Part shown: in pieces, positions 1-64,000 of the stretch | Numbering within the stretch: position 1 is the stretch's first letter | Layout: each line of letters opens with the position of its first letter | NCBI GenBank assembly: GCA_029938555.1 | Contig: JAOZUR010000007.1 | Location: 1,581-65,580, forward strand | Source of the DNA: Candidatus Sabulitectum sp. | GTDB lineage: Bacteria; Fermentibacterota; Fermentibacteria; Fermentibacterales; JCC-6 | Direction of reading: 5' to 3' | Length of the DNA stretch: 64,000 nt | Made by a program: the position numbers and the translations under genes | Notes under the pieces: generated by a model | The model's database searches: none | The model's input: only the letters and a program-made list of their open reading frames with translations | What the model was told of the DNA's origin: nothing

Positions 1-1
1 G

Positions 2-835
2 CATCATGTATTGCGGAACAAGGCAGATAAATCAGGCCACTGGGAAACCTATAAAAATCATGTAAATCATGACTATAAAGAAAAGTCAGAGTCATTTCTT
101 GCGATAATGAATAAAAAAGCAAAAAGTTTAGCAGAATATGATAATCGATTACGGGTTAATCAACTTGTTGGAAATCTTGTTTCATCTTGTGATCAGATTG
201 CTGTATTAAGCGATACTGCTAAGCTGGATTTAGCTAAACTTTCAAATGGTAAATCAATTGTGAGAATGGGTTTTCTTCCTGATTTTCTAGGAAAAGTTAA
301 AAGAACACCATCTACAGACAAAATTTTTACCGTTGGTATTGTTGGTACATATCACTTTGGTAGAAGCTGGCCTGATATGCTCAAGGCTGTTCAAATGTTT
401 AGAAGAATTGTTGATTGTCGTCTGCTTATCATAGGTTCAGGCTGGCCTGAAACGGATTATTCATGGATTAAAGCAACAGGTCGTTTGCCTGATATTGAGT
501 TTCGCCAGGAACTTGAAAATATTGATATTGCAATTGATCTGCGGCGTCATACTTGTGGCGAGACCAGTGCTTCTATGATGGATCTGTTAAGAAGAGGCAT
601 TCCTGCCATTGTTACCTCAGAAGGAACATTTCGAGATATTTCAGCAGATGCTGTTTTACGAATACCTTCAGAGTCTGGGGCTGGTGGAGCGTATGCTGCG
701 CTGAAGTATCTTTATCAAAATCATCAAGTGCGATCTTCTATTTCAACTGTCGCAGCCCAGTACTTTAATGATGTTAGTGACAAAAAGAAATGCTTGGCAG
801 AGTGGCTGGATCTCATTGAAAGAAGTGGGTCATGA
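2..835 (+). CDS. glycosyltransferase (GT-B, GT1/GT4-like), C-terminal part; 5' end probably outside the window
   Basis: The frame is open from nt 2, with no in-frame stop before the TTG at 11. The C-terminal ...IGSGWP...CGETSASMMDLLRRGIPAIVT... resembles the sugar-nucleotide-binding half of GT-B enzymes. The stop overlaps the next start (ATGA at 832). Confidence 0.5.
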   Translation, partial: HHVLRNKADKSGHWETYKNHVNHDYKEKSESFLAIMNKKAKSLAEYDNRLRVNQLVGNLVSSCDQIAVLSDTAKLDLAKLSNGKSIVRMGFLPDFLGKVKRTPSTDKIFTVGIVGTYHFGRSWPDMLKAVQMFRRIVDCRLLIIGSGWPETDYSWIKATGRLPDIEFRQELENIDIAIDLRRHTCGETSASMMDLLRRGIPAIVTSEGTFRDISADAVLRIPSESGAGGAYAALKYLYQNHQVRSSISTVAAQYFNDVSDKKKCLAEWLDLIERSGS

Positions 836-2370
836 GAACAAGGTACTTGTTTTTTTTGCTTCTTACTGTCTTTTTTATTCCATGGGTTGTTTTACTGATT
901 CAAGGTGAAGGATTTATTGGAAAACCAGCTGCAGAAGCTGATGTTCTTTTTGCAGGTGACAGTGATGTTTATGATGGAGTTTGGCACTTCTGGTGGGTTG
1001 GAACGGCTTTGCAAAATAAAACAGACCCTCGGATATATTTGGGAAACTCTTTAGCCTGGCATAACATGGGTTGGCCTGACTTGTTTTTTTCTTATTTAAC
1101 AGGAAGCGGATACAATCTTGTGCTTTTTTTCAGTACTTTGTTTTCAGCTTTTGCAGGGTATATGCTTGCGCGATCATGGGGAATAGGAAAATCCGGTTCA
1201 CTTATAACAGCGTTCATTATTGCCTGGATGCCAGTAAGACTGATTCGAGTATATCAGCATTATATGCTTGCAGGTATTGGATTTGTAGTTTTGGCCCTTT
1301 ATGGATTCAGAAAAGGTTTCTTATCAGGCAAAGGTAAGTATGATTTTATTGTTTTAATTTCCACATTTTTTGCTTTAATGCAAAGTCTTTCTTTTTCACT
1401 AATCCTTGCTGTAGGTTACGTAATTACAGCAATTCTTACTAAAAAAGCCAGGCTAAAGCGAAAATTGTTTCTGGGTTTTGTTTCTCTTGCAGGTGGAGTA
1501 ATAGCACTTATTTGGTTTTTTACAGCACCATTAGCTTTTGATACATCTCCAGAAATGAGCTGGACAGAATCAGTTCACTGGGCTGCTGAGCCCCTTTGGT
1601 TTTTATTCCCATCTTTTCTGGGTAAGCCACTTGTTATTGAAGCAATGCCAAATCCTTTTGAAGGTGTGGTTTCTCCGGGTTTTACGGTTGCAGTTTTAGC
1701 TTTGATTTTTGTATTCAAAAAAAAATCATGGGTATCTCTTGCTTGTGTAGTTGCAGTTATTATTCTTTCAATGGGCCCGTTATTAAAGGTGAATGGAGAA
1801 CCTACAGGCATACCTCTTCCTTTTTTGGTTATTGCAAAGATGCCTTTTCTGTCAGCAGCGCGAACTCCATCAAGATTTGCTTTGATAACTGGTTTGATGG
1901 CAGCTTTAGCAGCTGGAAAATTCATAGAAAATAGAAAATCAGCTCTTGGGTGGTTACTTACTCTTTTTGTAATAATAGAATTAATTCCAATAAAACTGAA
2001 CACCATAAGTAGCACTGTACATTCATGTTATTTGTCATCTGAATCAAACTTACCATTAACTTTAGAAATACCTGCTTCAAGATTTATTCGAAGATATTCT
2101 CTTTTTCAAACTCAGGACGGTGCTCCAAGAAAAATCATGTTTCTTGCACGAGGGGGCCAATGGCAGGAGGATTGTATTCCAGAACCTCTTCTTTGGGCAA
2201 GTAATGTGAAACCAATGGAAACTGATCTTTTGAATTCTGGTGCAGCAAGAGTAATATATAACAGATGGATGTTTGAAGATCCCATAAGAACTCATTATGA
2301 CACTCTTTATAACGATCTATTTGCTGAACAAAACAGAAGTGATAGTGTATGGATATGGACACAGCCATGA
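832..2370 (+). CDS. polytopic integral membrane protein, possible GT-C-type glycosyltransferase (family not recognised)
   Basis: 512-aa ORF, ATGA-coupled to the upstream gene, with many hydrophobic segments. The first predicted external loop is acidic and aromatic (GDSDVYDGVWHFWWVG...DPR), as in GT-C enzymes. Confidence 0.45.
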   Translation: MRTRYLFFLLLTVFFIPWVVLLIQGEGFIGKPAAEADVLFAGDSDVYDGVWHFWWVGTALQNKTDPRIYLGNSLAWHNMGWPDLFFSYLTGSGYNLVLFFSTLFSAFAGYMLARSWGIGKSGSLITAFIIAWMPVRLIRVYQHYMLAGIGFVVLALYGFRKGFLSGKGKYDFIVLISTFFALMQSLSFSLILAVGYVITAILTKKARLKRKLFLGFVSLAGGVIALIWFFTAPLAFDTSPEMSWTESVHWAAEPLWFLFPSFLGKPLVIEAMPNPFEGVVSPGFTVAVLALIFVFKKKSWVSLACVVAVIILSMGPLLKVNGEPTGIPLPFLVIAKMPFLSAARTPSRFALITGLMAALAAGKFIENRKSALGWLLTLFVIIELIPIKLNTISSTVHSCYLSSESNLPLTLEIPASRFIRRYSLFQTQDGAPRKIMFLARGGQWQEDCIPEPLLWASNVKPMETDLLNSGAARVIYNRWMFEDPIRTHYDTLYNDLFAEQNRSDSVWIWTQP

Positions 2371-3455
2371 GAACAATTCTTGATACAACTGTATGTACTC
2401 ACAGCAAAGGTGGCGTTGGCAGATGGGTTAAAGGTCTTTCATACGGTCTTAATCAGATAAACAGCGAGCATATTTCTATTGATCTTGCGGAGACCCATCC
2501 AGGGCACATCTCTTCTGTACCGGAAGTTGCAATTGTAAACTCACCATTCTGGATGAAATTACCTCTTTTAAGAAGATTTCTTTTGAAAAGAGGTTTACTT
2601 GAATCAACCAGGGCAGACCGAATGGTGAAAGCGGTTGGATATCCTGATATTATTCATCTGTCAGGTGTACAGCCGGAAGGTTATGGCAAGCGCACTGTTG
2701 TAACTTTTTTTGATGATACTCCATGGGTTTCACCTGAAAGTCATACAAGTGATACATTGTTTTATGCTTCCAAACTTAAAAAGCTTATAGATTCAGGGGT
2801 TTCAGTTTTAACCATAAGCAACTGGTCTGCTTCCATTGCTCAGCAATTATTTTCCATTTCAAGTGAAAAAATCGGTAGTGCTGGTGGTGCAGCAGATGAT
2901 ATATTTTGTCCTGGAGAGCCTGACATTGATGTTTTAAGGAAGTTCTGTCTTGAACCAAATGATTATTTTCTTCATGTGGGCAGTTATGTTCCAAGGAAGA
3001 ATATTCCGTTTCTTGTAAGATGTTTCAAGGAGGCAGGTACAGGAAAAAAATTGGTACTTGCAGGAGCAGAAAAATGGGGCGAAAAAATGGTAGAGAGCAC
3101 AGAAGATGTAGTGTTGTTAAAAGGTATTTCAGACAATGATCTGTTATCTCTTTACCGTGGCGCAATAGCGTTGTTACTGCCCAGTAGCAGCGAAGGGCTT
3201 GGTTTGCCTGTTTTAGAAGCTTTTGCCTGTAATACGCCTGTAATTGCTTCAAATGGAGGGGCTTTACCGGAAACTGTTGCAGATAATGGATTGCTTCTTC
3301 CAATTCTGGAAAGTGAACCCTGGGTCAGGTCAATAAAAGATATGGCTTCAGGTTTAATATCTTGTGACCTCAGGCAAAAAGCTGAACATGCTGTACGCCC
3401 TACCTGGAAAGATGTAGCAGAGAAAGCAATGGAGTTTTACAGGAGTATATTGTGA
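2367..3455 (+). CDS. glycosyltransferase family 4 (GT-B)
   Basis: LLLPSSSEGLGLPVLEAFACNTPVIASNGGALPETV is a typical GT4 E-x7-E region. I prefer the ATG at 2367 (ATGA overlap with the upstream stop) over the ORF-track ATG at 2349. Confidence 0.8.
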   Translation: MRTILDTTVCTHSKGGVGRWVKGLSYGLNQINSEHISIDLAETHPGHISSVPEVAIVNSPFWMKLPLLRRFLLKRGLLESTRADRMVKAVGYPDIIHLSGVQPEGYGKRTVVTFFDDTPWVSPESHTSDTLFYASKLKKLIDSGVSVLTISNWSASIAQQLFSISSEKIGSAGGAADDIFCPGEPDIDVLRKFCLEPNDYFLHVGSYVPRKNIPFLVRCFKEAGTGKKLVLAGAEKWGEKMVESTEDVVLLKGISDNDLLSLYRGAIALLLPSSSEGLGLPVLEAFACNTPVIASNGGALPETVADNGLLLPILESEPWVRSIKDMASGLISCDLRQKAEHAVRPTWKDVAEKAMEFYRSIL

Positions 3456-4684
3456 AAATTCTTCACTTGATCCATAGAACATGGCCATATCATGGTGGGG
3501 CAGAAAGATATGTGTGGGAATTTGCCACAGCAGCCCAAAGATGGGGTCATTCTTCAACAATTGTGTCTACCGATGCCTGGGATATGTCATGGCTGGTATC
3601 TAAACGGGGAAAACATGTGCAGCCAGGAGTATTCAAAAAAGACGGTATAGATATTCTGAAGTTTCCTGTGGCGCATCCTCCTGCACAAAACATATTAAGA
3701 GCTGTATTTCGCAGATTTAGAAATGGTGGACCAGATAGGTTTTATTACCCTAACCCATTTATTCCCCAATTTGATAAATGGATTCGATCAGTACAGGGTT
3801 TTGATCTTGTTCATGCAAATGCTATGCCTTTTCTTCTTCATGCAGGGTACCGATATGCTAAGCAGAATAATGTACCACTTATTTCTGTTCCTCATGCTAA
3901 TTTGGGTAGCATTCAACACAGAATTGAACCACTCCATTATTTTGCAGGGGATCAACCACGAGTTCTCAGGGAGTCAAAATTAGTAGTGGCTCATAACAAC
4001 TTTGAAAAATCAGTTTACATAAATGAATGTGGTGTATGTCCTGAAAATATCATTATTGTTGGCAGTGGAATCAGTCCACAGGAATGGTCCGACGCAAATG
4101 GAGATATTGCCAAGAAAGTATTTTCTATACCACCTGATAAGAAGATAGTTCTTAGTGTCACCGCCCACTGTAAAGATAAAGGTTCAAATACTTTATTGAA
4201 TTCGGCAATAAAGTTATGGAAAAATGAAAATGATTTTGTCCTGATTCTTGCTGGTCCGGTTTTACCAGATTTCAGAGAGTACCTTGATTTAAGAGCTAAA
4301 GAAATTCCACAGGGAAAACTAATTGTTACAGGGTATATCAGGGAAGAGATAAGAAAACATCTTTTTGCTGCTGCTACTATTGTTGCAGCTCCATCCAGGC
4401 TTGATGCATTCGGTATTGTGCTTTTGGATGGTTGGATTGCAGGTAAACCTGTTATTGGATGTAATGCCGGTGGAATGCCTGATCTGATAAAAGCTGATGT
4501 GAATGGTTTTCTTGTGGAATTTGGAGATGTACAAGATCTATCAAAAAAAATCAATATTTTATTGAACAACAGCGAACTGGCGAAATCAATGGGTTTAAAT
4601 GGAAGAAAACAAACCCTCAATAAATACACATGGAAGAAAGTTACAGATAGGTTTTACAGAAAGATAGAGGGTTATCAGTTATGA
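3452..4684 (+). CDS. glycosyltransferase family 4 (GT-B)
   Basis: N-terminal MKILHLIHRTWPYHGGAERYV, and C-terminal APSRLDAFGIVLLDGWIAGKPVIGCNAGGMPDLI...GFLVEFGD. The GTGA start overlaps the upstream stop. Confidence 0.8.
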   Translation: MKILHLIHRTWPYHGGAERYVWEFATAAQRWGHSSTIVSTDAWDMSWLVSKRGKHVQPGVFKKDGIDILKFPVAHPPAQNILRAVFRRFRNGGPDRFYYPNPFIPQFDKWIRSVQGFDLVHANAMPFLLHAGYRYAKQNNVPLISVPHANLGSIQHRIEPLHYFAGDQPRVLRESKLVVAHNNFEKSVYINECGVCPENIIIVGSGISPQEWSDANGDIAKKVFSIPPDKKIVLSVTAHCKDKGSNTLLNSAIKLWKNENDFVLILAGPVLPDFREYLDLRAKEIPQGKLIVTGYIREEIRKHLFAAATIVAAPSRLDAFGIVLLDGWIAGKPVIGCNAGGMPDLIKADVNGFLVEFGDVQDLSKKINILLNNSELAKSMGLNGRKQTLNKYTWKKVTDRFYRKIEGYQL

Positions 4685-5868
4685 ATAATGTCACTGCAGC
4701 TGTGGTATTGTACAACGGAGAACGGCTTATACCAACACTTGCAAAAACTCTTTCTTCTTTACCGGCAGATTTGAAAACAGTAATATATGACAGTGGATCC
4801 ACTGACAATTCAGTTGCTGAAGTCTCTAGGTTATTAAAAAATAAAACAATTATTCAGGGGAAAAATTTAGGATTTGGTTATGGAAATAATCGCTGTCTGG
4901 AAAAAATAGATACAAAATACACACTTTTTCTTAATAGCGACGCCTCTATTGATGCTGAATCTCTTGAACTTTTGATTTCGTACTTAGAGAATAATCACGA
5001 ATTTGCAGCTGTACAGCCACTCATAAGACTGTGGGATTGGGATAAAGTAACTGCTTCTTGTGGTGTTTTTCTAACAGAATATGGTGAGGCATGGGATGGC
5101 AGATTTATGCATCTGGAAATCTCTCCATTAAAAGAGCCTCTTCAAGTGCCGGCAATAACAGCTGCTGTAGCTTTGTGGAGAACCGATGTACTTAGGGTTT
5201 TGAATGGTTTTGATGAGGGTTTTTTTATGTATTTTGAAGATGCAGATCTTTCCCTTCGAGCAGGTGCAGCCGGCTGGAAGCTTGCAGTTGTAAGGAATTC
5301 TGAGGCTTTTCATATGATAGGCTCATCCAGCAAACGGAATAGCGCAATCCAATGGGAACTTGAATCTTCTATCCGTTTGTTTCGAAGATATTTAGGCGGT
5401 AATGGTTATTCTCTAAATTGGTGGAGAAGAGAATTGCGAATATTTCTATATTCAATATCAAAAGGAAAATCACCATTTAAAAGAGTTTTTCTAGTGTTAA
5501 GAAATTTAAGAAAAAATGTTGAAATAGTGCCAATACCTGATGAAGTTAAAGTTATGCTTTTTGGAGATCCTATGGATTTCCCCCAATCTAGAATTAACAA
5601 AGATTCACCTGGGCCTGGTTGGAAAGGGAACAAAATTAGCCCTTGGGGTGGTTTAAAAACTGACGGAAAAACAATTGTATTTCACTTGAAAGCTGTAGAT
5701 AATTTTGTTTCAGGTTCTTTCTTAAGTGGAACAGGAGAAATTTTACAGAGGTTTTGTATTGCACCGGGCAAGTTGCTTAAAGTGAAATTTGCAGAAAGCC
5801 CACAAGTTGTTTACATTCACTGTGATTCTTCTTCAGATATGCTGGAGGTAAAACTATATGAAGAGTAA
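4681..5868 (+). CDS. glycosyltransferase family 2 (rhamnosyltransferase-like) with extra C-terminal domain
   Basis: AAVVLYNGERL...DSGSTDNS...LNSDA...FFMYFEDADLSLR is a GT-A fold signature including the DxD-type motif. ATGA-coupled start. Confidence 0.75.
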   Translation: MNNVTAAVVLYNGERLIPTLAKTLSSLPADLKTVIYDSGSTDNSVAEVSRLLKNKTIIQGKNLGFGYGNNRCLEKIDTKYTLFLNSDASIDAESLELLISYLENNHEFAAVQPLIRLWDWDKVTASCGVFLTEYGEAWDGRFMHLEISPLKEPLQVPAITAAVALWRTDVLRVLNGFDEGFFMYFEDADLSLRAGAAGWKLAVVRNSEAFHMIGSSSKRNSAIQWELESSIRLFRRYLGGNGYSLNWWRRELRIFLYSISKGKSPFKRVFLVLRNLRKNVEIVPIPDEVKVMLFGDPMDFPQSRINKDSPGPGWKGNKISPWGGLKTDGKTIVFHLKAVDNFVSGSFLSGTGEILQRFCIAPGKLLKVKFAESPQVVYIHCDSSSDMLEVKLYEE

Positions 5869-6637
5869 TAATGTCAGCAGGGCATCAGTGATTCTTACTG
5901 GATATAATGCTTGGGTTTTGATGATTCTTTTTCAGGGATTTTCTGTCAAGTCGATACCTTTGATTTTTGTTTTTACTCTTTTGGGATTTGTTATAGATAC
6001 ACAAATATTTTCAGTTGTTTTTTGTTGCTCTCTTGTAGGGTTAATTGCACCTGCTTTTTTACCATGGGTTATTCTTATTGCTGGATTACTTTCTTCCGTT
6101 GCAGGTGACACAAAAAAAATCAGAATTATGGGATTTTTAACAGTAACTTCTATTCTCTGGTTTTTTCCGATCTCAGCTTCTATCCCTCTTGTTCTTGTTG
6201 CATCATTAGCCGCATTATTCAATAATAAGTATCTGCGATATTCTCTTGTACCTGCTGGTTTTATTATTTCTGTTTTGTTAATTGGTTTGCCTGGGCCGGT
6301 GGATGTACAACCTGTTATTGCAGGCTCAACCATAACTGACGGAATTCTTTCTTATTCTATTCCACAGGTGAACACATCAAGAAGGGAAGTTCTTTTAGCA
6401 GCGCCCCATGAAGGATTATGGGCAGTATGGATTGCCATAGAAGCTGGTGGGGTTCGTGATTCCATTCCAATGGCAGCAATTCGTCTTGGGGATGATATGT
6501 TGATTCTTCCTGCAGGAGTCGATACTTTAAGTTTTACAATGATTCCAGGTGATACGCTTGCCGTGACTCTTATGCGAGATTTTCGACGGTTTAATCACTC
6601 GGTTATTCATGCAACTGCTGGAGGTGAAAGATTGTGA
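5858..6637 (+). CDS. membrane protein of unknown function (N-terminal multi-TM region, C-terminal soluble ~100 aa)
   Basis: 259-aa ORF that overlaps the upstream gene by 11 nt. It has about 5 hydrophobic helices followed by a beta-rich tail. No family recognised. Confidence 0.45.
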   Translation: MKSNNVSRASVILTGYNAWVLMILFQGFSVKSIPLIFVFTLLGFVIDTQIFSVVFCCSLVGLIAPAFLPWVILIAGLLSSVAGDTKKIRIMGFLTVTSILWFFPISASIPLVLVASLAALFNNKYLRYSLVPAGFIISVLLIGLPGPVDVQPVIAGSTITDGILSYSIPQVNTSRREVLLAAPHEGLWAVWIAIEAGGVRDSIPMAAIRLGDDMLILPAGVDTLSFTMIPGDTLAVTLMRDFRRFNHSVIHATAGGERL

Positions 6638-8628
6638 AAAAACTACTTCATAATCACCTGCAATTTTTGCTTATGGCTGGATTCGCTGGTTGGATATTTA
6701 TTTCTTGGCGTCTTGCTGGTATGCCGGACCCAGGTTTTTCTGGTCGGTTTATTCCAGTAGCTTGGTTTTTTGCAGCTCTGTTGAATGGTTCCAAAAAATT
6801 ATCAAAATCGTTTATTCCCATGGTTATTAGTTATTCTGCCGGAGTTTGGTTGTGGATGCTTAATCCATCAGTTTGGGTTATTGTTGCTGCTATTCCAGTT
6901 GCAGGTCTTATTGTTTGGTCTTTTTCAATAGCAGATAAAAGCGGTTTCGGTATTTTTAGGGCCATACTTCCTGTATTGTTTTTATCTTTGATTACTGCTG
7001 AAGTTAATGGAGATGAAGTCAGATTTGCAGAACAAGCAGCTGTGATTTCCAGAGTATCCAACAGCCGATTTTCGGTAACTCATTTTCGTCCCGGAGATAT
7101 AAGCAGTACACAAGGGCATCATACTCCGGTTTTCCCTTTTCTTATCTCGCCCGGTCTGCACATAGGTGATACAGGTTTAAGAATAATTCCTGTAATTGTT
7201 TCTTTGCTTGCTATTTTTGCCTTGGCAAAACTTACAAATCCTAAAATAGCAGTGGCAGCTGCATTATTGTATCCTGGTTTTGCTATTTTGGGTTTGGCTA
7301 TGACCGGCTGGATGGCTGCCGGCTTGTTTACTCTGGCTGTATTATTGCCGGAAGGTAAGAAATGGTTAACAGTTCGTTTTTTGATAGCTCTTTTGCTTGT
7401 GGCTCTTAAAATTCGATATATAGGTTTGGCAGCTGGTATTTTACTGGCTGAATATGCTTGTATTCCTAAAAGTAAAAATAAATGGATTGTTCCAATTATA
7501 GGAATCTTCTCAACTGCTTTAGTTTTGGTTGTTGATAGATATCTGCTAAATGGAATGCTTTTCTGGAGCAGGTACGGCAATATTGAAGCAGTTAATTTGA
7601 TATGGACTAACACCTTTCATAGACCTATTGAAACATTAACTCATGCTGGATGGAGTTTGTTTGATCCCGAGGCAGGACTTTTCTTCAGAGCGCCATGGGT
7701 GCTTGCTTCTATTCCCGGTTTATTCTTGTATCATAAAAAATCTCCAATTCGATTCAAAAAACTATTTATTCCTGCTTTTCTTTATTGGGCTTTTTTAATA
7801 GTCTGGTCCGGTTCTTCCTGGCACGGGCTTCCAGCGCCTGTTGGAAGAATGTTTGTGCCAATGCTTCCTCTTTTTGCAAGTGGTCTTCTTATGGTCTGGA
7901 ATAAGAAAGAAACACGAATTCTTATTGTTCTATCAATAGCTGTTTCCGCCTTGGTAGTAGTATGGCCTGTCTGCAGGTATAACTTTGCAGATGGAACAGA
8001 TACTCTGCTTTCTATCTTTGGAATAACAACAGGATTTTCAATGGTTAGGAGTTATTCTTATCAACTTCTAATTGCAGGTTTTCTTGCTTTATCAACAATG
8101 CTTGTTATTGGAAAATCACAAAAGTACAGTGGAATGATGTTTGTCTTAATTTTATCAATTGTTTTCTTTTTATCACTATCGCCTAGTGGGTATGAAGCAG
8201 AAGATTTAACTCCAGATATGGTTCAAGGTGCTAGATTGTATCCATATAGTTCAGACCCTGTTGAAAGATTTTTCTGGTTTAACAGCCGCGAAAGAATGCT
8301 TGAACTGGCAGAGGCAGGTCAGTCTGTTCTTATGCCGAATGTGGAAGCAGGAGATACTCTTGTTCTTCAAATGTCAAGTAAAGAGGCAGAGTTATTGGTG
8401 GGGAATCAACTAATTCAAGTTGCTTCAGAGTTGATAGAGTTGCCTTCGGTTTATAGAGATATTGGAAGATCTGTACGGGTTTTACCAGACAGACCTGAAA
8501 ATCGTCTGATGATGGAGTATTCGATTTTGGTGGATAGTACAGATGTTAGTAATCAATCCATTCGTATCACACATAACAGTGGCTCGCCTGTTTATATTGA
8601 TAGAATAAGATGTTTGGATTCCTTATGA
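6634..8628 (+). CDS. large polytopic membrane protein, possible GT-C (ArnT/PMT_2-like) glycosyltransferase
   Basis: 664 aa with more than 12 hydrophobic segments and a ~150-aa C-terminal soluble domain. The early loop NGDEVRFAEQAAVIS...HHTPVFPFLISPGL resembles the DE-x-R/Y-A...PPL loop of ArnT/PMT_2 proteins. GTGA-coupled start. Confidence 0.45.
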   Translation: MKKLLHNHLQFLLMAGFAGWIFISWRLAGMPDPGFSGRFIPVAWFFAALLNGSKKLSKSFIPMVISYSAGVWLWMLNPSVWVIVAAIPVAGLIVWSFSIADKSGFGIFRAILPVLFLSLITAEVNGDEVRFAEQAAVISRVSNSRFSVTHFRPGDISSTQGHHTPVFPFLISPGLHIGDTGLRIIPVIVSLLAIFALAKLTNPKIAVAAALLYPGFAILGLAMTGWMAAGLFTLAVLLPEGKKWLTVRFLIALLLVALKIRYIGLAAGILLAEYACIPKSKNKWIVPIIGIFSTALVLVVDRYLLNGMLFWSRYGNIEAVNLIWTNTFHRPIETLTHAGWSLFDPEAGLFFRAPWVLASIPGLFLYHKKSPIRFKKLFIPAFLYWAFLIVWSGSSWHGLPAPVGRMFVPMLPLFASGLLMVWNKKETRILIVLSIAVSALVVVWPVCRYNFADGTDTLLSIFGITTGFSMVRSYSYQLLIAGFLALSTMLVIGKSQKYSGMMFVLILSIVFFLSLSPSGYEAEDLTPDMVQGARLYPYSSDPVERFFWFNSRERMLELAEAGQSVLMPNVEAGDTLVLQMSSKEAELLVGNQLIQVASELIELPSVYRDIGRSVRVLPDRPENRLMMEYSILVDSTDVSNQSIRITHNSGSPVYIDRIRCLDSL

Positions 8629-9452
8629 AAAAACTTTCAGTGATTATTCCATCCAGAAATGGTTTAGCTATTCTGAAAGAATTTCTTCCAGTTATTCTTC
8701 AGGAAACAGTTGCAGCTCAAGGTGAAGTTATTGTTGTTGATGATTGCTCAGATGATAATACATCCAGTGAAGTTTTACAGCTCTTTCCTGAAGTTGTTTT
8801 AATTACCCGCAAAAGTAATCCTGGTTTTTGTCATGCGGTTAATCTTGGTATGTCCAGAGCCCATAGTAATTATGTAATGCTGCTAAATAATGATACTATC
8901 CCAAGTAAGGATTCTTTTAGCAAATTGGTGGCTCGGTTGGATCAATCTGAAGCAAAAACAGCAGTTGTTGTTCCATCTATTATTAGACCTGATGGTTCCG
9001 ATGATAGTAGTTATAAATGGACCTATAAACATGGTCTGGCAATAACAGGTGAAAACATTCCAGGACAAAAGTACCCGTCCGGTGCTTGTGCATTATGGAA
9101 AAAGAATATATGGGAAAAACTTGGAGGTTTAAGCAGTGCTTACGCCCCGATTTACTGGGAAGATACCGATCTTGGTGTTCGTATGTTTGAATCTGGTTAC
9201 AATATGAAAATTTGCCCTGATATTTTGGTAGAGCACAAACACGCAACTACCATGGGAAGCTCTTTGAAAGCAGAAACTTTGCGAGAGCGAAACAGGTTTG
9301 TTTTTATGGATATAAATTGCAATTCATTATCAAAAAAAACAGCTCGGATTTTATGGATGCCTGTCCACCTGCTTCTAGCTTTGTTGAAAGGCAATAAAGC
9401 ATTCATAAATGGGTATAAAGAATACTTAGCGCTTAGAAAAAATATCAAATGA
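8625..9452 (+). CDS. glycosyltransferase family 2
   Basis: MKKLSVIIPSRNG...VVDDCSDDNT...LNNDT...YWEDTDLGVRM is a GT-A signature. The ATG at 8625 gives an ATGA overlap; the ORF-track start is 8610. Confidence 0.8.
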   Translation: MKKLSVIIPSRNGLAILKEFLPVILQETVAAQGEVIVVDDCSDDNTSSEVLQLFPEVVLITRKSNPGFCHAVNLGMSRAHSNYVMLLNNDTIPSKDSFSKLVARLDQSEAKTAVVVPSIIRPDGSDDSSYKWTYKHGLAITGENIPGQKYPSGACALWKKNIWEKLGGLSSAYAPIYWEDTDLGVRMFESGYNMKICPDILVEHKHATTMGSSLKAETLRERNRFVFMDINCNSLSKKTARILWMPVHLLLALLKGNKAFINGYKEYLALRKNIK

Positions 9453-11074
9453 AAAAAAACGCAAAATCTTTTGTGTTTGGAATAGAGGGTTTAACTGCGC
9501 TGGTTACCGGTGCCTCTGCACTGGCTTTTGTTGTAGCTTTTCTTGTTTTGTGGCTGGTGGTTTCTGATGCTCGTACCACCTTGGAAACTGCCTCTTATGC
9601 CAGAGCTCAAAGCATATCGTACGCTCTTGGTGTGAGGCCAACACAAAGTTCACTTGAATCTATTGTAAGCTCTTCTATTCCAGGCGGAGGGGTCAGGGCA
9701 GCGGTGATATTACTTGAAAATTCTGAGATACTTGCTTATCCTTCCATCAGCCTTGATGATCTAAAGAGTTCAAGAAAAATTACATACACATCACCTGATG
9801 GATACAAGGTATCTCTTATTACTGAAATGCCCTCGGTTCTTGGTGAAAGTACCCTGATTCTTTTTTTGTTTGCCTTGTTCGCAGTAATTCTTACTGTGGT
9901 GGCAATGCTGGTTCCGTCTTACCTTAGAAGGACGGTACTTGATCCTTTAAAAAGTATTTTGGGTGAAGCAGATAGATTTGAAAGCGGAAGTGGAAATACC
10001 GCAGCAGCAGCAAATGTTTCCTTCCAGAAATTGGTTCATCTTCTTGCCAGTCGAGATTCACAGTTGGATGAGATGCGTCTTCATGCTTTGAGCCGAGCAA
10101 AAGAAGCAGAATCAAGATCCGGTGTTGTACTAGAGGCCATGGCTTCTTCAGTGGTGGTTATAAATTCCGCAGGTATTCCTTCAATGTGGAATAAAAAAGC
10201 TGCTGATTTTTTTAAGTTGCAATCTGCTCATGGTGAAAATAGCATTATAGATCATCTGTCTCCTTATTTGCAAAAAGGGCTAACAGAATGGGATGGGGAA
10301 GAAAGTGGTAGAGTTTTCAGATTCAAAGTTACCCCAGGGCAGAATACCGAAAAGGTAATACTGGTAACAGATGTTACAACCTCTGTTTTATTGGAAAGAA
10401 GGCTTTCTGAAGAGAGTGCTCTTGCTGATCTAGGAGCATTATCAGGAGGGGTTGCCCATGAAATAGGTAATGCTTTGTGTGCTCTTGATGGTTTTTTTGA
10501 TCTTCTTGCAAGAGGAAGTGATTCAGATAGAACAAGAACTATTCTTGATGAAGCATCTTTAGAACTTGATTCAGCGCGAAAAATAGTAGAGGCTTTCAGA
10601 AACTTAGCACAGCAGAATTACATAGAGGTTACAATTCCGGTACCTACTGCAATATCGCTTATAGTAGAATACTGTCAGGGTCTTTTTGTGAAGTATTCAA
10701 TCCGTGAAAGTAGTAACCAATCTGGAGAAAAATTTATACCAGGAGGAGATATTCTAATTACAAGAATACTTGAAAATCTTCTTTCAAATGCTTTAAGGGT
10801 CTCTGAAAAATCCTTTGTTGAAGTTGTGATTAATAATAACTCTGAAGAGCAAATTCTTATATTCCAAGTGTTGGATAGGGGTATTGGTCTTCCTGAACCT
10901 CCGGAAATAGTATTCAGACCCATGTATACAACCGCTGAATCCCAGGGAGGAATGGGGTTGGGGCTTACCATAACACGAAGACTGGTTCGGGCAATGGGTG
11001 GTTCTATTAAGGCAGAGAACCGAGTAGAGGGTGGTGCAATGTTTACTGTTTCTATTCCTCATCTGGAGTTATGA
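9449..11074 (+). CDS. sensor histidine kinase (two TM segments, PAS-like region, HisKA, HATPase)
   Basis: H-box GGVAHEIGNALCAL, N-box LENLLSNALRV, G1 DRGIGL and G2 GGMGLGLTITRRLV. Two hydrophobic segments flank a ~110-aa predicted periplasmic region. Confidence 0.85.
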   Translation: MKKNAKSFVFGIEGLTALVTGASALAFVVAFLVLWLVVSDARTTLETASYARAQSISYALGVRPTQSSLESIVSSSIPGGGVRAAVILLENSEILAYPSISLDDLKSSRKITYTSPDGYKVSLITEMPSVLGESTLILFLFALFAVILTVVAMLVPSYLRRTVLDPLKSILGEADRFESGSGNTAAAANVSFQKLVHLLASRDSQLDEMRLHALSRAKEAESRSGVVLEAMASSVVVINSAGIPSMWNKKAADFFKLQSAHGENSIIDHLSPYLQKGLTEWDGEESGRVFRFKVTPGQNTEKVILVTDVTTSVLLERRLSEESALADLGALSGGVAHEIGNALCALDGFFDLLARGSDSDRTRTILDEASLELDSARKIVEAFRNLAQQNYIEVTIPVPTAISLIVEYCQGLFVKYSIRESSNQSGEKFIPGGDILITRILENLLSNALRVSEKSFVEVVINNNSEEQILIFQVLDRGIGLPEPPEIVFRPMYTTAESQGGMGLGLTITRRLVRAMGGSIKAENRVEGGAMFTVSIPHLEL

Positions 11075-12342
11075 TGAAAAAAAAGATATTGCTTGTTGAA
11101 GATAAAAGAGGAATGCGGGTAATGCTTCAAACTGCTCTTTCAGAGGATGGTTGGAATGTTACAGCGGTTTCCGACGGAGCTTCAGCTCTTGAACAAATAC
11201 AACAAAATTCATTTAGTGCTGTTCTTACAGATGTTTGTCTTCCAGGTAGATTTAACGGAATTGATGTACTTGAAAGCGTACCATCAACCACAGCTGTTAT
11301 AGTTATGACAGCATTTGGTACTATCGACATTGCAGTTGATGCAATGAAAAAAGGTGCAGCTGATTTCATAAGTAAACCATTTAAACTTGATGATTTGTTA
11401 GAAAAGCTTTCTTCCATGACTTTCAATAATTCAGATTTTATGCTAGGGGAATCATCAGTTTATCTTGATGCTTTATCTAGGGCCAAAAGAGCAGCTCCCA
11501 GCGGAATGAATATTCTTATTTTAGGAGAAAGTGGTACGGGAAAAGAGCTGTTAGCAAGAACAATACACCAGTGTAGCGGTAGGGAACAAGGTCCATTTGT
11601 GCCGGTGAATTGTGCTGCAATTCCTGATAATCTTATGGAAAGCGAACTTTTTGGAGCAGAAAAGGGAGCATATACAGGTTCCACAGAGGCTCGTCCTGGT
11701 CGATTTACAGTGGCTAGAGGGGGAACTATTTTTCTAGATGAAATTGCAGACCTAGACATCTCCCTTCAGGGTAAATTGCTTCGGGTTATTGAATCAGGTA
11801 CATATCATTCTGTGGGAGGTACAGAAGAAATACAATCTGATGCTTTGGTTGTTTCAGCCAGCAACAGAGATCTTCGTTCCATGGTTAAGAAGAAGCTTTT
11901 TCGAGAGGATCTTTTTTATAGAATTAGTGAATTTCCTGTTGAGCTTCCACCTCTTCGCGAGAGAGGTAGTGATATTCAATTACTTGCACAGTATTATCTT
12001 GAATTATATGGTGGTGGTTCTTTTTCTGCATCTGCGTTACAGGCTCTTAATAGTTATAACTGGGCAGGAAACATAAGAGAGTTAAAAACTCTTATCAGGC
12101 GTGCGTGTGTGAATTCTTCTGATGAAGTTATCACTTGTGACATGATTGAATTTAGTCAACACAAACCACAAGGTTCTATGGTGGAGCAAGCTGCAAACGC
12201 AGCAAGAATAAAAGAAAAGGCACTGATTATTTCTGCTCTTTCAGAGACTGGTGGTAATCGTAAAAAAGCTGCAGAGATCCTTGGGGTTAGTTACAGAACT
12301 CTTCTCACAAAAATAAAAGAAATGAAGATAGTGGTGGAATGA
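11071..12342 (+). CDS. sigma-54-dependent response regulator (NtrC family: REC, AAA+, Fis-type HTH)
   Basis: REC (LLVEDKRGMR...TDVCLPG), Walker A GESGTGKELLAR, sigma-54 contact loop EKGAYTGS (a GAFTGA variant), Walker B FLDEI, and C-terminal HTH GNRKKAAEILGVSYRTLLTKIKE. Confidence 0.9.
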   Translation: MMKKKILLVEDKRGMRVMLQTALSEDGWNVTAVSDGASALEQIQQNSFSAVLTDVCLPGRFNGIDVLESVPSTTAVIVMTAFGTIDIAVDAMKKGAADFISKPFKLDDLLEKLSSMTFNNSDFMLGESSVYLDALSRAKRAAPSGMNILILGESGTGKELLARTIHQCSGREQGPFVPVNCAAIPDNLMESELFGAEKGAYTGSTEARPGRFTVARGGTIFLDEIADLDISLQGKLLRVIESGTYHSVGGTEEIQSDALVVSASNRDLRSMVKKKLFREDLFYRISEFPVELPPLRERGSDIQLLAQYYLELYGGGSFSASALQALNSYNWAGNIRELKTLIRRACVNSSDEVITCDMIEFSQHKPQGSMVEQAANAARIKEKALIISALSETGGNRKKAAEILGVSYRTLLTKIKEMKIVVE

Positions 12343-13025
12343 GTATAAAAAAAGCAATAGTTCTTCTTAGTGGAGGGTTGGATTCTACAACGATACTTGC
12401 AATTGCAGATCAACAGCAGATGCAAATTACTGCTCTTTCCTTCAGGTACGGACAAAAGCATAACCAGGAGCTTATAAGAGCCGAGGAAATAGCAAAAAAC
12501 TATAATGTAAAAGAACACATCATAATCGATTTAGACCCAGAGCCTTTTAGAGGCTCTTCACTTACAGAAGATATATCAATTCCTCAAGGGCGTAACAACA
12601 TATCAAAGCAGATACCAAATACTTATGTTCCCGCTCGAAATACAGTATTTCTTTCAATTGCACTTGGAATTGCCGAATCAAGAAAGGCAAATCACATTTT
12701 TATAGGAGTTAATTCCGTTGATTACAGCGGATACCCTGATTGTCGTCCAGAATTCATAAATGCATTTCAGAATCTTGCTAATCTGGCAACCAAAGAAGCG
12801 GTGGAAGGTTATCCACCAAGGATTGAAGCGCCTCTTTTGTATTTAACCAAAGCGGAAATCATAAAAAAAGGAATGGATCTAGGGGTAGATTATGGACAAA
12901 CACTAAGCTGCTATCAACCTGATTCCACAGGGCTTAGTTGTGGTGTTTGTGATGCTTGCTCTCTTCGACTAGAAGGTTTCCGGGCAAATGGGTTAACAGA
13001 CCCTGTATCTTATCGTTCAAAATGA
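12339..13025 (+). CDS. queC: 7-cyano-7-deazaguanine (preQ0) synthase
   Basis: PP-loop VLLSGGLDSTT, and a C-terminal Zn cluster CYQPD...SCGVCDACSLR. Confidence 0.9.
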   Translation: MSIKKAIVLLSGGLDSTTILAIADQQQMQITALSFRYGQKHNQELIRAEEIAKNYNVKEHIIIDLDPEPFRGSSLTEDISIPQGRNNISKQIPNTYVPARNTVFLSIALGIAESRKANHIFIGVNSVDYSGYPDCRPEFINAFQNLANLATKEAVEGYPPRIEAPLLYLTKAEIIKKGMDLGVDYGQTLSCYQPDSTGLSCGVCDACSLRLEGFRANGLTDPVSYRSK

Positions 13026-13624
13026 ATAATAAATACAGAGTAAAGGAAATGCAGCTTACTCTTCAAGGTGAGGGAGCCATGGCTGGAACCGCTGTTGTTC
13101 TTCTTCGATTTGAAGGATGTAATCTTAATTGTAGTTTTTGCGATACGGAATTTGCAGGTGTAGATGGACATGGGGGAGGAGTTTTTAATTCTCCTGCTGA
13201 ATTGGCAAAGGCAGTTCAAAGCATTTGGAAATCTAACCTTTCAGTTAATGTATTATGTACCGGTGGTGAACCTTTGCTCCAACTGGATAAAGCTTTGATT
13301 CATGAATTTCATTCAAGAGGTTTCAGGATTCTTTTGGAAACAAACGGTACGCAAATTGCAGGAACGGGTATTGACTGGATTTGCGTCAGCCCTAAAAGTG
13401 CAACTATTCCCGTTCAGAACCACGGAGATGAAATTAAGATAGTTTGGCCGCAAGATAATATTAATCCGAAAAATTTTGAAGAATTAAAATTTGATTTTTT
13501 CTGGATTCAACCAAAATTCGATAAAAATTACGAAAAAAACCTTTTACTTTCGATAAAGTACTGCCTGGCTAATCCCAAATGGAGATTGAGTATTCAAACC
13601 CACCGATTTATTGGAATACCATAG
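13022..13624 (+). CDS. queE: 7-carboxy-7-deazaguanine synthase (radical SAM)
   Basis: LTLQGEGAMAGTAVVLLRFEGCNLNCSFCDTEF is the QueE-type CX14CX2C-like cluster region. The ATG at 13022 overlaps the queC stop (ATGA); the ORF-track start at 12956 lies inside queC. Confidence 0.85.
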   Translation: MNNKYRVKEMQLTLQGEGAMAGTAVVLLRFEGCNLNCSFCDTEFAGVDGHGGGVFNSPAELAKAVQSIWKSNLSVNVLCTGGEPLLQLDKALIHEFHSRGFRILLETNGTQIAGTGIDWICVSPKSATIPVQNHGDEIKIVWPQDNINPKNFEELKFDFFWIQPKFDKNYEKNLLLSIKYCLANPKWRLSIQTHRFIGIP

Positions 13625-13633
13625 GAGACAATA

Positions 13634-13987
13634 ATGGAAATTTACAGAGAATTTAAGTTTGATGCAGCTCACAAGTTACCAAATCTGCCGGAAGGGCACA
13701 GATGCGGTAATCTTCATGGACATACATTTGTAGTTTACATACATATTCAAGGTAATGTGGGAGAGAAAACTGGTTGGGTAATGGATTACGGAGAAATTAA
13801 AAGTATCTGTGCTCCTGTTATTGATAAACTGGATCATCAGTATTTAAATGATGTTTCAGGGTTAGAGAATCCTACAAGTGAAGTTATAGCTCAATGGTTA
13901 TGGAACAGAATCAAACCTGTTCTTCCTGAGCTGTCTATGATTGAAATCAAGGAAACAGCTTCCACAGGGTGCAGGTTTTTAGGATGA
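13634..13987 (+). CDS. queD: 6-carboxy-5,6,7,8-tetrahydropterin synthase
   Basis: FKFDAAHKLPNLPEGHRCGNLHGHTF is the PTPS/QueD Zn-His motif. A GGAG lies 6 nt upstream of the ATG. Confidence 0.9.
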   Translation: MEIYREFKFDAAHKLPNLPEGHRCGNLHGHTFVVYIHIQGNVGEKTGWVMDYGEIKSICAPVIDKLDHQYLNDVSGLENPTSEVIAQWLWNRIKPVLPELSMIEIKETASTGCRFLG

Positions 13988-14778
13988 AAGACATACAAAG
14001 CAATCCTGATTTCAGGAATATTCCATTAAGAGAAGCTGGTATCAAAGACTTGAAGTATCCAATCACAATTCTTGATCGTGAGAATAGAGAACAAACCACA
14101 GTGGCTGATTTGTCCATGTCTGTGAATCTTCCTCATCATTTCAAAGGTACTCATATGAGTCGTTTTCTTGAAGTTCTCACAGATAGTGATTGCAGATTTA
14201 CAGGCAATACAATACCGTTGGTTCTTAAAAAACTTAAGGAATCTCTTGAGGCAGAGTCAGCAAGAATTCGAATAGAGTTTCCTTACTTTCTTACCAGAAA
14301 AGCACCTGTCACCGGAGCAGAAGCTAAAATGAGCTACCTTTGTGTTTTTACCGGAGAGTCAACTAATGTGAAAGATGACTTTATTCTTTCAGTAACCGTG
14401 CCTGTTAGTACCCTCTGTCCATGCAGCAAGGAAATCAGTGCAAGAGGGGCACATAATCAGCGTGGATATATAAAGATGGATGTACGCACGAAATTAAAAG
14501 CAGATGGCTCGTTTGAAATGTTATGGATTGAGGAACTGGTGGATATAGCCGAGATTTCAGCTTCCTCACCGGTTTATACCATCCTTAAACGGCCAGATGA
14601 GAAATTTGTAACAGAGCAATCTTATGATAACCCAGTTTTTGTTGAAGACATTGTAAGAAATGTAGCAGAAATTCTTCAGAATGATTTAAGAGTAACTCAG
14701 TTCACCGTAACAGCCGAAAATCACGAGAGCATTCATAATCATAATGCGTACGCTGTGGTTACTTGGCAGAGGCAGTAA
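13984..14778 (+). CDS. folE2: GTP cyclohydrolase I type 2 (GCYH-IB)
   Basis: KGTHMSRF...STLCPCSKEIS..GAHNQRG is characteristic of FolE2/MptA. The ATG at 13984 gives an ATGA overlap with the queD stop. Confidence 0.85.
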   Translation: MKDIQSNPDFRNIPLREAGIKDLKYPITILDRENREQTTVADLSMSVNLPHHFKGTHMSRFLEVLTDSDCRFTGNTIPLVLKKLKESLEAESARIRIEFPYFLTRKAPVTGAEAKMSYLCVFTGESTNVKDDFILSVTVPVSTLCPCSKEISARGAHNQRGYIKMDVRTKLKADGSFEMLWIEELVDIAEISASSPVYTILKRPDEKFVTEQSYDNPVFVEDIVRNVAEILQNDLRVTQFTVTAENHESIHNHNAYAVVTWQRQ

Positions 14779-14823
14779 ATATGGTTTGTTTCATCTGTAG
14801 TTTTTTACGAAAGGAGTATTATA

Positions 14824-15348
14824 TTGAATAGTATTTATATTCAGTACTACAAAAGTAAAATTGGTGAATTGATTCTTGGATCTTTTGACGACAAACTCTG
14901 TCTTCTTGATTTCAGGTATCGAAGAATGAGAGATACAGTTGATCGTAGGTTAAAAATAGGGTTGAATGCTGTTTTTGAGCAAAAAGACAATACTCTTCTT
15001 TGCACCACTAAACAACAACTTGATGAGTACTTATGCGGAGTTAGAAAGGAATTTGATATTCCTTTAAAAACAGTAGGATCTGATTTTCAGAAAAGTGTGT
15101 GGCAGGCTCTTTTGAAGGTTCCTTATGGTACCACCTCCACTTACTTGAAGTTAGCTGACGCCATTGGGAACAAAAATGCTGTTCGAGCAGTTGCTAATGC
15201 AAATGGAGCAAATTCTATAGGAATAATTATTCCATGTCACAGAATCATTGGAAGCAATGGAGATTTGGTTGGATATGGTGGGGGATTGCCAATCAAAAAA
15301 CGGCTTTTGAAATTAGAGAAACCAACCAACCAACAAGAACTTTTCTAA
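14824..15348 (+). CDS. ogt: methylated-DNA--protein-cysteine methyltransferase
   Basis: Active site IIIPCHRIIGSNG (PCHR) and the VPYGTTSTY helix-turn-helix region. TTG start. Confidence 0.85.
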   Translation: MNSIYIQYYKSKIGELILGSFDDKLCLLDFRYRRMRDTVDRRLKIGLNAVFEQKDNTLLCTTKQQLDEYLCGVRKEFDIPLKTVGSDFQKSVWQALLKVPYGTTSTYLKLADAIGNKNAVRAVANANGANSIGIIIPCHRIIGSNGDLVGYGGGLPIKKRLLKLEKPTNQQELF

Positions 15349-15743
15349 GACTTGTTGTATTCAGCCTCAACTTTAATGGAAATACCACCTCTAACACCGA
15401 AATCAGCTAAAACTCTGCACCATCTAGGTTGAATTGCTTCAAGAATATCATTTAGTATCATGTTTGTTACATGTTCGTGAAAAACGCCTTTATTTCTGTA
15501 TGAAAGATAGTATAGTTTTAAAGATTTTGATTCTACAATTTTTAAATCAGGTACATAACTGATTGTAATTTCTGCGAAATCAGGCTGACCGGTTTTAGGG
15601 CAAACGCAGGTGAATTCATCTGTAGATAGAGTTACAATGTAATCTCTTTCCGGGTTAAGATTCGGGAAAGCTTCTAATCCTTTAAATTCGTTATTGGAGC
15701 TACCCAAAAGAGATAAGCTTTCCATATTGGTTTGATTTGTCAT
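15345..15743 (-). CDS. queF: NADPH-dependent 7-cyano-7-deazaguanine reductase (unimodular type)
   Basis: EFTCVCPKTGQPDFAEITISYVP and the downstream HEH-type motif (FHEHV). The start overlaps the stop of the upstream kinase gene. Confidence 0.9.
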   Translation of the reverse strand: MTNQTNMESLSLLGSSNNEFKGLEAFPNLNPERDYIVTLSTDEFTCVCPKTGQPDFAEITISYVPDLKIVESKSLKLYYLSYRNKGVFHEHVTNMILNDILEAIQPRWCRVLADFGVRGGISIKVEAEYNKS

Positions 15744-18247
15744 TTTTCTCCTGACTTGGTATTTGTCATTTTTCTTATTAAACTAACAAGGTCATTCATA
15801 AGGTATGGTTTATTTAAAATTTTATGTGATTCTTTCATGTCTGTTAATCTATCTCCTGCATAACCAGTGGTGAATACGATTGGTAGATTTGCACCTAATG
15901 ATAGTATTTTTCTGTATGCATCCGGGCCGCTTAACTCAGGCATCATAACATCAAAAACAAGCATTTCTATATCATCTTTTCTTGTTTTGAAAATTTCAAC
16001 CGCTTCAAGTCCGTTGGATGCAGGCAGAACCCGTATTCCTGATGCCCCCAGCCCTTCGATTGCAAGGTTCATGACCTGCGGGTCATCTTCTGCAAGAAGA
16101 ACACAAATTGGTCTTACTTCAGTGTGAATCTGAGTATTTTTCTTTTTAAGCTCATCTAAAACGGGTATTGAAGCAATCTTTAATTTCTGGAAATAGACTT
16201 TTATTTCAAGTCCTTTTCCCTTGCGATTTCTGACATTGATGTAACCTGAATGTTCTCTTACAATTCCTAAAACAGTTGCAAGGCCGAGGCCTGTACCTTT
16301 ATCAATATTTTTTGTGGTGAAGAATGGTTCAAAAATATTGTTGATTTTAGATTCTGGAATTCCTGTTCCTGTGTCTGTCACAGTGATTACAACAAAATTG
16401 CCTGACTTAACAAAACCACTGGTAACTTTAAGAGGTTTTTGTAAAATTTGCTCGCTCAGAGATATTTCTATTTTACCGCCGTCTGCCATGGCATCTCTTG
16501 CATTAACACATAAGTTCATCAGAACTTGTTCAATCTGACCCGAGTCTCCAAATGTATAGCTTGCATCTGTGTGAATAGTATTATTCACAATTATGTTGTC
16601 TTCCATGATTCTGGAAAGCATTTTGCAGAATCCTGTTACTAGTTCGTTTAAATTTACGCTTTGAAGTTGTGGTTTCTTTTCCCGGCTGAAAAGAAGAAGT
16701 TGCTTAACAAGATCTCTTCCCTTGCCCGCCGCCTCTACTATGGGTTTAGAAACATCAACGATTACCGGATCGTTATCAGAGACTCTATTAAGAATATCAC
16801 AGTAGCCTAAAATTACATGTAGGAGATTATTGAAGTCATGGGCAACTCCACCTGCAAGACGCCCCAAGGCTTCCATTTTTTGTGATTGAATATTTTCGAT
16901 TTCATCCTGCATTGAAGAAAGCTCTTTCTCTTTGATTGCAGTAGTATCAAAAATAATTCCAGATATCTCTGGTGGGTTACCTTTGACGATTGCACCAATG
17001 TTAAACCACCTGGTTACAAAATCATCTCCTTTATAGGAAATTTCACCAAAGACACTTTTTATCTCACCAGCACACAACGAGTCCATATTTTTTTGCATTT
17101 GGTCAGAAAGGGACAATTCCAGAAGCCAGTGAGAAAATTTAGGAGGGTTAGTAGGGGGACTATAAGCTAGAAAGTCGAAAAAATCTTTACTTGACGCAAG
17201 AGTGTCATCTGCTATGGAAGCACTCCAGCTGATAGCTCCTGATGCTTCAAGAGTTAACTGTAGTTGATCAAGTTTATTCTGTAGATCTTTTTCAGTTTTT
17301 ATCAAATTAGAAATATCAACAGAAACAACAAGCAAGCAGTTTTTGCCTTTGTAAAGTAGTTTTCTTGCATGTATCAGAAAATGCAGAGAATTTCTGTTGT
17401 TTAGACTAATTTCCATGGGAAATGAGCTACTGGGAGATGTGGTGAACTGAAGATTCAGGAATTTTTCTAATCGCTTTTGTGTACTTTCATCAACAATATC
17501 AAACAGATCAGTATTGTTTTCATCAAATCGGGTAAACCCGTATTTCGAAAGAAGAGATTGGTTTATGTACATAATCTTTGTTTTGTGTAGTATTAAAATT
17601 CCTATATTTTCATCAATTGATATTTCTTCATAGAGGCTGTTGATCTCATTTAGTTTTTCTAATCTTGATTCATGAGCATGATCCCTGGCTCTTATGTAAA
17701 AAATAGTGAGAATTGATATAACTGAAGCAAAGCAGAGAGGAAGTGATACAGAGTCGAACACTTCTTTAGCTAAAGATGCCGGCAGGAAATTTATCCATAT
17801 CAAGTAGATTAATGCAGAGCCAAATCCTGCTAGAAGCTGAAACAATAAATTTTGTATTTTAAAATGAGATTTTTCAGCTTTTCGAAGCAGTAACCCAAAA
17901 AGCAGTGAAGAAAAAATGATACCCATGCCTGGCATCATTCCATCTCCACCTATTAATAATCGGTAAACAAGAAGAGGAGTAATAGTTATAAAACCTGCTA
18001 TTACTCCACCAGTAAGTGCGGCTATTACAATCACAGGAGCACGCATATCAATTAAAATACCTGGAAGAATTTCAAAACTGAAAACAATTGAGAGAACTCC
18101 ACATAACCCAAAGACAATACCATAGAGAATAGAATTTATCAATGGTTTTTTGCTAGATTCCCATCTTATCATCTTCGTAAGAAGAAGATAAGATACTACT
18201 AACAGCGTTGAGTTCTCTAAAAGAGCTTTGAATATGTCAATTCTCAA
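15740..18247 (-). CDS. hybrid sensor histidine kinase/response regulator with N-terminal 5TMR-LYT-like membrane domain and PAS regions
   Basis: About 6 N-terminal TM helices, H-box GGVAHDFNNLLHVILGY, HATPase (DTGTGI...GTGLGLATV), and a C-terminal REC (VLLAEDDPQV...FDVMMPELSG...K). Confidence 0.85.
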   Translation of the reverse strand: MRIDIFKALLENSTLLVVSYLLLTKMIRWESSKKPLINSILYGIVFGLCGVLSIVFSFEILPGILIDMRAPVIVIAALTGGVIAGFITITPLLVYRLLIGGDGMMPGMGIIFSSLLFGLLLRKAEKSHFKIQNLLFQLLAGFGSALIYLIWINFLPASLAKEVFDSVSLPLCFASVISILTIFYIRARDHAHESRLEKLNEINSLYEEISIDENIGILILHKTKIMYINQSLLSKYGFTRFDENNTDLFDIVDESTQKRLEKFLNLQFTTSPSSSFPMEISLNNRNSLHFLIHARKLLYKGKNCLLVVSVDISNLIKTEKDLQNKLDQLQLTLEASGAISWSASIADDTLASSKDFFDFLAYSPPTNPPKFSHWLLELSLSDQMQKNMDSLCAGEIKSVFGEISYKGDDFVTRWFNIGAIVKGNPPEISGIIFDTTAIKEKELSSMQDEIENIQSQKMEALGRLAGGVAHDFNNLLHVILGYCDILNRVSDNDPVIVDVSKPIVEAAGKGRDLVKQLLLFSREKKPQLQSVNLNELVTGFCKMLSRIMEDNIIVNNTIHTDASYTFGDSGQIEQVLMNLCVNARDAMADGGKIEISLSEQILQKPLKVTSGFVKSGNFVVITVTDTGTGIPESKINNIFEPFFTTKNIDKGTGLGLATVLGIVREHSGYINVRNRKGKGLEIKVYFQKLKIASIPVLDELKKKNTQIHTEVRPICVLLAEDDPQVMNLAIEGLGASGIRVLPASNGLEAVEIFKTRKDDIEMLVFDVMMPELSGPDAYRKILSLGANLPIVFTTGYAGDRLTDMKESHKILNKPYLMNDLVSLIRKMTNTKSGEK

Positions 18248-18260
18248 AATGTTACCTTCT

Positions 18261-27599: not shown

Positions 27600-27794
27600 T
27601 TGGGTAAAATTGGAACCACTGAGCTTATTTTGATTCTTGTGGTGCTTCTTTTACTGTTCGGAGCAAAAAGAATTCCTGATATTGCACGATCAGTAGGGAA
27701 ATCTTTGAATCAGTTTAAAATCGGTTTAAAAGAAATTGATATTGATGAGAAGAAATCAGAAGAGAAAAAAGAGCGGAACGAGGGTGATTCTTAA
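27600..27794 (+). CDS. tatA: twin-arginine translocase subunit TatA/E
   Basis: GKIGTTELILILVVLLLLFGAKRIPDIARSVGKSLNQFK. I place the start at the TTG at 27600, preceded by GGGGGG. The ORF-track start at 27537 lies inside the previous gene. Confidence 0.8.
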   Translation: MGKIGTTELILILVVLLLLFGAKRIPDIARSVGKSLNQFKIGLKEIDIDEKKSEEKKERNEGDS

Positions 27795-28396
27795 TGGCAA
27801 CTGTTAGCTACAGCGCAAAAGAAATCGATTGTAAAATAGTGTATGCAGGGCCTGGGTTATCTGGAAAAACTACAAATGTAAAACATATTCACGGTCAAGT
27901 TGATTCGGATTCAAGAGGGAAATTAATCTCTTTGGCCGCAGGCAATGATAGAACTTTGTTTTTTGATTTCTTGCCTCTTGATTCCGGCGAGATAAACGGT
28001 TTTAAAATCCGTCTTCACCTTTACAGTGTACCAGGCCAGGCCATGTACTCCGATAGCCGAAGATTGATACTTCAAGGTGTTGATGGTATAGTTTTCGTTG
28101 CAGATTCCCAGGAAACAAGAATGGATGCTAACATTGCCAGTTTGAGAGATCTTAAGGAAAACCTTCGTAGCCAAAGAAGGAAAGGTGTTAGCCTTGTTCT
28201 TCAATGCAATAAGAGGGATCTTCCTGATGCTATTCCTGTGGCAGAAATGGTTAAGGAACTTGGTTTATCTCGGGTTGCATGCATTGAGGCGGTTGCTTCT
28301 GATGGGAAAGGTGTTTTTGAAACTTTGCGCCGAGTGAGTCGTATGGTGATTGGACGGTTACATAAACAATTTGAAATACTGGAAGGACAAGCCTGA
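27794..28396 (+). CDS. MglA-family small Ras-like GTPase (paralog 1)
   Basis: KIVYAGPGLSGKTTN (G1), DRTLFFDFLP (intrinsic Arg region), LHLYSVPGQ (G3 with Ser/Thr in place of Asp, as in MglA), FVADSQ and CNKRDLPDA (G4). The TAATG junction with tatA is an overlap. Confidence 0.85.
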   Translation: MATVSYSAKEIDCKIVYAGPGLSGKTTNVKHIHGQVDSDSRGKLISLAAGNDRTLFFDFLPLDSGEINGFKIRLHLYSVPGQAMYSDSRRLILQGVDGIVFVADSQETRMDANIASLRDLKENLRSQRRKGVSLVLQCNKRDLPDAIPVAEMVKELGLSRVACIEAVASDGKGVFETLRRVSRMVIGRLHKQFEILEGQA

Positions 28397-29853
28397 TGTC
28401 TGATTCTTTCGTTGACTTGCTGCTTGTAAGATTAGGTAGAGAAGAAGAAAAAAAGAAAGTTATGAAACTTTTGATTACTAATTTGGATCTGTCTGTTAAA
28501 GAAGCTGAAGACGCTGTAAGTAACTCACCATCTGTGATTAAAGAAGCAGTATCAATGAACGAAGCTAGAATTATACAGAAGGATATGTACCCATATATTG
28601 ATCTTCTTCCAAGGCTCGAGGAGGAGCCTGTTAACGAGAGTTCAGACTCAATACCTCAACCTGCAGTTAATGAACCTGAGCTTTCTGAAACTGTGGTTCC
28701 GGAAGATGACATTGCCAATGAATTTGAAGAGCACGATGATGTTGATATTGATGTTGAAGTTGATAACAATATTGATGATGATGATGATGACGATCCCATT
28801 ATTATTACCTCTGCAAGTGAAGAGATAGTTTCTGCCACTAGATGTCATATATGTGGGAGAACTCCTTCAGATGATCAGCGTCTTGCTCCATGCCGCACCT
28901 GTGGAGACTTAACCTGTAGAGACTGTTTTGACAGGGTTGCACATGTATGCAATCACTGTGCTAATAAAGGTAAAACGGTAGACAAAGCTAATGAAGGAAT
29001 GGAATCTGAATCAGAAACCGGTTTGGAATTCGATACTGATGAAGTTACCCAAGATATTGTCAACAAAAAAAGTGGAGTTGTAAGAAGCATCTTGGTTGTT
29101 CTGTTTATTGTTGTTCTTGCTGGTTTGTTCTATTTTATTGATCCCATGGGTCTTTTTTCCGGTAATCAGCTTGCTGGTTTTTTCCAGTCCGAAGAAGTAT
29201 CCGCAGTGGTTGATACAACCTCTGTTGATTCTGTCTTTATTCAAGATTCTATTCTTTCAGATACTACAGCTACCCTTGAAATCACCGGTGATTCAACAGA
29301 GATAACACCGGATTCAATTTCTACTTCAGTTGACCTAGTTATTGATGTGGATCCCTATGGGGTTCTTTCGCTTTCTACTTCTGATAGTTTAATATCTGAA
29401 GAAGATGTGTTATCAATTAATTATCAAACCAGAAGACCAAGATCACTTTCCGAAGTAATTATTCCTTCAGAGGAAAGTGAGATTTTATTTGAGCAGGTCA
29501 GTGTAATTGCTTCAGCTATTCCTGTCATGGTAGACGATGGTGTATTTTTGGTTTATCAGGATACTACAAGTATACTTGTCCTTGCAATTTTGCATCCAGT
29601 TGAAATGGATACTCGAATGGAGCTAATGCGGAATGTGGCTGCTATGCTTATCCAGACTGAAATAGACCAGCTTGTAATTGTTTACAAGGAAGATCGTTTT
29701 CAGCAGGTAAATCATTTCAGTCTCGTTCAAGAGTCTTTTTCCAGTGTTCAAGGTATTTTGAATCCAAGGCAATTCCAGGGTTTTTTAAGTACCCGTGTAA
29801 ATTGCTGGGAATTAATCAGTGGCCCTGTAACCCAGTGGCTTTCTTCCGAATAG
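28396..29853 (+). CDS. hypothetical single-pass membrane protein: L7/L12-CTD-like N-terminus, poly-acidic linker, 8-Cys zinc-ribbon cluster, TM, ~235-aa extracytoplasmic domain
   Basis: The TGATG junction with the GTPase gene is an overlap. Residues 24-63 (LLITNLDLSVKEAEDAVSNSPSVIKEAVSMNEARIIQKDM) parallel the L7/L12 C-terminal TGLGLKEAKDLVE.AP..LKEGVSK.DAE.LKK.L. The cysteine spacing is C150-x2-C-x12-C-x2-C-x4-C-x2-C-x7-C-x2-C. The TM segment is SILVVLFIVVLAGLFYFI. Confidence 0.6.
   Translation: MSDSFVDLLLVRLGREEEKKKVMKLLITNLDLSVKEAEDAVSNSPSVIKEAVSMNEARIIQKDMYPYIDLLPRLEEEPVNESSDSIPQPAVNEPELSETVVPEDDIANEFEEHDDVDIDVEVDNNIDDDDDDDPIIITSASEEIVSATRCHICGRTPSDDQRLAPCRTCGDLTCRDCFDRVAHVCNHCANKGKTVDKANEGMESESETGLEFDTDEVTQDIVNKKSGVVRSILVVLFIVVLAGLFYFIDPMGLFSGNQLAGFFQSEEVSAVVDTTSVDSVFIQDSILSDTTATLEITGDSTEITPDSISTSVDLVIDVDPYGVLSLSTSDSLISEEDVLSINYQTRRPRSLSEVIIPSEESEILFEQVSVIASAIPVMVDDGVFLVYQDTTSILVLAILHPVEMDTRMELMRNVAAMLIQTEIDQLVIVYKEDRFQQVNHFSLVQESFSSVQGILNPRQFQGFLSTRVNCWELISGPVTQWLSSE
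28735..28794 (+). repeat. GAT/GAW-rich low-complexity coding tract (Asp-rich DDVDIDVEVDNNIDDDDDDD)
   Basis: Read directly from the sequence: gatgatgttgatattgatgttgaagttgataacaatattgatgatgatgatgatgacgat. Confidence 0.7.
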
Positions 29854-29886
29854 TAATCTTTTAAGTAAAATAGGAGTTCATTGTAA

Positions 29887-32079
29887 ATGTCTAAAGCTGC
29901 TAGCAAAAAACTTGTTATCATAGAATCACCTGCCAAGGCAAAAGTTTTAAAGAGTTATCTTGGTAAGGGTTGGGATGTTGTGGCTTCCTATGGTCATGTA
30001 AGAGATCTTCCTTTGAATCGTATTGGTGTAAACAGTGAATCTCTTGAGCCTACATATACTGTTCTGCCTAAGAAAAGAACTGTAGTAGCAAAACTTAAGA
30101 AGGTTGCGTCGGCTTATGATGAAATTTACCTAGCAGCAGATCCTGATCGTGAAGGAGAGGCAATTTGCTGGCATATTTATATGTTGTTACAAGCCAAAGA
30201 TAAATCCTTCAAACGAATTAGATTTAACTCAATAACAAGAGATGCTATAAAAGCTGCTTCAGCAGCAGCTACTGAAATTGATATGGATCTTGTTGACGCC
30301 CAACAGGCAAGACGAGTGATGGATCGATTAGTTGGTTATAAAATAAGTCCTTATTTGTGGAGAACTGTGGGCAAAGGCCTTAGTGCAGGAAGAGTTCAAA
30401 CAGTGGCTCTTAGGTTGATTGTGGAACGAGAAAGGGCTATCCTTAGTTTTGTACCAAAAGAGTACTGGCCAATCATTGCAGACTTTGAACAGAACGGTTC
30501 AAGGTTTCAGACCAAACTTTTTAAGTTTAAAGGCAAAAGAGCTGATGGTGATAAGTATTCTCCACCTACCAAGGAAAAAGCCGACAATGTACTTCACATT
30601 AGCAAACAGGCCGAGTGGAAGATTAGTTCTGTTGACGAAAAAAATAAGTTAAGAAAACCTGGTCCACCTTTTATCACAAGTTCTTTACAAGTTACTGCTT
30701 CAGGCAGACTTTCCATGTCACCCTCTGTAACTATGCGCATTGCTCAGGATCTTTATGAAGGGTTTGAAATCGACGGTGAAACTACAGGTCTTATCACATA
30801 TATGCGTACAGATTCTGTAAGAATAGAACCGCCAGCCATTGAAAGTTGTCGCGAATTTATCACGAATAAATGGGGGCAAGAAAGTCTGGTTCCAAAAGTT
30901 AGACGCTTCCGTTCAAGCGGTGGCGCCCAAGATGCCCATGAAGCAATAAGACCTACTGATGTAAAACGAACTCCTGAGCTTATGAAGAGTATTCTTGATC
31001 CCCGCCATCTTAAGCTTTATACCATGATATGGAATCGTTTTGTTGCCACTCAGATGGTTGACGCTGTTATTGCTGAAACAGTAGTTCTTGTGGAAGGTTC
31101 TGATGTTGTTTTTAAAGCGGCAGGACAGAAAATAGTAACTGCAGGTTTTTCAGTGGTGGATCCAGCCCAGTTAAAAGTAACAAGTGAAATACCAGCCCTT
31201 GTTACTGGGGATGTTGATCTGATAAATCTCTCAGCTGAACAAAAATTCACAAAACCCCTTTCCCGATATTCTGAAGCAGCACTAGTTTCGGAAATGAAGA
31301 AAAAAGCCATAGGCAGACCATCTACTTATGTATCAATTATCGCTACATTAAAAAAACGTACATATGTAGAGTTGAAGGATAAGAAATTATGGCCTTCAGA
31401 GGTTGGAATAGTTACCACAGATCTTCTTGTTCGACTTTTCCCTCATATTTTTAATGTTGGTTTTACAGCTGAACTTGAAGACTTACTTGATCTGGTAGCT
31501 TCAGGTAAGAAAAGTTATAAAGATGCAGTTTCTCAGCTTTATACACCTTTGGCTGCTTCTTTAGAAGATGCAATGAGACGCCTTCCAGAGATTAAAGCTG
31601 GCATGATTAAAGAAACGGAAGAAAAATGCCCACTTTGCGGTAAAATGCTTTTAGAAAAAATGGGAAAATTTGGTAAATTCTTAGCATGCAGTGGTTTTCC
31701 TTCGTGTCGTTATACCAGACCATTAAATGAACCGGCAGAAGGTGTAATTTCTGATGTATTGTGTTCAAAGTGTAAAAAAAACATGCTTCTTAGACAGGGA
31801 AGATACGGTAGATACCTTGCTTGCTCTGATCCTAAATGTGATTTTACTCAGCCGGTTCCAGTGGGAGTTAAATGTCCTGTTGAAGGTTGTATCGGTGAGC
31901 TGGTAGAGAAAACATCAAGAAAAGGCAAGTTGTTTTATTCCTGTAGTAGATATCCTGATTGCAGTTATGCTATGTGGAACAAACCTATAAACAGAGAATG
32001 TCCTCGATGTGGTTTTCCTTTGCTGGAAGAGAGAAAGAAAGGTGTGTTCTGTCCCAGTTGCAAAAAGATGATAGACTGA
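29887..32079 (+). CDS. topA: DNA topoisomerase I (type IA) with four C-terminal zinc-ribbon motifs
   Basis: Toprim region LVIIESPAKAK...ADPDREGE, active-site region GLITYMRTDS, and C-terminal CPLCG...CSGFPSCRY, CSKCK...CSDPKCDF, CPVEGC...CSRYPDCSY and CPRCG...CPSCKK. Confidence 0.95.
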   Translation: MSKAASKKLVIIESPAKAKVLKSYLGKGWDVVASYGHVRDLPLNRIGVNSESLEPTYTVLPKKRTVVAKLKKVASAYDEIYLAADPDREGEAICWHIYMLLQAKDKSFKRIRFNSITRDAIKAASAAATEIDMDLVDAQQARRVMDRLVGYKISPYLWRTVGKGLSAGRVQTVALRLIVERERAILSFVPKEYWPIIADFEQNGSRFQTKLFKFKGKRADGDKYSPPTKEKADNVLHISKQAEWKISSVDEKNKLRKPGPPFITSSLQVTASGRLSMSPSVTMRIAQDLYEGFEIDGETTGLITYMRTDSVRIEPPAIESCREFITNKWGQESLVPKVRRFRSSGGAQDAHEAIRPTDVKRTPELMKSILDPRHLKLYTMIWNRFVATQMVDAVIAETVVLVEGSDVVFKAAGQKIVTAGFSVVDPAQLKVTSEIPALVTGDVDLINLSAEQKFTKPLSRYSEAALVSEMKKKAIGRPSTYVSIIATLKKRTYVELKDKKLWPSEVGIVTTDLLVRLFPHIFNVGFTAELEDLLDLVASGKKSYKDAVSQLYTPLAASLEDAMRRLPEIKAGMIKETEEKCPLCGKMLLEKMGKFGKFLACSGFPSCRYTRPLNEPAEGVISDVLCSKCKKNMLLRQGRYGRYLACSDPKCDFTQPVPVGVKCPVEGCIGELVEKTSRKGKLFYSCSRYPDCSYAMWNKPINRECPRCGFPLLEERKKGVFCPSCKKMID

Positions 32080-32948
32080 TTCTTGAATCATTCAGAGATG
32101 AACTGCTTTGGGGCAGAGGACTTTCTACTCTCACCGTGAAAGCTTATGTCTCACAGCTTAATGATTTTTGTTTAGTCACCGGTTCTCTTGGTTCTGATTT
32201 TAATATAACTACTTTACGAGAGTATTTAATGAAGAGAGCTTTAGGTGGTTTATCACCAAGATCCATATCGCGAATGATTAGCTGTTTTCATACATTTTCA
32301 AAATGGCTTGTGGAAACAGGAAGGTCAGAGATTGATCATTCTCAGTTACTTCAGCCACCTAAAGTACCGGTGAGTTTGCCAGGTTTTTTGGGTATCAGTG
32401 AGGTGAAAAGTGTTCTTGGTGCTTTTGACCTGTCCACAACCAAGGGGCTCCGTGACAGGGCTATTGTAGAGCTTCTTTACGGTGCAGGCCTAAGAGCGGC
32501 AGAAGCTGCATCTCTTCTGCAGGTAGATACTAACATTATTGGTAATTCTGTTAAAGTCATGGGCAAAGGACGCAGGGAACGAATTGTTCCAATACCAGTT
32601 GGTACCACTAAATATCTAGCTGAATGGATAAAAAAACGACCCGAATTTGCTTTTGATGCTGGTTCAGTTACTCTTTTTGTTAGCGTGAGAGGTCGAAAGC
32701 TTGACCCGAGAGATATAAGGCGTATTGTTTCAGCAGGCGTGGCCGGTGCTGCACGGGCGGCTGGAGCTACACCACATACATTCAGGCACAGTTTTGCCAC
32801 CCATCTTTTGAATAAAGGAGCTGACATTAGAACAGTTCAGGAACTACTTGGGCACGCAGGGATAGGAACAACACAGATATATACACACCTTTCTACAGAA
32901 AAATTGAAAGGTGTTTACATGCAGTCACACCCCAGGGGGAAAAAGTGA
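32058..32948 (+). CDS. tyrosine site-specific recombinase, XerC/XerD family
   Basis: LSTLTVKAYVSQL (SAM-like N-domain), RDRAIVELLYGAGLRAAE, and HTFRHSFATHLL.KGADIRTVQELLGH....TTQIYTH (R-H-R-H-Y catalytic set). The start is inferred to be the TTG at 32058; the ORF-track start at 31959 lies inside topA. Confidence 0.8.
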   Translation: MQKDDRLILESFRDELLWGRGLSTLTVKAYVSQLNDFCLVTGSLGSDFNITTLREYLMKRALGGLSPRSISRMISCFHTFSKWLVETGRSEIDHSQLLQPPKVPVSLPGFLGISEVKSVLGAFDLSTTKGLRDRAIVELLYGAGLRAAEAASLLQVDTNIIGNSVKVMGKGRRERIVPIPVGTTKYLAEWIKKRPEFAFDAGSVTLFVSVRGRKLDPRDIRRIVSAGVAGAARAAGATPHTFRHSFATHLLNKGADIRTVQELLGHAGIGTTQIYTHLSTEKLKGVYMQSHPRGKK

Positions 32949-35896
32949 AGATTAAAAGTGTATTTACAGCTGACAGGCTTGTGGCAATCGCTGCAGCTTT
33001 TGCTGCTTTTCTGGTTTATGTAATTACTCTTGCACCATCGGTGAGTTTCTGGGACAGTGGTGAATACATTACTTGTTCCTGGGTGGTTGGCATTCCGCAT
33101 CCGCCAGGAGTTCCTTTTTTCGTTCTTCTTGGAAGGGTAAGTACTCTCATTTTTGGTTTTATTCCATCAATAGCTGCGCGAGTTAACTTGATGTGCGCAC
33201 TTGCTGGAACTGTTACAATTGGTCTTGTTGCAAGGCTTATTCAAAGATGGAGTATAAGACTTAATTATGAGCCGTGGTTGTATAGGCCTGTATCGGTTGC
33301 TGGGGCTCTTATGGCTGCTTTCAGTTACACAGTATGGAGAAACAATAATGCCACGGAAACTTATGCCATGGCTGCACTTTTATCTCTTCTGATTTTATGG
33401 GTTTTTGATATGTGGATAGAAAAACGGCTGGAAGGAAAACCTGCAGGCAGGCAATTGCTTCTTACCGGATATCTTATGACACTTGCTATTGGTAATCACC
33501 TGAGTGCACTTATTGTAACTTTGCCTATTTTCTCAATGTATGTGCTTTATGCTTTCAGAAAAAAAGCTCATGAATGGAAATCACCTAGTTTTCTTGTGGT
33601 TCTTTTAAGTCTGATGATTCTTGCTTTCAGTATTCATCTGTATATGCCTCTTCGAGCTATTCAGAATCCTGAAATTAATGAAACAAATCCATCGGTATGG
33701 ACAGAATTTAAAGAGGCTCTTGAAAGAAAACAGTATGGTCAAGTTTCTATCTTCAGCAGAAAAGGACCATTCCAGGATCAGCTGGGGTTGTTTGCAGAAT
33801 ATCTATCCTGGCAGGTGGGAAGACCTGAAGCTTGGACAGGTTCCATGGGCACCGGCGGCGGCGTGGCGTGGGCTTTCCTCTGGATGGGTACTGCGATTCT
33901 GGCAGTGACAGGCCTTGTTGTTATAGGTATGAGGCGTAAAGATCTGCTTCTTATTATAGGGTTATCGTTTATTATGGCAAGTCTTGCGTTTGTGGTTTAT
34001 CTGAATTTTAAAACAGGTCCGGAAGGAACTGCACTTGGTGAAGTGCGAGAGCGAGATTATTTCTTTGGAGCTTCATTCATATTTTTCTCAATTTTATCAA
34101 TGATCGGATTAGGCTCTCTCTTTGCTTCTGCCAAGGGTAAATTCGCCAGGAAAGCCACATGGCTTATGCTTCTTTTTCCCATGATTCCGTTGACAATGAA
34201 CTGGCACCATTGTGACAGATCAGGTGATTACGTTGCAAGGGATTATGGAATAAACTTGCTACAATCGTGCCCTGAAAATGCAGTGATTATCACCAATGGA
34301 GATAATGACACATTCCCACTGTGGTTTGCGCAAGGTGTATTAGGCGTAAGAAGAGATGTTATTATCTCTAATCTCAGTCTTATGAATACAAAGTGGTATG
34401 TGCAGCAACTTCTTATTAAGGACCCAGAGTTGTTAAGTTATGCCGACTCTACAGTTTCCAGCATGCAACCTGTGTTTATCTGGGGACCAAACTTTTTTCA
34501 TGTGTCTATTGATGGTTTACCGGAAACCAAACAAATTGACAGGCAAATACTTGACGATACTTTCAATAACCAGTGGCCATGGGCCTATACTGAAGGTAAC
34601 ATGAGTATTCCTGTGCCTTCAATGGGAAGAGGAAGTCAAGGGTCTGTACCTATGCAGGATCTTCTTCTTATTGATATGATAAGTCGCAAAGCCATTCATG
34701 GCAGGGAAATAATGATTGCCGGTACAGTTTCCGGGGCTAATAGATTGTATGTTGAAGATTATCTTCAGATGCAGGGAATTTCTTTCCAAGTTATGGATGA
34801 ACCTGTTCGCATGGAAGTGAGCACGGAATTGGGTTGGCCTTTGGCAGAGCAATTCTTAACCACAGGTTTAACTGATCCAGGAGTTTTTAAAGATGATCAA
34901 GCGATTCAGATTGCCAGAAACTATGTAAGTGCTTATAACAGATTGGCATATCAATACATGGCCGAAGGTAATACCGAAATGGTAGAAATCTGTTTAAACC
35001 GCTCAGAGGAACTTTTTTCTGCAATGCCAGTTGAATGGCTTTCAATTATGCCCAGTTTTGTCCTTTTAAAAGCTCGATTTACCCATGGAAGTCAAGGAGC
35101 TGAAGCTGCAATTGCTTATGTTGCAGAAGCAACAACATATATGGATAGCATGGCAGTTGTTACGAATAATCAAACTGTGGCAGCAGCAGCAGCGCAATTA
35201 ACAGCTGTTGCAAGAGAGTTTGAGCAGGAAGTAGCTTTTGACGGTGTAATTGATATTATCAGTGATGGATCACCAGCCCAAGAGTGGATGAGAATAGAAA
35301 AAGATCTTTCTTTTGGCAATTATATAGCAGCAAGACGAGTTCTTCTTGAACTGCATGAACAGTGGCCTAATGAGCATGAAGCTCTTTTAAGTCTTATGGA
35401 TGCAACTGTTAACCGTTATACTATATTCAGCCCTGTTAACAGTGGATTAAGCATAATCGATTCAGCTCTTGCATCAATTTTTAACCACACTAATCAATCC
35501 AGTGCTACAATTGAGTGGAATGAAGATGTTTCAGCGGCTTCAGTTATTGTTGAAATGGTGGGGCTTGCCTCTCGCGGGGGAGTTATGTCTGCTGTTTCCC
35601 TTGGGAATACCATTGCTTCTGTTATAGAATCTGATTCAGAGTTTGAGGCACAGATTCTTCTAGATTTATGTCAAGAGTTCGTTACATACCCAGAACAGGC
35701 AGAAGAGTTATCCCTTTGGTTCCTTTTATCAACAGGAACATTTTCACCAGAGGTTAGAGCTCTTAGTCTTGCAGATAATCAATTCTCAGGTTTTTGTTAT
35801 GCAATTTTAGTTAATGATCTTGGAATAGACGAAGAGAATGCGATTTTGCTTTCTAAGAGCCGATCAAGTCTTGCAGAATTGCTGGAGGAAAAATGA
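32945..35896 (+). CDS. DUF2723 (TMEM260-like, GT-C-type) large membrane protein with ~500-aa C-terminal soluble region
   Basis: The N-terminal loop FWDSGEYITCSWVVGIPHPPGVPFFVLLGR is the hallmark DUF2723 motif. About 11 TM segments follow. The C-terminal half is helical and repeat-like. GTGA-coupled start. Confidence 0.7.
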   Translation: MKIKSVFTADRLVAIAAAFAAFLVYVITLAPSVSFWDSGEYITCSWVVGIPHPPGVPFFVLLGRVSTLIFGFIPSIAARVNLMCALAGTVTIGLVARLIQRWSIRLNYEPWLYRPVSVAGALMAAFSYTVWRNNNATETYAMAALLSLLILWVFDMWIEKRLEGKPAGRQLLLTGYLMTLAIGNHLSALIVTLPIFSMYVLYAFRKKAHEWKSPSFLVVLLSLMILAFSIHLYMPLRAIQNPEINETNPSVWTEFKEALERKQYGQVSIFSRKGPFQDQLGLFAEYLSWQVGRPEAWTGSMGTGGGVAWAFLWMGTAILAVTGLVVIGMRRKDLLLIIGLSFIMASLAFVVYLNFKTGPEGTALGEVRERDYFFGASFIFFSILSMIGLGSLFASAKGKFARKATWLMLLFPMIPLTMNWHHCDRSGDYVARDYGINLLQSCPENAVIITNGDNDTFPLWFAQGVLGVRRDVIISNLSLMNTKWYVQQLLIKDPELLSYADSTVSSMQPVFIWGPNFFHVSIDGLPETKQIDRQILDDTFNNQWPWAYTEGNMSIPVPSMGRGSQGSVPMQDLLLIDMISRKAIHGREIMIAGTVSGANRLYVEDYLQMQGISFQVMDEPVRMEVSTELGWPLAEQFLTTGLTDPGVFKDDQAIQIARNYVSAYNRLAYQYMAEGNTEMVEICLNRSEELFSAMPVEWLSIMPSFVLLKARFTHGSQGAEAAIAYVAEATTYMDSMAVVTNNQTVAAAAAQLTAVAREFEQEVAFDGVIDIISDGSPAQEWMRIEKDLSFGNYIAARRVLLELHEQWPNEHEALLSLMDATVNRYTIFSPVNSGLSIIDSALASIFNHTNQSSATIEWNEDVSAASVIVEMVGLASRGGVMSAVSLGNTIASVIESDSEFEAQILLDLCQEFVTYPEQAEELSLWFLLSTGTFSPEVRALSLADNQFSGFCYAILVNDLGIDEENAILLSKSRSSLAELLEEK

Positions 35897-36438
35897 AATT
35901 TAGATCAACAACAGTTATTGGAATAGTAAAAGATGGTAAAGCTGCAATGGCTGCGGATGGCCAGGTCACTCTTGGTGACACCATTATGAAAATGAGTGCA
36001 AAAAAGTTACGAAAACTTTGTGGTGGCACTGTGCTCGTAGGTTTTTCAGGAGCTGGTGCTGATGCTTTTACACTTGTTGAAAGGTTAGAAGAAAAATTGG
36101 AAGCATTTAGAGGCAATCTTCCAAGAGCCGCAGTTGCACTGGCAAAAGAATGGAGATCTGATAAGTATCTTCGAGAGCTTAATGCAATGCTTGCTGCGGT
36201 AGATAACACTCATGCGCTTATTATTAGTGGTTCTGGTGAGGTTGTTGAATCTCCAGATGGCATCGTATCTGTTGGCTCAGGATCTCCTTATGCAATATCT
36301 GCAGCCAGAGCTTTGATGAAGCATACAAGAATGGGTCCTCTTAAGGTTGCAAAGGAATCTATTTCCATTGCAAGTGATATTTGCATTTATACCGGTGGCG
36401 AGCTTCAGTGGGAGGAAGTATGCGAACAGCAAAAATAA
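35893..36438 (+). CDS. hslV: ATP-dependent protease subunit HslV
   Basis: TTVIGIVKDGKAAMAADGQVT (N-terminal Thr nucleophile after Met processing) and GSGSPYAISAARAL. Confidence 0.95.
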   Translation: MKFRSTTVIGIVKDGKAAMAADGQVTLGDTIMKMSAKKLRKLCGGTVLVGFSGAGADAFTLVERLEEKLEAFRGNLPRAAVALAKEWRSDKYLRELNAMLAAVDNTHALIISGSGEVVESPDGIVSVGSGSPYAISAARALMKHTRMGPLKVAKESISIASDICIYTGGELQWEEVCEQQK

Positions 36439-37739
36439 TGACTCCAGCCGAGACAGTAAAATGGCTTGACAGGCATGTGATAGGACAGGCTCAGGCCAAA
36501 AGAACTGTGGCAATTGCACTTAGAAATCGGTATAGAAGGCGACTTGTAAAAGAGCCTATGCAATCAGAGATTTACCCTAGTAATCTTATAATGATGGGAC
36601 CTACCGGTGTGGGTAAAACCGAGATCGCCCGACGGATGGCTAATCTTGTAGGTGCGCCTTTTGTTAAAGTGGAAGCAACTAAGTACACTGAAACTGGTTA
36701 TGTAGGCCGAGATGTTGAAGGAATTATTCGAGATCTTGTTCGCTCTGCTGTAAACCTTGCAACAAGCAAGGCGCGAGAAGAAAAAAGTGCAGAAGCCCAG
36801 TCACGGGTAAGCAAAAAAATTATTGATGCAGTATTGAAAAATGGTGTTGATTATGGTTCAACAGAAGAGCTTGCAGATCTTCTTCTTTCAGGTAAACTTG
36901 ATCACATTGAAATAGAGTTGTCGTTAACAGAAAAAGCAGTAGGCATAGAAGTTTTTCCAATGATTCCAGGTCAGGGTTTTGATAATCAGATGAATGATCA
37001 GATGAAAAAAATGCTTGATAAGGTTATTGGTAAGCGAAAGAAAAAAATGCATCTGACTGTTGCTGAAGCAAGAAAAAAACTATTTGAAGATGAAATGTCA
37101 CGAATTCTTGATGGAGGCGAGCATGTTCAAGCAGGGCTAAAGCTTGCTCAGGAAGAGGGCATTGTATTCATTGATGAGATTGATAAAATTATAGGATCTG
37201 AAGGGGGCAGTGGACCTGATGTATCACGAATGGGTGTACAGAGAGATCTTCTTCCTCTTGTTGAAGGAAGCACTGTTGCCACAAGATATGGGCCTGTAAA
37301 AACCGACCATATGCTTTTTATTGCAGCAGGTGCATTTCATGGAAGTAGTCCTGCTGATTTAATACCAGAGTTACAGGGAAGATTTCCTTTGCGAGTAGCG
37401 CTTGATCCTTTGTCAGAAATTGATCTTTTAAGAATACTCACAGAACCAGAGAGCTGCATACTTGATCAATACCTACAGCTGTTAGCTGCAGACGGATTGA
37501 ATCTAGTGGTGGAAGATTTGGCTAAAAAACAAATAGCTTATGTGGCCAGATATTTAAATGAGGAAAAGGAAGATATAGGGGCGAGGCGATTAAGGGCTGT
37601 TCTTTCGTTCCTTTTTGATGAATATTTGTTTGGCGCGCCGGACTTGCTAAAAGGGCGTGTGAGGCTCACAGAGAAGAAAGCTCAGAGTAGGCTTTCGCTG
37701 CTGGTTGAAAGAAAGGACGAAGATGGTTATATTCTCTGA
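36420..37739 (+). CDS. hslU: ATP-dependent protease ATPase subunit HslU
   Basis: MTPAETVKWLDRHVIGQAQAKRTVAIALRNRYRR, Walker A GPTGVGKTEIARR, Walker B IVFIDEIDKI and sensor ELQGRFP. The start is the ATG at 36420 (GGAGG upstream) or the ATG at 36438. Confidence 0.95.
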   Translation: MRTAKIMTPAETVKWLDRHVIGQAQAKRTVAIALRNRYRRRLVKEPMQSEIYPSNLIMMGPTGVGKTEIARRMANLVGAPFVKVEATKYTETGYVGRDVEGIIRDLVRSAVNLATSKAREEKSAEAQSRVSKKIIDAVLKNGVDYGSTEELADLLLSGKLDHIEIELSLTEKAVGIEVFPMIPGQGFDNQMNDQMKKMLDKVIGKRKKKMHLTVAEARKKLFEDEMSRILDGGEHVQAGLKLAQEEGIVFIDEIDKIIGSEGGSGPDVSRMGVQRDLLPLVEGSTVATRYGPVKTDHMLFIAAGAFHGSSPADLIPELQGRFPLRVALDPLSEIDLLRILTEPESCILDQYLQLLAADGLNLVVEDLAKKQIAYVARYLNEEKEDIGARRLRAVLSFLFDEYLFGAPDLLKGRVRLTEKKAQSRLSLLVERKDEDGYIL

Positions 37740-37759
37740 GTTGGGTGTTTTTTTAACAA

Positions 37760-38350
37760 ATGGGGAGAAGAATGCACAGGTCAGGTAAAGAGGTTGCCTA
37801 CAAGATTGTCTATTACGGTCCTGGCCTATCAGGAAAAACTACGAATCTTAGGGGTATCCGAGATATTATTGCACCAGAGAACAGAGGTAGGCTTGTTACT
37901 CTTTGTACTAGGTGTGAAAGAACAGTATTTTTTGATTTTCTTCCAGTGAACTTTGCAAAAATAGATGATGTTCGAGTTAAACTTCATCTGTATAGCGTTC
38001 CTGGGCAGGCATATTATGCTCTTAGCAGAAGAGTTATTCTTGATGGCATTGACGGAGTTGTTTTTGTGGCCGATAGTCAGAAAGAAAGAGCCGAGGCAAA
38101 TCTAAGCACTCTTGATGATCTTGAGCATAATTTAAAAAGTTATGGTCTAGATATGTCAATGCTTCCTATTGTTCTTCAGTTTAACAAAAGAGATCTGCCA
38201 GGGGTTATGTCAACATCAAGGATGAACGCTGATCTTAACAAGTTCGGATGGCCAACTGTTGAATCTGTGGCTATCGGCGGAACAGGTCCTGCTGAAACCT
38301 TGAAAATTATTGCTACCCAGATAGCCAAGCGCCATGTGCGCACGGGCTAA
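37760..38350 (+). CDS. MglA-family small Ras-like GTPase (paralog 2)
   Basis: KIVYYGPGLSGKTTNL, ERTVFFDFLP, LHLYSVPGQ, FVADSQ and FNKRDLPG. An alternative start is the ATG at 37772, which has GGAG upstream. Confidence 0.8.
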   Translation: MGRRMHRSGKEVAYKIVYYGPGLSGKTTNLRGIRDIIAPENRGRLVTLCTRCERTVFFDFLPVNFAKIDDVRVKLHLYSVPGQAYYALSRRVILDGIDGVVFVADSQKERAEANLSTLDDLEHNLKSYGLDMSMLPIVLQFNKRDLPGVMSTSRMNADLNKFGWPTVESVAIGGTGPAETLKIIATQIAKRHVRTG

Positions 38351-40475
38351 ATCTAGATCGTATATAAAAGAAATCGTTCTTCTGTTTTTGCTTCTAGCAG
38401 GAGGATTTCTTTTCCGTACGGTTTTTGCTCAGGGGGTAATGCCCCCGCCAGCGCGTATGCAGGGAGAAACAACACAGGCATACCGTTATACAAAAATGAT
38501 TTCAGATGGAAGATCAATTCCCCATGTAGATTCGCTTGTTAATCATCCTGTTGGTTTAAATACAGGAGAGAATTCGATATTTGAAGAATACATTGCTGGT
38601 GGTATTCACTCTGTGATCAAGGGAGACTTAAGCAATTTCCTTCTTTTATTCTGCCGTTTCTTTCCGTTGTTAATATTACCTATTCTGTATTTTTGGATGC
38701 TTAACTCTGGTTTTTCTTTACCTGAATCAGCCACCGGAGCAGGTTTGTATGCTGTTTTTCTTCCAGCTTTGCTCAGAACAAGAGGGGAAAGCTTTTACCG
38801 AGAAACTGTAGCTCTACCATTTATTATTTTATGTGTCTCCATGATTGATATGGCAGTTAGAAGTGATAAGAAAAATGGTTTAAAACTATCAATTGGTGCT
38901 GCAATTGCTTTGTTTGTATCTCTTGCATCATGGAAAGTTACAGGTTTTGTATCTTTCTTTCTGTTTGTTTGGCTTGCTTTTAAAAGACCAGGTATTCGAA
39001 TAGTTCTTCCTTTGGCTGCAAGTCAGTTACTTGCGTCTGTTGTTCTTTCACACATGCGTCATGATGTTGCTATTCTTTCTCCAGCTTCATTTATGGCAAT
39101 TGCAGCAGTTGTTGTAACTTTGTTTGCCCATAAATTGATTCCTTGGTTTGGGTTATTAGTTTCATTGGTTGCAGGATTTCTTTTTGGTTCTTCATCCAGC
39201 GGTCATGTGGTCTCGGTAATTACAGCAAAACTGAGATTTTTCTTCAGTCATCCAGAAAACCCAGCATTATTATCAGGGGATACAAGGCTTTTTTGGGTTA
39301 GTGGTTACACCAGCCCAGCTTTAGGGCAGATAATTCTGCTCTTTGGAATTGCGTTATTGATTTCCGTCTCTGGGTGGAAACCTTTCTTAAAAAAAGCTCA
39401 CGGTTCTCTTATGTTTTTTCTTGTGCCACTTACTCTTGCTGGTTATCTCTTTTTTGATAGATTGCATGTTTTTCTCGCAATAAGCCTTATTCCTCTTGTG
39501 GTGGCAGGGGCCCGGGGAAGGAAATGGGTTTTACCAATCTTATTGACTGTGTTTGGAGTTCAATCCATGTATGCTCCGGAAATTGCCATGGCTCTTTCCA
39601 GAACAGGATTAGAATATTCAAGTTCTTCTTCTTTGCTGAATGACCATGAGTTAGATGATCTTCTTTTGTGGGCTGAAGTTAACAATGGCAATACGCTTTC
39701 TTTTTGGCATATATCAGGATTGCTTTCAGCATACGCTGATATGCCTGTTGTTACCCATACATTCTTCGAGAATGCTGAAAACAGAAAAACTATCATTAAT
39801 TTTGCTGAAAGAATTTACGGTACCGAGGCTGAAATGATATCTTTTATGGAAGAATCACAGGCAGAATACCTAGTTTATCAAGCTGATTTTATTTTTGATT
39901 CAACCCACCAAGGGCTTTTATACCTTGCAGCTTTACAAGAAATACCTGATGGGTCATTGGCAATCAGGCTTCATTATTATCCAAGTTCTCTTGAAAGACT
40001 TAAATTAGTATGGCAGGGTGCATCTATCAGGGTGTTTCAACTTGATGGTATTCCGACAGATAACCCAAGATTTCCTCTGTGGGAGTCAAGATATGCTTCA
40101 TTTATTTATAATGCTGAAGCGGCATCTTCTATTATTAACATGCCGGTGGAAACGGGTATTCTTTTTGCAGACCAGGGCATTCTGACTTCTAACCATCAAA
40201 AACTTTCAGCTGCTCTTTTGCTTTTCTCTAAACATCCAGATTCTGTTCCAGTAGAAGCAGTTACTACTTTACTGCAAGAACTCTTAATGTTAAATCTTGA
40301 CGGTCAGTATTCTATTGAAGATCTTGAAGAAGATTTTGTTACCTATTTAGATTCATGGGGGCCAGACCCGCAGATTCGATTAGATCTTGTTCGTCTTTTA
40401 CGGGCAAACAATCTTAATCAAAGAGCAGATTACCACATGGAGATTATTCAAACCATGGGAAGAAGTGGAATATGA
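38334..40475 (+). CDS. large polytopic membrane protein, GT-C-like with STT3/PglB-like loop motifs (degenerate)
   Basis: 713 aa with ~12 TM segments and a ~290-aa C-terminal soluble domain. The first external loop AYRYTKMISDGRSIPHVDSLVNHPVG parallels the STT3/AglB pattern (F/Y)-x-YR...G....D....YP-x-G. After the last TM, LSFWHISGLL sits where WWDYG normally is. It overlaps the GTPase gene by 17 nt. Confidence 0.45.
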   Translation: MCARAKSRSYIKEIVLLFLLLAGGFLFRTVFAQGVMPPPARMQGETTQAYRYTKMISDGRSIPHVDSLVNHPVGLNTGENSIFEEYIAGGIHSVIKGDLSNFLLLFCRFFPLLILPILYFWMLNSGFSLPESATGAGLYAVFLPALLRTRGESFYRETVALPFIILCVSMIDMAVRSDKKNGLKLSIGAAIALFVSLASWKVTGFVSFFLFVWLAFKRPGIRIVLPLAASQLLASVVLSHMRHDVAILSPASFMAIAAVVVTLFAHKLIPWFGLLVSLVAGFLFGSSSSGHVVSVITAKLRFFFSHPENPALLSGDTRLFWVSGYTSPALGQIILLFGIALLISVSGWKPFLKKAHGSLMFFLVPLTLAGYLFFDRLHVFLAISLIPLVVAGARGRKWVLPILLTVFGVQSMYAPEIAMALSRTGLEYSSSSSLLNDHELDDLLLWAEVNNGNTLSFWHISGLLSAYADMPVVTHTFFENAENRKTIINFAERIYGTEAEMISFMEESQAEYLVYQADFIFDSTHQGLLYLAALQEIPDGSLAIRLHYYPSSLERLKLVWQGASIRVFQLDGIPTDNPRFPLWESRYASFIYNAEAASSIINMPVETGILFADQGILTSNHQKLSAALLLFSKHPDSVPVEAVTTLLQELLMLNLDGQYSIEDLEEDFVTYLDSWGPDPQIRLDLVRLLRANNLNQRADYHMEIIQTMGRSGI

Positions 40476-41278
40476 ATTTGAAATTCATGAAAATGAGTGG
40501 TGCGGGAAACGATTTCATAATGATTGATAACAGAGATGGAAAGTATACATCTATACTTGATAAAGAAAAAATATCAGATCTTTGTAGAAGAGCTTTGTCA
40601 GTAGGGGCAGATGGTTTGATTGAAGTACGAAAAAGTTCTTCTTCCGCTGCTTTTGTTATGAAATACTACAATTCTGATGGAGGCGCCGCGGAGATGTGTG
40701 GCAATGGAGCAAGATGTATATGCCGATTTGCAGTTGAACTTGGTCTGGTATCAATTGGAACTGAATTTTCTTTTGAAAGTGATGCTGGAGTCCATAAGGG
40801 GCTTGTTACATCCTCAAGCGAAGCAAGAATCTGGCTAACTGAGCCTGTTTTGCACTATCTTCAAAAAGAATTAGATGGTTTGGATGGAATTGAAATTGGT
40901 TTTGCCAATACTGGCGTACCTCATGTTGTTGTTTTTTCAGAAGACATTGAAGATGGATCTTTTGAAAAATATGCCTCTTTGATCAGGTCAAATAAAGAAT
41001 TTGGTTCCGCAGGTGTAAATGTGAATTGGATACAATTTAAAGATAACGGTTCACTAGAAATGCGAACCTTTGAAAGAGGAGTCGAGGGTGAAACCCTTGC
41101 TTGTGGAACTGGGGCAGTGGCTTCAGCACTTATTGCTTCTGAAAAATTTGATTCCATAGTTCTTCCGGTAACCATAAAAGTAAGAAGTGGGCTTGATCTT
41201 GTTGTTGGTCAAGACTTGTCGGGGTGGTGGCTTCAGGGAGAGGCAAGGTTAGTTTACAGAGCAGAGACAGATTGCTGA
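40472..41278 (+). CDS. dapF: diaminopimelate epimerase
   Basis: FMKMSGAGNDFIMIDNR, CGNGARC (first catalytic Cys) and ETLACGTGAVA (second catalytic Cys). Confidence 0.9.
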   Translation: MNLKFMKMSGAGNDFIMIDNRDGKYTSILDKEKISDLCRRALSVGADGLIEVRKSSSSAAFVMKYYNSDGGAAEMCGNGARCICRFAVELGLVSIGTEFSFESDAGVHKGLVTSSSEARIWLTEPVLHYLQKELDGLDGIEIGFANTGVPHVVVFSEDIEDGSFEKYASLIRSNKEFGSAGVNVNWIQFKDNGSLEMRTFERGVEGETLACGTGAVASALIASEKFDSIVLPVTIKVRSGLDLVVGQDLSGWWLQGEARLVYRAETDC

Positions 41279-41279
41279 T

Positions 41280-41870
41280 ATGATTCTTTTACTGTTATTT
41301 CTTTTGTCAGAACCCCAATCGGATCAATCCATGTCCATGTGGGAACTTAGGGCAGGTTTGGTGCAAGAGACCACCCCAATGGCTTTGGGGGCTTCGCTTT
41401 ATGTAATTGCAAATTCTTCAGAAACTTCTTATTTATCAGATGAAGCGATTATTCGTTTTATAGATGGTGGCAATAGGTCAATGATTGTTCCACTGACCTC
41501 TTTTTTGGTCTCTGATGGAAAAACGAAATTGGCTGAAATTTATTGGCGGTTACAAGGGTATGACCTTCCCGCCACTAGAAGTGATCTTCTTGATGCTCTT
41601 GCTTGGTTTGGTCGACATGAATTGTATACAGTCATGGCATTAAAACCAGAAATTCCCGAAGATATGATTGGTGATATGTTTTCAGAGCAATGTGCTGCTG
41701 TTTGTCATCTTGGATGGATGACCACCAGGCAAGATGGTCTGTTTCACGGTGATGAACTTGTTTCCTACGCAGATATTAGAATTCTTTCTAGCTTCTTGTA
41801 TATTGAAAACCCACAGGCAAGTTTTTTGTCAGTTTCTTCTCTTGAAAATCTGTCTTTGTTGACTCCATGA
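41280..41870 (+). CDS. hypothetical protein with hydrophobic N-terminus
   Basis: 196-aa ORF in the tightly packed operon, with an N-terminal MILLLLFLL. No family recognised. Confidence 0.4.
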   Translation: MILLLLFLLSEPQSDQSMSMWELRAGLVQETTPMALGASLYVIANSSETSYLSDEAIIRFIDGGNRSMIVPLTSFLVSDGKTKLAEIYWRLQGYDLPATRSDLLDALAWFGRHELYTVMALKPEIPEDMIGDMFSEQCAAVCHLGWMTTRQDGLFHGDELVSYADIRILSSFLYIENPQASFLSVSSLENLSLLTP

Positions 41871-42499
41871 GAAAATTAAACGAACCCCAGCAAAGGCATC
41901 TTGAGCAATTGACTAGAGCGGTTTCAATGGTGAAGAGAGCCCGAGAGGAATTACCTATTTTGCCTGCCTTAGTTTCATGGGTACGCATTATTCTTCTTCC
42001 TGTATGCGTGTGGGCCGGTTGGAACGGAAAATATGTTTTTATGTTTTGGTTATCTCTTACTGCGGCTTCAAGCGATTATTTTGATGGTTTGCTAGCAAGA
42101 CAATTGAAGAAATCAAGTACTCCTGGAAAAACACTTGATCTTCTGGCAGATAAGTTTTTTCTTTCTGTTATGCTTATTTTTCTCACTCGATTAGGTGTGC
42201 TTAGTTTGTATTCAGCCATGATTCCAGCTTGGTATCATATCGGAGTGGTTTTTGCTCTTTTAATTGTATCATGGAGTATAAAGATTCCTGTAGTTGTAAT
42301 AACTACCAGCGAAAGACTTGTTATAATTTTAAGTTATATTCTTGTTCTTACTGCCACCGGGTCACTTGCTTATCCAGATAAAAGTATTTTCTTCAAGTTA
42401 ACTTGGGCAGCACAAATATTGATTCCAATAGCGGTACTTCTGGGGGTTATTAGTTATTTCAGATTTTCTAGAAGATTGATACAGAGGTATATGAAATGA
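41867..42499 (+). CDS. CDP-alcohol phosphatidyltransferase family protein
   Basis: Exact family motif D-x2-DG-x2-AR-x8-G-x3-D-x3-D, seen as SDYFDGLLARQLKKSSTPGKTLDLLADK. About 6 TM helices. Confidence 0.8.
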   Translation: MRKLNEPQQRHLEQLTRAVSMVKRAREELPILPALVSWVRIILLPVCVWAGWNGKYVFMFWLSLTAASSDYFDGLLARQLKKSSTPGKTLDLLADKFFLSVMLIFLTRLGVLSLYSAMIPAWYHIGVVFALLIVSWSIKIPVVVITTSERLVIILSYILVLTATGSLAYPDKSIFFKLTWAAQILIPIAVLLGVISYFRFSRRLIQRYMK

Positions 42500-43170
42500 T
42501 TTTGTATTATTTAGTAATATTGTTTTCTTCCCTCTCGCCTCTTGAACTTGAACAAGCTGGTTTGCTGGCACAATCAGGTGCAGCCTGGGAAGAGCAAGGA
42601 AACCTGCCCGGACAGGTAAGAATCTTCGGTAGACTAATAGAAGAAGCTATTTATGCAGGTGATGGTAAAAGAGCAATATTACTTGTCACCGAATTGCAGA
42701 GTATATATAATGATAAGGATTCTTATGTTTTCTGGATGGCCAGAATAGCTTGGACTTCCGGTTTGGCAGAGTATGCAGTAGAAGCACTTGAGTTGGTGTC
42801 ACCACAGGATCCATGGCTGTTTCACAGAGCGTTGGGTTTTGCTGCTCTCTTTCAGCAGGATGGGGTAAGGGCCATTGATGAGTTTACTATTTCCATGGCT
42901 TCGGCATCAACTGCAAGAAAAGCTTTCTGGAGTGCAATTGATTTGTGCTCAGCCTATTTGGAAATAGGTATGATTGCGGAAGCCCTGCACCTTTCAAGGT
43001 TAGTTAGAACTTTGTATCCTGGAGATGCAATGGGTGATGTTATGTACGGTTTATGCCTTCAATTATCGGGTTCATACGGTGAGTCATCCAGAGTGTTAAA
43101 CTCTGTGGAATCATCTAATGCTGCGGCTACTGGCCTAGCCAGAAGTTTTATGGAAGGATTTGAGCAGTGA
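42496..43170 (+). CDS. hypothetical protein, helical-repeat (TPR-like) with N-terminal hydrophobic segment
   Basis: 224 aa, Ala/Leu-rich with repeated helix pairs. ATGA-coupled start. No clear family. Confidence 0.35.
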   Translation: MILYYLVILFSSLSPLELEQAGLLAQSGAAWEEQGNLPGQVRIFGRLIEEAIYAGDGKRAILLVTELQSIYNDKDSYVFWMARIAWTSGLAEYAVEALELVSPQDPWLFHRALGFAALFQQDGVRAIDEFTISMASASTARKAFWSAIDLCSAYLEIGMIAEALHLSRLVRTLYPGDAMGDVMYGLCLQLSGSYGESSRVLNSVESSNAAATGLARSFMEGFEQ

Positions 43171-44057
43171 AGTTTATCAAGAAATTTTTTACAAAAAGAC
43201 GAGAAGCAAAAGTTTTATCCAGCTGGAATGATTTTCGATTTCCATCTGATATACTAAAACCAAATTCTGTAGGTGTTTTTGCTTCAGATGATATTTCTGA
43301 AGTCTGGGCTGCTGTATATATGGCAAAAGCTTTGCAGGATGCTTATCCAGGGATTCCTGTTCATTTTACTGCACATGAAAGCGTTAATGAACTTGCCGGG
43401 TTTCTTCCATGGACACCAGAGATGCATACTTACTCAACTGATTCAGGTGTAATAGAACCAGAATTTCCCGAGAATGTACTGGTTTTCACATCTTTACCTG
43501 GGGTAGATTTTGTCAGATTTATTGAAAGAAATAATCCTATTGCGTGTGTTTCCTCTCAAGATCATACGGCTGTGAATATTCGTATAAGAACATCTACAGA
43601 AACAATTCCAATAAGTGTTCATGGAATTATGAATGTTTTGAAAATGAAAATAGACGAGAATTGGAAACCATCTGTTCCAAGGGTTCTTTCAGAGAAGGCA
43701 TCTGCTATTCTTTCTCCAGTTTCCCACAGAACATTGCCATATATTTTAGCCACAGAAGCTGCTTCTGCAATTTTTGAAAAAAAACGCGCTGAAGTTCCTC
43801 TTAAAATCGTGGTTGTTGATGGTAAAAGTAGCCATATTCCACCAGATACAAGTGTTGGAATAATTGCTGCTATGGTGGCAGGAGCTTCTGCTGTTGCTAC
43901 TACAAGGCGAGATTTATGGATTCATGCAAGAGCCATGGGTGTGCCGGTTATTGGTCTTGATAGAAAGCATACATTCACCGGTTGGGGCTCTGAGCCTGCC
44001 ACTGGCGATACTCAGTTTCTTGAACAATGGGCAACTCTTATAAGGCGCGGGTGGTAA
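43167..44057 (+). CDS. hypothetical protein, weak resemblance to the C-terminal half of GT9 (heptosyltransferase-like) enzymes
   Basis: GIIAAMVAGASAVATTRRDLWIHARAMGVPVIGL resembles the GT9 pattern ...l..a.l.ig.DSG..HlA.A.G.P.v.l. GTGA-coupled start. Confidence 0.3.
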   Translation: MKFIKKFFTKRREAKVLSSWNDFRFPSDILKPNSVGVFASDDISEVWAAVYMAKALQDAYPGIPVHFTAHESVNELAGFLPWTPEMHTYSTDSGVIEPEFPENVLVFTSLPGVDFVRFIERNNPIACVSSQDHTAVNIRIRTSTETIPISVHGIMNVLKMKIDENWKPSVPRVLSEKASAILSPVSHRTLPYILATEAASAIFEKKRAEVPLKIVVVDGKSSHIPPDTSVGIIAAMVAGASAVATTRRDLWIHARAMGVPVIGLDRKHTFTGWGSEPATGDTQFLEQWATLIRRGW

Positions 44058-44473
44058 AAGAATTGAAAAAAGTAATTACTTATGGAACATATGATTTATT
44101 TCATATAGGTCATTTGAACATATTAAAAAGAGCAAGAGCTTTGGGTGATTATCTTGTAGTAGCCATTTCAACCGATGAATTTAACACAGGTAAACACAAG
44201 CAGTGTGTTTATCCATATTCCCACAGAGCGCAGATTGTTGAAGCCATAAAATATGTGGATATGGTGATTCCAGAAACAAGCTGGGAACAGAAGATTGAAG
44301 ACATCAAAAAGTATTCTATTGATGTTTTTGTCATTGGAGATGACTGGGCTGGCAAGTTTGATTTTTTGAAAGAATACTGTGAAGTTGTTTATCTTCCAAG
44401 AACAAAGAGCATATCAACAACTTCAATAAAAGACACAGTCCAAAATGGTAAATCAATTTCACTTACCACATGA
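44027..44473 (+). CDS. tagD: glycerol-3-phosphate cytidylyltransferase
   Basis: KKVITYGTYDLFHIGHLNILKRA (HxGH), RTKSISTTSIK (RTxGISTT-type). The true start may be the GTG at 44051 or the TTG at 44063. Confidence 0.85.
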   Translation: MGNSYKARVVKELKKVITYGTYDLFHIGHLNILKRARALGDYLVVAISTDEFNTGKHKQCVYPYSHRAQIVEAIKYVDMVIPETSWEQKIEDIKKYSIDVFVIGDDWAGKFDFLKEYCEVVYLPRTKSISTTSIKDTVQNGKSISLTT

Positions 44474-45504
44474 AAATTCTTTTTTATGTGTCAAAATTGT
44501 ACTCTCTGCCAGTAATACAACCTCTTTTATTTCAAGCAATTAAAAGAGAAGTAACTGTAGCCTTGTATGTAAGTTCTAAGGTAGAAAGAAATATTCCTGA
44601 GGCGTTTTCTGGTGTGAAAATATTTACTGAACTAAATCAGGCCATTGCTTTTAATCCTGACTTTGTTCTTTGCCCGGGAAATTTTGTCGACTTTCGTCTT
44701 CCTGGAATAAAGGTTGAGCTGTTTCACGGAATTGGTATAGAAAAACCATCTCATTACAAAATCAGACATTTCTTTGACATTTATTTTACATCAGGTCCTG
44801 TGGTAACAAAGAAATTTAAAAAAATGCAGAAAAAGTATAAATATTTTAAAGTTATTGAAACCGGTTGGCCGAAGATAGATCATATTGTTGGATACAATAC
44901 AACTGACATCAGGAAACGATTTAAGATACCTGAAAATAAAAAAGTTATTCTGTATGCTCCAACTCATAGCAGTTCTATGGAATCAGCTAGTGAGATTCTT
45001 TCATCCATAGACAGTATACAACGATCTGATGAAATTTGGTTTTGTAAACCTCACGAATTCATGAAAAAAGAGCTTCTTCTGAAATTGAAAATGATGAATA
45101 TTCGATTGATTAGTAGCTATGATATTACTCCATATCTGCATATAGCAGATGTAATGATTTCTGATACATCTTCTGTGATCTATGAATTTTTGATTTTAGA
45201 TAAACCGGTTATTACATACAGAACTCTTTCTCGAAAGAGCAAGGGAATAAATATTGATTCACCTAGTCAGTTAAGAACAGCCATAGATAGATCGCTTAAT
45301 AATCCTGAAGAATTTTCAAGTTTACGCCAAGAGCATATTAAAGCGGTGAATCCACTGGTAGATGGAACTATATGCCTTAAAATTATATCTCAGCTCAAGT
45401 TGTGGCATGAAACACCATTTGCAAAGGGAAAAAAACCGCTAAATCTGTTCAGAAAAATGCAAATTATCTATCATGGAAAATTCAAAAAGGGTTATTTAAG
45501 ATAG
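44470..45504 (+). CDS. CDP-glycerol glycerophosphotransferase family protein (TagB/TagF-like) 1
   Basis: VILYAPTH, KPHEFM and DVMISDTSSVIYEFLILDKPVITY are the conserved catalytic-domain blocks of TagF-type enzymes. Confidence 0.8.
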   Translation: MKILFYVSKLYSLPVIQPLLFQAIKREVTVALYVSSKVERNIPEAFSGVKIFTELNQAIAFNPDFVLCPGNFVDFRLPGIKVELFHGIGIEKPSHYKIRHFFDIYFTSGPVVTKKFKKMQKKYKYFKVIETGWPKIDHIVGYNTTDIRKRFKIPENKKVILYAPTHSSSMESASEILSSIDSIQRSDEIWFCKPHEFMKKELLLKLKMMNIRLISSYDITPYLHIADVMISDTSSVIYEFLILDKPVITYRTLSRKSKGINIDSPSQLRTAIDRSLNNPEEFSSLRQEHIKAVNPLVDGTICLKIISQLKLWHETPFAKGKKPLNLFRKMQIIYHGKFKKGYLR

Positions 45505-45589
45505 TACATCTAAGACACTTATATATTGCCTGAATCCATATTTCTGTTTATATTTATACTGGAAAAACTGAGAATTTCGAATTGGCATT

Positions 45590-45598
45590 TGATATAAT
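45590..45598 (+). promoter_or_regulatory. candidate extended -10 promoter element (TGaTATAAT)
   Basis: ttTGaTATAAT lies in the 150-nt AT-rich gap upstream of the 45655 gene. There is no good -35. Confidence 0.25.
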
Positions 45599-45654
45599 AA
45601 TAGTCTTATTATTTCTCTAAATTAGTTATCTTTAATTACATACAGAATGGTCTT

Positions 45655-46392
45655 ATGAAAGCAGTAATAATAGCAGCAGGGACTGGCTCTCGCTTAGAAT
45701 CAAAGCATAATGGATTTCCCAAAACACTTTTAGAAGTTAAGGGTAAAAAAATTATAGACATTATTCTTGAAGCAGTTTTATACTCAGGAGTGAATGAAGT
45801 TGTAATAATAACAGGCTTCAAATCTCACCTTCTTGAAAATTATTTCAAGAACAATCTTTCAGAATCAATTTCTATTGAGTTTTTATATAATCCCAACTGG
45901 AAAATGTCTAATGGAATTTCAGTGTTAAAAGCAAAAGAAGTTATTCAACCAGATGAACAGTTTATTCTTTTAATGAGTGATCACATCTTTCATCCTGTTA
46001 TGCTCAAAGAGGTAGTAAATACTCCGATTCAATCCAACCAGGCTCTTTTGGCATTAGATTTTAAAATCTCATCAATTCCTGATCTTGATGATGGAATGAA
46101 AGTGCAATGTAAAAAACAGTCCGGCAAAGTTTTTACAATAACAAAACTGGGAAAATCACTAAACACATACCAGTCTATTGATTGTGGAATGTTTAAGTTA
46201 AACTATAGTTTTTTTCAAGTTCTTGAAGATTCAATAGCAAATGGTAAAGATTCACTTTCAGATGCATGTAATGCTTTGACAACTAATTACAATATGTTAG
46301 GGTTAGATATTGAAGAAAAAAGATGGATCGATCTTGATACTCCTAAAATGTTTTCCTTTACTTCAATCATAGATGAAATTGTTTTTGACTAA
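45655..46392 (+). CDS. NTP-transferase domain protein (LicC / phospho-alcohol cytidylyltransferase-like)
   Basis: MKAVIIAAGTGSRL....PKTLLEVKGKKIID...VVIITGF and LLMSDHIF. The size and motifs are those of a single-domain nucleotidyltransferase. Confidence 0.7.
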   Translation: MKAVIIAAGTGSRLESKHNGFPKTLLEVKGKKIIDIILEAVLYSGVNEVVIITGFKSHLLENYFKNNLSESISIEFLYNPNWKMSNGISVLKAKEVIQPDEQFILLMSDHIFHPVMLKEVVNTPIQSNQALLALDFKISSIPDLDDGMKVQCKKQSGKVFTITKLGKSLNTYQSIDCGMFKLNYSFFQVLEDSIANGKDSLSDACNALTTNYNMLGLDIEEKRWIDLDTPKMFSFTSIIDEIVFD

Positions 46393-47453
46393 TGATATAT
46401 TATTTTGCTAATCAAATTTATCAATTATCTTATGCTTGGTCTCTTTATGAAGAGATGGGTGGAACTTTTTTAGTACGAAAAAATAAAACCTACATTAAAT
46501 TTAAACACTATCTTCGCGGTACAGACCATTCTGAAAACGCAACCTTTATGAAAACGCCAAAATTACAGAAGGTAGATTTAAAATCACTCTCTAATTTAGA
46601 AGGTATTATTCTTTCGCAGTCAAATTCCCGTATCCATAACGATTCAAAAAAGAGTAAAAGTATATTTATAGGTCATGGCTCAGGAGATAAGAAGTATGGT
46701 GGTAGTCAAAACACATTATTGAGCTATCAGTATATTTTTCTTTCTGGTCCCAAACACAGAGAAAAACTGACTGATGTTGGTGTGTTTTTACCAGAAAATC
46801 GTTTGATTCCAATTGGTAATCTTCGCTTTGATGATTACATTAATAACAAATTTGATAGAAATGTGTTAAAGCAACGAATGGGGATTTCTCCAAATGATTT
46901 TCACAAAAAAACAGTTCTTTATGCACCAACTTGGCGATGGGGTAATGGTACCCTTCGCGAGTATGCTAAAAAATTTATTAAGGAAATCACCAGCGAGCAT
47001 AATCTAATTATTCGTCCTCATCATTTTGATGCTCATTTAATTCCGTATTATAAATTGTGGGCTTCTATTAATGGAATTAAAAATGTATATTTTTCAAATC
47101 CAAATAATTTATTAACAAATGATACAATGCAGGATTTTTTGGTTTCAGATATATTGATTAGTGATACTTCATCAATTCTTTATGAATACTTAATCACATC
47201 AAAACCGATAATTATTGCAAACACAGATTTTAGTGGATTGCATAACATGCCTGACAATATGAATGTCATGAAAATTACAGATTTTTATGATGATTCAAAA
47301 AACATTCTCGATGTTATCAACAGCAATCTCACTAAAGTAGATAATTCAAAATATACTGAGATGCTTAATGCTTGCTTTTATTTCAACGACGGTAAATCAG
47401 TTGAAAGGGCTAAGTCTTTTATAACTCAGCTTGCAGGTCAAAAAAAACAATGA
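46392..47453 (+). CDS. CDP-glycerol glycerophosphotransferase family protein (TagB/TagF-like) 2
   Basis: GHGSGDK, VLYAPTWRW, IRPHH and DILISDTSSILYEYLITSKPIII. Confidence 0.8.
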   Translation: MIYYFANQIYQLSYAWSLYEEMGGTFLVRKNKTYIKFKHYLRGTDHSENATFMKTPKLQKVDLKSLSNLEGIILSQSNSRIHNDSKKSKSIFIGHGSGDKKYGGSQNTLLSYQYIFLSGPKHREKLTDVGVFLPENRLIPIGNLRFDDYINNKFDRNVLKQRMGISPNDFHKKTVLYAPTWRWGNGTLREYAKKFIKEITSEHNLIIRPHHFDAHLIPYYKLWASINGIKNVYFSNPNNLLTNDTMQDFLVSDILISDTSSILYEYLITSKPIIIANTDFSGLHNMPDNMNVMKITDFYDDSKNILDVINSNLTKVDNSKYTEMLNACFYFNDGKSVERAKSFITQLAGQKKQ

Positions 47454-48538
47454 GAAAAATTTTGTTTGACTTGAAGAAAGAGTACTATTTTAATTCTCTT
47501 TTCCCTCTCTATATAGAAATGGCTAAAGATCCAAACTATGATTTATGGATCAGGGTAGGGGCAGATCAACACCGTTTTCTGGGTGTATTTCTTGTCTCAA
47601 ACAGAGAGAAAATAGAAAAAAGTCTTTCTGAAAAAGGGTTTAAGGTAACAAATACTACTACTGGTTTTGATGCTATTATTGTTGGAGATGCTCTAAAAGA
47701 CCCAACTACATACGAAGATATACCTATTTTTCATCTGGATCATGGAGTCGGCATAAAAACACTCAGAATCAGAAATATAGTCCGTCAAAAAGACAGAAGG
47801 TATCATGTATTTCTGGAAGGCCAATATTGGTATGATTACATAAAAAGCCTTGGTTATCATGAAAAAGCTGATTTTCACATTACAGGTTTGCCTAAGCTTG
47901 ATCCATTTTTTCAACCTGATTATTTTAATAACCAGGCACTTCTTGAAAAACTGAAGTTAGATCCTAGTAAAAAAACAATTCTTTTTGCGCCTTCATATAA
48001 ACCAAGTTGTATCAGTAAAATAGGCAGTAAAATAGAGTCATTGCTTCCAACCTATAATCTTATTGTTAAACTGCATCCATACTCTTGGAAGGGCAAGTAT
48101 GCACCTCATTCGCAACATAAAATTTATCAGCAATTGACCAAAAAATACAAAGAACTCTTTCTTGTTCCAAAAGAAGAATTTGATATTTATCCTTATCTTT
48201 TTCTTGCAGACACAATGATTAGTGATACGTCCAGTGTTATCAATGAGTTTTTAGCATTGAACAAATTCGGAATTATTTTTGAACTTAACCATAAAAAACT
48301 AAATCATTCTGATGGAATGCCTGTTCTTTCTTTAGATCCAGTGGAATGGTTAAAAGGAGCATTTCCACACATAAACCAACCAGATCAGTTATTAGAAGCA
48401 GTAAAAAAAGCTCTTAATCCAACGGACAAAATGAAAAAAGAACTTAAAAGCTACAGAGACTATTTTTTTACAGATCTTGATGGCCAAGCTTCAAAAAGAG
48501 TCAAAGCTAAAATAGATACTATTATGGAGTTAGCATGA
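47450..48538 (+). CDS. CDP-glycerol glycerophosphotransferase family protein (TagB/TagF-like) 3
   Basis: LDHGVGIK, ILFAPSYK, VKLHP and DTMISDTSSVINEFLALNK. Confidence 0.75.
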   Translation: MRKILFDLKKEYYFNSLFPLYIEMAKDPNYDLWIRVGADQHRFLGVFLVSNREKIEKSLSEKGFKVTNTTTGFDAIIVGDALKDPTTYEDIPIFHLDHGVGIKTLRIRNIVRQKDRRYHVFLEGQYWYDYIKSLGYHEKADFHITGLPKLDPFFQPDYFNNQALLEKLKLDPSKKTILFAPSYKPSCISKIGSKIESLLPTYNLIVKLHPYSWKGKYAPHSQHKIYQQLTKKYKELFLVPKEEFDIYPYLFLADTMISDTSSVINEFLALNKFGIIFELNHKKLNHSDGMPVLSLDPVEWLKGAFPHINQPDQLLEAVKKALNPTDKMKKELKSYRDYFFTDLDGQASKRVKAKIDTIMELA

Positions 48539-49701
48539 AAAAAAACTATAAAATAGCATATTGGCTTAGAACAGACATACAGCATTTTGCACATGTTCAT
48601 CATATTTATAATACTCTTGGTGGGGTAATTTTAACAAAAAACCATAAAATTTATGATCATTTAAAAGAAAAACATCCTGAGTTAGCACAAGACCTTTATT
48701 TAGTGAAAAATTCAACTGAAGCAAAAAAAGTAATGAACGGCCTTGATACTAAACTAGTGATATACACTGGTTTTCAGTTGATATTTTGGGGTTATTCCGT
48801 TCAGGTTTTTCATGGTGCATCCGATAAACGATATCTTCTGGAAAATAAGCGAATTCTTCTTTATGATTTACTTCTTCTTCCGGGGCAAAAACACTTGGAT
48901 AAAATTAAATCAGAATACAAGTTAAAAAATTATAAAAAATTCAAAAAAGTAGGTTACCCGAAGTTTGATAAACTGATACAAAATAGCTTCTCGATAAAAC
49001 CAATATTCAATAACAACAATCCCACAATCTTATACGCACCAACATGGATAACAGCGGGTACCGATACGAAGCTTCAGTTCTCGGATTTTGGTGAAAGCTC
49101 GCTGCCACTTTGGGGTGAGAGAATAATAAAAGCTGTAGCCCATAAGTATAATCTTATAATAAAGTATCATTCACGAGCTTACGAAGCACACACAGCCATT
49201 TATGAAGGCATTGAAAAACTTATAAAAGACCTAAAAGCAGAAGATACTATTAAAACTTTCTGGGACTCGAACATAACCGAATACATGGGTCAGTCCGACA
49301 TCATGATTTCGGATATTTCAGCAGTCTGTTATGAATGGTTCCACACAAACCGTCCTATCATTTATGCAAACCCTGCACCAGACCACTACAAGCCCTCAAC
49401 AGACGAACTATCAAATACATTTGCTTGGCAGGCTGGTGATGTTCTTTACAAGGAAGAAGACATAACTAAAACAATAGAAGTAAACCTAAAAGAAGATTCT
49501 TACAAAGAAATAAGGAACAAGCTTCTAAATCATTCATTTCATCAGCCCAATGGTCATGCCACTGAGCGGCAGGCAAAGGAAATTGAATTTCTTTACAATA
49601 AAGTAAAAGATTACCCAAAACTGAGAATGGTATTTCACAATATTAAAGTATTTATACAAGATACTGTAAGGCAGAGAAAAAAGAAGATAAACGAAAGATA
49701 A
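48535..49701 (+). CDS. CDP-glycerol glycerophosphotransferase family protein (TagB/TagF-like) 4
   Basis: FHGASDK, ILYAPTW, IKYHSR and DIMISDISAVCYEWFHTNRPIIY. Confidence 0.75.
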   Translation: MKKNYKIAYWLRTDIQHFAHVHHIYNTLGGVILTKNHKIYDHLKEKHPELAQDLYLVKNSTEAKKVMNGLDTKLVIYTGFQLIFWGYSVQVFHGASDKRYLLENKRILLYDLLLLPGQKHLDKIKSEYKLKNYKKFKKVGYPKFDKLIQNSFSIKPIFNNNNPTILYAPTWITAGTDTKLQFSDFGESSLPLWGERIIKAVAHKYNLIIKYHSRAYEAHTAIYEGIEKLIKDLKAEDTIKTFWDSNITEYMGQSDIMISDISAVCYEWFHTNRPIIYANPAPDHYKPSTDELSNTFAWQAGDVLYKEEDITKTIEVNLKEDSYKEIRNKLLNHSFHQPNGHATERQAKEIEFLYNKVKDYPKLRMVFHNIKVFIQDTVRQRKKKINER

Positions 49702-49816
49702 ATCGAAAATGTTAACTACTGCTATTGGCTTTGATTTGGATAGCTGTAAGAATATTTACAAAGTAGTTTATTAGAATTTTATACTATTTGATGAAATTAG
49801 AAAACAGTGAGGATTT

Positions 49817-50674
49817 ATGAAAGAATTTGAAGAATTTATGCAGTTTGTTAATGGAAGAATGAAAGATCACAATCACCAGGGGCTTGGTGATTTTGAGGGG
49901 TATTCATCAGATGAAATGCACATTATTTTGTATGATACATTTGGGGATCATAGTCCAATTCAATTCTTGGATATGGCTGAATCAGATTACGATAAAATTC
50001 CTATACTGAACCAAGTAAAATATTTGCTAAGTCTTGTGGAAAAACAAGGAGAATTAAAACTTACAGCTAAAGGTTATTTGTTAACAAAAGTTGTATCTGA
50101 TATTTATAGCCAGGGATTTATAAAAGAAGATTATATTGAATCAGGATTAGTAAATTTACGAAGAGAAACAGATTCTATGTCCATAAATCTCACAAAAATT
50201 TTGATTCAAATATCTGGAATTGTTAAAAAGAGGCATAATAAACTTAGCTTGACTAATTTGGGTAAATCAGTAATTCATGATAACCGCAAATTGCTAATGC
50301 TAATTTTCACTACATTTACAGATAAGTTTAATTGGGCTTATTACGATAATTTTGGTGAAAACAATATAGGAAGATTAGGATATGGGTTTACATTAATTCT
50401 TCTTAGTAAATATGGATCTGAAAAAAGGCTTGATACATTTTATGCAGAAAAGTATCTTAAAGCATTTCCACGAATGTTAAATGAAATTAGAGAATCAAGT
50501 TATTCAACAGTTCAGGAAACCGCAAGCAAATGTTATACATTAAGATCTTTTCATAGATTTCTGGATTATTTTGGGATCATTGAAATTCATCAAAGCGATA
50601 TGACATTAAGGGATGGATTTGTGAACAAAACAAGTCTCTTTGACAAATGGATAAAAATAACTCCATACCAGTAA
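49817..50674 (+). CDS. hypothetical protein
   Basis: 285-aa AT-rich ORF that stands alone, with 115-nt and 70-nt gaps on either side. It has no TM segment and no recognised motif. Confidence 0.4.
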   Translation: MKEFEEFMQFVNGRMKDHNHQGLGDFEGYSSDEMHIILYDTFGDHSPIQFLDMAESDYDKIPILNQVKYLLSLVEKQGELKLTAKGYLLTKVVSDIYSQGFIKEDYIESGLVNLRRETDSMSINLTKILIQISGIVKKRHNKLSLTNLGKSVIHDNRKLLMLIFTTFTDKFNWAYYDNFGENNIGRLGYGFTLILLSKYGSEKRLDTFYAEKYLKAFPRMLNEIRESSYSTVQETASKCYTLRSFHRFLDYFGIIEIHQSDMTLRDGFVNKTSLFDKWIKITPYQ

Positions 50675-50745
50675 TTTCAAGCTTTATCAAGGATTATAGT
50701 TGCCATTACTTGAGCCAATTCAGTGATGCTAACAAAATTAGGTAA

Positions 50746-51630
50746 TCAAGTTTTCTTTATTTTTTTCCATCGATTATGAAACCAAACCCAGCTGCTGGGG
50801 GTCTCGGTTATCCAATTGCTTATTCTGTCGTTTAGAAGTGTAAGAATTTGTTCAGTTGTGTCTTCTGGTTTAGGGAAGAATGGTTTGTCTATTATTAGAA
50901 GATAGGTTGAATCATTGTTTTGTTCAATATGCATGGTAACAATTGGTGTGTTTAGCTTTTTTGCAAAGAGGGCAGGGGAAACAGGTGTTGATGCTGGTTT
51001 ACCTAAAAAATTGATTTGTTCGTTTTGAACACCTTTGGTTGCTTGGTCTATGAGCATTCCAAGTGTTCTGTTTTGTCTAAGTAGACGAACAATTGGTGCA
51101 GCGCCTGCATTTCTGTCTATGGTTTGAATTCCAGGTTTCTCGCGCAGATTGTTCAGTACTTGTGCTACACCTTTTTGCTTTAGTGACCTTCCAATAACAC
51201 CAAGATCAAAACCAAGAATCTTCATTGCCCTTGGTAAAAGCTCCCACGACCCGAAGTGGGCTGTGATGGCAATAACACCGTTTCCTTTGGCCAGTGCTTC
51301 CTGCATGTTTTCAGCACCTTCAGTTTGTACTAATTTTTTGAAAGTTTCGTCACTTCTATATGAGAGGTAAAAAAAGTCAAAAAAACCAATAAGAATACTG
51401 GTGTATATCTGAGAAGTAGAGGTTTGAATATTATTCTTTTTCATTATTCCCTGCTGGTGTTTCTGAATTACCTTGTTGGACGGCAGGGGAAGAATAGAAA
51501 GAAACCAACCCAGAATTTTTGCATTCAAACGGGATAACCATCTTGGAGTAATAACTGCAAGAAAAATGACCAGTTTTGCAGCAGGGGTAGTAAGCAGATG
51601 TCGCAGTGATTTAAATGGAATTTTTTTCAT
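50746..51630 (-). CDS. lipid A biosynthesis lauroyl/myristoyl acyltransferase family (LpxL/HtrB-like)
   Basis: N-terminal TM segment, ITAHFGSWELL (the H-x4-E/D acyltransferase motif), and LIDQ......INFLGKPASTPVSPALFAKKLNTPIV. Confidence 0.75.
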   Translation of the reverse strand: MKKIPFKSLRHLLTTPAAKLVIFLAVITPRWLSRLNAKILGWFLSILPLPSNKVIQKHQQGIMKKNNIQTSTSQIYTSILIGFFDFFYLSYRSDETFKKLVQTEGAENMQEALAKGNGVIAITAHFGSWELLPRAMKILGFDLGVIGRSLKQKGVAQVLNNLREKPGIQTIDRNAGAAPIVRLLRQNRTLGMLIDQATKGVQNEQINFLGKPASTPVSPALFAKKLNTPIVTMHIEQNNDSTYLLIIDKPFFPKPEDTTEQILTLLNDRISNWITETPSSWVWFHNRWKKIKKT

Positions 51631-51738
51631 AATGACAGAAGAATACTCAGTTTATGGATGTTTTGTCAAGAAAGATTTTTTATTCCTACTCTTGAAACAA
51701 GTGAGTATATTTGCAGTCTACACAGGAAGGAGATTAAA

Positions 51739-54393
51739 GTGGCAGAAAAAATGATTCTGGTGGATACTCTTAGTCTTTTATATAGAGGTCATTACGCATT
51801 GATAAAAAGTCCTTTGAAAGGGGCAGATGGTACTGTTACCAGCGGGATCAATTTCTTGTTAAAAGAGTTGTTTGCTTTGATTGAAAACAATCCTGACTGT
51901 ATTGTTGCAGCAATTTCTGATGCGCCAGGACCAACATTTCGAAAAAAAATGTTTCCAGAATACAAGGCTAACAGAAGTGCTACCCCTGATGATTTAAGGG
52001 AACAAACAAGGATTATCCGAAAGCTGATTCCAATACTAGGAATACCATTTATTGAGCAGGAAGGACTTGAAGCTGATGATTTGATAGCAGGTTTTGCTTC
52101 TGCTTCCTCAATTCCTGTTCTTATATTATCACCCGACAAGGATCTGCTACAGCTTGTAAATAAAAACACTTCCGTTCTTAGACCGGGGAAATACGGTAGA
52201 AAAGCCACTCTTGTTACAGAAGATGATGTTGAAGGCATTATGGGAGTGCCGGCCAAGTATGTTGCAGATCTTCTTGCTCTTATGGGTGATTCTGCAGATA
52301 ATATTCCAGGGGCTCGTGGCATAGGCCCTAAGGGGGCTGCAAAACTGATTCAAAAATTTGGTGGAATAGAAGATATTTACAATAATCTTAATCAGGTTAA
52401 ACCAGATTCCATTAGAAAAAAACTGATTGATTCAAAAGAGAAAGTAGAGTTAAGCTTAAAACTAACCAAGCTTGATGTTCCACTATCTGAAGCGCTTTTA
52501 AGTTTTGATTTTTCAATGAAGGAGCCGGATCTTGAAAAAGCAATTCCAGAGCTTTCCAGGTTATCACTTTCTAGAATTGCAGACCGTCTTGGCGTAGAAC
52601 TTTTAAAGGAAGAAAAACAGGAAGAGCTTAAGCAAGAATTTTCATGCAAGGTAACCATTGTGAATGATATAGAAAGCATGAATCTTCCCGGGGACGGACC
52701 TGTGTGTTTAGATACAGAAACCACATCTGTTAATCCAATAAATGCTGAACTGATTGGTTTCTCCATAACTTCTGAACCGGGGCAGAGTTGGTACATAGAT
52801 TATTCTGAATCAGCTAACAAAGATCAAATACTGAAGTCGCTTGAGAAACTAATTTCCCAAAGAGGTTATTTAGCTCAAAATTCAAAGTACGATAGTAGGG
52901 TGCTGAAAAAATTAGGGGTGAATCTGCCAATTCCATCAGATGATCCATATCTGGCTGATTACATATTAAGGCCTGATGCCCCTAGTCATTCTCTGAAAAA
53001 AATAGTACCTATCTGGTTAAACAAAACCATGAAATCATTTGATGATGTTTCTCAGGGTAAAGGTTCTTTACTGGGCATTCCACTGGAAACAGTTGCAGAG
53101 TATTGCTGTATTGATTCAGCATCTACAATGGCTCTTTCAAAGGTAATGACCGGTGAATTTGCTAAGGACCGGGATCTGGAGAAATTGTACAGACAGGTTG
53201 AACTTCCTCTTTCTTCAGTTTTGGCTGATATGGAGGATATAGGAATAGCTATTGATGGTGATGTTTTACGCCAAGAGGGTGAATTAATCAATAAAAAGAT
53301 TTTTGAGCTAATGCATTTAGCATCGGAGCAGATAGGTAAATCTGTTAATCTTGCAAGTCCCAAACAGGTTTCTGTTATACTTTTTGACACTCTCAAGATA
53401 AAACCAGTACGAAAGACTTCCAAAGGTGCAAGATCTACTGATATGTCTGTGCTGACAAAAATTCGGAATGAACATCCTTTTGTTGAAACTCTCATTGAGT
53501 TCCGGGAATTAGCAAAATTGTTAAATACCTATATCGAGAAACTTCCTAATTTTGTTAATCAACGAACCGGTCTTATTCACACCAGTTTTAATCAAGCCGT
53601 TACTGCAACAGGCAGATTAAGCTCAAGCAATCCAAATTTGCAGAATATTCCCATAAGAACCAGCCGAGGTCGTGAGATTAGAAAATGTTTCCTTCCACCG
53701 GTAGCTGGTCATGTTTTTGTTACTGCTGATTACTCTCAGATAGAACTCAGAGTACTTGCGCATCTTTCAGGTGATGAAAATCTTCGTAAAGCATACAAAG
53801 AAAATGCTGATATTCATTCACGAACAGCAGAAGCTCTTTTCGGAGACTCTTCTTTTGACAACAGAAGAAAGGCAAAAGAGGTTAATTTTTCAATTATATA
53901 TGGAATTAGTCCTTTTGGTCTTGCAAACAGGCTTTCTATTTCAAGAGGTGAAGCCGCTGGAATAATAAGTCGGTATTATGAAACATATCCACAGGTTCTT
54001 GATTTTAACCAAAAAGTTTTGTCCGCAGCAGAAGAAAACGAAGAGGTAAGAACAATTCTTGGACGGAAAAGATTGTTCATTGGAATGAAAGAGGCTAAAG
54101 GTAATACCAGAAAACAGATGGAGAGAACTGCAGTTAATGCAGTTGTTCAAGGGTCAGCAGCTGATATAATTAAGCTTGCAATGATTAAGGTAGATAACCG
54201 TTTGAAGATGGAACTTCCTGAAGCCAGACTGGTATTACAGGTTCACGATGAACTTGTTATAACATGCCCTGAGATGTCTGTGGAGATAGCAGAAAAAATA
54301 TTAAAAGAAGAAATGGAAGAGGCTTTCTCTCTTGAGGTTCCTCTTACAGTTGAAACAGGCTCAGGAAAAAACTGGCTTGAGGCTGGCCATTAA
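51739..54393 (+). CDS. polA: DNA polymerase I
   Basis: 5'-nuclease (MILVDTLSLLYRGHYA...SPDKDLLQL...GDSADNIPG), 3'-5' exo (CLDTETTS) and polymerase motifs (DYSQIELRVLAH, RRKAKEVNFSIIYG, QVHDELV). The start is the GTG at 51739 (GGAG 6 nt upstream) or the ATG at 51751. Confidence 0.95.
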   Translation: MAEKMILVDTLSLLYRGHYALIKSPLKGADGTVTSGINFLLKELFALIENNPDCIVAAISDAPGPTFRKKMFPEYKANRSATPDDLREQTRIIRKLIPILGIPFIEQEGLEADDLIAGFASASSIPVLILSPDKDLLQLVNKNTSVLRPGKYGRKATLVTEDDVEGIMGVPAKYVADLLALMGDSADNIPGARGIGPKGAAKLIQKFGGIEDIYNNLNQVKPDSIRKKLIDSKEKVELSLKLTKLDVPLSEALLSFDFSMKEPDLEKAIPELSRLSLSRIADRLGVELLKEEKQEELKQEFSCKVTIVNDIESMNLPGDGPVCLDTETTSVNPINAELIGFSITSEPGQSWYIDYSESANKDQILKSLEKLISQRGYLAQNSKYDSRVLKKLGVNLPIPSDDPYLADYILRPDAPSHSLKKIVPIWLNKTMKSFDDVSQGKGSLLGIPLETVAEYCCIDSASTMALSKVMTGEFAKDRDLEKLYRQVELPLSSVLADMEDIGIAIDGDVLRQEGELINKKIFELMHLASEQIGKSVNLASPKQVSVILFDTLKIKPVRKTSKGARSTDMSVLTKIRNEHPFVETLIEFRELAKLLNTYIEKLPNFVNQRTGLIHTSFNQAVTATGRLSSSNPNLQNIPIRTSRGREIRKCFLPPVAGHVFVTADYSQIELRVLAHLSGDENLRKAYKENADIHSRTAEALFGDSSFDNRRKAKEVNFSIIYGISPFGLANRLSISRGEAAGIISRYYETYPQVLDFNQKVLSAAEENEEVRTILGRKRLFIGMKEAKGNTRKQMERTAVNAVVQGSAADIIKLAMIKVDNRLKMELPEARLVLQVHDELVITCPEMSVEIAEKILKEEMEEAFSLEVPLTVETGSGKNWLEAGH

Positions 54394-54403
54394 AGAAGGA
54401 AAT

Positions 54404-55732
54404 ATGAAAAAAATACTCCCGATAATGATTGTCTTTCTCATTATTCTCACAGCTTCATGTGGGAAAGAAAAAAAAGTCAATGTTTTACTTATTCTTGTTG
54501 ATACTGTCAGGGCAGATCATTTGAGCTGTTATGGTTATGAAAGAAATACTACACCATATATTGACAGTCTTGCAGCAGCAGGAACTATTGCAGAAATGTG
54601 TCAGGGTCAAGCTTCATGGACGCTACCCACAATGACCACCATTTTGTCAGGTACACCTCCAGTGGTTCATGGAGCTGGAAGAAGCAGTAGTGGTTTTCAT
54701 GGTATTTCGCCAGATGTTCCATGGCTTCCAATGGTTATGCACCAGGCAGGTTACAGAACAGCTGCCTTTTTTAATGTAATGTTCATGAATGCAGATTTTG
54801 GCTTTCACCGAGGGTTTCAACATTTTGACTGCCAAGGTGTAGCCAGTGGAAACAGCCTTCGTAAGGCAGAACCAACAGTAGATGACTTCCTCGGATGGCT
54901 TGATACTGGAAATCAGGACGATCCATTTTTTGCAGCAGTGCATTTTTATGACGCTCATATTCCATACAAAGCACCTGAACCTTTTAGATCCATGTATACT
55001 GATCCAGCCTACTCAGGTGAATATGGTGATCAATGGGGTGAGGGTATAACTGAAATGATGGATGTTAATTCCGGAGAAGTTGTTCCTACGGAAGCTGATA
55101 TGGCTAATTTGATAGCTCTTTATGACGGAGAGATAACTTATACGGATTCACAAATTGGTAGAATGTTAGCAGAACTGCGCTCCCGTGGACTAGGAGAGAA
55201 TACTCTTGTTATCATTGTAGGCGACCATGGAGAGGAATTTCTTGAACACGGTGGAATTGAGCATGGGCGAACTCTTTATGAGGAAACAACTCATGTTCCA
55301 TTGATTATTGCAGGCCCCGGTTTTAATGGTGGCCAAGTAATTTCTCATTCTGTGGGTCAGCTTGATATTGCAGGTACTATTGCAGCAGTGGCTGGTATTG
55401 ATTTTCTTACGATTGATCCTGCTGTGAATCTAGCTGAAGAAATAGATGCTTCCAGGGAAATTCCTGCAAGTGGAGTTCTCTGGAGAACTAACGGTGATCT
55501 TGTATCCATTGTTTCAAATGGAAACAAAATAATATGGTCGGTAGAGGATGATTCTTTGGAAGCATACAATCTTGTTTTAGATCCAGGTGAAAAAGAGCTT
55601 TTAGAGCCTTCGGAATTTCTGATTAATGCAGCAGAGTTTTATTGGGTAACGCCTCCTATGGGGGAGGCGCCTTTGGTGGATTATAGTGAAACAGCCAGCC
55701 GTGAGTTAAGAAATCTGGGTTATATCAGATAA
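54404..55732 (+). CDS. sulfatase-family (alkaline-phosphatase superfamily) lipoprotein with non-canonical nucleophile motif
   Basis: Signal peptide plus lipobox-like ILTASC. LLILVDTVRADHLSCYGY and GDHGEEFLEHG are sulfatase-family metal-site blocks. T-L-P-T-M replaces the expected C/S-x-P-x-R. The start is the ATG at 54404. Confidence 0.75.
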   Translation: MKKILPIMIVFLIILTASCGKEKKVNVLLILVDTVRADHLSCYGYERNTTPYIDSLAAAGTIAEMCQGQASWTLPTMTTILSGTPPVVHGAGRSSSGFHGISPDVPWLPMVMHQAGYRTAAFFNVMFMNADFGFHRGFQHFDCQGVASGNSLRKAEPTVDDFLGWLDTGNQDDPFFAAVHFYDAHIPYKAPEPFRSMYTDPAYSGEYGDQWGEGITEMMDVNSGEVVPTEADMANLIALYDGEITYTDSQIGRMLAELRSRGLGENTLVIIVGDHGEEFLEHGGIEHGRTLYEETTHVPLIIAGPGFNGGQVISHSVGQLDIAGTIAAVAGIDFLTIDPAVNLAEEIDASREIPASGVLWRTNGDLVSIVSNGNKIIWSVEDDSLEAYNLVLDPGEKELLEPSEFLINAAEFYWVTPPMGEAPLVDYSETASRELRNLGYIR

Positions 55733-56201
55733 CTGTTAAAACGGAAATTGTTTCATCAGACATGACAAGGTAAGCACCTTCTGGTACATTTGTCATATCA
55801 AGAACAAGTTGACCCTGCTGGTCGGAGTGGTTTTGAACAACAATTCTACCAGCACGGTCCATTACTTTTACTTCAGATAGTGGTGTTACCCCTGATACAA
55901 TTACACAACCTTGCACAATTGGGTTCTGCGAGAAAGACATGGTTTCTTCTGAAATTTCATCTTCTTCAATACCTGTGTACCATTCTTTGTAAATAGCATC
56001 TCTTGGGCAGAAATTAACGCAGTTTCCACAACCATCACACAACTCAGGGTCAATGTAAGCGTCTGGACCGGACATGGTAAGAGCGCCCTGAGGGCAATGA
56101 GAAAGGCAATTTCCGCATCCGTTGCACTTTCCGTTGTCAACAACATAAATCCAACTTAGTGGTGCCATGAGTAAAAAAGCTATTGTTATAATTTTTAACA
56201 T
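55725..56201 (-). CDS. 2x[4Fe-4S] ferredoxin-domain protein with N-terminal signal/anchor and T9SS-like C-terminal beta domain
   Basis: MLKIITIAFLLMAPLSWIYV, then CNGCGNCLSHCP and CDGCGNCVNFCP. The C-terminal VKVMDRAGRIVVQNHSDQQGQLVLDMTNVPEGAYLVMSDETISVLTVI resembles a Por/T9SS sorting tail. The start is inferred at 56201; the ORF-track start at 56276 lies inside the upstream gene. Confidence 0.55.
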   Translation of the reverse strand: MLKIITIAFLLMAPLSWIYVVDNGKCNGCGNCLSHCPQGALTMSGPDAYIDPELCDGCGNCVNFCPRDAIYKEWYTGIEEDEISEETMSFSQNPIVQGCVIVSGVTPLSEVKVMDRAGRIVVQNHSDQQGQLVLDMTNVPEGAYLVMSDETISVLTVI

Positions 56202-56680
56202 ACTTGGTTTCCTTTCAACCTTCGACTTTGAATTTCCCATGCAATCATTGCAGCAGTGCTTGATACATTTATGCATCCGCGGATACCTGACTGGGGGATT
56301 ATTATTTTCATTTCACACATGTTTAGTATTTTTTCAGAGATACCTTCAGCTTCATTTCCAAGAATAAAAGCAGCATCCAGTGGAAACTGAGCTAAGTGCA
56401 GTGGAATAGCGTCTTTTGTGTTTTCCACAGCTATAACCATTTTCCCACTATTTTTTGCATAACACACAGCATTTTCAGCTGAAGAAAACCATCTCCATGG
56501 AACCAGAGCATGTGTTCCTCGGGATGTTCTTCCAACCTTTCGCCCACCTGGACGAGCGGAAATTCCAGTAAGAACAATACCTGAAGGGGCAATGGATTCC
56601 GCAGTACGGAAAACAGACCCTACATTAAAGGCACTACGGAGCGAATCTAGGATAAAAAGAGGCATTTTTTCTGTAAACAT
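56195..56680 (-). CDS. RNA 2'-O-methyltransferase, SpoU/TrmH family (minimal, ~160 aa)
   Basis: LRSAFNVGSVFRTAESI, FILGNEAEGIS and IIIPQSGIRGCINVSSTAAMIAWEI are SPOUT motifs 1-3. Confidence 0.8.
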   Translation of the reverse strand: MFTEKMPLFILDSLRSAFNVGSVFRTAESIAPSGIVLTGISARPGGRKVGRTSRGTHALVPWRWFSSAENAVCYAKNSGKMVIAVENTKDAIPLHLAQFPLDAAFILGNEAEGISEKILNMCEMKIIIPQSGIRGCINVSSTAAMIAWEIQSRRLKGNQVC

Positions 56681-56757
56681 AATCTCAATTCTATATATCT
56701 AATGGCTTTTAGTCAAGGAAGGATATTAAATTGATAGGAATATTAGTATTGACATAT

Positions 56758-56786
56758 ACAAAACATGTTCTTAGATAAACATGGTA
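56758..56786 (+). promoter_or_regulatory. candidate sigma-70 promoter
   Basis: TTGACA (56758-56763), a 17-nt spacer, then TAGATA (56781-56786), upstream of the 56833 ORF. A GGAG lies before the ATG. Confidence 0.25.
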
Positions 56787-56832
56787 CAGGGTATTTACTG
56801 AAGCACTGTTTTATAAGTAGGAGTGTATCCAA

Positions 56833-57237
56833 ATGAACAAAGTTGTTGTTCGAAAATTATCTGGTGAGATTATTAAGGGGTATACAGGAGATTTTTCAAG
56901 ACGCAAATCGTCTTTTCTTCTTTCCAGTAAGGATGGTTCAATACGGACAAATCAAATCATTGAACTTAAAGGCTTGAAGGCTGTTTTTTTCGTTAAATCA
57001 TTTGATGGCGACTTTTTACGGAAGGTTACTCCTGAAACAGAATCCTCTAATTCAGCATACGGTAAAAAAGTGATTGTTTCATTTAAAGATGGTGAGGAGT
57101 TTCTGGGTAGGGTAGAAACCATGCATTCAAATCCTGAAGATGCTGGTTTTTTTGTTTTCCCACAAGACCCTAACTCGAACATAGTTAGAGCTTTTTTTAT
57201 GAACAGCGCTATTGTTGGTATACAGTTTTATAAGTAA
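56833..57237 (+). CDS. hypothetical protein with an internally duplicated beta-rich module
   Basis: 134 aa. VVVRKLSGEIIKGYTGDF...LKAVFFVKSF and VIVSFKDGEEFLGRVETM...VRAFFMNSAIVGIQF look like two copies of one small module. Confidence 0.4.
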   Translation: MNKVVVRKLSGEIIKGYTGDFSRRKSSFLLSSKDGSIRTNQIIELKGLKAVFFVKSFDGDFLRKVTPETESSNSAYGKKVIVSFKDGEEFLGRVETMHSNPEDAGFFVFPQDPNSNIVRAFFMNSAIVGIQFYK

Positions 57238-57941
57238 TTTAGGACTTGTTTGTAAGTCACATGCTTTCCGTCAAAGTTCAGTTGAACAGGATAAATTTCA
57301 ACTCCGTTTTCTTTTGCCGTTCTTAAAGCCAGTGCAAAATTAGGATCAGTTTCTTTGTTAGCTGTGAAGTAATCAACTTCTCGTACAAAAATTAGAAAAA
57401 CAACAGCTGAGTGTATTCCGTTTTGGGCCATTTCCGTTAGTTCTTTAATGTGTTTTAATCCGCGAGTTGTGGGGGCATCGGGAAAAAGAGCTTCTTTGCC
57501 TATTTTCAAAGTGCATCCTTTTACTTCAACCCATATATTTTCATTTAATAAAAAATCAAATCTGCTTTTGCCAGATGGTGATTTTACTTCTGATTGTATT
57601 GTTTTTACTGATTTTATCGGTGAGTTGTTACTGGAAAAAAGTTCATGGGCAATTTTACTATGAAAACTTGTGTTTACAAGTATCCAGCCTGTGGAATCTT
57701 TTGCAGCAACCAAAGACCATTTAGTTTTTCTAATACTTCCCTTAGTTTTAGTTGCAGGAATTATAAGAAGATCATTGCCGGAGTAAAGAAGTTCTTTTAA
57801 CCTACCTGGGTCTGGAACATGAACCTGAACTATTTCTTTTGACGGTAATTCAGCATTTAGCAGAAATCTGTTTGGTCTTGAAATAAAAACAGCCGGTTCA
57901 GTATTTGGAATAACCAATAGAGATTTCGACATATTTTCCAA
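57228..57941 (-). CDS. sfsA: sugar fermentation stimulation protein SfsA (DNA-binding/nuclease-fold family)
   Basis: RPNRFLLNAEL....VHVPDPGRLKELL, SRFDFLL...WVEVKGCTL and ALFPDAPTTRGLKHIKEL. Confidence 0.9.
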   Translation of the reverse strand: MENMSKSLLVIPNTEPAVFISRPNRFLLNAELPSKEIVQVHVPDPGRLKELLYSGNDLLIIPATKTKGSIRKTKWSLVAAKDSTGWILVNTSFHSKIAHELFSSNNSPIKSVKTIQSEVKSPSGKSRFDFLLNENIWVEVKGCTLKIGKEALFPDAPTTRGLKHIKELTEMAQNGIHSAVVFLIFVREVDYFTANKETDPNFALALRTAKENGVEIYPVQLNFDGKHVTYKQVLNYL

Positions 57942-58035
57942 TCTTATTTATTTAACAGCAGAATTATGATTATTGAATTATACGAAAAACAGAAAACAAG
58001 AGGTCTAACAAGATTCTTTTGGAAATCCTGCTGTT

Positions 58036-59205
58036 TTGTCGGTTATTGTCAGCATGGAACTATCAAACAGGGTTATGGCTGCTTTTTTCTTTTGTTTGTT
58101 TATTTTGCTGGTTTTTTCCAGTGAAGAACCGGTGCCGTATACAAAATCTCATGATGTGTGGCGGGGTGTAGTAACAACGGTTACAGCTAAAGGAGTCATG
58201 CTTTCCACAGAAAGTGGAAATTATTGGGTTTCTGATAAATCACTTTCAGTTCTTGCGCTTAAAGGTGATTCAGCCCTGGTTATTGGTTATAGAAGTGGAA
58301 TGTTCATTTCACCTTTTAGTATCAGGCTAAAAAAATCAACTTCTTTTTTTGCATCAATGCGAAGATTGTACAGAGAAAGGCTGATTTCCACAATTCCTGA
58401 CCCTGTGGCTCGTGGGTTGACAGGCGGGCTTCTAATGGGGCTTCGTGGGCTTATTCCAGCTCGGACTGCACAAGCGTTCAAAGAATCAGGAACATCGCAT
58501 ATGCTTGCTCTCTCGGGGTTGCATACAGGGATGATTGCTGTGGGGTTACTGTGGTTTTTCAGACTTTTATTGGGAAAGGGAATATCATCTGGTTGGGTAA
58601 CCGTTTGTGGCATTGTTCTTTTTGTGGTTCTTTCAGGCGGGCGGGTATCCACAGTTCGTGCAGGTGTAATGGCTTCGTTTGCTGTATTGTGGAAAAATTA
58701 TCACGGAGGTAAACTGCATCTACTTTCAGTGTGGTGGTTGGCACTGATGCTGTCACTGATTTTTTTGCCGGAAACATTAAAAGACAAAGGGGCCCAAATG
58801 TCTTATGGTGCAGTTCTTTCCCTTATTGTTCTGGGGAAAAGATCACAGGGCAGATTCTCTACAGCAAAGTCAGCATTACTTGCTGGGCTCGTTGTAACAA
58901 TCTCTCTTGCCCCTCTTATGATGAGTACATATGGTGGTTTGTTCTGGTTAGGGCCAATTGCAACAGTTATTTCTGTTCCACTCATGTCATTTGTCATGTC
59001 TCTTGGTTTTCTAACTTCGTTGGGTTTTCATTATGCTTCTATTTTACTAAATCTAACTTCATGGATCTGGGTTGGCATTCTTCAATTTCTCGGTCATACA
59101 CCTATCGTAATAGAAAAAAGTGTTTTGTATCCACTTTGGATATTTCTAGTTTTGTTATTAAGGATATTTTCTAGGTGGAATGGATTTAACAGAAGGTTCA
59201 GGTAG
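58036..59205 (+). CDS. ComEC/Rec2 family protein, competence-channel domain only
   Basis: FKESGTSHMLALSGLHTGMI plus about 9 TM helices. There is no C-terminal metallo-beta-lactamase domain. TTG start. Confidence 0.7.
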   Translation: MSVIVSMELSNRVMAAFFFCLFILLVFSSEEPVPYTKSHDVWRGVVTTVTAKGVMLSTESGNYWVSDKSLSVLALKGDSALVIGYRSGMFISPFSIRLKKSTSFFASMRRLYRERLISTIPDPVARGLTGGLLMGLRGLIPARTAQAFKESGTSHMLALSGLHTGMIAVGLLWFFRLLLGKGISSGWVTVCGIVLFVVLSGGRVSTVRAGVMASFAVLWKNYHGGKLHLLSVWWLALMLSLIFLPETLKDKGAQMSYGAVLSLIVLGKRSQGRFSTAKSALLAGLVVTISLAPLMMSTYGGLFWLGPIATVISVPLMSFVMSLGFLTSLGFHYASILLNLTSWIWVGILQFLGHTPIVIEKSVLYPLWIFLVLLLRIFSRWNGFNRRFR

Positions 59206-60097
59206 AAGTTGTGTCTGCCGGAAGCGAGTCATTTTCAACTGTAATCGGTTCGATAATAATTTCAGGGATAGAGTCAGAAAACACACCAAGGGTATCTTCA
59301 GTGATTACGGTTTCAAGAGAATCAGTTACAACCTCAACAGAATCAATGGCTGGGATTTCTACTGTTACCTCTTCTTGTTCTACAACAACAACTTCAGATT
59401 CAATTGTTAAAGATGCAGATGCAACCTCGTCACGAAGGAATCTGATAAAGATAGAACCTGTGTTATCAAGAGCGTTTTCCAGGTTATCTAGGCCTACAGC
59501 TTCAAATTCTGCACCTAAAGGCAATTGAATACTCATGGTATCCCCTGGGAAAAGAGGCCAGGCATCACGAACATTTCCTGGAAAGTGCCCTATAAGTATG
59601 GTTAGACCATCATAATTTGAAAGGTTATCATTTTCAACAATAATCGTATAACTGCCTGCCGGTAATGAAAGTGATCTTGATCGTTCAAGAATAGCCAGAT
59701 GATATGCACTGGAAACGGTGATTGTTGGAGTAACTTCAAGAATCACTGGAAGAAATCTGATTGTGTCAGTTGCAGATGGGGTTATCACAATAACTGTGAC
59801 GCTATCGAGATATCCTGGTGAAGCCTGCCAGGTAACACTTCTTCCCAGACCCTGAGATGAATTTGTATCAATGAATTTACCTGAACTGCAGGTCCAAACA
59901 GCTTGGGCACCATCAGGAAGAATGGTTGAAAGATACGCTGTGCCGTCACCAGAGGGGTCGATAGACGCAAGAATCTGTACCGGATCATTCATCTGCCCAA
60001 GGCTCTCTTTGACCAAATAAGTCAGTAGAAGCGCCACTGGAAGAAGAACCGGTAACAGTACTGGAAGCAGTTCTTTTAGTTTTCCTTTTCTTGCCAT
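59198..60097 (-). CDS. hypothetical signal-anchored/secreted protein with acidic Val/Glu/Thr-rich C-terminus
   Basis: MARKGKLKE(LLPV)x3ALLLTYL N-terminus, a beta-rich middle, and the C-terminal ...VVVVEQEEVTVEIPAIDSVEVVTDSLETVITEDT.... The start is inferred at the ATG at 60097. Confidence 0.4.
   Translation of the reverse strand: MARKGKLKELLPVLLPVLLPVALLLTYLVKESLGQMNDPVQILASIDPSGDGTAYLSTILPDGAQAVWTCSSGKFIDTNSSQGLGRSVTWQASPGYLDSVTVIVITPSATDTIRFLPVILEVTPTITVSSAYHLAILERSRSLSLPAGSYTIIVENDNLSNYDGLTILIGHFPGNVRDAWPLFPGDTMSIQLPLGAEFEAVGLDNLENALDNTGSIFIRFLRDEVASASLTIESEVVVVEQEEVTVEIPAIDSVEVVTDSLETVITEDTLGVFSDSIPEIIIEPITVENDSLPADTTST
60035..60070 (-). repeat. three tandem LLPV tetrapeptide units encoded with different synonymous codons
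   Basis: The reverse complement reads ctgcttccagta ctgttaccggtt cttcttccagtg, which translates to LLPV LLPV LLPV. Confidence 0.7.
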
Positions 60098-60139
60098 AGT
60101 ATTGTTGAATATAATCGGTGAAACGAAAGAAAGGAAAAT

Positions 60140-61162
60140 ATGCAAAATACAATGGAATTTCTCATGCAACTTCTTAGAACAAGAAGTGTCACAGGTAACA
60201 CAGATCTTGCTGCTGCAATGGTTCGTACAAAAATGGAGTCACTTGGACTGGATGTAAGAGTTACAAACAAAGGTTCAGTGGTTGCCACCATGGAAGGTAC
60301 AACGGATGATTCTGCAGTTATCAGTGCCCATATTGATACTCTTGGGGCGGTTGTTTCCCAAATTACTTCAAATGGAACTTTGAAGTATCACTGTGTCGGT
60401 GGTTTTACAGCTAACAGTATTGAAGGTGAGTACTGTCAGGTAGAAACTTTTTCAGGACGATTGATTCACGGTACTATTCTTTTTTCAAAAACTTCAGTTC
60501 ATGCTTTTGGTAGAGAAAAAAGTAGCGCTAAACGAAGTCATGGTGAAATGTACATAAGACTTGATGCTTCTGTTGAATCTGCAGAAGATGTTAAAGAGCT
60601 TGGAATCAGTGTTGGAAATTACATTCATTTTGAACCACGGGCTACTCATCTCAGTAATGGTTTTGTAAAAAGTCGTCACATTGATGACAAAGCAGGGGTA
60701 GCGATACTTGTTGGTGTTGCTCAAAGTCTTATTAAACAGAACGTAAAACCCCAACGGAATATTCACTTTTTATTCACTGTGCATGAAGAGGTGGGGCACG
60801 GAGCTGCCGGATGGCTGCCTGAGAATGTATCAGATTTTCTTGCTGTGGACATGGGAGTATGCGCCCCTGACCAAACTTCCAGCGAAAAGAAGGTAACAAT
60901 TTGTGCAGCTGATAGTTCAGGGCCTTACAACTATGAACTAACAAAACATCTTATCAATCTTAGCGAGATGAATGGTATATCGTATGTTGTAGATACTTTT
61001 CCATTTTATGGATCAGATGCAGGTGCAGCGCTTAGAATGGGGCTTGATGCAAGACATGCTCTTGTTGGACCGGGAGTAGACACCTCGCATGCAATAGAAA
61101 GAACCCATGAAGATGCAATAAAGGCCACAATAAATCTTGTGACCATTTTTGCTATGGAGTAG
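60140..61162 (+). CDS. M42 family metallopeptidase (glutamyl aminopeptidase / FrvX-like)
   Basis: SAHIDTLG, RHIDDKAGVAIL, TVHEEVGHGAA and VDTSHAIERTH are the M42 metal-ligand blocks. Confidence 0.8.
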   Translation: MQNTMEFLMQLLRTRSVTGNTDLAAAMVRTKMESLGLDVRVTNKGSVVATMEGTTDDSAVISAHIDTLGAVVSQITSNGTLKYHCVGGFTANSIEGEYCQVETFSGRLIHGTILFSKTSVHAFGREKSSAKRSHGEMYIRLDASVESAEDVKELGISVGNYIHFEPRATHLSNGFVKSRHIDDKAGVAILVGVAQSLIKQNVKPQRNIHFLFTVHEEVGHGAAGWLPENVSDFLAVDMGVCAPDQTSSEKKVTICAADSSGPYNYELTKHLINLSEMNGISYVVDTFPFYGSDAGAALRMGLDARHALVGPGVDTSHAIERTHEDAIKATINLVTIFAME

Positions 61163-61712
61163 AATGATCTAAGATAATTTTCACGGCGGAGACAAGGCTG
61201 CTGGTTATGTGATCCGGTTTTGCCAAGTTCTCCGCCTTTATTATTTCAAGCTGATCAGCACCTCTTCCTGTAAGAACAAGTATGGTTGTTAAACCTGATC
61301 TTCGCCCAAGCTCCATATCGCTGTGTGCATCTCCTATCATCCAGCCGCCATGAGGTAAATTCAGATCAAGCTTAGCTTGGTCAATCATACCTGTTTCCGG
61401 TTTTCGGCATCCACATTTGTCTTCAGGGTGATGGGGGCAGTACATGATTGGAACCGGGGGAATATCTGCAGCTTTAAAAACATCTGTCATTACCTCATGA
61501 ACAAGTTCTACAGCATTGGATGTGTAATAACCTCGGCCTATTCCTGATTGATTAGTAACCACAATCAATTGGTGCCCAGCGTTGTAAAGGTTTTTCATGG
61601 CTGCAATGGCACCAGGAATAGGGATCCATTCAGATGGTTTTTTTACGTAATCTGATCTGTTCTCATTGATTACACCATCCCTATCCAGGAAAACAGGCAG
61701 TTTAACTCTCAT
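61152..61712 (-). CDS. gmhB: D-glycero-D-manno-heptose 1,7-bisphosphate 7-phosphatase
   Basis: VFLDRDGVIN (HAD motif I), VVTNQSG, the Zn-binding CPHHPEDKCGCRKP, and GDAHSDMELG. Confidence 0.85.
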   Translation of the reverse strand: MRVKLPVFLDRDGVINENRSDYVKKPSEWIPIPGAIAAMKNLYNAGHQLIVVTNQSGIGRGYYTSNAVELVHEVMTDVFKAADIPPVPIMYCPHHPEDKCGCRKPETGMIDQAKLDLNLPHGGWMIGDAHSDMELGRRSGLTTILVLTGRGADQLEIIKAENLAKPDHITSSLVSAVKIILDHSTP

Positions 61713-62647
61713 TTTGAAGATTTGTTCTTGTGGAATTCAACAAGATCTTTAAGACCTTCTTCAAATGGGATTTCAGCTTTCCAGCCAAGAACTGTATTTG
61801 CTTTTGTAGGATCAAGTGCAACTTTTAGAATTTCTTCAGCAAGAGACGGTCCATAAGTAGGAAGCAAATCAGTACCAGAGTAACCTCGGATAATTCTGTC
61901 AAGATCTTCAACAGAGCTTCCAATTCCCCAGCCGATATTAAAAATTTCTCCTACGATATCTGTTCTTGATAAATCCATGGCTGCAATATTTGCTCTGGCA
62001 ATATCTTTTACATGTACATAATCGCGAAGCTGTTGTCCATCACCATTGATCACCGGAGCATTGCCACTAAGGTATTTAACGGTAAATATTGCTGTAACTC
62101 CTGCTTCTCCAAATGGATTCTGTCTTGGTCCGTAAACATTAGGGTAACGAAGAACAACGTAACCAAGATTGTAAAGATATTTGTAAAGATAAAGATAGTG
62201 TTCTACTGTATGTTTGCTTATACCGTAATGGCAGATAGGATTAATAGGATGGTCTTCTTTTACAGGAATGTACAATGGTTCACCGTATACAGCACCACCA
62301 GTGGAGGCATAGATAACTCTTTTAACTTTTCCTTTTACAGCAGCTTCAAGAATGTTTAGTGTACCCTTAATGTTAACATCAGCATCAAATTGCGGTTCAC
62401 GGACTGATCTGCGAACATCCATCTGGGCTGCATGATGACAGAGAATATCGTATTCACCATTTTCAATTAGTTCAGCAGCTTCATCAGATCTGATATCAAA
62501 TTTATGAAGAGTAATTCCTTCACTTATATTTTCGCTAAAACCAGTTGAAAGATCATCTAGTACATGTACAGTGTGACCGGCAGTCAGAAGCTCGTCTGCA
62601 ATGTTTGAGCCAATAAAACCTGCTCCACCTGTGATAAGAACTTTCAA
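61709..62647 (-). CDS. NAD-dependent nucleotide-sugar epimerase/dehydratase (GalE-like SDR)
   Basis: MKVLITGGAGFIGSN, ASTGGAVYGE and YGISKHTVEHY (YxxxK). Confidence 0.85.
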   Translation of the reverse strand: MKVLITGGAGFIGSNIADELLTAGHTVHVLDDLSTGFSENISEGITLHKFDIRSDEAAELIENGEYDILCHHAAQMDVRRSVREPQFDADVNIKGTLNILEAAVKGKVKRVIYASTGGAVYGEPLYIPVKEDHPINPICHYGISKHTVEHYLYLYKYLYNLGYVVLRYPNVYGPRQNPFGEAGVTAIFTVKYLSGNAPVINGDGQQLRDYVHVKDIARANIAAMDLSRTDIVGEIFNIGWGIGSSVEDLDRIIRGYSGTDLLPTYGPSLAEEILKVALDPTKANTVLGWKAEIPFEEGLKDLVEFHKNKSSK

Positions 62648-62702
62648 TTAACAACCTCCTTTATAAGAATTTTTAGATAGTATTCGCCAAATATATCAAA
62701 GA

Positions 62703-62732
62703 TAGACCTTTGATGTTCCACGGCTTTATAAT
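62703..62732 (+). promoter_or_regulatory. candidate sigma-70 promoter for ddl
   Basis: TAGACC (62703-62708), an 18-nt spacer, then TATAAT (62727-62732). AAGGAGG lies 6 nt upstream of the GTG at 62762. Confidence 0.25.
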
Positions 62733-62761
62733 TACAGCTACCGGTAAAAAAGGAGGTACCT

Positions 62762-63778
62762 GTGAAAGTTCTGGTTTTAGCTGGCGGAAGATCTGCAGAA
62801 AGAGAGATTAGTCTTCTTTCAGCAAAATGGGTTTCTGATAGTTTAAAGGAGTCTGGGCACCATGTTACAGATGTTATTATAGATTCTGATGGTTGTTGGA
62901 AACTGGAAGGCTCACCTGAAAAAATTAAAATTGAAGCAGGAGCAATTCCTTGGAAACTGTCTCACAAAAATGAAATTTTATCATTTGATATTGTTTTTCC
63001 AGTACTTCATGGTTCTTACGGAGAAGATGGAACCGTTCAGGGATTTTGCGCAACTGCAGGTTGGCCCTGTGCAGGTGTGCCAGTAATGGGTTCTTCTGTG
63101 GCCATGGAGAAACACACATTAAAAAAACTAGCTGTTCATGCTTCAATCCCAGTTGTTCCATGGGTATTTATGGATGAAAATCAAAATTCATCTTTTGAAA
63201 ACTTAAAAGCAAACATTGAATCTCTTGGATTTCCCCTTTTTGTTAAACCTTCAAGGCTTGGTTCCAGTGTAGGTGTTGGTAAAGCAGACACGGTTCATGA
63301 GCTTCTAGAGGCTATTAAAAAAGCTTCTGATTATGATTCGATGATTCTTATTGAGAAAGCTGTTGATTCCCCAAGAGAGATAGAAGTTAGTGTGATTGGA
63401 AACGGTTCTCAGGTATTTAGTTCAGTACCAGGTGAAGTATTACCAGGGAAAGAATGGTATGATTATGAAGCTAAATACAATTGTGATGGTTCAAAATTGG
63501 TTATTCCTGCAGATCTTTCAGCATCTCACACTGAGGACATAAGAATGATGGCGGAAAAAGCTTTTGCTATCATTGGTGGTAGGGGGTTTGCAAGGGTGGA
63601 TTTTCTTATGAATGGCGAAGGAGTATGGCTTAACGAAATAAATACCATTCCTGGCTTTACAAGTATAAGCATGTTTCCAAAACTTTGGGCAGCCACAGGT
63701 ATGAATACAAAGGATTTGCTGAATTTCATTCTTGAAGAAGCATGTTCTCGTACTGAATATGGTATAGGAGTTGTATGA
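62762..63778 (+). CDS. ddl: D-alanine--D-alanine ligase
   Basis: [45 protein letters not shown] and [22 protein letters not shown]. Confidence 0.9.
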
Positions 63779-64000
63779 CGGAAAAACTTGAACTAAGAAG
63801 TGATACATTTTCTACACCATGTCTTGCCATGCGAAAAGCAATAGCAGACGCAGTGGTTGGAGATGATGTATTTGAAGAAGATCCAACTATAAATTCACTT
63901 GAAAAAAGAGTAGCTGATTTGCTTGGCAAGCAGGCTGCTTTGTTTGTTCCTTCAGGAACCATGGGTAACGGTTTGGCAATTCGAACCCTGACTTCCCCAG
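63775..64000 (+). CDS. ltaE: low-specificity L-threonine aldolase, N-terminal part (runs off the window end)
   Basis: My own translation from the ATG at 63775 (ATGA overlap with the ddl stop) gives [69 protein letters not shown].... The RSDT...GDDV(Y/F)xEDPT...PSGTM blocks are the threonine-aldolase signature. It is missing from the ORF track because there is no stop in the window. Confidence 0.8.

What the first reader, a model, noticed from the sequence alone, without database searches (positions are those of the whole stretch)
27600..29853. tatA - MglA-like GTPase - zinc-ribbon membrane protein: an MglB-less MglA module translationally coupled to a Tat component
The three genes are joined by TAATG and TGATG junctions, which implies co-translation. 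The GTPase has all the MglA hallmarks, including PGQ with Ser in place of the Ras Asp and the DRTLFFDF intrinsic-Arg segment. The usual partner gene is mglB (roadblock/LC7), and I see no roadblock-like ORF anywhere in the window. The downstream gene is instead a 485-aa single-pass membrane protein of novel architecture. Coupling of a polarity or motility-type GTPase to tatA and to a membrane-spanning partner is not a described arrangement as far as I know.
Basis: partly seen in the sequence, partly recalled or inferred. Interest (0 to 1): 0.7.

Follow-up and report, generated by a model that had tools for sequence, protein, structure and literature searches.

The report
Orphan MglA GTPase with membrane partner
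In an uncultured bacterial phylum (Fermentibacteria), a genuine MglA polarity GTPase has no MglB gene nearby and is always followed by a phylum-specific membrane protein with a ribosomal-L12-like domain and a zinc finger, which is a plausible but unproven new partner, whereas the link to tatA looks incidental.

Summary
tatA (27600-27794), a true group-1 MglA (27794-28396) and a 485-aa single-pass membrane protein (28396-29853) are joined by TAATG and TGATG overlaps. No roadblock/MglB gene occurs in the 64-kb window. The window comes from Candidatus Fermentibacteria.

The triad is present in every Fermentibacterota species locus recovered (42). None has mglB within 10 kb, whereas the nearest outgroup MglAs (Gemmatimonadota and others) have mglB adjacent.

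Two things weaken the "module" inference. A colinear block of about 20 kb, from hpf to the gene after a second MglA paralog, is frozen across the phylum. Also, 24 of 41 same-strand gene pairs in the window overlap stop and start.

The partner family is confined to this phylum. It has:
- an L7/L12 C-terminal-domain homolog
- an acidic disordered linker
- an 8-Cys FYVE-like zinc finger
- one transmembrane helix
- a Ser/Thr-rich linker
- an unmatched periplasmic alpha/beta domain, which is not a roadblock fold

My best reading is an orphan MglA wired to a lineage-specific trans-envelope effector or regulator, analogous to but not homologous with Myxococcus GltJ. tatA is a bystander. Orphan MglAs are already known, so this is a new variant of a known kind. 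Whether mglB is absent from the whole genome could not be tested.

The parts
27600..27794 (+). tatA (64 aa from TTG 27600; the longest ORF starts at 27537)
   Evidence: Pfam TatA_B_E 9.5e-18. TIGR01411 and NF011430 score above their cut-offs. One transmembrane segment at aa 4-22. Lies directly upstream of mglA1 in 41 of 41 Fermentibacterota loci that have sequence there.
27794..28396 (+). mglA1: group-1 MglA Ras-like GTPase, 200 aa, with no adjacent mglB
   Evidence: E 3.2e-63 to 3t12_A and 1.7e-62 to 6h17_A. G21, R53, T54, S78-VPGQ82 and NKRD are invariant in 41 species. Orthologs within the phylum are 73-95% identical; outgroups are at most 59%.
28396..29853 (+). Partner: 485-aa single-pass membrane protein, a Fermentibacteria-specific family
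   Evidence: 134 homologs, all from Fermentibacteria where a source names them. A profile search of 1.84 billion representatives finds full-length members only in this family. Directly downstream of mglA1 in 40 of 40 loci.
28408..28611 (+). Partner aa 5-72: L7/L12 C-terminal-domain-like alpha/beta domain, the most conserved part
   Evidence: Pfam Ribosomal_L12 E 1.5e-5, 25.7 bits against a cut-off of 25.9. pLDDT above 93. Foldseek match to 1ctf with TM 0.80, rmsd 1.6 and 28% identity. hhalign probability 95.6%, E 1.2e-8.
28618..28836 (+). Partner aa 75-147: acidic disordered linker of variable length
   Evidence: 28 Asp+Glu and no Lys or Arg in 72 aa. pLDDT below 50. Length and sequence vary across the family.
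28837..28971 (+). Partner aa 148-192: 8-Cys FYVE-like zinc finger (C-x2-C-x12-C-x2-C-x4-C-x2-C-x7-C-x2-C)
   Evidence: All 8 Cys, plus H151 and H183, are invariant in 79 sequences. pLDDT 84-92. Foldseek matches to FYVE domains 1hyi and 2yw8, probability 0.99.
29074..29139 (+). Partner aa 227-248: the single transmembrane helix; Lys/Arg on the N-terminal side implies N-in, C-out
   Evidence: Hydropathy peak 2.67 at aa 227-245. AlphaFold helix at 227-248.
29143..29400 (+). Partner aa 250-335: periplasmic Ser/Thr/Asp-rich disordered linker
   Evidence: 26 Ser+Thr, 15 Asp+Glu and no Lys or Arg in 85 aa (aa 251-335 counted). pLDDT below 50.
29401..29850 (+). Partner aa 336-485: periplasmic alpha-beta-beta-alpha-beta-beta-alpha-alpha domain with an invariant HPE motif; fold unassigned
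   Evidence: pLDDT 95-98. No convincing PDB match. hhalign against MglB gives probability 0.2%.
37760..38350 (+). mglA2: second MglA paralog (196 aa) in the same conserved block
   Evidence: 47% identical to MglA1. Has the same G21, R53 and SVPGQ hallmarks. Present in 27 or more species.
38334..40475 (+). 713-aa GT-C-fold glycosyltransferase-like membrane protein that overlaps the end of mglA2
   Evidence: Family restricted to Fermentibacteria. AlphaFold pLDDT 90.8. Foldseek matches to STT3, AglB, PglB and DPY19, E 4e-14, TM 0.62.

Best explanation
mglA1 is the Fermentibacterota ortholog of the canonical polarity GTPase MglA. It has been separated from mglB.

Proposed mechanism: its working partner is the gene that overlaps its stop codon, a phylum-specific trans-envelope protein. 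MglA1-GTP docks on the partner's conserved cytoplasmic region, which consists of an L7/L12-CTD-like domain, an acidic flexible linker and a FYVE-like zinc finger. Through the single transmembrane helix, this docking positions or switches the periplasmic alpha/beta domain. The nucleotide state of the GTPase is thereby coupled to a process in the cell envelope. That process is most plausibly polar placement of type IV pili or of envelope and glycan biogenesis in these rod-shaped, flagella-less diderm cells. The closest working analogy is M. xanthus GltJ. tatA is an ordinary Tat component that simply sits in the same frozen gene string.

Shown here:
- gene identities
- domain architecture
- restriction of the partner family to this phylum
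- invariant catalytic residues
- local absence of mglB
- strict adjacency

Inferred, not shown:
- the physical MglA1-partner interaction
- which cytoplasmic element binds
- the cellular process
For: - MglA identity and an intact catalytic set: G21, R53, T54 and Q82 are invariant in 41 species, so the GTPase presumably still cycles.
- The partner lies immediately downstream in 40 of 40 species loci, with a 1-nt stop/start overlap in 25 of 37.
- The partner family exists only where this mglA1 arrangement exists.
- No mglB lies within 10 kb in any Fermentibacterota locus, whereas mglB abuts mglA in the closest outgroups and the same tools detect it there.
- The cytoplasmic part of the partner is its most conserved region: mean distance 0.415 against 1.30 for the periplasmic domain.
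- The cytoplasmic part is built from folds that contact GTPases in other systems. L12 CTD contacts translational GTPases, and FYVE-type fingers occur in Rab effectors (background knowledge). The folds themselves were shown.
- Precedent: GltJ is a single-pass membrane protein with a cytoplasmic zinc finger and a flexible linker, and it binds MglA-GTP (PMC11135422).
- The second paralog, mglA2, is likewise overlapped by a phylum-specific membrane protein.
- MglA1 rates covary with both partner domains, r = 0.60 and 0.57.
- Members of the phylum (Hyd24-12) are described as rods, diderm, without flagella and with type IV pilus genes (PMC5030696).
Against: - The whole block of about 20 kb, running hpf-hprK-ptsHI-...-tatA-mglA1-partner-topA-xerC-...-mglA2, is colinear in all 42 species. 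Adjacency is therefore no stronger for the partner than for topA.
- Stop/start overlaps are the genomic norm here.
- Rate covariation is not specific: hprK correlates equally well, at 0.62 with mglA1 and 0.80 with the partner's cytoplasmic region.
- No interaction prediction could be run.
- There is no sequence homology to GltJ or to any solved MglA effector.
- The L12 residues that bind translation factors (V66, I69, K70, R73) are not conserved in the partner.
Confidence: 0.4

Rival explanations
1. Frozen synteny only. tatA, mglA1 and the 485-aa gene are functionally independent neighbours in a long, densely packed, phylum-wide housekeeping gene string. MglA1 works with a canonical MglB and other polarity proteins encoded elsewhere, and it controls type IV pilus polarity as in Thermus and Myxococcus.
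For: - The block of about 20 kb is colinear in all 42 species and includes unrelated genes such as hpf, PTS genes, topA, xerC and hslVU.
- 24 of 41 gene pairs overlap stop and start.
- G21, R53 and Q82 are retained, which suggests a GAP-dependent cycle.
- Only about 75 kb of a genome of about 2.5 Mb was visible (L033).
- Rate covariation is not specific.
Against: - The partner is a lineage-specific invention placed exactly at the stop codon of mglA1, and it never occurs without mglA1.
- Its conserved region is cytoplasmic.
- mglB is adjacent to mglA in 390 of 449 cases generally (PMC4316618) and in the nearest outgroups, so its absence next to both paralogs is a real change.
Confidence: 0.3
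2. MglB replacement. The partner's L7/L12-CTD-like domain, or that domain together with the zinc finger, acts as the GAP or co-GAP for MglA1. It would take over the role of the lost roadblock protein, much as ribosomal L12 CTD stimulates translational GTPases.
For: - The domain is a true L12-CTD homolog.
- It lies next to a GTPase that keeps its catalytic Arg and Gln but has no local MglB.
- Equivalents of L12 K65, E82 and A83 are conserved: K19 in 92%, E36 in 70% and A37 in 100% of sequences.
- Both paralogs share the phylum-specific S78 and A83 switch-II change, SVPGQA against TVPGQV in outgroups.
Against: - The main L12 factor-binding residues (V66, I69, K70, R73) are not conserved.
- MglA is not a translational GTPase.
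- There is no interaction or activity data.
- An mglB may exist elsewhere in the genome.
Confidence: 0.1
3. A true tatA-mglA functional unit. MglA1 regulates or localises the Tat translocase, or TatA is a membrane receptor for MglA1, and the partner is a third component.
For: tatA lies directly upstream in 41 of 41 loci, with gaps of -14 to +14 nt.
Against: - The same holds for every gene pair in the frozen block.
- No outgroup MglA locus has tatA.
- tatA-mglA1 rate covariation is -0.21.
- The junction type varies between species (-14, -1, 0, +6, +7, +14).
- tatA looks entirely ordinary.
Confidence: 0.05
4. The partner has nothing to do with MglA. It is a membrane-tethered L12-CTD mimic that recruits translational GTPases or ribosomes to the membrane, or it is a zinc-finger anti-sigma-like transmembrane signalling protein.
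For: L12-CTD homology. A cytoplasmic zinc finger, one transmembrane helix and a periplasmic domain is a common architecture for transmembrane signalling proteins (background knowledge).
Against: - The L12 factor-binding residues are not kept.
- The finger is FYVE-like, not an HxxxCxxC anti-sigma motif (sequence).
- No sigma factor gene lies in the block.
Confidence: 0.05

Closest known systems
M. xanthus GltJ-MglA switch (Agl-Glt gliding machinery; PMC11135422)
   Same: GltJ is a single-pass inner-membrane protein with a cytoplasmic N-terminal region made of a zinc finger, a long flexible linker and a second small globular domain. That is followed by a transmembrane helix and a periplasmic domain. 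It acts as an MglA-GTP effector.
   Different: No sequence homology was found, and the profile gives no PDB hit to GltJ ZnR 7Z0K. The finger here is an 8-Cys FYVE-like type and lies C-terminal to the linker. The second domain is L12-CTD-like rather than GYF. GltJ's zinc finger recruits MglB, which is absent locally here. No Agl-Glt genes lie in the block. Interaction with MglA is untested.
Orphan MglA family members: Bdellovibrio bacteriovorus MglA, M. xanthus SofG, and 59 of 449 MglA homologs (PMC3983030, PMC4316618)
   Same: These are group-1 MglAs encoded without an adjacent mglB. In Bdellovibrio, MglA works through other partners (TPR protein Bd2492, RomR) to control type IV pili at one pole.
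   Different: Bdellovibrio MglA has Ser at position 21 and is presumed locked in the GTP state. The Fermentibacterota paralogs keep G21, R53 and Q82. Bdellovibrio keeps the dnaX-recR-mglA context, whereas here mglA sits between tatA and a novel membrane protein gene.
Canonical mglBA operon (M. xanthus, T. thermophilus; also Gemmatimonadota loci L008 and L009)
   Same: The GTPase is about 58-60% identical and has all the MglA motifs.
   Different: There is no roadblock GAP gene adjacent. S78 replaces T78. There is a conserved C-terminal tail, RLHRQFExLEGRA.
Ribosomal protein L7/L12 C-terminal domain
   Same: The partner's N-terminal domain is homologous in sequence and in predicted fold. L12 CTD is a GTPase-contacting module.
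   Different: The partner has no L12 N-terminal dimerisation and L10-binding domain. The factor-binding residues are only partly kept. The domain is fused to a membrane protein.

Membership tests
MglA family, group 1 (Ras-like GTPase) | P-loop GxxxxGKT with Gly at position 21 | tested here: met
   GPGLSGKT in the window and in 41 of 41 MglA1 orthologs.
MglA family, group 1 (Ras-like GTPase) | Intrinsic arginine finger next to the G2 threonine (R53-T54) | tested here: met
   D/E-R-T-L-F-F-D-F is invariant. The criterion comes from PMC4316618.
MglA family, group 1 (Ras-like GTPase) | G3 motif T/S-V-P-G-Q instead of DxxGQ | tested here: met
   The motif here is SVPGQ. Ser is the only substitution tolerated in M. 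xanthus (PMC3000849)..
MglA family, group 1 (Ras-like GTPase) | Full-length similarity to structurally characterised MglA | tested here: met
   E 3.2e-63 (3t12_A) and 1.7e-62 (6h17_A), covering aa 1-191.
MglA family, group 1 (Ras-like GTPase) | Cognate mglB within four genes (typical, seen in 390 of 449 cases, but not defining) | tested here: not met
   No Robl_LC7/MglB in the window or within 10 kb in 42 species. This makes it an 'orphan' MglA.
MglA family, group 1 (Ras-like GTPase) | Absence of mglB from the whole genome | not testable with these tools
   Only the window and loci of about 20 kb were accessible. The complete chromosome OY970370.1 exists but could not be read in full.
TatA/TatE | Family HMM above the curated cut-off; N-terminal transmembrane helix followed by an amphipathic helix | tested here: met
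   Pfam 63.6 bits against 21; TIGR01411 58.4 bits against 53.9. Transmembrane segment at aa 4-22.
TatA/TatE | A tatC partner in the genome | not tested
   No TatC was seen among the window proteins scanned.
MglB / Roadblock-LC7 (considered for the 485-aa partner) | Roadblock domain | tested here: not met
   No Pfam Robl_LC7 hit. hhalign of the C-terminal domain against MglB gives probability 0.2%. No MglB structure appears among the 50 Foldseek matches listed.
GltJ-type MglA effector (ZnR-linker-GYF, transmembrane helix, periplasmic domain) | GYF domain and homologous ZnR | tested here: not met
   No GYF hit. No PDB sequence match to 7Z0K or 7Z3C with the family profile.
GltJ-type MglA effector (ZnR-linker-GYF, transmembrane helix, periplasmic domain) | Cytoplasmic zinc finger plus disordered linker, a single transmembrane helix and a periplasmic domain | tested here: met
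   AlphaFold model and hydropathy. This is a resemblance in architecture only.
GltJ-type MglA effector (ZnR-linker-GYF, transmembrane helix, periplasmic domain) | GTP-dependent binding of MglA | not testable with these tools
Ribosomal L7/L12 C-terminal domain (partner aa 5-72) | Sequence and fold homology to the L12 CTD | tested here: met
   hhalign 95.6%. Foldseek TM 0.80 to 1ctf. The Pfam score is 0.2 bits below the gathering cut-off.
Ribosomal L7/L12 C-terminal domain (partner aa 5-72) | Conserved translation-factor-binding residues (K65, V66, I69, K70, R73, L80, E82; recalled from the literature) | tested here: inconclusive
   Equivalents of K65, E82 and A83 are conserved. V66, I69, K70 and R73 are not.
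FYVE zinc finger (partner aa 148-192) | Eight zinc ligands in a cross-brace fold | tested here: met
   8 invariant Cys. Foldseek matches to 1hyi and 2yw8, probability 0.99.
FYVE zinc finger (partner aa 148-192) | PI3P-binding motifs WxxD, R(R/K)HHCR and RVC (recalled) | tested here: not met
   The sequence reads TRCHICGR...LAPCRTCG...HVCNHC. There is no basic RRHH motif and no Pfam FYVE hit.

The most novel reading that the evidence does not exclude
Fermentibacterota have dispensed with the roadblock GAP MglB. In its place they use a membrane-anchored homolog of the ribosomal L7/L12 C-terminal domain, with its FYVE-like finger, as the GTPase-activating or GTPase-recruiting factor for MglA. That would be a new class of bacterial small-GTPase regulator derived from the ribosomal stalk. 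It would tie the MglA cycle directly to a trans-envelope protein.
Probability: 0.1. Interest if true: 0.8.

Novelty: new variant of a known kind. Interest (0 to 1): 0.45.

Why it matters
MglA is the best-studied bacterial Ras-like polarity switch. Nearly everything known about it comes from Myxococcus, Thermus and Bdellovibrio.

This locus gives a whole phylum in which two catalytically intact MglA paralogs lack a neighbouring MglB. Each is instead followed by a phylum-specific membrane protein. One has an unprecedented combination of an L12-CTD-like domain and a FYVE-like finger. The other is an STT3/DPY19-like glycosyltransferase.

If the pairing is functional, it would show a second, independent way of coupling MglA to the cell envelope, the first being GltJ. 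It would also offer a candidate non-roadblock regulator, and it would suggest a link between polarity GTPases and envelope or protein glycosylation.

If the pairing is not functional, the locus is a useful warning. In lineages with frozen gene order and pervasive stop/start overlaps, conserved adjacency and 'translational coupling' carry little functional information.

Tried and rejected
- **Complex prediction.** An earlier mixed alignment misaligned partner rows onto MglA and was discarded.
- **Hidden roadblock domain.** hhalign of the partner's C-terminal domain against MglB gave probability 0.2%. Foldseek gave no MglB hit. Rejected.
- **Sequence homology to GltJ or any solved protein.** The family profile against PDB gave only noise.
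- **Partner relatives outside the phylum.** The exhaustive profile search found only local hits. The 8-Cys finger matched unrelated double-zinc-ribbon/NosD-type proteins, and there were L12-like repeat proteins. Their gene contexts show no GTPase.
- **Operon boundaries.** The promoter and terminator scan gave counts close to the shuffled expectation, and no terminator-like site was evident in the short gaps flanking the triad. It was uninformative.
- **Rate covariation.** MglA1 correlates with the partner (0.60 and 0.57) but equally with hprK (0.62), so the signal is not specific.
- **Genome-wide MglB status.** The Hyd24-12 paper has no supplementary text held. No tool allowed me to read a whole Fermentibacterota genome.
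- **Anti-sigma reading of the partner.** Rejected: there is no ZAS motif and no sigma factor gene in the block.
Full report
**1. The observation**

The three ORFs exist as described. tatA is an 85-codon longest ORF (27537-27794). Its TatA-like sequence begins at TTG 27600 (MGKIGTTELILIL...), preceded by a G-rich Shine-Dalgarno-like run. It scores above curated cut-offs for TatA/E.

Its TAA stop overlaps the ATG of a 200-aa GTPase (TAATG at 27792-27796). The GTPase TGA stop overlaps the ATG of a 485-aa ORF (TGATG at 28394-28398).

The GTPase is a genuine group-1 MglA. phmmer against PDB gives 3.2e-63 to T. thermophilus MglA and 1.7e-62 to M. xanthus MglA over the full length. The next-best hits are Arf proteins at 1e-7. 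It has the P-loop GPGLSGKT, the intrinsic Arg-Thr pair (DRTLFFDF), SVPGQ in place of DxxGQ, and NKRD. Ser at position 78 is the one substitution of Thr78 that M. xanthus tolerates (PMC3000849).

**2. Origin and distribution**

Homologs of all three proteins that carry a source name come from Candidatus Fermentibacteria (Sabulitectum, Aegiribacteria, Fermentibacteraceae; formerly Hyd24-12).

MglA1 orthologs in the phylum are 73-95% identical. Identity then drops abruptly to 59% or less for Gemmatimonadota, Planctomycetota and others.

The 485-aa partner has 134 homologs at 30-59% identity, all full length. A filter-free profile search of 1.84 billion representative proteins found full-length members only in this family. 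Beyond it there were only local hits. Some were to the zinc finger, in unrelated double-zinc-ribbon/beta-helix proteins. Others were to L12-like repeat proteins.

**3. Anatomy of the partner**

An AlphaFold model built on 79 sequences gives, in order:

| Residues | Feature | Evidence |
|---|---|---|
| 5-72 | beta-alpha-alpha-beta-alpha-beta domain, pLDDT above 93 | Foldseek: best matches are L7/L12 C-terminal domains (1ctf: TM 0.80, rmsd 1.6 A, 28% identity) |
| about 75-147 | Disordered acidic linker, variable in length | 28 Asp+Glu, no Lys or Arg |
| 148-192 | Eight-Cys cross-brace finger | Matches FYVE domains 1hyi and 2yw8, probability 0.99 |
| 227-248 | One transmembrane helix | |
| about 250-335 | Disordered Ser/Thr/Asp-rich stretch | |
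| 336-485 | Very confident (pLDDT 95-98) alpha-beta-beta-alpha-beta-beta-alpha-alpha domain | No convincing PDB counterpart |

The L12 relationship also holds at the sequence level. The Pfam Ribosomal_L12 score is 25.7 bits against a cut-off of 25.9. hhalign gives probability 95.6%, E 1.2e-8.

Of the L12 residues known from the literature to bind translational GTPases (recalled, not tested here), the equivalents of K65, E82 and A83 are conserved. V66, I69, K70 and R73 are not.

The finger lacks the FYVE PI3P-binding basic motif. Positive charges lie before the transmembrane helix, and the N-terminal half is large, Cys-rich and without a signal peptide. That implies an N-in, C-out topology, so the C-terminal domain is periplasmic.

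The C-terminal domain is not a hidden MglB (hhalign probability 0.2%).

The most conserved parts of the family are the L12-like domain and the finger. Mean distance is 0.415 for the cytoplasmic part and 1.30 for the periplasmic part.

**4. Is mglB missing?**

Within the window, Pfam scans of the small and unassigned ORFs gave no roadblock domain. An MglB HMM run with filters off over all six-frame ORFs also gave none.

Precomputed Pfam labels for 10 kb on either side in five other genomes show none. The HMM finds none in any of 42 Fermentibacterota species loci.

The method does detect MglB where it exists. The closest outgroup MglAs (Longimicrobiales and a JGI contig) have a Robl_LC7 gene immediately upstream, in a dnaX-ybaB-recR-mglB-mglA context. 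One of these was confirmed as MglB at 7e-24 against the M. xanthus structure. In total, 20 of 38 outgroup loci scored positive even with my weak HMM. Several of the other 18 have an unassigned 110-175-aa ORF just upstream of mglA that may be a divergent MglB.

So local absence is solid. Genome-wide absence is untested. Only about 3% of a genome of about 2.5 Mb was visible, and the complete chromosome OY970370.1 could not be read beyond one locus.

The catalytic residues G21, R53 and Q82 are invariant in 41 MglA1 and 27 MglA2 sequences. This differs from Bdellovibrio, where loss of mglB goes with G21S (PMC3983030). It suggests that a GAP of some kind is still needed.

**5. How much does the adjacency mean?**

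tatA lies directly upstream of mglA1 in 41 of 41 loci, with gaps of -14 to +14 nt. The partner lies directly downstream in 40 of 40 loci, with a 1-nt overlap in 25 of 37. No outgroup locus has either gene next to mglA.

The test is weak here, however. The whole string is colinear in every species:

hpf-hprK-ptsH-ptsI-NTP transferase-GT4-GT4-heptaprenyl-synthase-I-like-DUF4321-tatA-mglA1-partner-topA-xerC-TMEM260-like-hslVU-mglA2-713-aa gene

Only hslVU is missing, in one subclade. In addition, 24 of 41 same-strand pairs in the window have 4-nt or 1-nt stop/start overlaps, including xerC/TMEM260-like/hslV.

A rate-covariation analysis on 31 species gave mglA1-partner correlations of 0.60 and 0.57, but also mglA1-hprK at 0.62. 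The mglA1-tatA correlation was -0.21. This is weak, non-specific support for the partner and none for tatA.

**6. A second module**

About 9.4 kb downstream lies a second MglA paralog (37760-38350). It is 47% identical to MglA1 and has the same hallmarks, including the phylum-specific SVPGQA signature. Its end is overlapped by a 713-aa gene.

That protein is also restricted to the phylum. It has a GT-C glycosyltransferase fold: AlphaFold pLDDT 90.8, and Foldseek matches to STT3, AglB, PglB and DPY19 at E 4e-14 and TM 0.62.

So both MglA paralogs are followed by lineage-specific membrane proteins. The block also has an envelope and glycosylation flavour, with an NTP transferase, two GT4 enzymes, and a TMEM260-like GT-C.

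**7. Comparison with what is known**

Orphan MglAs are documented. In one survey, 59 of 449 MglA homologs were not within four genes of an MglB. SofG and Bdellovibrio MglA are the studied cases (PMC4316618, PMC3983030).

A membrane effector with a cytoplasmic zinc finger and a flexible linker that binds MglA-GTP is known. GltJ binds MglA-GTP through its linker and recruits MglB through its zinc finger (PMC11135422). The protein here resembles GltJ in layout only. It has no GYF domain, a different finger and no detectable sequence homology.

The combination of an L12-CTD-like domain and a FYVE-like finger on a single-pass membrane protein appears to be undescribed, and it is confined to this phylum.

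Members of the phylum are described as rod-shaped diderms without flagella but with type IV pilus genes (PMC5030696). That is a plausible output for an MglA system.

**8. Verdict**

The most likely reading (about 0.4) is an orphan MglA paired with a phylum-specific trans-envelope effector or regulator, with tatA as a bystander.

The main rival (about 0.3) is that all three are merely neighbours in a frozen gene string, and a canonical MglB is encoded elsewhere.

The most novel reading not excluded (about 0.1) is that the membrane-anchored L12-like domain has replaced MglB as the regulator of the GTPase.

This is a new variant of a known kind and a good hypothesis generator. The decisive computations, a whole-genome MglB search and a multimer prediction, could not be run here.

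Noticed in passing
window 37760-40475: A second MglA paralog (196 aa, 47% identical to MglA1) has its 3' end overlapped by a 713-aa, phylum-restricted GT-C-fold protein. That protein resembles the STT3, AglB and PglB oligosaccharyltransferases and the DPY19 C-mannosyltransferase (pLDDT 90.8, Foldseek E 4e-14). A GTPase gene overlapped by a protein-glycosyltransferase-like gene is itself an unusual pairing.
   Followed up: partly
window 20153-40475; loci L010-L051: A same-strand block of about 20 kb, from hpf to the GT-C gene, is colinear in all 42 Fermentibacterota species representatives recovered. Only hslVU is missing, in one subclade (L002, L033, L036-L038). This is unusually rigid gene order for a whole phylum.
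   Followed up: yes
window 28025-28039 and 37991-38005 (G3 motifs of mglA1 and mglA2); loci L010-L051: Both MglA paralogs carry SVPGQA in all Fermentibacterota sequences, whereas nearly all outgroup MglAs have TVPGQV. This is a phylum signature in switch II shared by both paralogs. MglA1 also has a conserved C-terminal tail, RLHRQFExLEGRA.
   Followed up: partly
window 32945-35896 and 29143-29400: A 983-aa TMEM260-like protein, a putative protein O-mannosyltransferase with about 9 transmembrane segments and a TPR-like C-terminus, lies three genes downstream of the partner. The partner's periplasmic linker is Ser/Thr-rich (26 of 85 residues), so it could be a glycosylation substrate. This is speculation only.
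   Followed up: no
window 44000-50000: A low-GC stretch (0.32-0.35 against about 0.39-0.40 elsewhere) carries a cytidylyltransferase, a CDP-glycerol glycerophosphotransferase-like gene, an NTP transferase and several unassigned ORFs. It may be a horizontally acquired surface-glycopolymer island in a diderm organism.
   Followed up: no
window 12339-15743: A queuosine and 7-deazaguanine gene cluster: queC, queD (PTPS), folE2 and queF on the opposite strand. An O6-methylguanine-DNA methyltransferase gene is inserted between them.
   Followed up: no
P0139-P0149, L090: The partner's 8-Cys finger, with the preceding 'NEDETKK..RCHVCG' stretch, recurs at profile E 1e-6 to 1e-4 in unrelated proteins. 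These have N-terminal double zinc ribbons and C-terminal TPR or NosD/beta-helix regions. This looks like an undescribed mobile zinc-finger module. No GTPase lies in the one context examined.
   Followed up: partly
L052, L053, L056, L058, L060, L062, L074, L080, L089: Outgroup MglA loci (Terriglobia, Bacteriovoracaceae and others) in which my three-sequence MglB HMM found nothing still have an unassigned 110-175-aa ORF just upstream of mglA. These may be divergent MglB-like genes. The count of 20 of 38 loci with mglB is therefore a lower bound.
   Followed up: no
L008 6586-7233 and window 41867-42499: In the Longimicrobiales outgroup, mglB-mglA is followed directly by a CDP-alcohol phosphatidyltransferase gene. 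In the window, a CDP-alcohol phosphatidyltransferase gene lies four genes downstream of mglA2. This may be a remnant of an ancestral mglBA context around mglA2, or it may be coincidence.
   Followed up: no
window 55725-56276 (minus strand): A 4Fe-4S ferredoxin-domain protein with an N-terminal hydrophobic segment has a weak match (E 0.0016, below the cut-off) to the T9SS C-terminal sorting domain. The match is probably spurious. It is the only T9SS-related signal seen in the window.
   Followed up: no
L050 (Ca. Sabulitectum silens MJAN01000006.1): Many genes of the conserved block appear as several ORF fragments in this record, including mglA1, whose match is truncated at HMM position 165. This suggests frameshift errors in the assembly rather than biology.
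   Followed up: no

Follow-up and report, generated by a model that had tools for sequence, protein, structure and literature searches.

Among bacterial Ras-like polarity switches, MglA has been studied most thoroughly, yet to our knowledge hardly any of the orphan MglA proteins, whose genes lack an adjacent mglB, has a known partner. MglB, the Roadblock/LC7 GTPase-activating protein (GAP) of MglA, is encoded beside mglA for 390 of 449 MglA genes (PMC4316618). A bitopic architecture is found in GltJ of the Agl-Glt gliding machinery in Myxococcus xanthus, a protein that senses MglA-GTP: its cytoplasmic zinc finger, disordered linker and small domain together form a switch under MglA-GTP control (PMC11135422). 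The C-terminal domain (CTD) of ribosomal protein bL12 touches, with its helices 4 and 5, helix D of the EF-Tu G domain, as reported in the part of PMC12179292 that cites Kothe et al. 2004; the L12 CTD fold is thus able to bind a G domain.

Here we analyzed a window of 64,000 nucleotides from Candidatus Sabulitectum sp., in which an mglA gene is followed directly by a gene for a 485-aa protein, hereafter the partner. The open reading frame proposed for it in the preliminary description is present, and the positions given there for the cysteine cluster (Cys150 to Cys188) and the transmembrane (TM) helix proved right (Table 1). We read the partner as a bitopic inner-membrane protein and a candidate binding partner of the MglA made together with it, acting as an effector or adaptor, and we give this reading, which draws on analogy, a roughly even chance of being correct.

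Table 1 Features of the mglA-partner locus (nucleotide positions within the window; residues refer to the partner).
Feature	Residues	Nucleotides	Strand	Basis
mglA, 200-aa MglA-family small GTPase		27794..28396	+	phmmer against the PDB
Partner gene (whole)		28396..29853	+	485 aa plus stop; list of open reading frames
L12-CTD-fold domain, cytoplasmic	1-73	28396..28614	+	AlphaFold, Foldseek, Pfam PF00542, hhalign
Acidic disordered linker	74-135	28615..28800	+	Composition, pLDDT 33-49
ITSASEE helix and 8-Cys module	136-192	28801..28971	+	Cys at nt 28843-28959
Single TM helix	227-249	29074..29142	+	Kyte-Doolittle 2.67 over 19 aa
Periplasmic low-complexity linker, D-S/T-rich	250-320	29143..29355	+	Composition, motif positions
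Periplasmic globular domain	321-485	29356..29850	+	AlphaFold pLDDT 94.3, pTM 0.90

GltJ and the partner are alike in plan: both are bitopic and N-in, with a long cytoplasmic region at the N-terminus whose two small domains are parted by a disordered linker, then one TM helix and a periplasmic part. Sequence homology between them is absent, however, and their modules differ. GltJ carries an N-terminal single-zinc ZnR and a membrane-proximal GYF domain, whereas the partner carries an N-terminal domain with the L12 CTD fold and a membrane-proximal eight-cysteine (8-Cys) finger; no GYF or zinc-ribbon Pfam match was found in 30 members of the partner family. GltJ binds MglA via a conserved linker motif, whereas the partner linker is hypervariable and acidic. 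The periplasmic domain of GltJ is TonB-C-like according to the literature, whereas that of the partner is without recognised relatives. Finally, gltJ does not lie beside mglA, whereas the partner gene adjoins it, in the same operon position that mglB holds elsewhere. Unlike MglB, the partner is membrane-anchored, three times larger and without Roadblock fold or sequence: neither it nor 30 relatives had a Robl_LC7 Pfam match, and no Roadblock structure was among the top 50 Foldseek matches listed for the full-length or the C-terminal model.

The gene upstream, taken for a small GTPase in the preliminary description, encodes a true MglA. In phmmer searches of the PDB, its product matched MglA of Thermus thermophilus (3T12) and M. 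xanthus over the full length (E 3e-63 to 2e-62), with the 3T12 alignment (E 3e-63) covering residues 1-189, and it also matched Pfam Arf (1.3e-10). It contains the P-loop GPGLSGKT, the intrinsic Arg in xDRTLFFDF, the (S/T)VPGQ switch II and NKRD, and MglA identity across 59 loci is 73-95%. For Hyd24-12, the Ca. Fermentibacteria, published genomes point to rod-shaped cells with a diderm envelope, genes for MreB and type IV pili, and no flagella (PMC5030696). MglA usually occurs in such a setting.

The mglA stop codon overlaps the partner start codon in TGATG, an overlap that recurs exactly in 32 loci, and, counted from the mglA stop, the codon of the invariant partner residue D7 follows after 11-26 nt in all but two of 63 loci. 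This short spacing, together with the overlap, indicates co-translation and matched amounts of the two proteins. The overlap is not specific to this pair, because the tatA stop codon overlaps the mglA start codon likewise (TAATG). No terminator was found between the partner gene and topA, and a scan for promoters and terminators gave counts at chance level.

Co-occurrence of the family with mglA, as the preliminary description anticipated, holds as adjacency: all 59 loci that were informative have mglA directly upstream in the same orientation. As evidence of a functional link this adjacency is weak, because the order of about 20 genes is kept in all contexts examined across the phylum. The syntenic order runs from an NTP-transferase gene through two GT4 genes, a HepT-I-like gene, DUF4321 and tatA to mglA and the partner gene, followed by topA, xerC, a TMEM260-like gene, hslVU, a second mglA paralog and a Dpy19-like gene. 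The family itself is found only in Ca. Fermentibacteria. We collected 134 relatives, and every one with an organism name belonged to this group; a full-length profile search of 1.84 billion cluster representatives yielded about 15 full-length representatives and none outside Fermentibacteria. Among GTDB species genomes, there are 61 partner loci. Since the family is restricted to one phylum, its co-occurrence with mglA is not independent evidence.

The partner has one TM helix, as first described. Flanking stretches of 15 aa hold, as family means, 3.1 K/R on the N-terminal side vs. 0.27 on the C-terminal side, and the topology is predicted to be N-in/C-out because of this difference. The end of the helix carries a conserved juxtamembrane motif, F-Y-F-x-D-P-x-x-L-F, in which D249 and P250 are invariant. 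The part beyond the helix had been described as a single Ser/Thr/Asp/Val-rich domain of about 235 aa; its extracytoplasmic location agrees with the predicted topology, but it consists of a low-complexity linker of about 70 aa and then a globular domain of about 165 aa.

AlphaFold predicted the globular domain confidently, with secondary structure in the order alpha-beta-beta-alpha-beta-beta-alpha-alpha, and its conserved polar residues are H400-P401, R407, Y430, E432 and W481. The best Foldseek match in the PDB reached a TM score of 0.32 and none had E<0.001; there was no Pfam or NCBIfam match, and a PDB profile search returned nothing meaningful. We considered whether this domain hides a known fold such as Roadblock or PAS and rejected this on these grounds (TM ≤0.32, no meaningful match in the PDB profile search) and on a comparison with M. 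xanthus MglB that gave an hhalign probability of 0.2%. The domain is thus a confidently predicted fold without a PDB match.

The linker preceding it contains six D-[ST]-[AILVMT] triplets, at residues 273, 278, 284, 289, 299 and 306. Across the family, the linker averages 4.8 of these triplets per 90 aa; shuffling with the composition preserved gives 1.0, and the cytoplasmic part (240 aa) has 0.8. We know of no oligosaccharyltransferase yet for the motif-directed O-glycosylation of Bacteroidota. The sequon of that system is D-[ST]-[AILVMT] (PMC8550257, PMC12871550). On sequence grounds, the sequon-rich linker hints that O-glycosylation of the Bacteroidota type may reach another phylum of the FCB group.

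These features raise the possibility, in our view rather unlikely, that the partner has no functional link to MglA and instead spans the envelope as a sensor or scaffold, with a part in envelope biogenesis or glycosylation, and that it lies beside mglA through the frozen gene order of this small phylum. A cytoplasmic zinc finger followed by a TM helix, an S/T-rich linker and an extracytoplasmic domain is said to be a common type, and the bitopic proteins P0143, P0156, P0160 and P0168 share the TM helix, the [FY]xxDPxxLF motif and an S/T/D-rich linker and have an N-terminal zinc ribbon. The conserved synteny, the glycosyltransferases and GT-C-like proteins encoded nearby and the approximately fivefold sequon enrichment of the linker all agree with such a role. 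Yet the overlap with mglA is kept across lineages in which partner orthologues are merely 31-58% identical, and the cytoplasmic modules are much more constrained than the periplasmic domain: mean pairwise identity reaches 65% in the L12-like domain and 69% in the 8-Cys module but is 34% in the periplasmic domain and 17-27% in the linkers. This constraint points to a conserved cytoplasmic ligand, and together with the identity among the MglA proteins it fits modules that bind a very conserved partner.

The two cytoplasmic modules are separated by a linker that is acidic, as originally described, with D+E making up 44% of its residues and K and R absent. Its length and sequence vary, with many indels and 17% pairwise identity. 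It leads into a conserved helix, ITSASEE, and the 8-Cys module, which holds eight of the nine cysteines of the partner in the pattern CxxC-x12-CxxC-x4-CxxC-x7-CxxC, or in finer form CHxCG-x11-CxxC-x4-CxxC-x7-CxxC. The eight cysteines and H151 are invariant in 30 aligned sequences and all 117 full-length relatives carry the motif, so the conservation that the preliminary description asked for is there. Judging from sequence, the module presumably holds two zinc ions in a cross-brace.

FYVE-type fingers occur in Rab effectors, for example rabphilin-3A and EEA1. The cross-brace character suggested for the cluster is echoed by its resemblance to such two-zinc fingers: hhalign matched the module to the EEA1 FYVE domain with 87% probability over 40 columns, and PDB searches gave weak matches to ASC-1, ZZ, RING, FYVE and B-box fingers. 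In Pfam, FYVE, Baculo_IE-1 RING, Prok-RING_2 and B-box matched weakly and none reached its threshold; the best FYVE (PF01363) E-value was 0.023, far below the gathering score. The partner module shares with FYVE domains the eight zinc ligands, putative in the partner, the four CxxC pairs and the identical central spacing C-R-x-C-G-x3-C-x2-C. It differs in the spacer leading to the last pair, which with 7 residues is much shorter, and in being all-Cys, not C3HC4. We looked in the partner for the PI3P-binding motifs of FYVE domains, WxxD, (R/K)(R/K)HHCR and RVC, and did not find the set: WxxD is absent, and RRHHCR is replaced by RLAPCR in the hhalign alignment. The 8-Cys module also occurs in unrelated proteins (P0139-P0167), and in the one such context examined (P0142; neighbours DZR and Band_7) no GTPase lay beside it. 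We regard the module as a mobile prokaryotic cross-brace finger without an existing model.

The resemblance of the N-terminal domain to the L7/L12 CTD, noticed initially in the sequence, holds at the level of profile and fold and is beyond chance. In the AlphaFold model (pLDDT ~94 for residues 1-73), a three-stranded sheet and three helices follow the bL12 CTD order beta-alpha-alpha-beta-alpha-beta (strand 5-10, helices 16-30 and 34-42, strand 46-53, helix 54-64, strand 68-72). The top Foldseek matches were the bL12 CTD structures 1ctf and 1rqs (TM 0.72-0.78, 26-28% identity), with 1ctf superposing at TM 0.78 and an rmsd of 1.9 Å. ClpS was tried as an alternative identity and rejected, since it ranked below L12 in Foldseek with 10-14% vs. 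26-28% identity. Pfam Ribosomal_L12 (PF00542) matched residues 16-63 with E 1.5e-5 and 25.7 bits, just short of its gathering cut-off (25.9), and 18 of 30 family members matched it at E<0.1. With the partner sequence as phmmer query against the PDB, bL12 chains alone fell below E 0.02, and the family profile aligned in hhalign to the L12 CTD of E. coli with P 1.2e-5.

The partner keeps the bL12 signature LxxKEAxDxVxxxPxxIKEgVs, A83 and P91. It lacks the N-terminal dimerisation and L10-binding domain and the hinge of bL12 and is instead fused to a membrane protein; the whole-bL12 model TIGR00855 scored 22 bits on it, where the cut-off is 84. The L12-like domain begins right at the N-terminus, at residue 1-5, in every one of the 30 aligned sequences. 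Surface residues invariant in the family are D7, R12, E17-E18-K19, R58, Q61, Y65-P66, D69 and P72-R73. Free-standing tandem L12-CTD proteins outside the ribosome were also observed (P0151 and P0153), indicating that the L12 fold is reused. We read the partner domain as a reused protein-binding fold and not as a module working like ribosomal L12.

A narrower proposal, which we consider improbable, is that a membrane protein has captured the L7/L12 CTD, which universally recruits translational GTPases, as a module given over to docking or regulating a Ras-like GTPase, MglA, in a phylum that encodes no Roadblock GAP beside MglA. If true, the partner would be the first L12-fold protein outside the ribosome to regulate a small GTPase, and it would link the MglA switch directly across the membrane to a new periplasmic domain that is possibly O-glycosylated.

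The preliminary description went further and suggested that the domain could be a GTPase-binding or GAP-like element that substitutes for MglB; as a GAP, it would stimulate MglA as L7/L12 stimulates EF-Tu and EF-G. Several observations are compatible with this idea: the domain has a true bL12-CTD fold and sequence signal, the L12 CTD contacts the EF-Tu G domain, and this mglA counts as an orphan under the "within four genes" criterion of PMC4316618. Pfam scans of about 26 open reading frames of the window detected no Roadblock domain, and tblastn with M. xanthus MglB gave no match in the window at E≤10. Nevertheless, the family does not conserve the helix with which L12 contacts EF-Tu and EF-G. 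At the eight positions in helices 4 and 5 that we take to be the factor contacts of L12 (K65, V66, I69, K70, R73, L80, E82 and K84), reportedly those of Kothe 2004, Diaconu 2005 and Helgstrand 2007, merely two of eight are kept in the family, K65 (K/R in 115 of 117) and E82 (E/D in 105 of 117). V66 is replaced by K/R/Q/E, R73 by I/V and K84 by E/R, the equivalents of I69, K70 and L80 are variable, and the hydrophobic patch of V66/I69 is lost together with R73. The family profile, moreover, matches PDB bL12 more weakly (E 0.058) than does the single window sequence (E 0.0024). L12 stimulates GTPases within the ribosome's GTPase centre and is not known to do so through its isolated CTD. As judged from the contact residues, an L12-like action of the module is not supported, and we consider the GAP proposal distinctly improbable.

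It is very improbable that the domain binds EF-Tu, EF-G, IF2 or the stalk base and tethers or sequesters them at the membrane, for membrane-proximal translation or as a decoy: although its closest relatives in sequence and structure are bL12 CTDs rather than ClpS and the fold recurs in the tandem proteins P0151 and P0153, the L12 factor-binding patch is not conserved, the domain begins at residue 1 with the L10-binding domain and hinge missing, and the neighbourhood is without translation-related genes.

For the partner as a membrane-anchored effector or adaptor of MglA, we take GltJ of M. xanthus as the working model, with its cytoplasmic ZnR-linker-GYF switch that binds MglA-GTP. By analogy, MglA would be bound in a nucleotide-dependent manner by the L12-like domain, the zinc finger or both, or by the ITSASEE helix between them, and the flexible linker would let the two modules act as a switch. 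The TM helix may then relay the switch state to the periplasmic domain, or return a periplasmic or envelope cue to the cytoplasm. Control of polarity or of type IV pili by MglA could thereby be tied to the envelope. A literature search for MglA combined with FYVE, L12 or zinc finger found no paper mentioning MglA.

The partner family provides a concrete, cloneable candidate partner for an orphan MglA, with a small cytoplasmic part (residues 1-200). If its L12-like domain binds MglA, the L12 CTD fold would be a general G-domain-binding module that has been reused outside the ribosome.

The gene directly upstream of the 485-aa protein considered here (the partner) encodes a true MglA, matching T. 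thermophilus MglA (E = 3e-63) and M. xanthus MglA (E = 2e-62) over its full length. The preliminary description had placed the partner's open reading frame and Cys cluster correctly. The partner's start codon (ATG) overlaps the upstream gene's TGA by one base, and a GGAAGGA Shine-Dalgarno-like stretch lies ~8 nt upstream of the start. One-base overlaps of this kind chain tatA, mglA and the partner, and the same chaining is present in loci L001, L002 and L005.

Features of the window, with nucleotide positions
Feature	Position (nt)	Strand	Description
ORF	6634-8628	+	664 aa; no Pfam family at E<=0.05
Queuosine precursor cluster	12339-15743		QueC, radical-SAM QueE-like, PTPS/QueD-like; QueF on minus strand; O6-methylguanine methyltransferase gene among them
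Glycosylation-flavoured neighbours	23728-26787, 32945-35896		
tatA-mglA-partner chain	27537-28398		
tatA/mglA overlap	27792-27796		TAATG
mglA	27794-28396	+	200 aa
mglA/partner overlap	28394-28398		TGATG
Partner	28396-29853	+	485 aa
Cys cluster	28843-28959		
TM helix	29074-29142		aa 227-249
Juxtamembrane motif	29113-29163		aa 240-256
Periplasmic linker	29143-29355		aa 250-320
Second MglA paralog	37760-38350	+	196 aa
Polytopic membrane protein	38334-40475	+	713 aa
ORF	41280-41870	+	196 aa; no Pfam family at E<=0.05

We identified 134 relatives of the partner among 5.8 billion clustered proteins, and all those from named organisms belonged to Ca. Fermentibacteria (Sabulitectum, Aegiribacteria and Fermentibacteraceae). 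When 1.84 billion representatives were searched with a full-length profile, only ~15 full-length representatives plus fragments were returned. Scanning one genome per GTDB species yielded 61 loci; every locus with an organism name was from Fermentibacteria/Hyd24-12, and the remainder were titled 'uncultured bacterium'. All 59 loci for which upstream sequence was available had mglA on the same strand immediately before the partner. In 61 of 63 loci, 11-26 nt separated the mglA stop from the codon of the partner's invariant D7; the exact TGATG overlap was present in 32. Across loci, identity was 73-95% for MglA versus 31-58% for the partner. Within the partner, sequence change is much slower in the L12-like domain and the zinc module (mean pairwise identity 65% and 69%) than in the periplasmic domain (34%) or the linkers (17-27%).

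The linkage of mglA and the partner is suggestive, not proof, because the tatA-mglA junction has the same kind of overlap (TAATG) and gene order is alike throughout the region in five contexts drawn from across the family (PEP-utilising enzyme, NTP-transferase, two GT4, heptaprenyl-diphosphate-synthase-I-like, DUF4321, TatA, MglA, partner, TopA, XerC/D, TMEM260-like). Furthermore, the association has no independent replicate, as the family occurs in a single phylum. These features would suit a sensor or scaffold that is unrelated to MglA and merely syntenic with it; we consider this rather unlikely.

The window also encodes a second MglA paralog, 47% identical to the first. Its end overlaps the beginning of a polytopic membrane protein of 713 aa that has no Pfam hit. 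Each MglA paralog is thus followed by a membrane protein, the first by the partner and the second by the 713-aa protein. The latter represents a Fermentibacteria-only family, one relative being annotated as PF10034 Dpy19 (GT-C). Judged from NCBI locus tag numbers in five MAGs, its distance from the partner is 7 genes in four and 9 in the remaining one.

The N-terminal residues had been likened to the L7/L12 C-terminal domain (CTD). Residues 16-63 matched Pfam Ribosomal_L12, the bL12 CTD (E = 1.5e-5; 25.7 bits, 0.2 bits below the gathering score), and TIGR00855 weakly matched the same stretch. Searching all PDB sequences with residues 1-75 (phmmer) returned only bL12 chains below E 0.02, and comparing an alignment of 16 family members with the E. 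coli CTD (hhalign) gave P = 1.2e-5 over 46 columns with 35% identity. PF00542 was matched individually by 18 of 30 diverse family members at E<0.1. AlphaFold, using a 30-sequence alignment, modelled residues 1-72 with a pLDDT of ~94 and the order β-α-α-β-α-β. In a Foldseek search of the PDB, the top matches were the E. coli L7/L12 CTD structures 1ctf and 1rqs (TM 0.72-0.78, rmsd 1.9-2.5 Å, 26-28% identity), followed by bL12 from other species. The likeness is therefore no compositional accident. Since the bL12 match was weaker for the family profile (E = 0.058) than for the window's own sequence (E = 0.0024), the family is a diverged offshoot. ClpS was rejected as the closest relative; it has the fold in common but ranked below bL12 in Foldseek, with 10-14% identity.

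The L12-CTD fold is known to be reused, as free-standing, non-ribosomal tandem L12-CTD proteins exist: P0151 (268 aa, three copies, Pfam E = 3e-58) and P0153 (1056 aa, seven copies, E = 6e-123). In another database protein, P0135 (121 aa), an EGF-like Cys-rich N-terminus is fused to a segment almost identical to residues 29-69 of the L12-like domain; this protein probably represents a chimeric or misassembled contig.

That the L12-like domain is the contact for MglA is a tentative proposal. The stronger claim of the preliminary description, that this domain acts as a GAP replacing MglB, draws on the bL12 likeness of a domain encoded next to mglA; we regard it as improbable. Across 117 family sequences, we tallied the residues at L12 positions implicated in EF-Tu, EF-G, IF2 and RF3 binding, which we take to be K65, V66, I69, K70, R73, L80, E82 and K84 as in Kothe 2004, Diaconu 2005 and Helgstrand 2007. 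The register came from the phmmer and hhalign alignments (family position p = L12 residue p+46). Two of the eight were conserved, K65 (K/R in 115/117) and E82 (E/D in 105/117); V66 was replaced by K/R/Q/E, R73 by I/V/M and K84 by E/R, and I69, K70 and L80 were variable. Conservation of the L12 helix that contacts EF-Tu and EF-G, proposed earlier as a check, was thus not found. The invariant surface residues of the family's domain sit elsewhere (D7, R12, the E17-E18-K19 loop, R58, Q61, Y65-P66, D69 and P72-R73). PMC12179292 cites the contact of L12 helix 4/5 with EF-Tu helix D. The family has not kept the L12 working surface, and the tally makes it very improbable that this bL12-like fold still binds translational GTPases.

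An acidic linker (44% Asp+Glu, no Lys or Arg) connects the L12-like domain to the Cys cluster, as previously described. Eight of the partner's nine Cys form this module (aa 150, 153, 166, 169, 174, 177, 185 and 188). All eight, together with H151, were invariant across 30 aligned sequences, and a regular expression for the Cys pattern matched 117 of 117 full-length relatives. No Pfam model covers the module, and the weak Pfam matches within the family were all to cross-brace fingers (FYVE in 7 members, Baculo_IE-1 RING in 5, Prok-RING_2 in 2 and B-box in 2). A module profile matched PDB chains of ASC-1, ZZ (PRT1), cellulose-synthase RING, EEA1 FYVE and TIF1-beta B-box at E 0.007-0.06. Against what we take to be the EEA1 FYVE sequence, hhalign gave 87% probability, with the central C-R-x-C-G-x3-C-x2-C in register; however, the RRHHCR of FYVE is RLAPCR in the partner, which also lacks WxxD. 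The earlier reading of a cross-brace-like module, with putative binding of two zinc ions and predicted connectivity, is reasonable in light of these matches.

The same module is found in unrelated multi-domain proteins (P0139-P0167) with N-terminal double zinc ribbons, TPR repeats, beta-helix or Fib_succ_major domains, and so is mobile. Including these proteins, the pattern reads CHxCG...CxxC...TCxxC[FY][DN]...CxxC and follows an acidic helix, which is conserved as NEDETKK in them and is ITSASEE in the partner family. In the one context retrieved outside the partner family (locus L006), no GTPase was found near the module.

The partner contains a single strongly hydrophobic segment, in agreement with the one TM helix described before. 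Family members average 3.1 K/R in the 15 residues before this segment versus 0.27 in the 15 after it; this bias, with the Cys-zinc domain on the N-terminal side, predicts an N-in/C-out topology. The '~235-aa Ser/Thr/Asp/Val-rich domain' beyond the helix did not hold up as one domain: a low-complexity linker is followed by a conserved globular domain (aa ~321-485; pLDDT 94.3 and pTM 0.90 when modelled separately with AlphaFold). This domain had no Pfam or NCBIfam match and no meaningful match among PDB sequences, and its best Foldseek match reached TM 0.32. Comparison with MglB led us to reject a Roadblock identity. The invariant or near-invariant H400-P401, R407, Y430, E432 and W481 suggest a putative binding or catalytic pocket. 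At the periplasmic end of the TM helix lies the motif [FY]-x-x-D-P-x-x-L-F, with D249 and P250 invariant, which is common to the unrelated bitopic proteins P0143, P0156, P0160 and P0168, each with an S/T/D-rich linker after the helix; P0156 and P0160 have an N-terminal zinc ribbon.

Six D-[ST]-[AILVMT] triplets lie in the periplasmic linker. Among 117 relatives, the triplet averaged 4.8 per 90 aa; the corresponding means were 1.0 for shuffles that preserve composition and 0.8 for the cytoplasmic part (240 aa). It is the O-glycosylation sequon so far regarded as unique to Bacteroidota, with a transferase yet to be identified (PMC8550257, PMC12871550). The enrichment is a hint that Fermentibacteria, a phylum of the FCB group, may possess motif-directed O-glycosylation. 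Glycosyltransferases surround the locus, and neighbours conserved across the phylum comprise a sugar nucleotidyltransferase, two GT4 and a 983-aa TMEM260-like membrane protein, which is protein O-mannosyltransferase-like (GT-C).

The most likely reading, to which we give about an even chance, is that the partner is MglA's membrane-anchored partner and works like M. xanthus GltJ. In that bitopic protein, a switch is built from a cytoplasmic zinc finger, a disordered linker of 95 residues and a GYF domain; it is flipped by MglA-GTP and in turn controls MglB recruitment (PMC11135422). By analogy, the partner's two small, highly conserved cytoplasmic domains and the flexible acidic linker between them could form a comparable switch, which the TM helix would couple to the periplasmic domain. 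Tested for membership, the partner did not qualify as bL12 proper, MglB, a bona fide FYVE protein or GltJ. It resembles GltJ in layout and, presumably, in mode of working. In a survey of prokaryotic Ras-like GTPases, Group 1 orphan MglAs had no conserved neighbours (PMC4316618), and our literature search found no paper connecting MglA with an L12-like or FYVE-like partner. According to published Hyd24-12 genomes, these organisms are rod-shaped diderms that carry genes for MreB and type IV pili and lack flagella (PMC5030696), which fits a role of MglA in polarity or pili. The partner system would consist of a small GTPase and a membrane-anchored zinc-finger switch protein.
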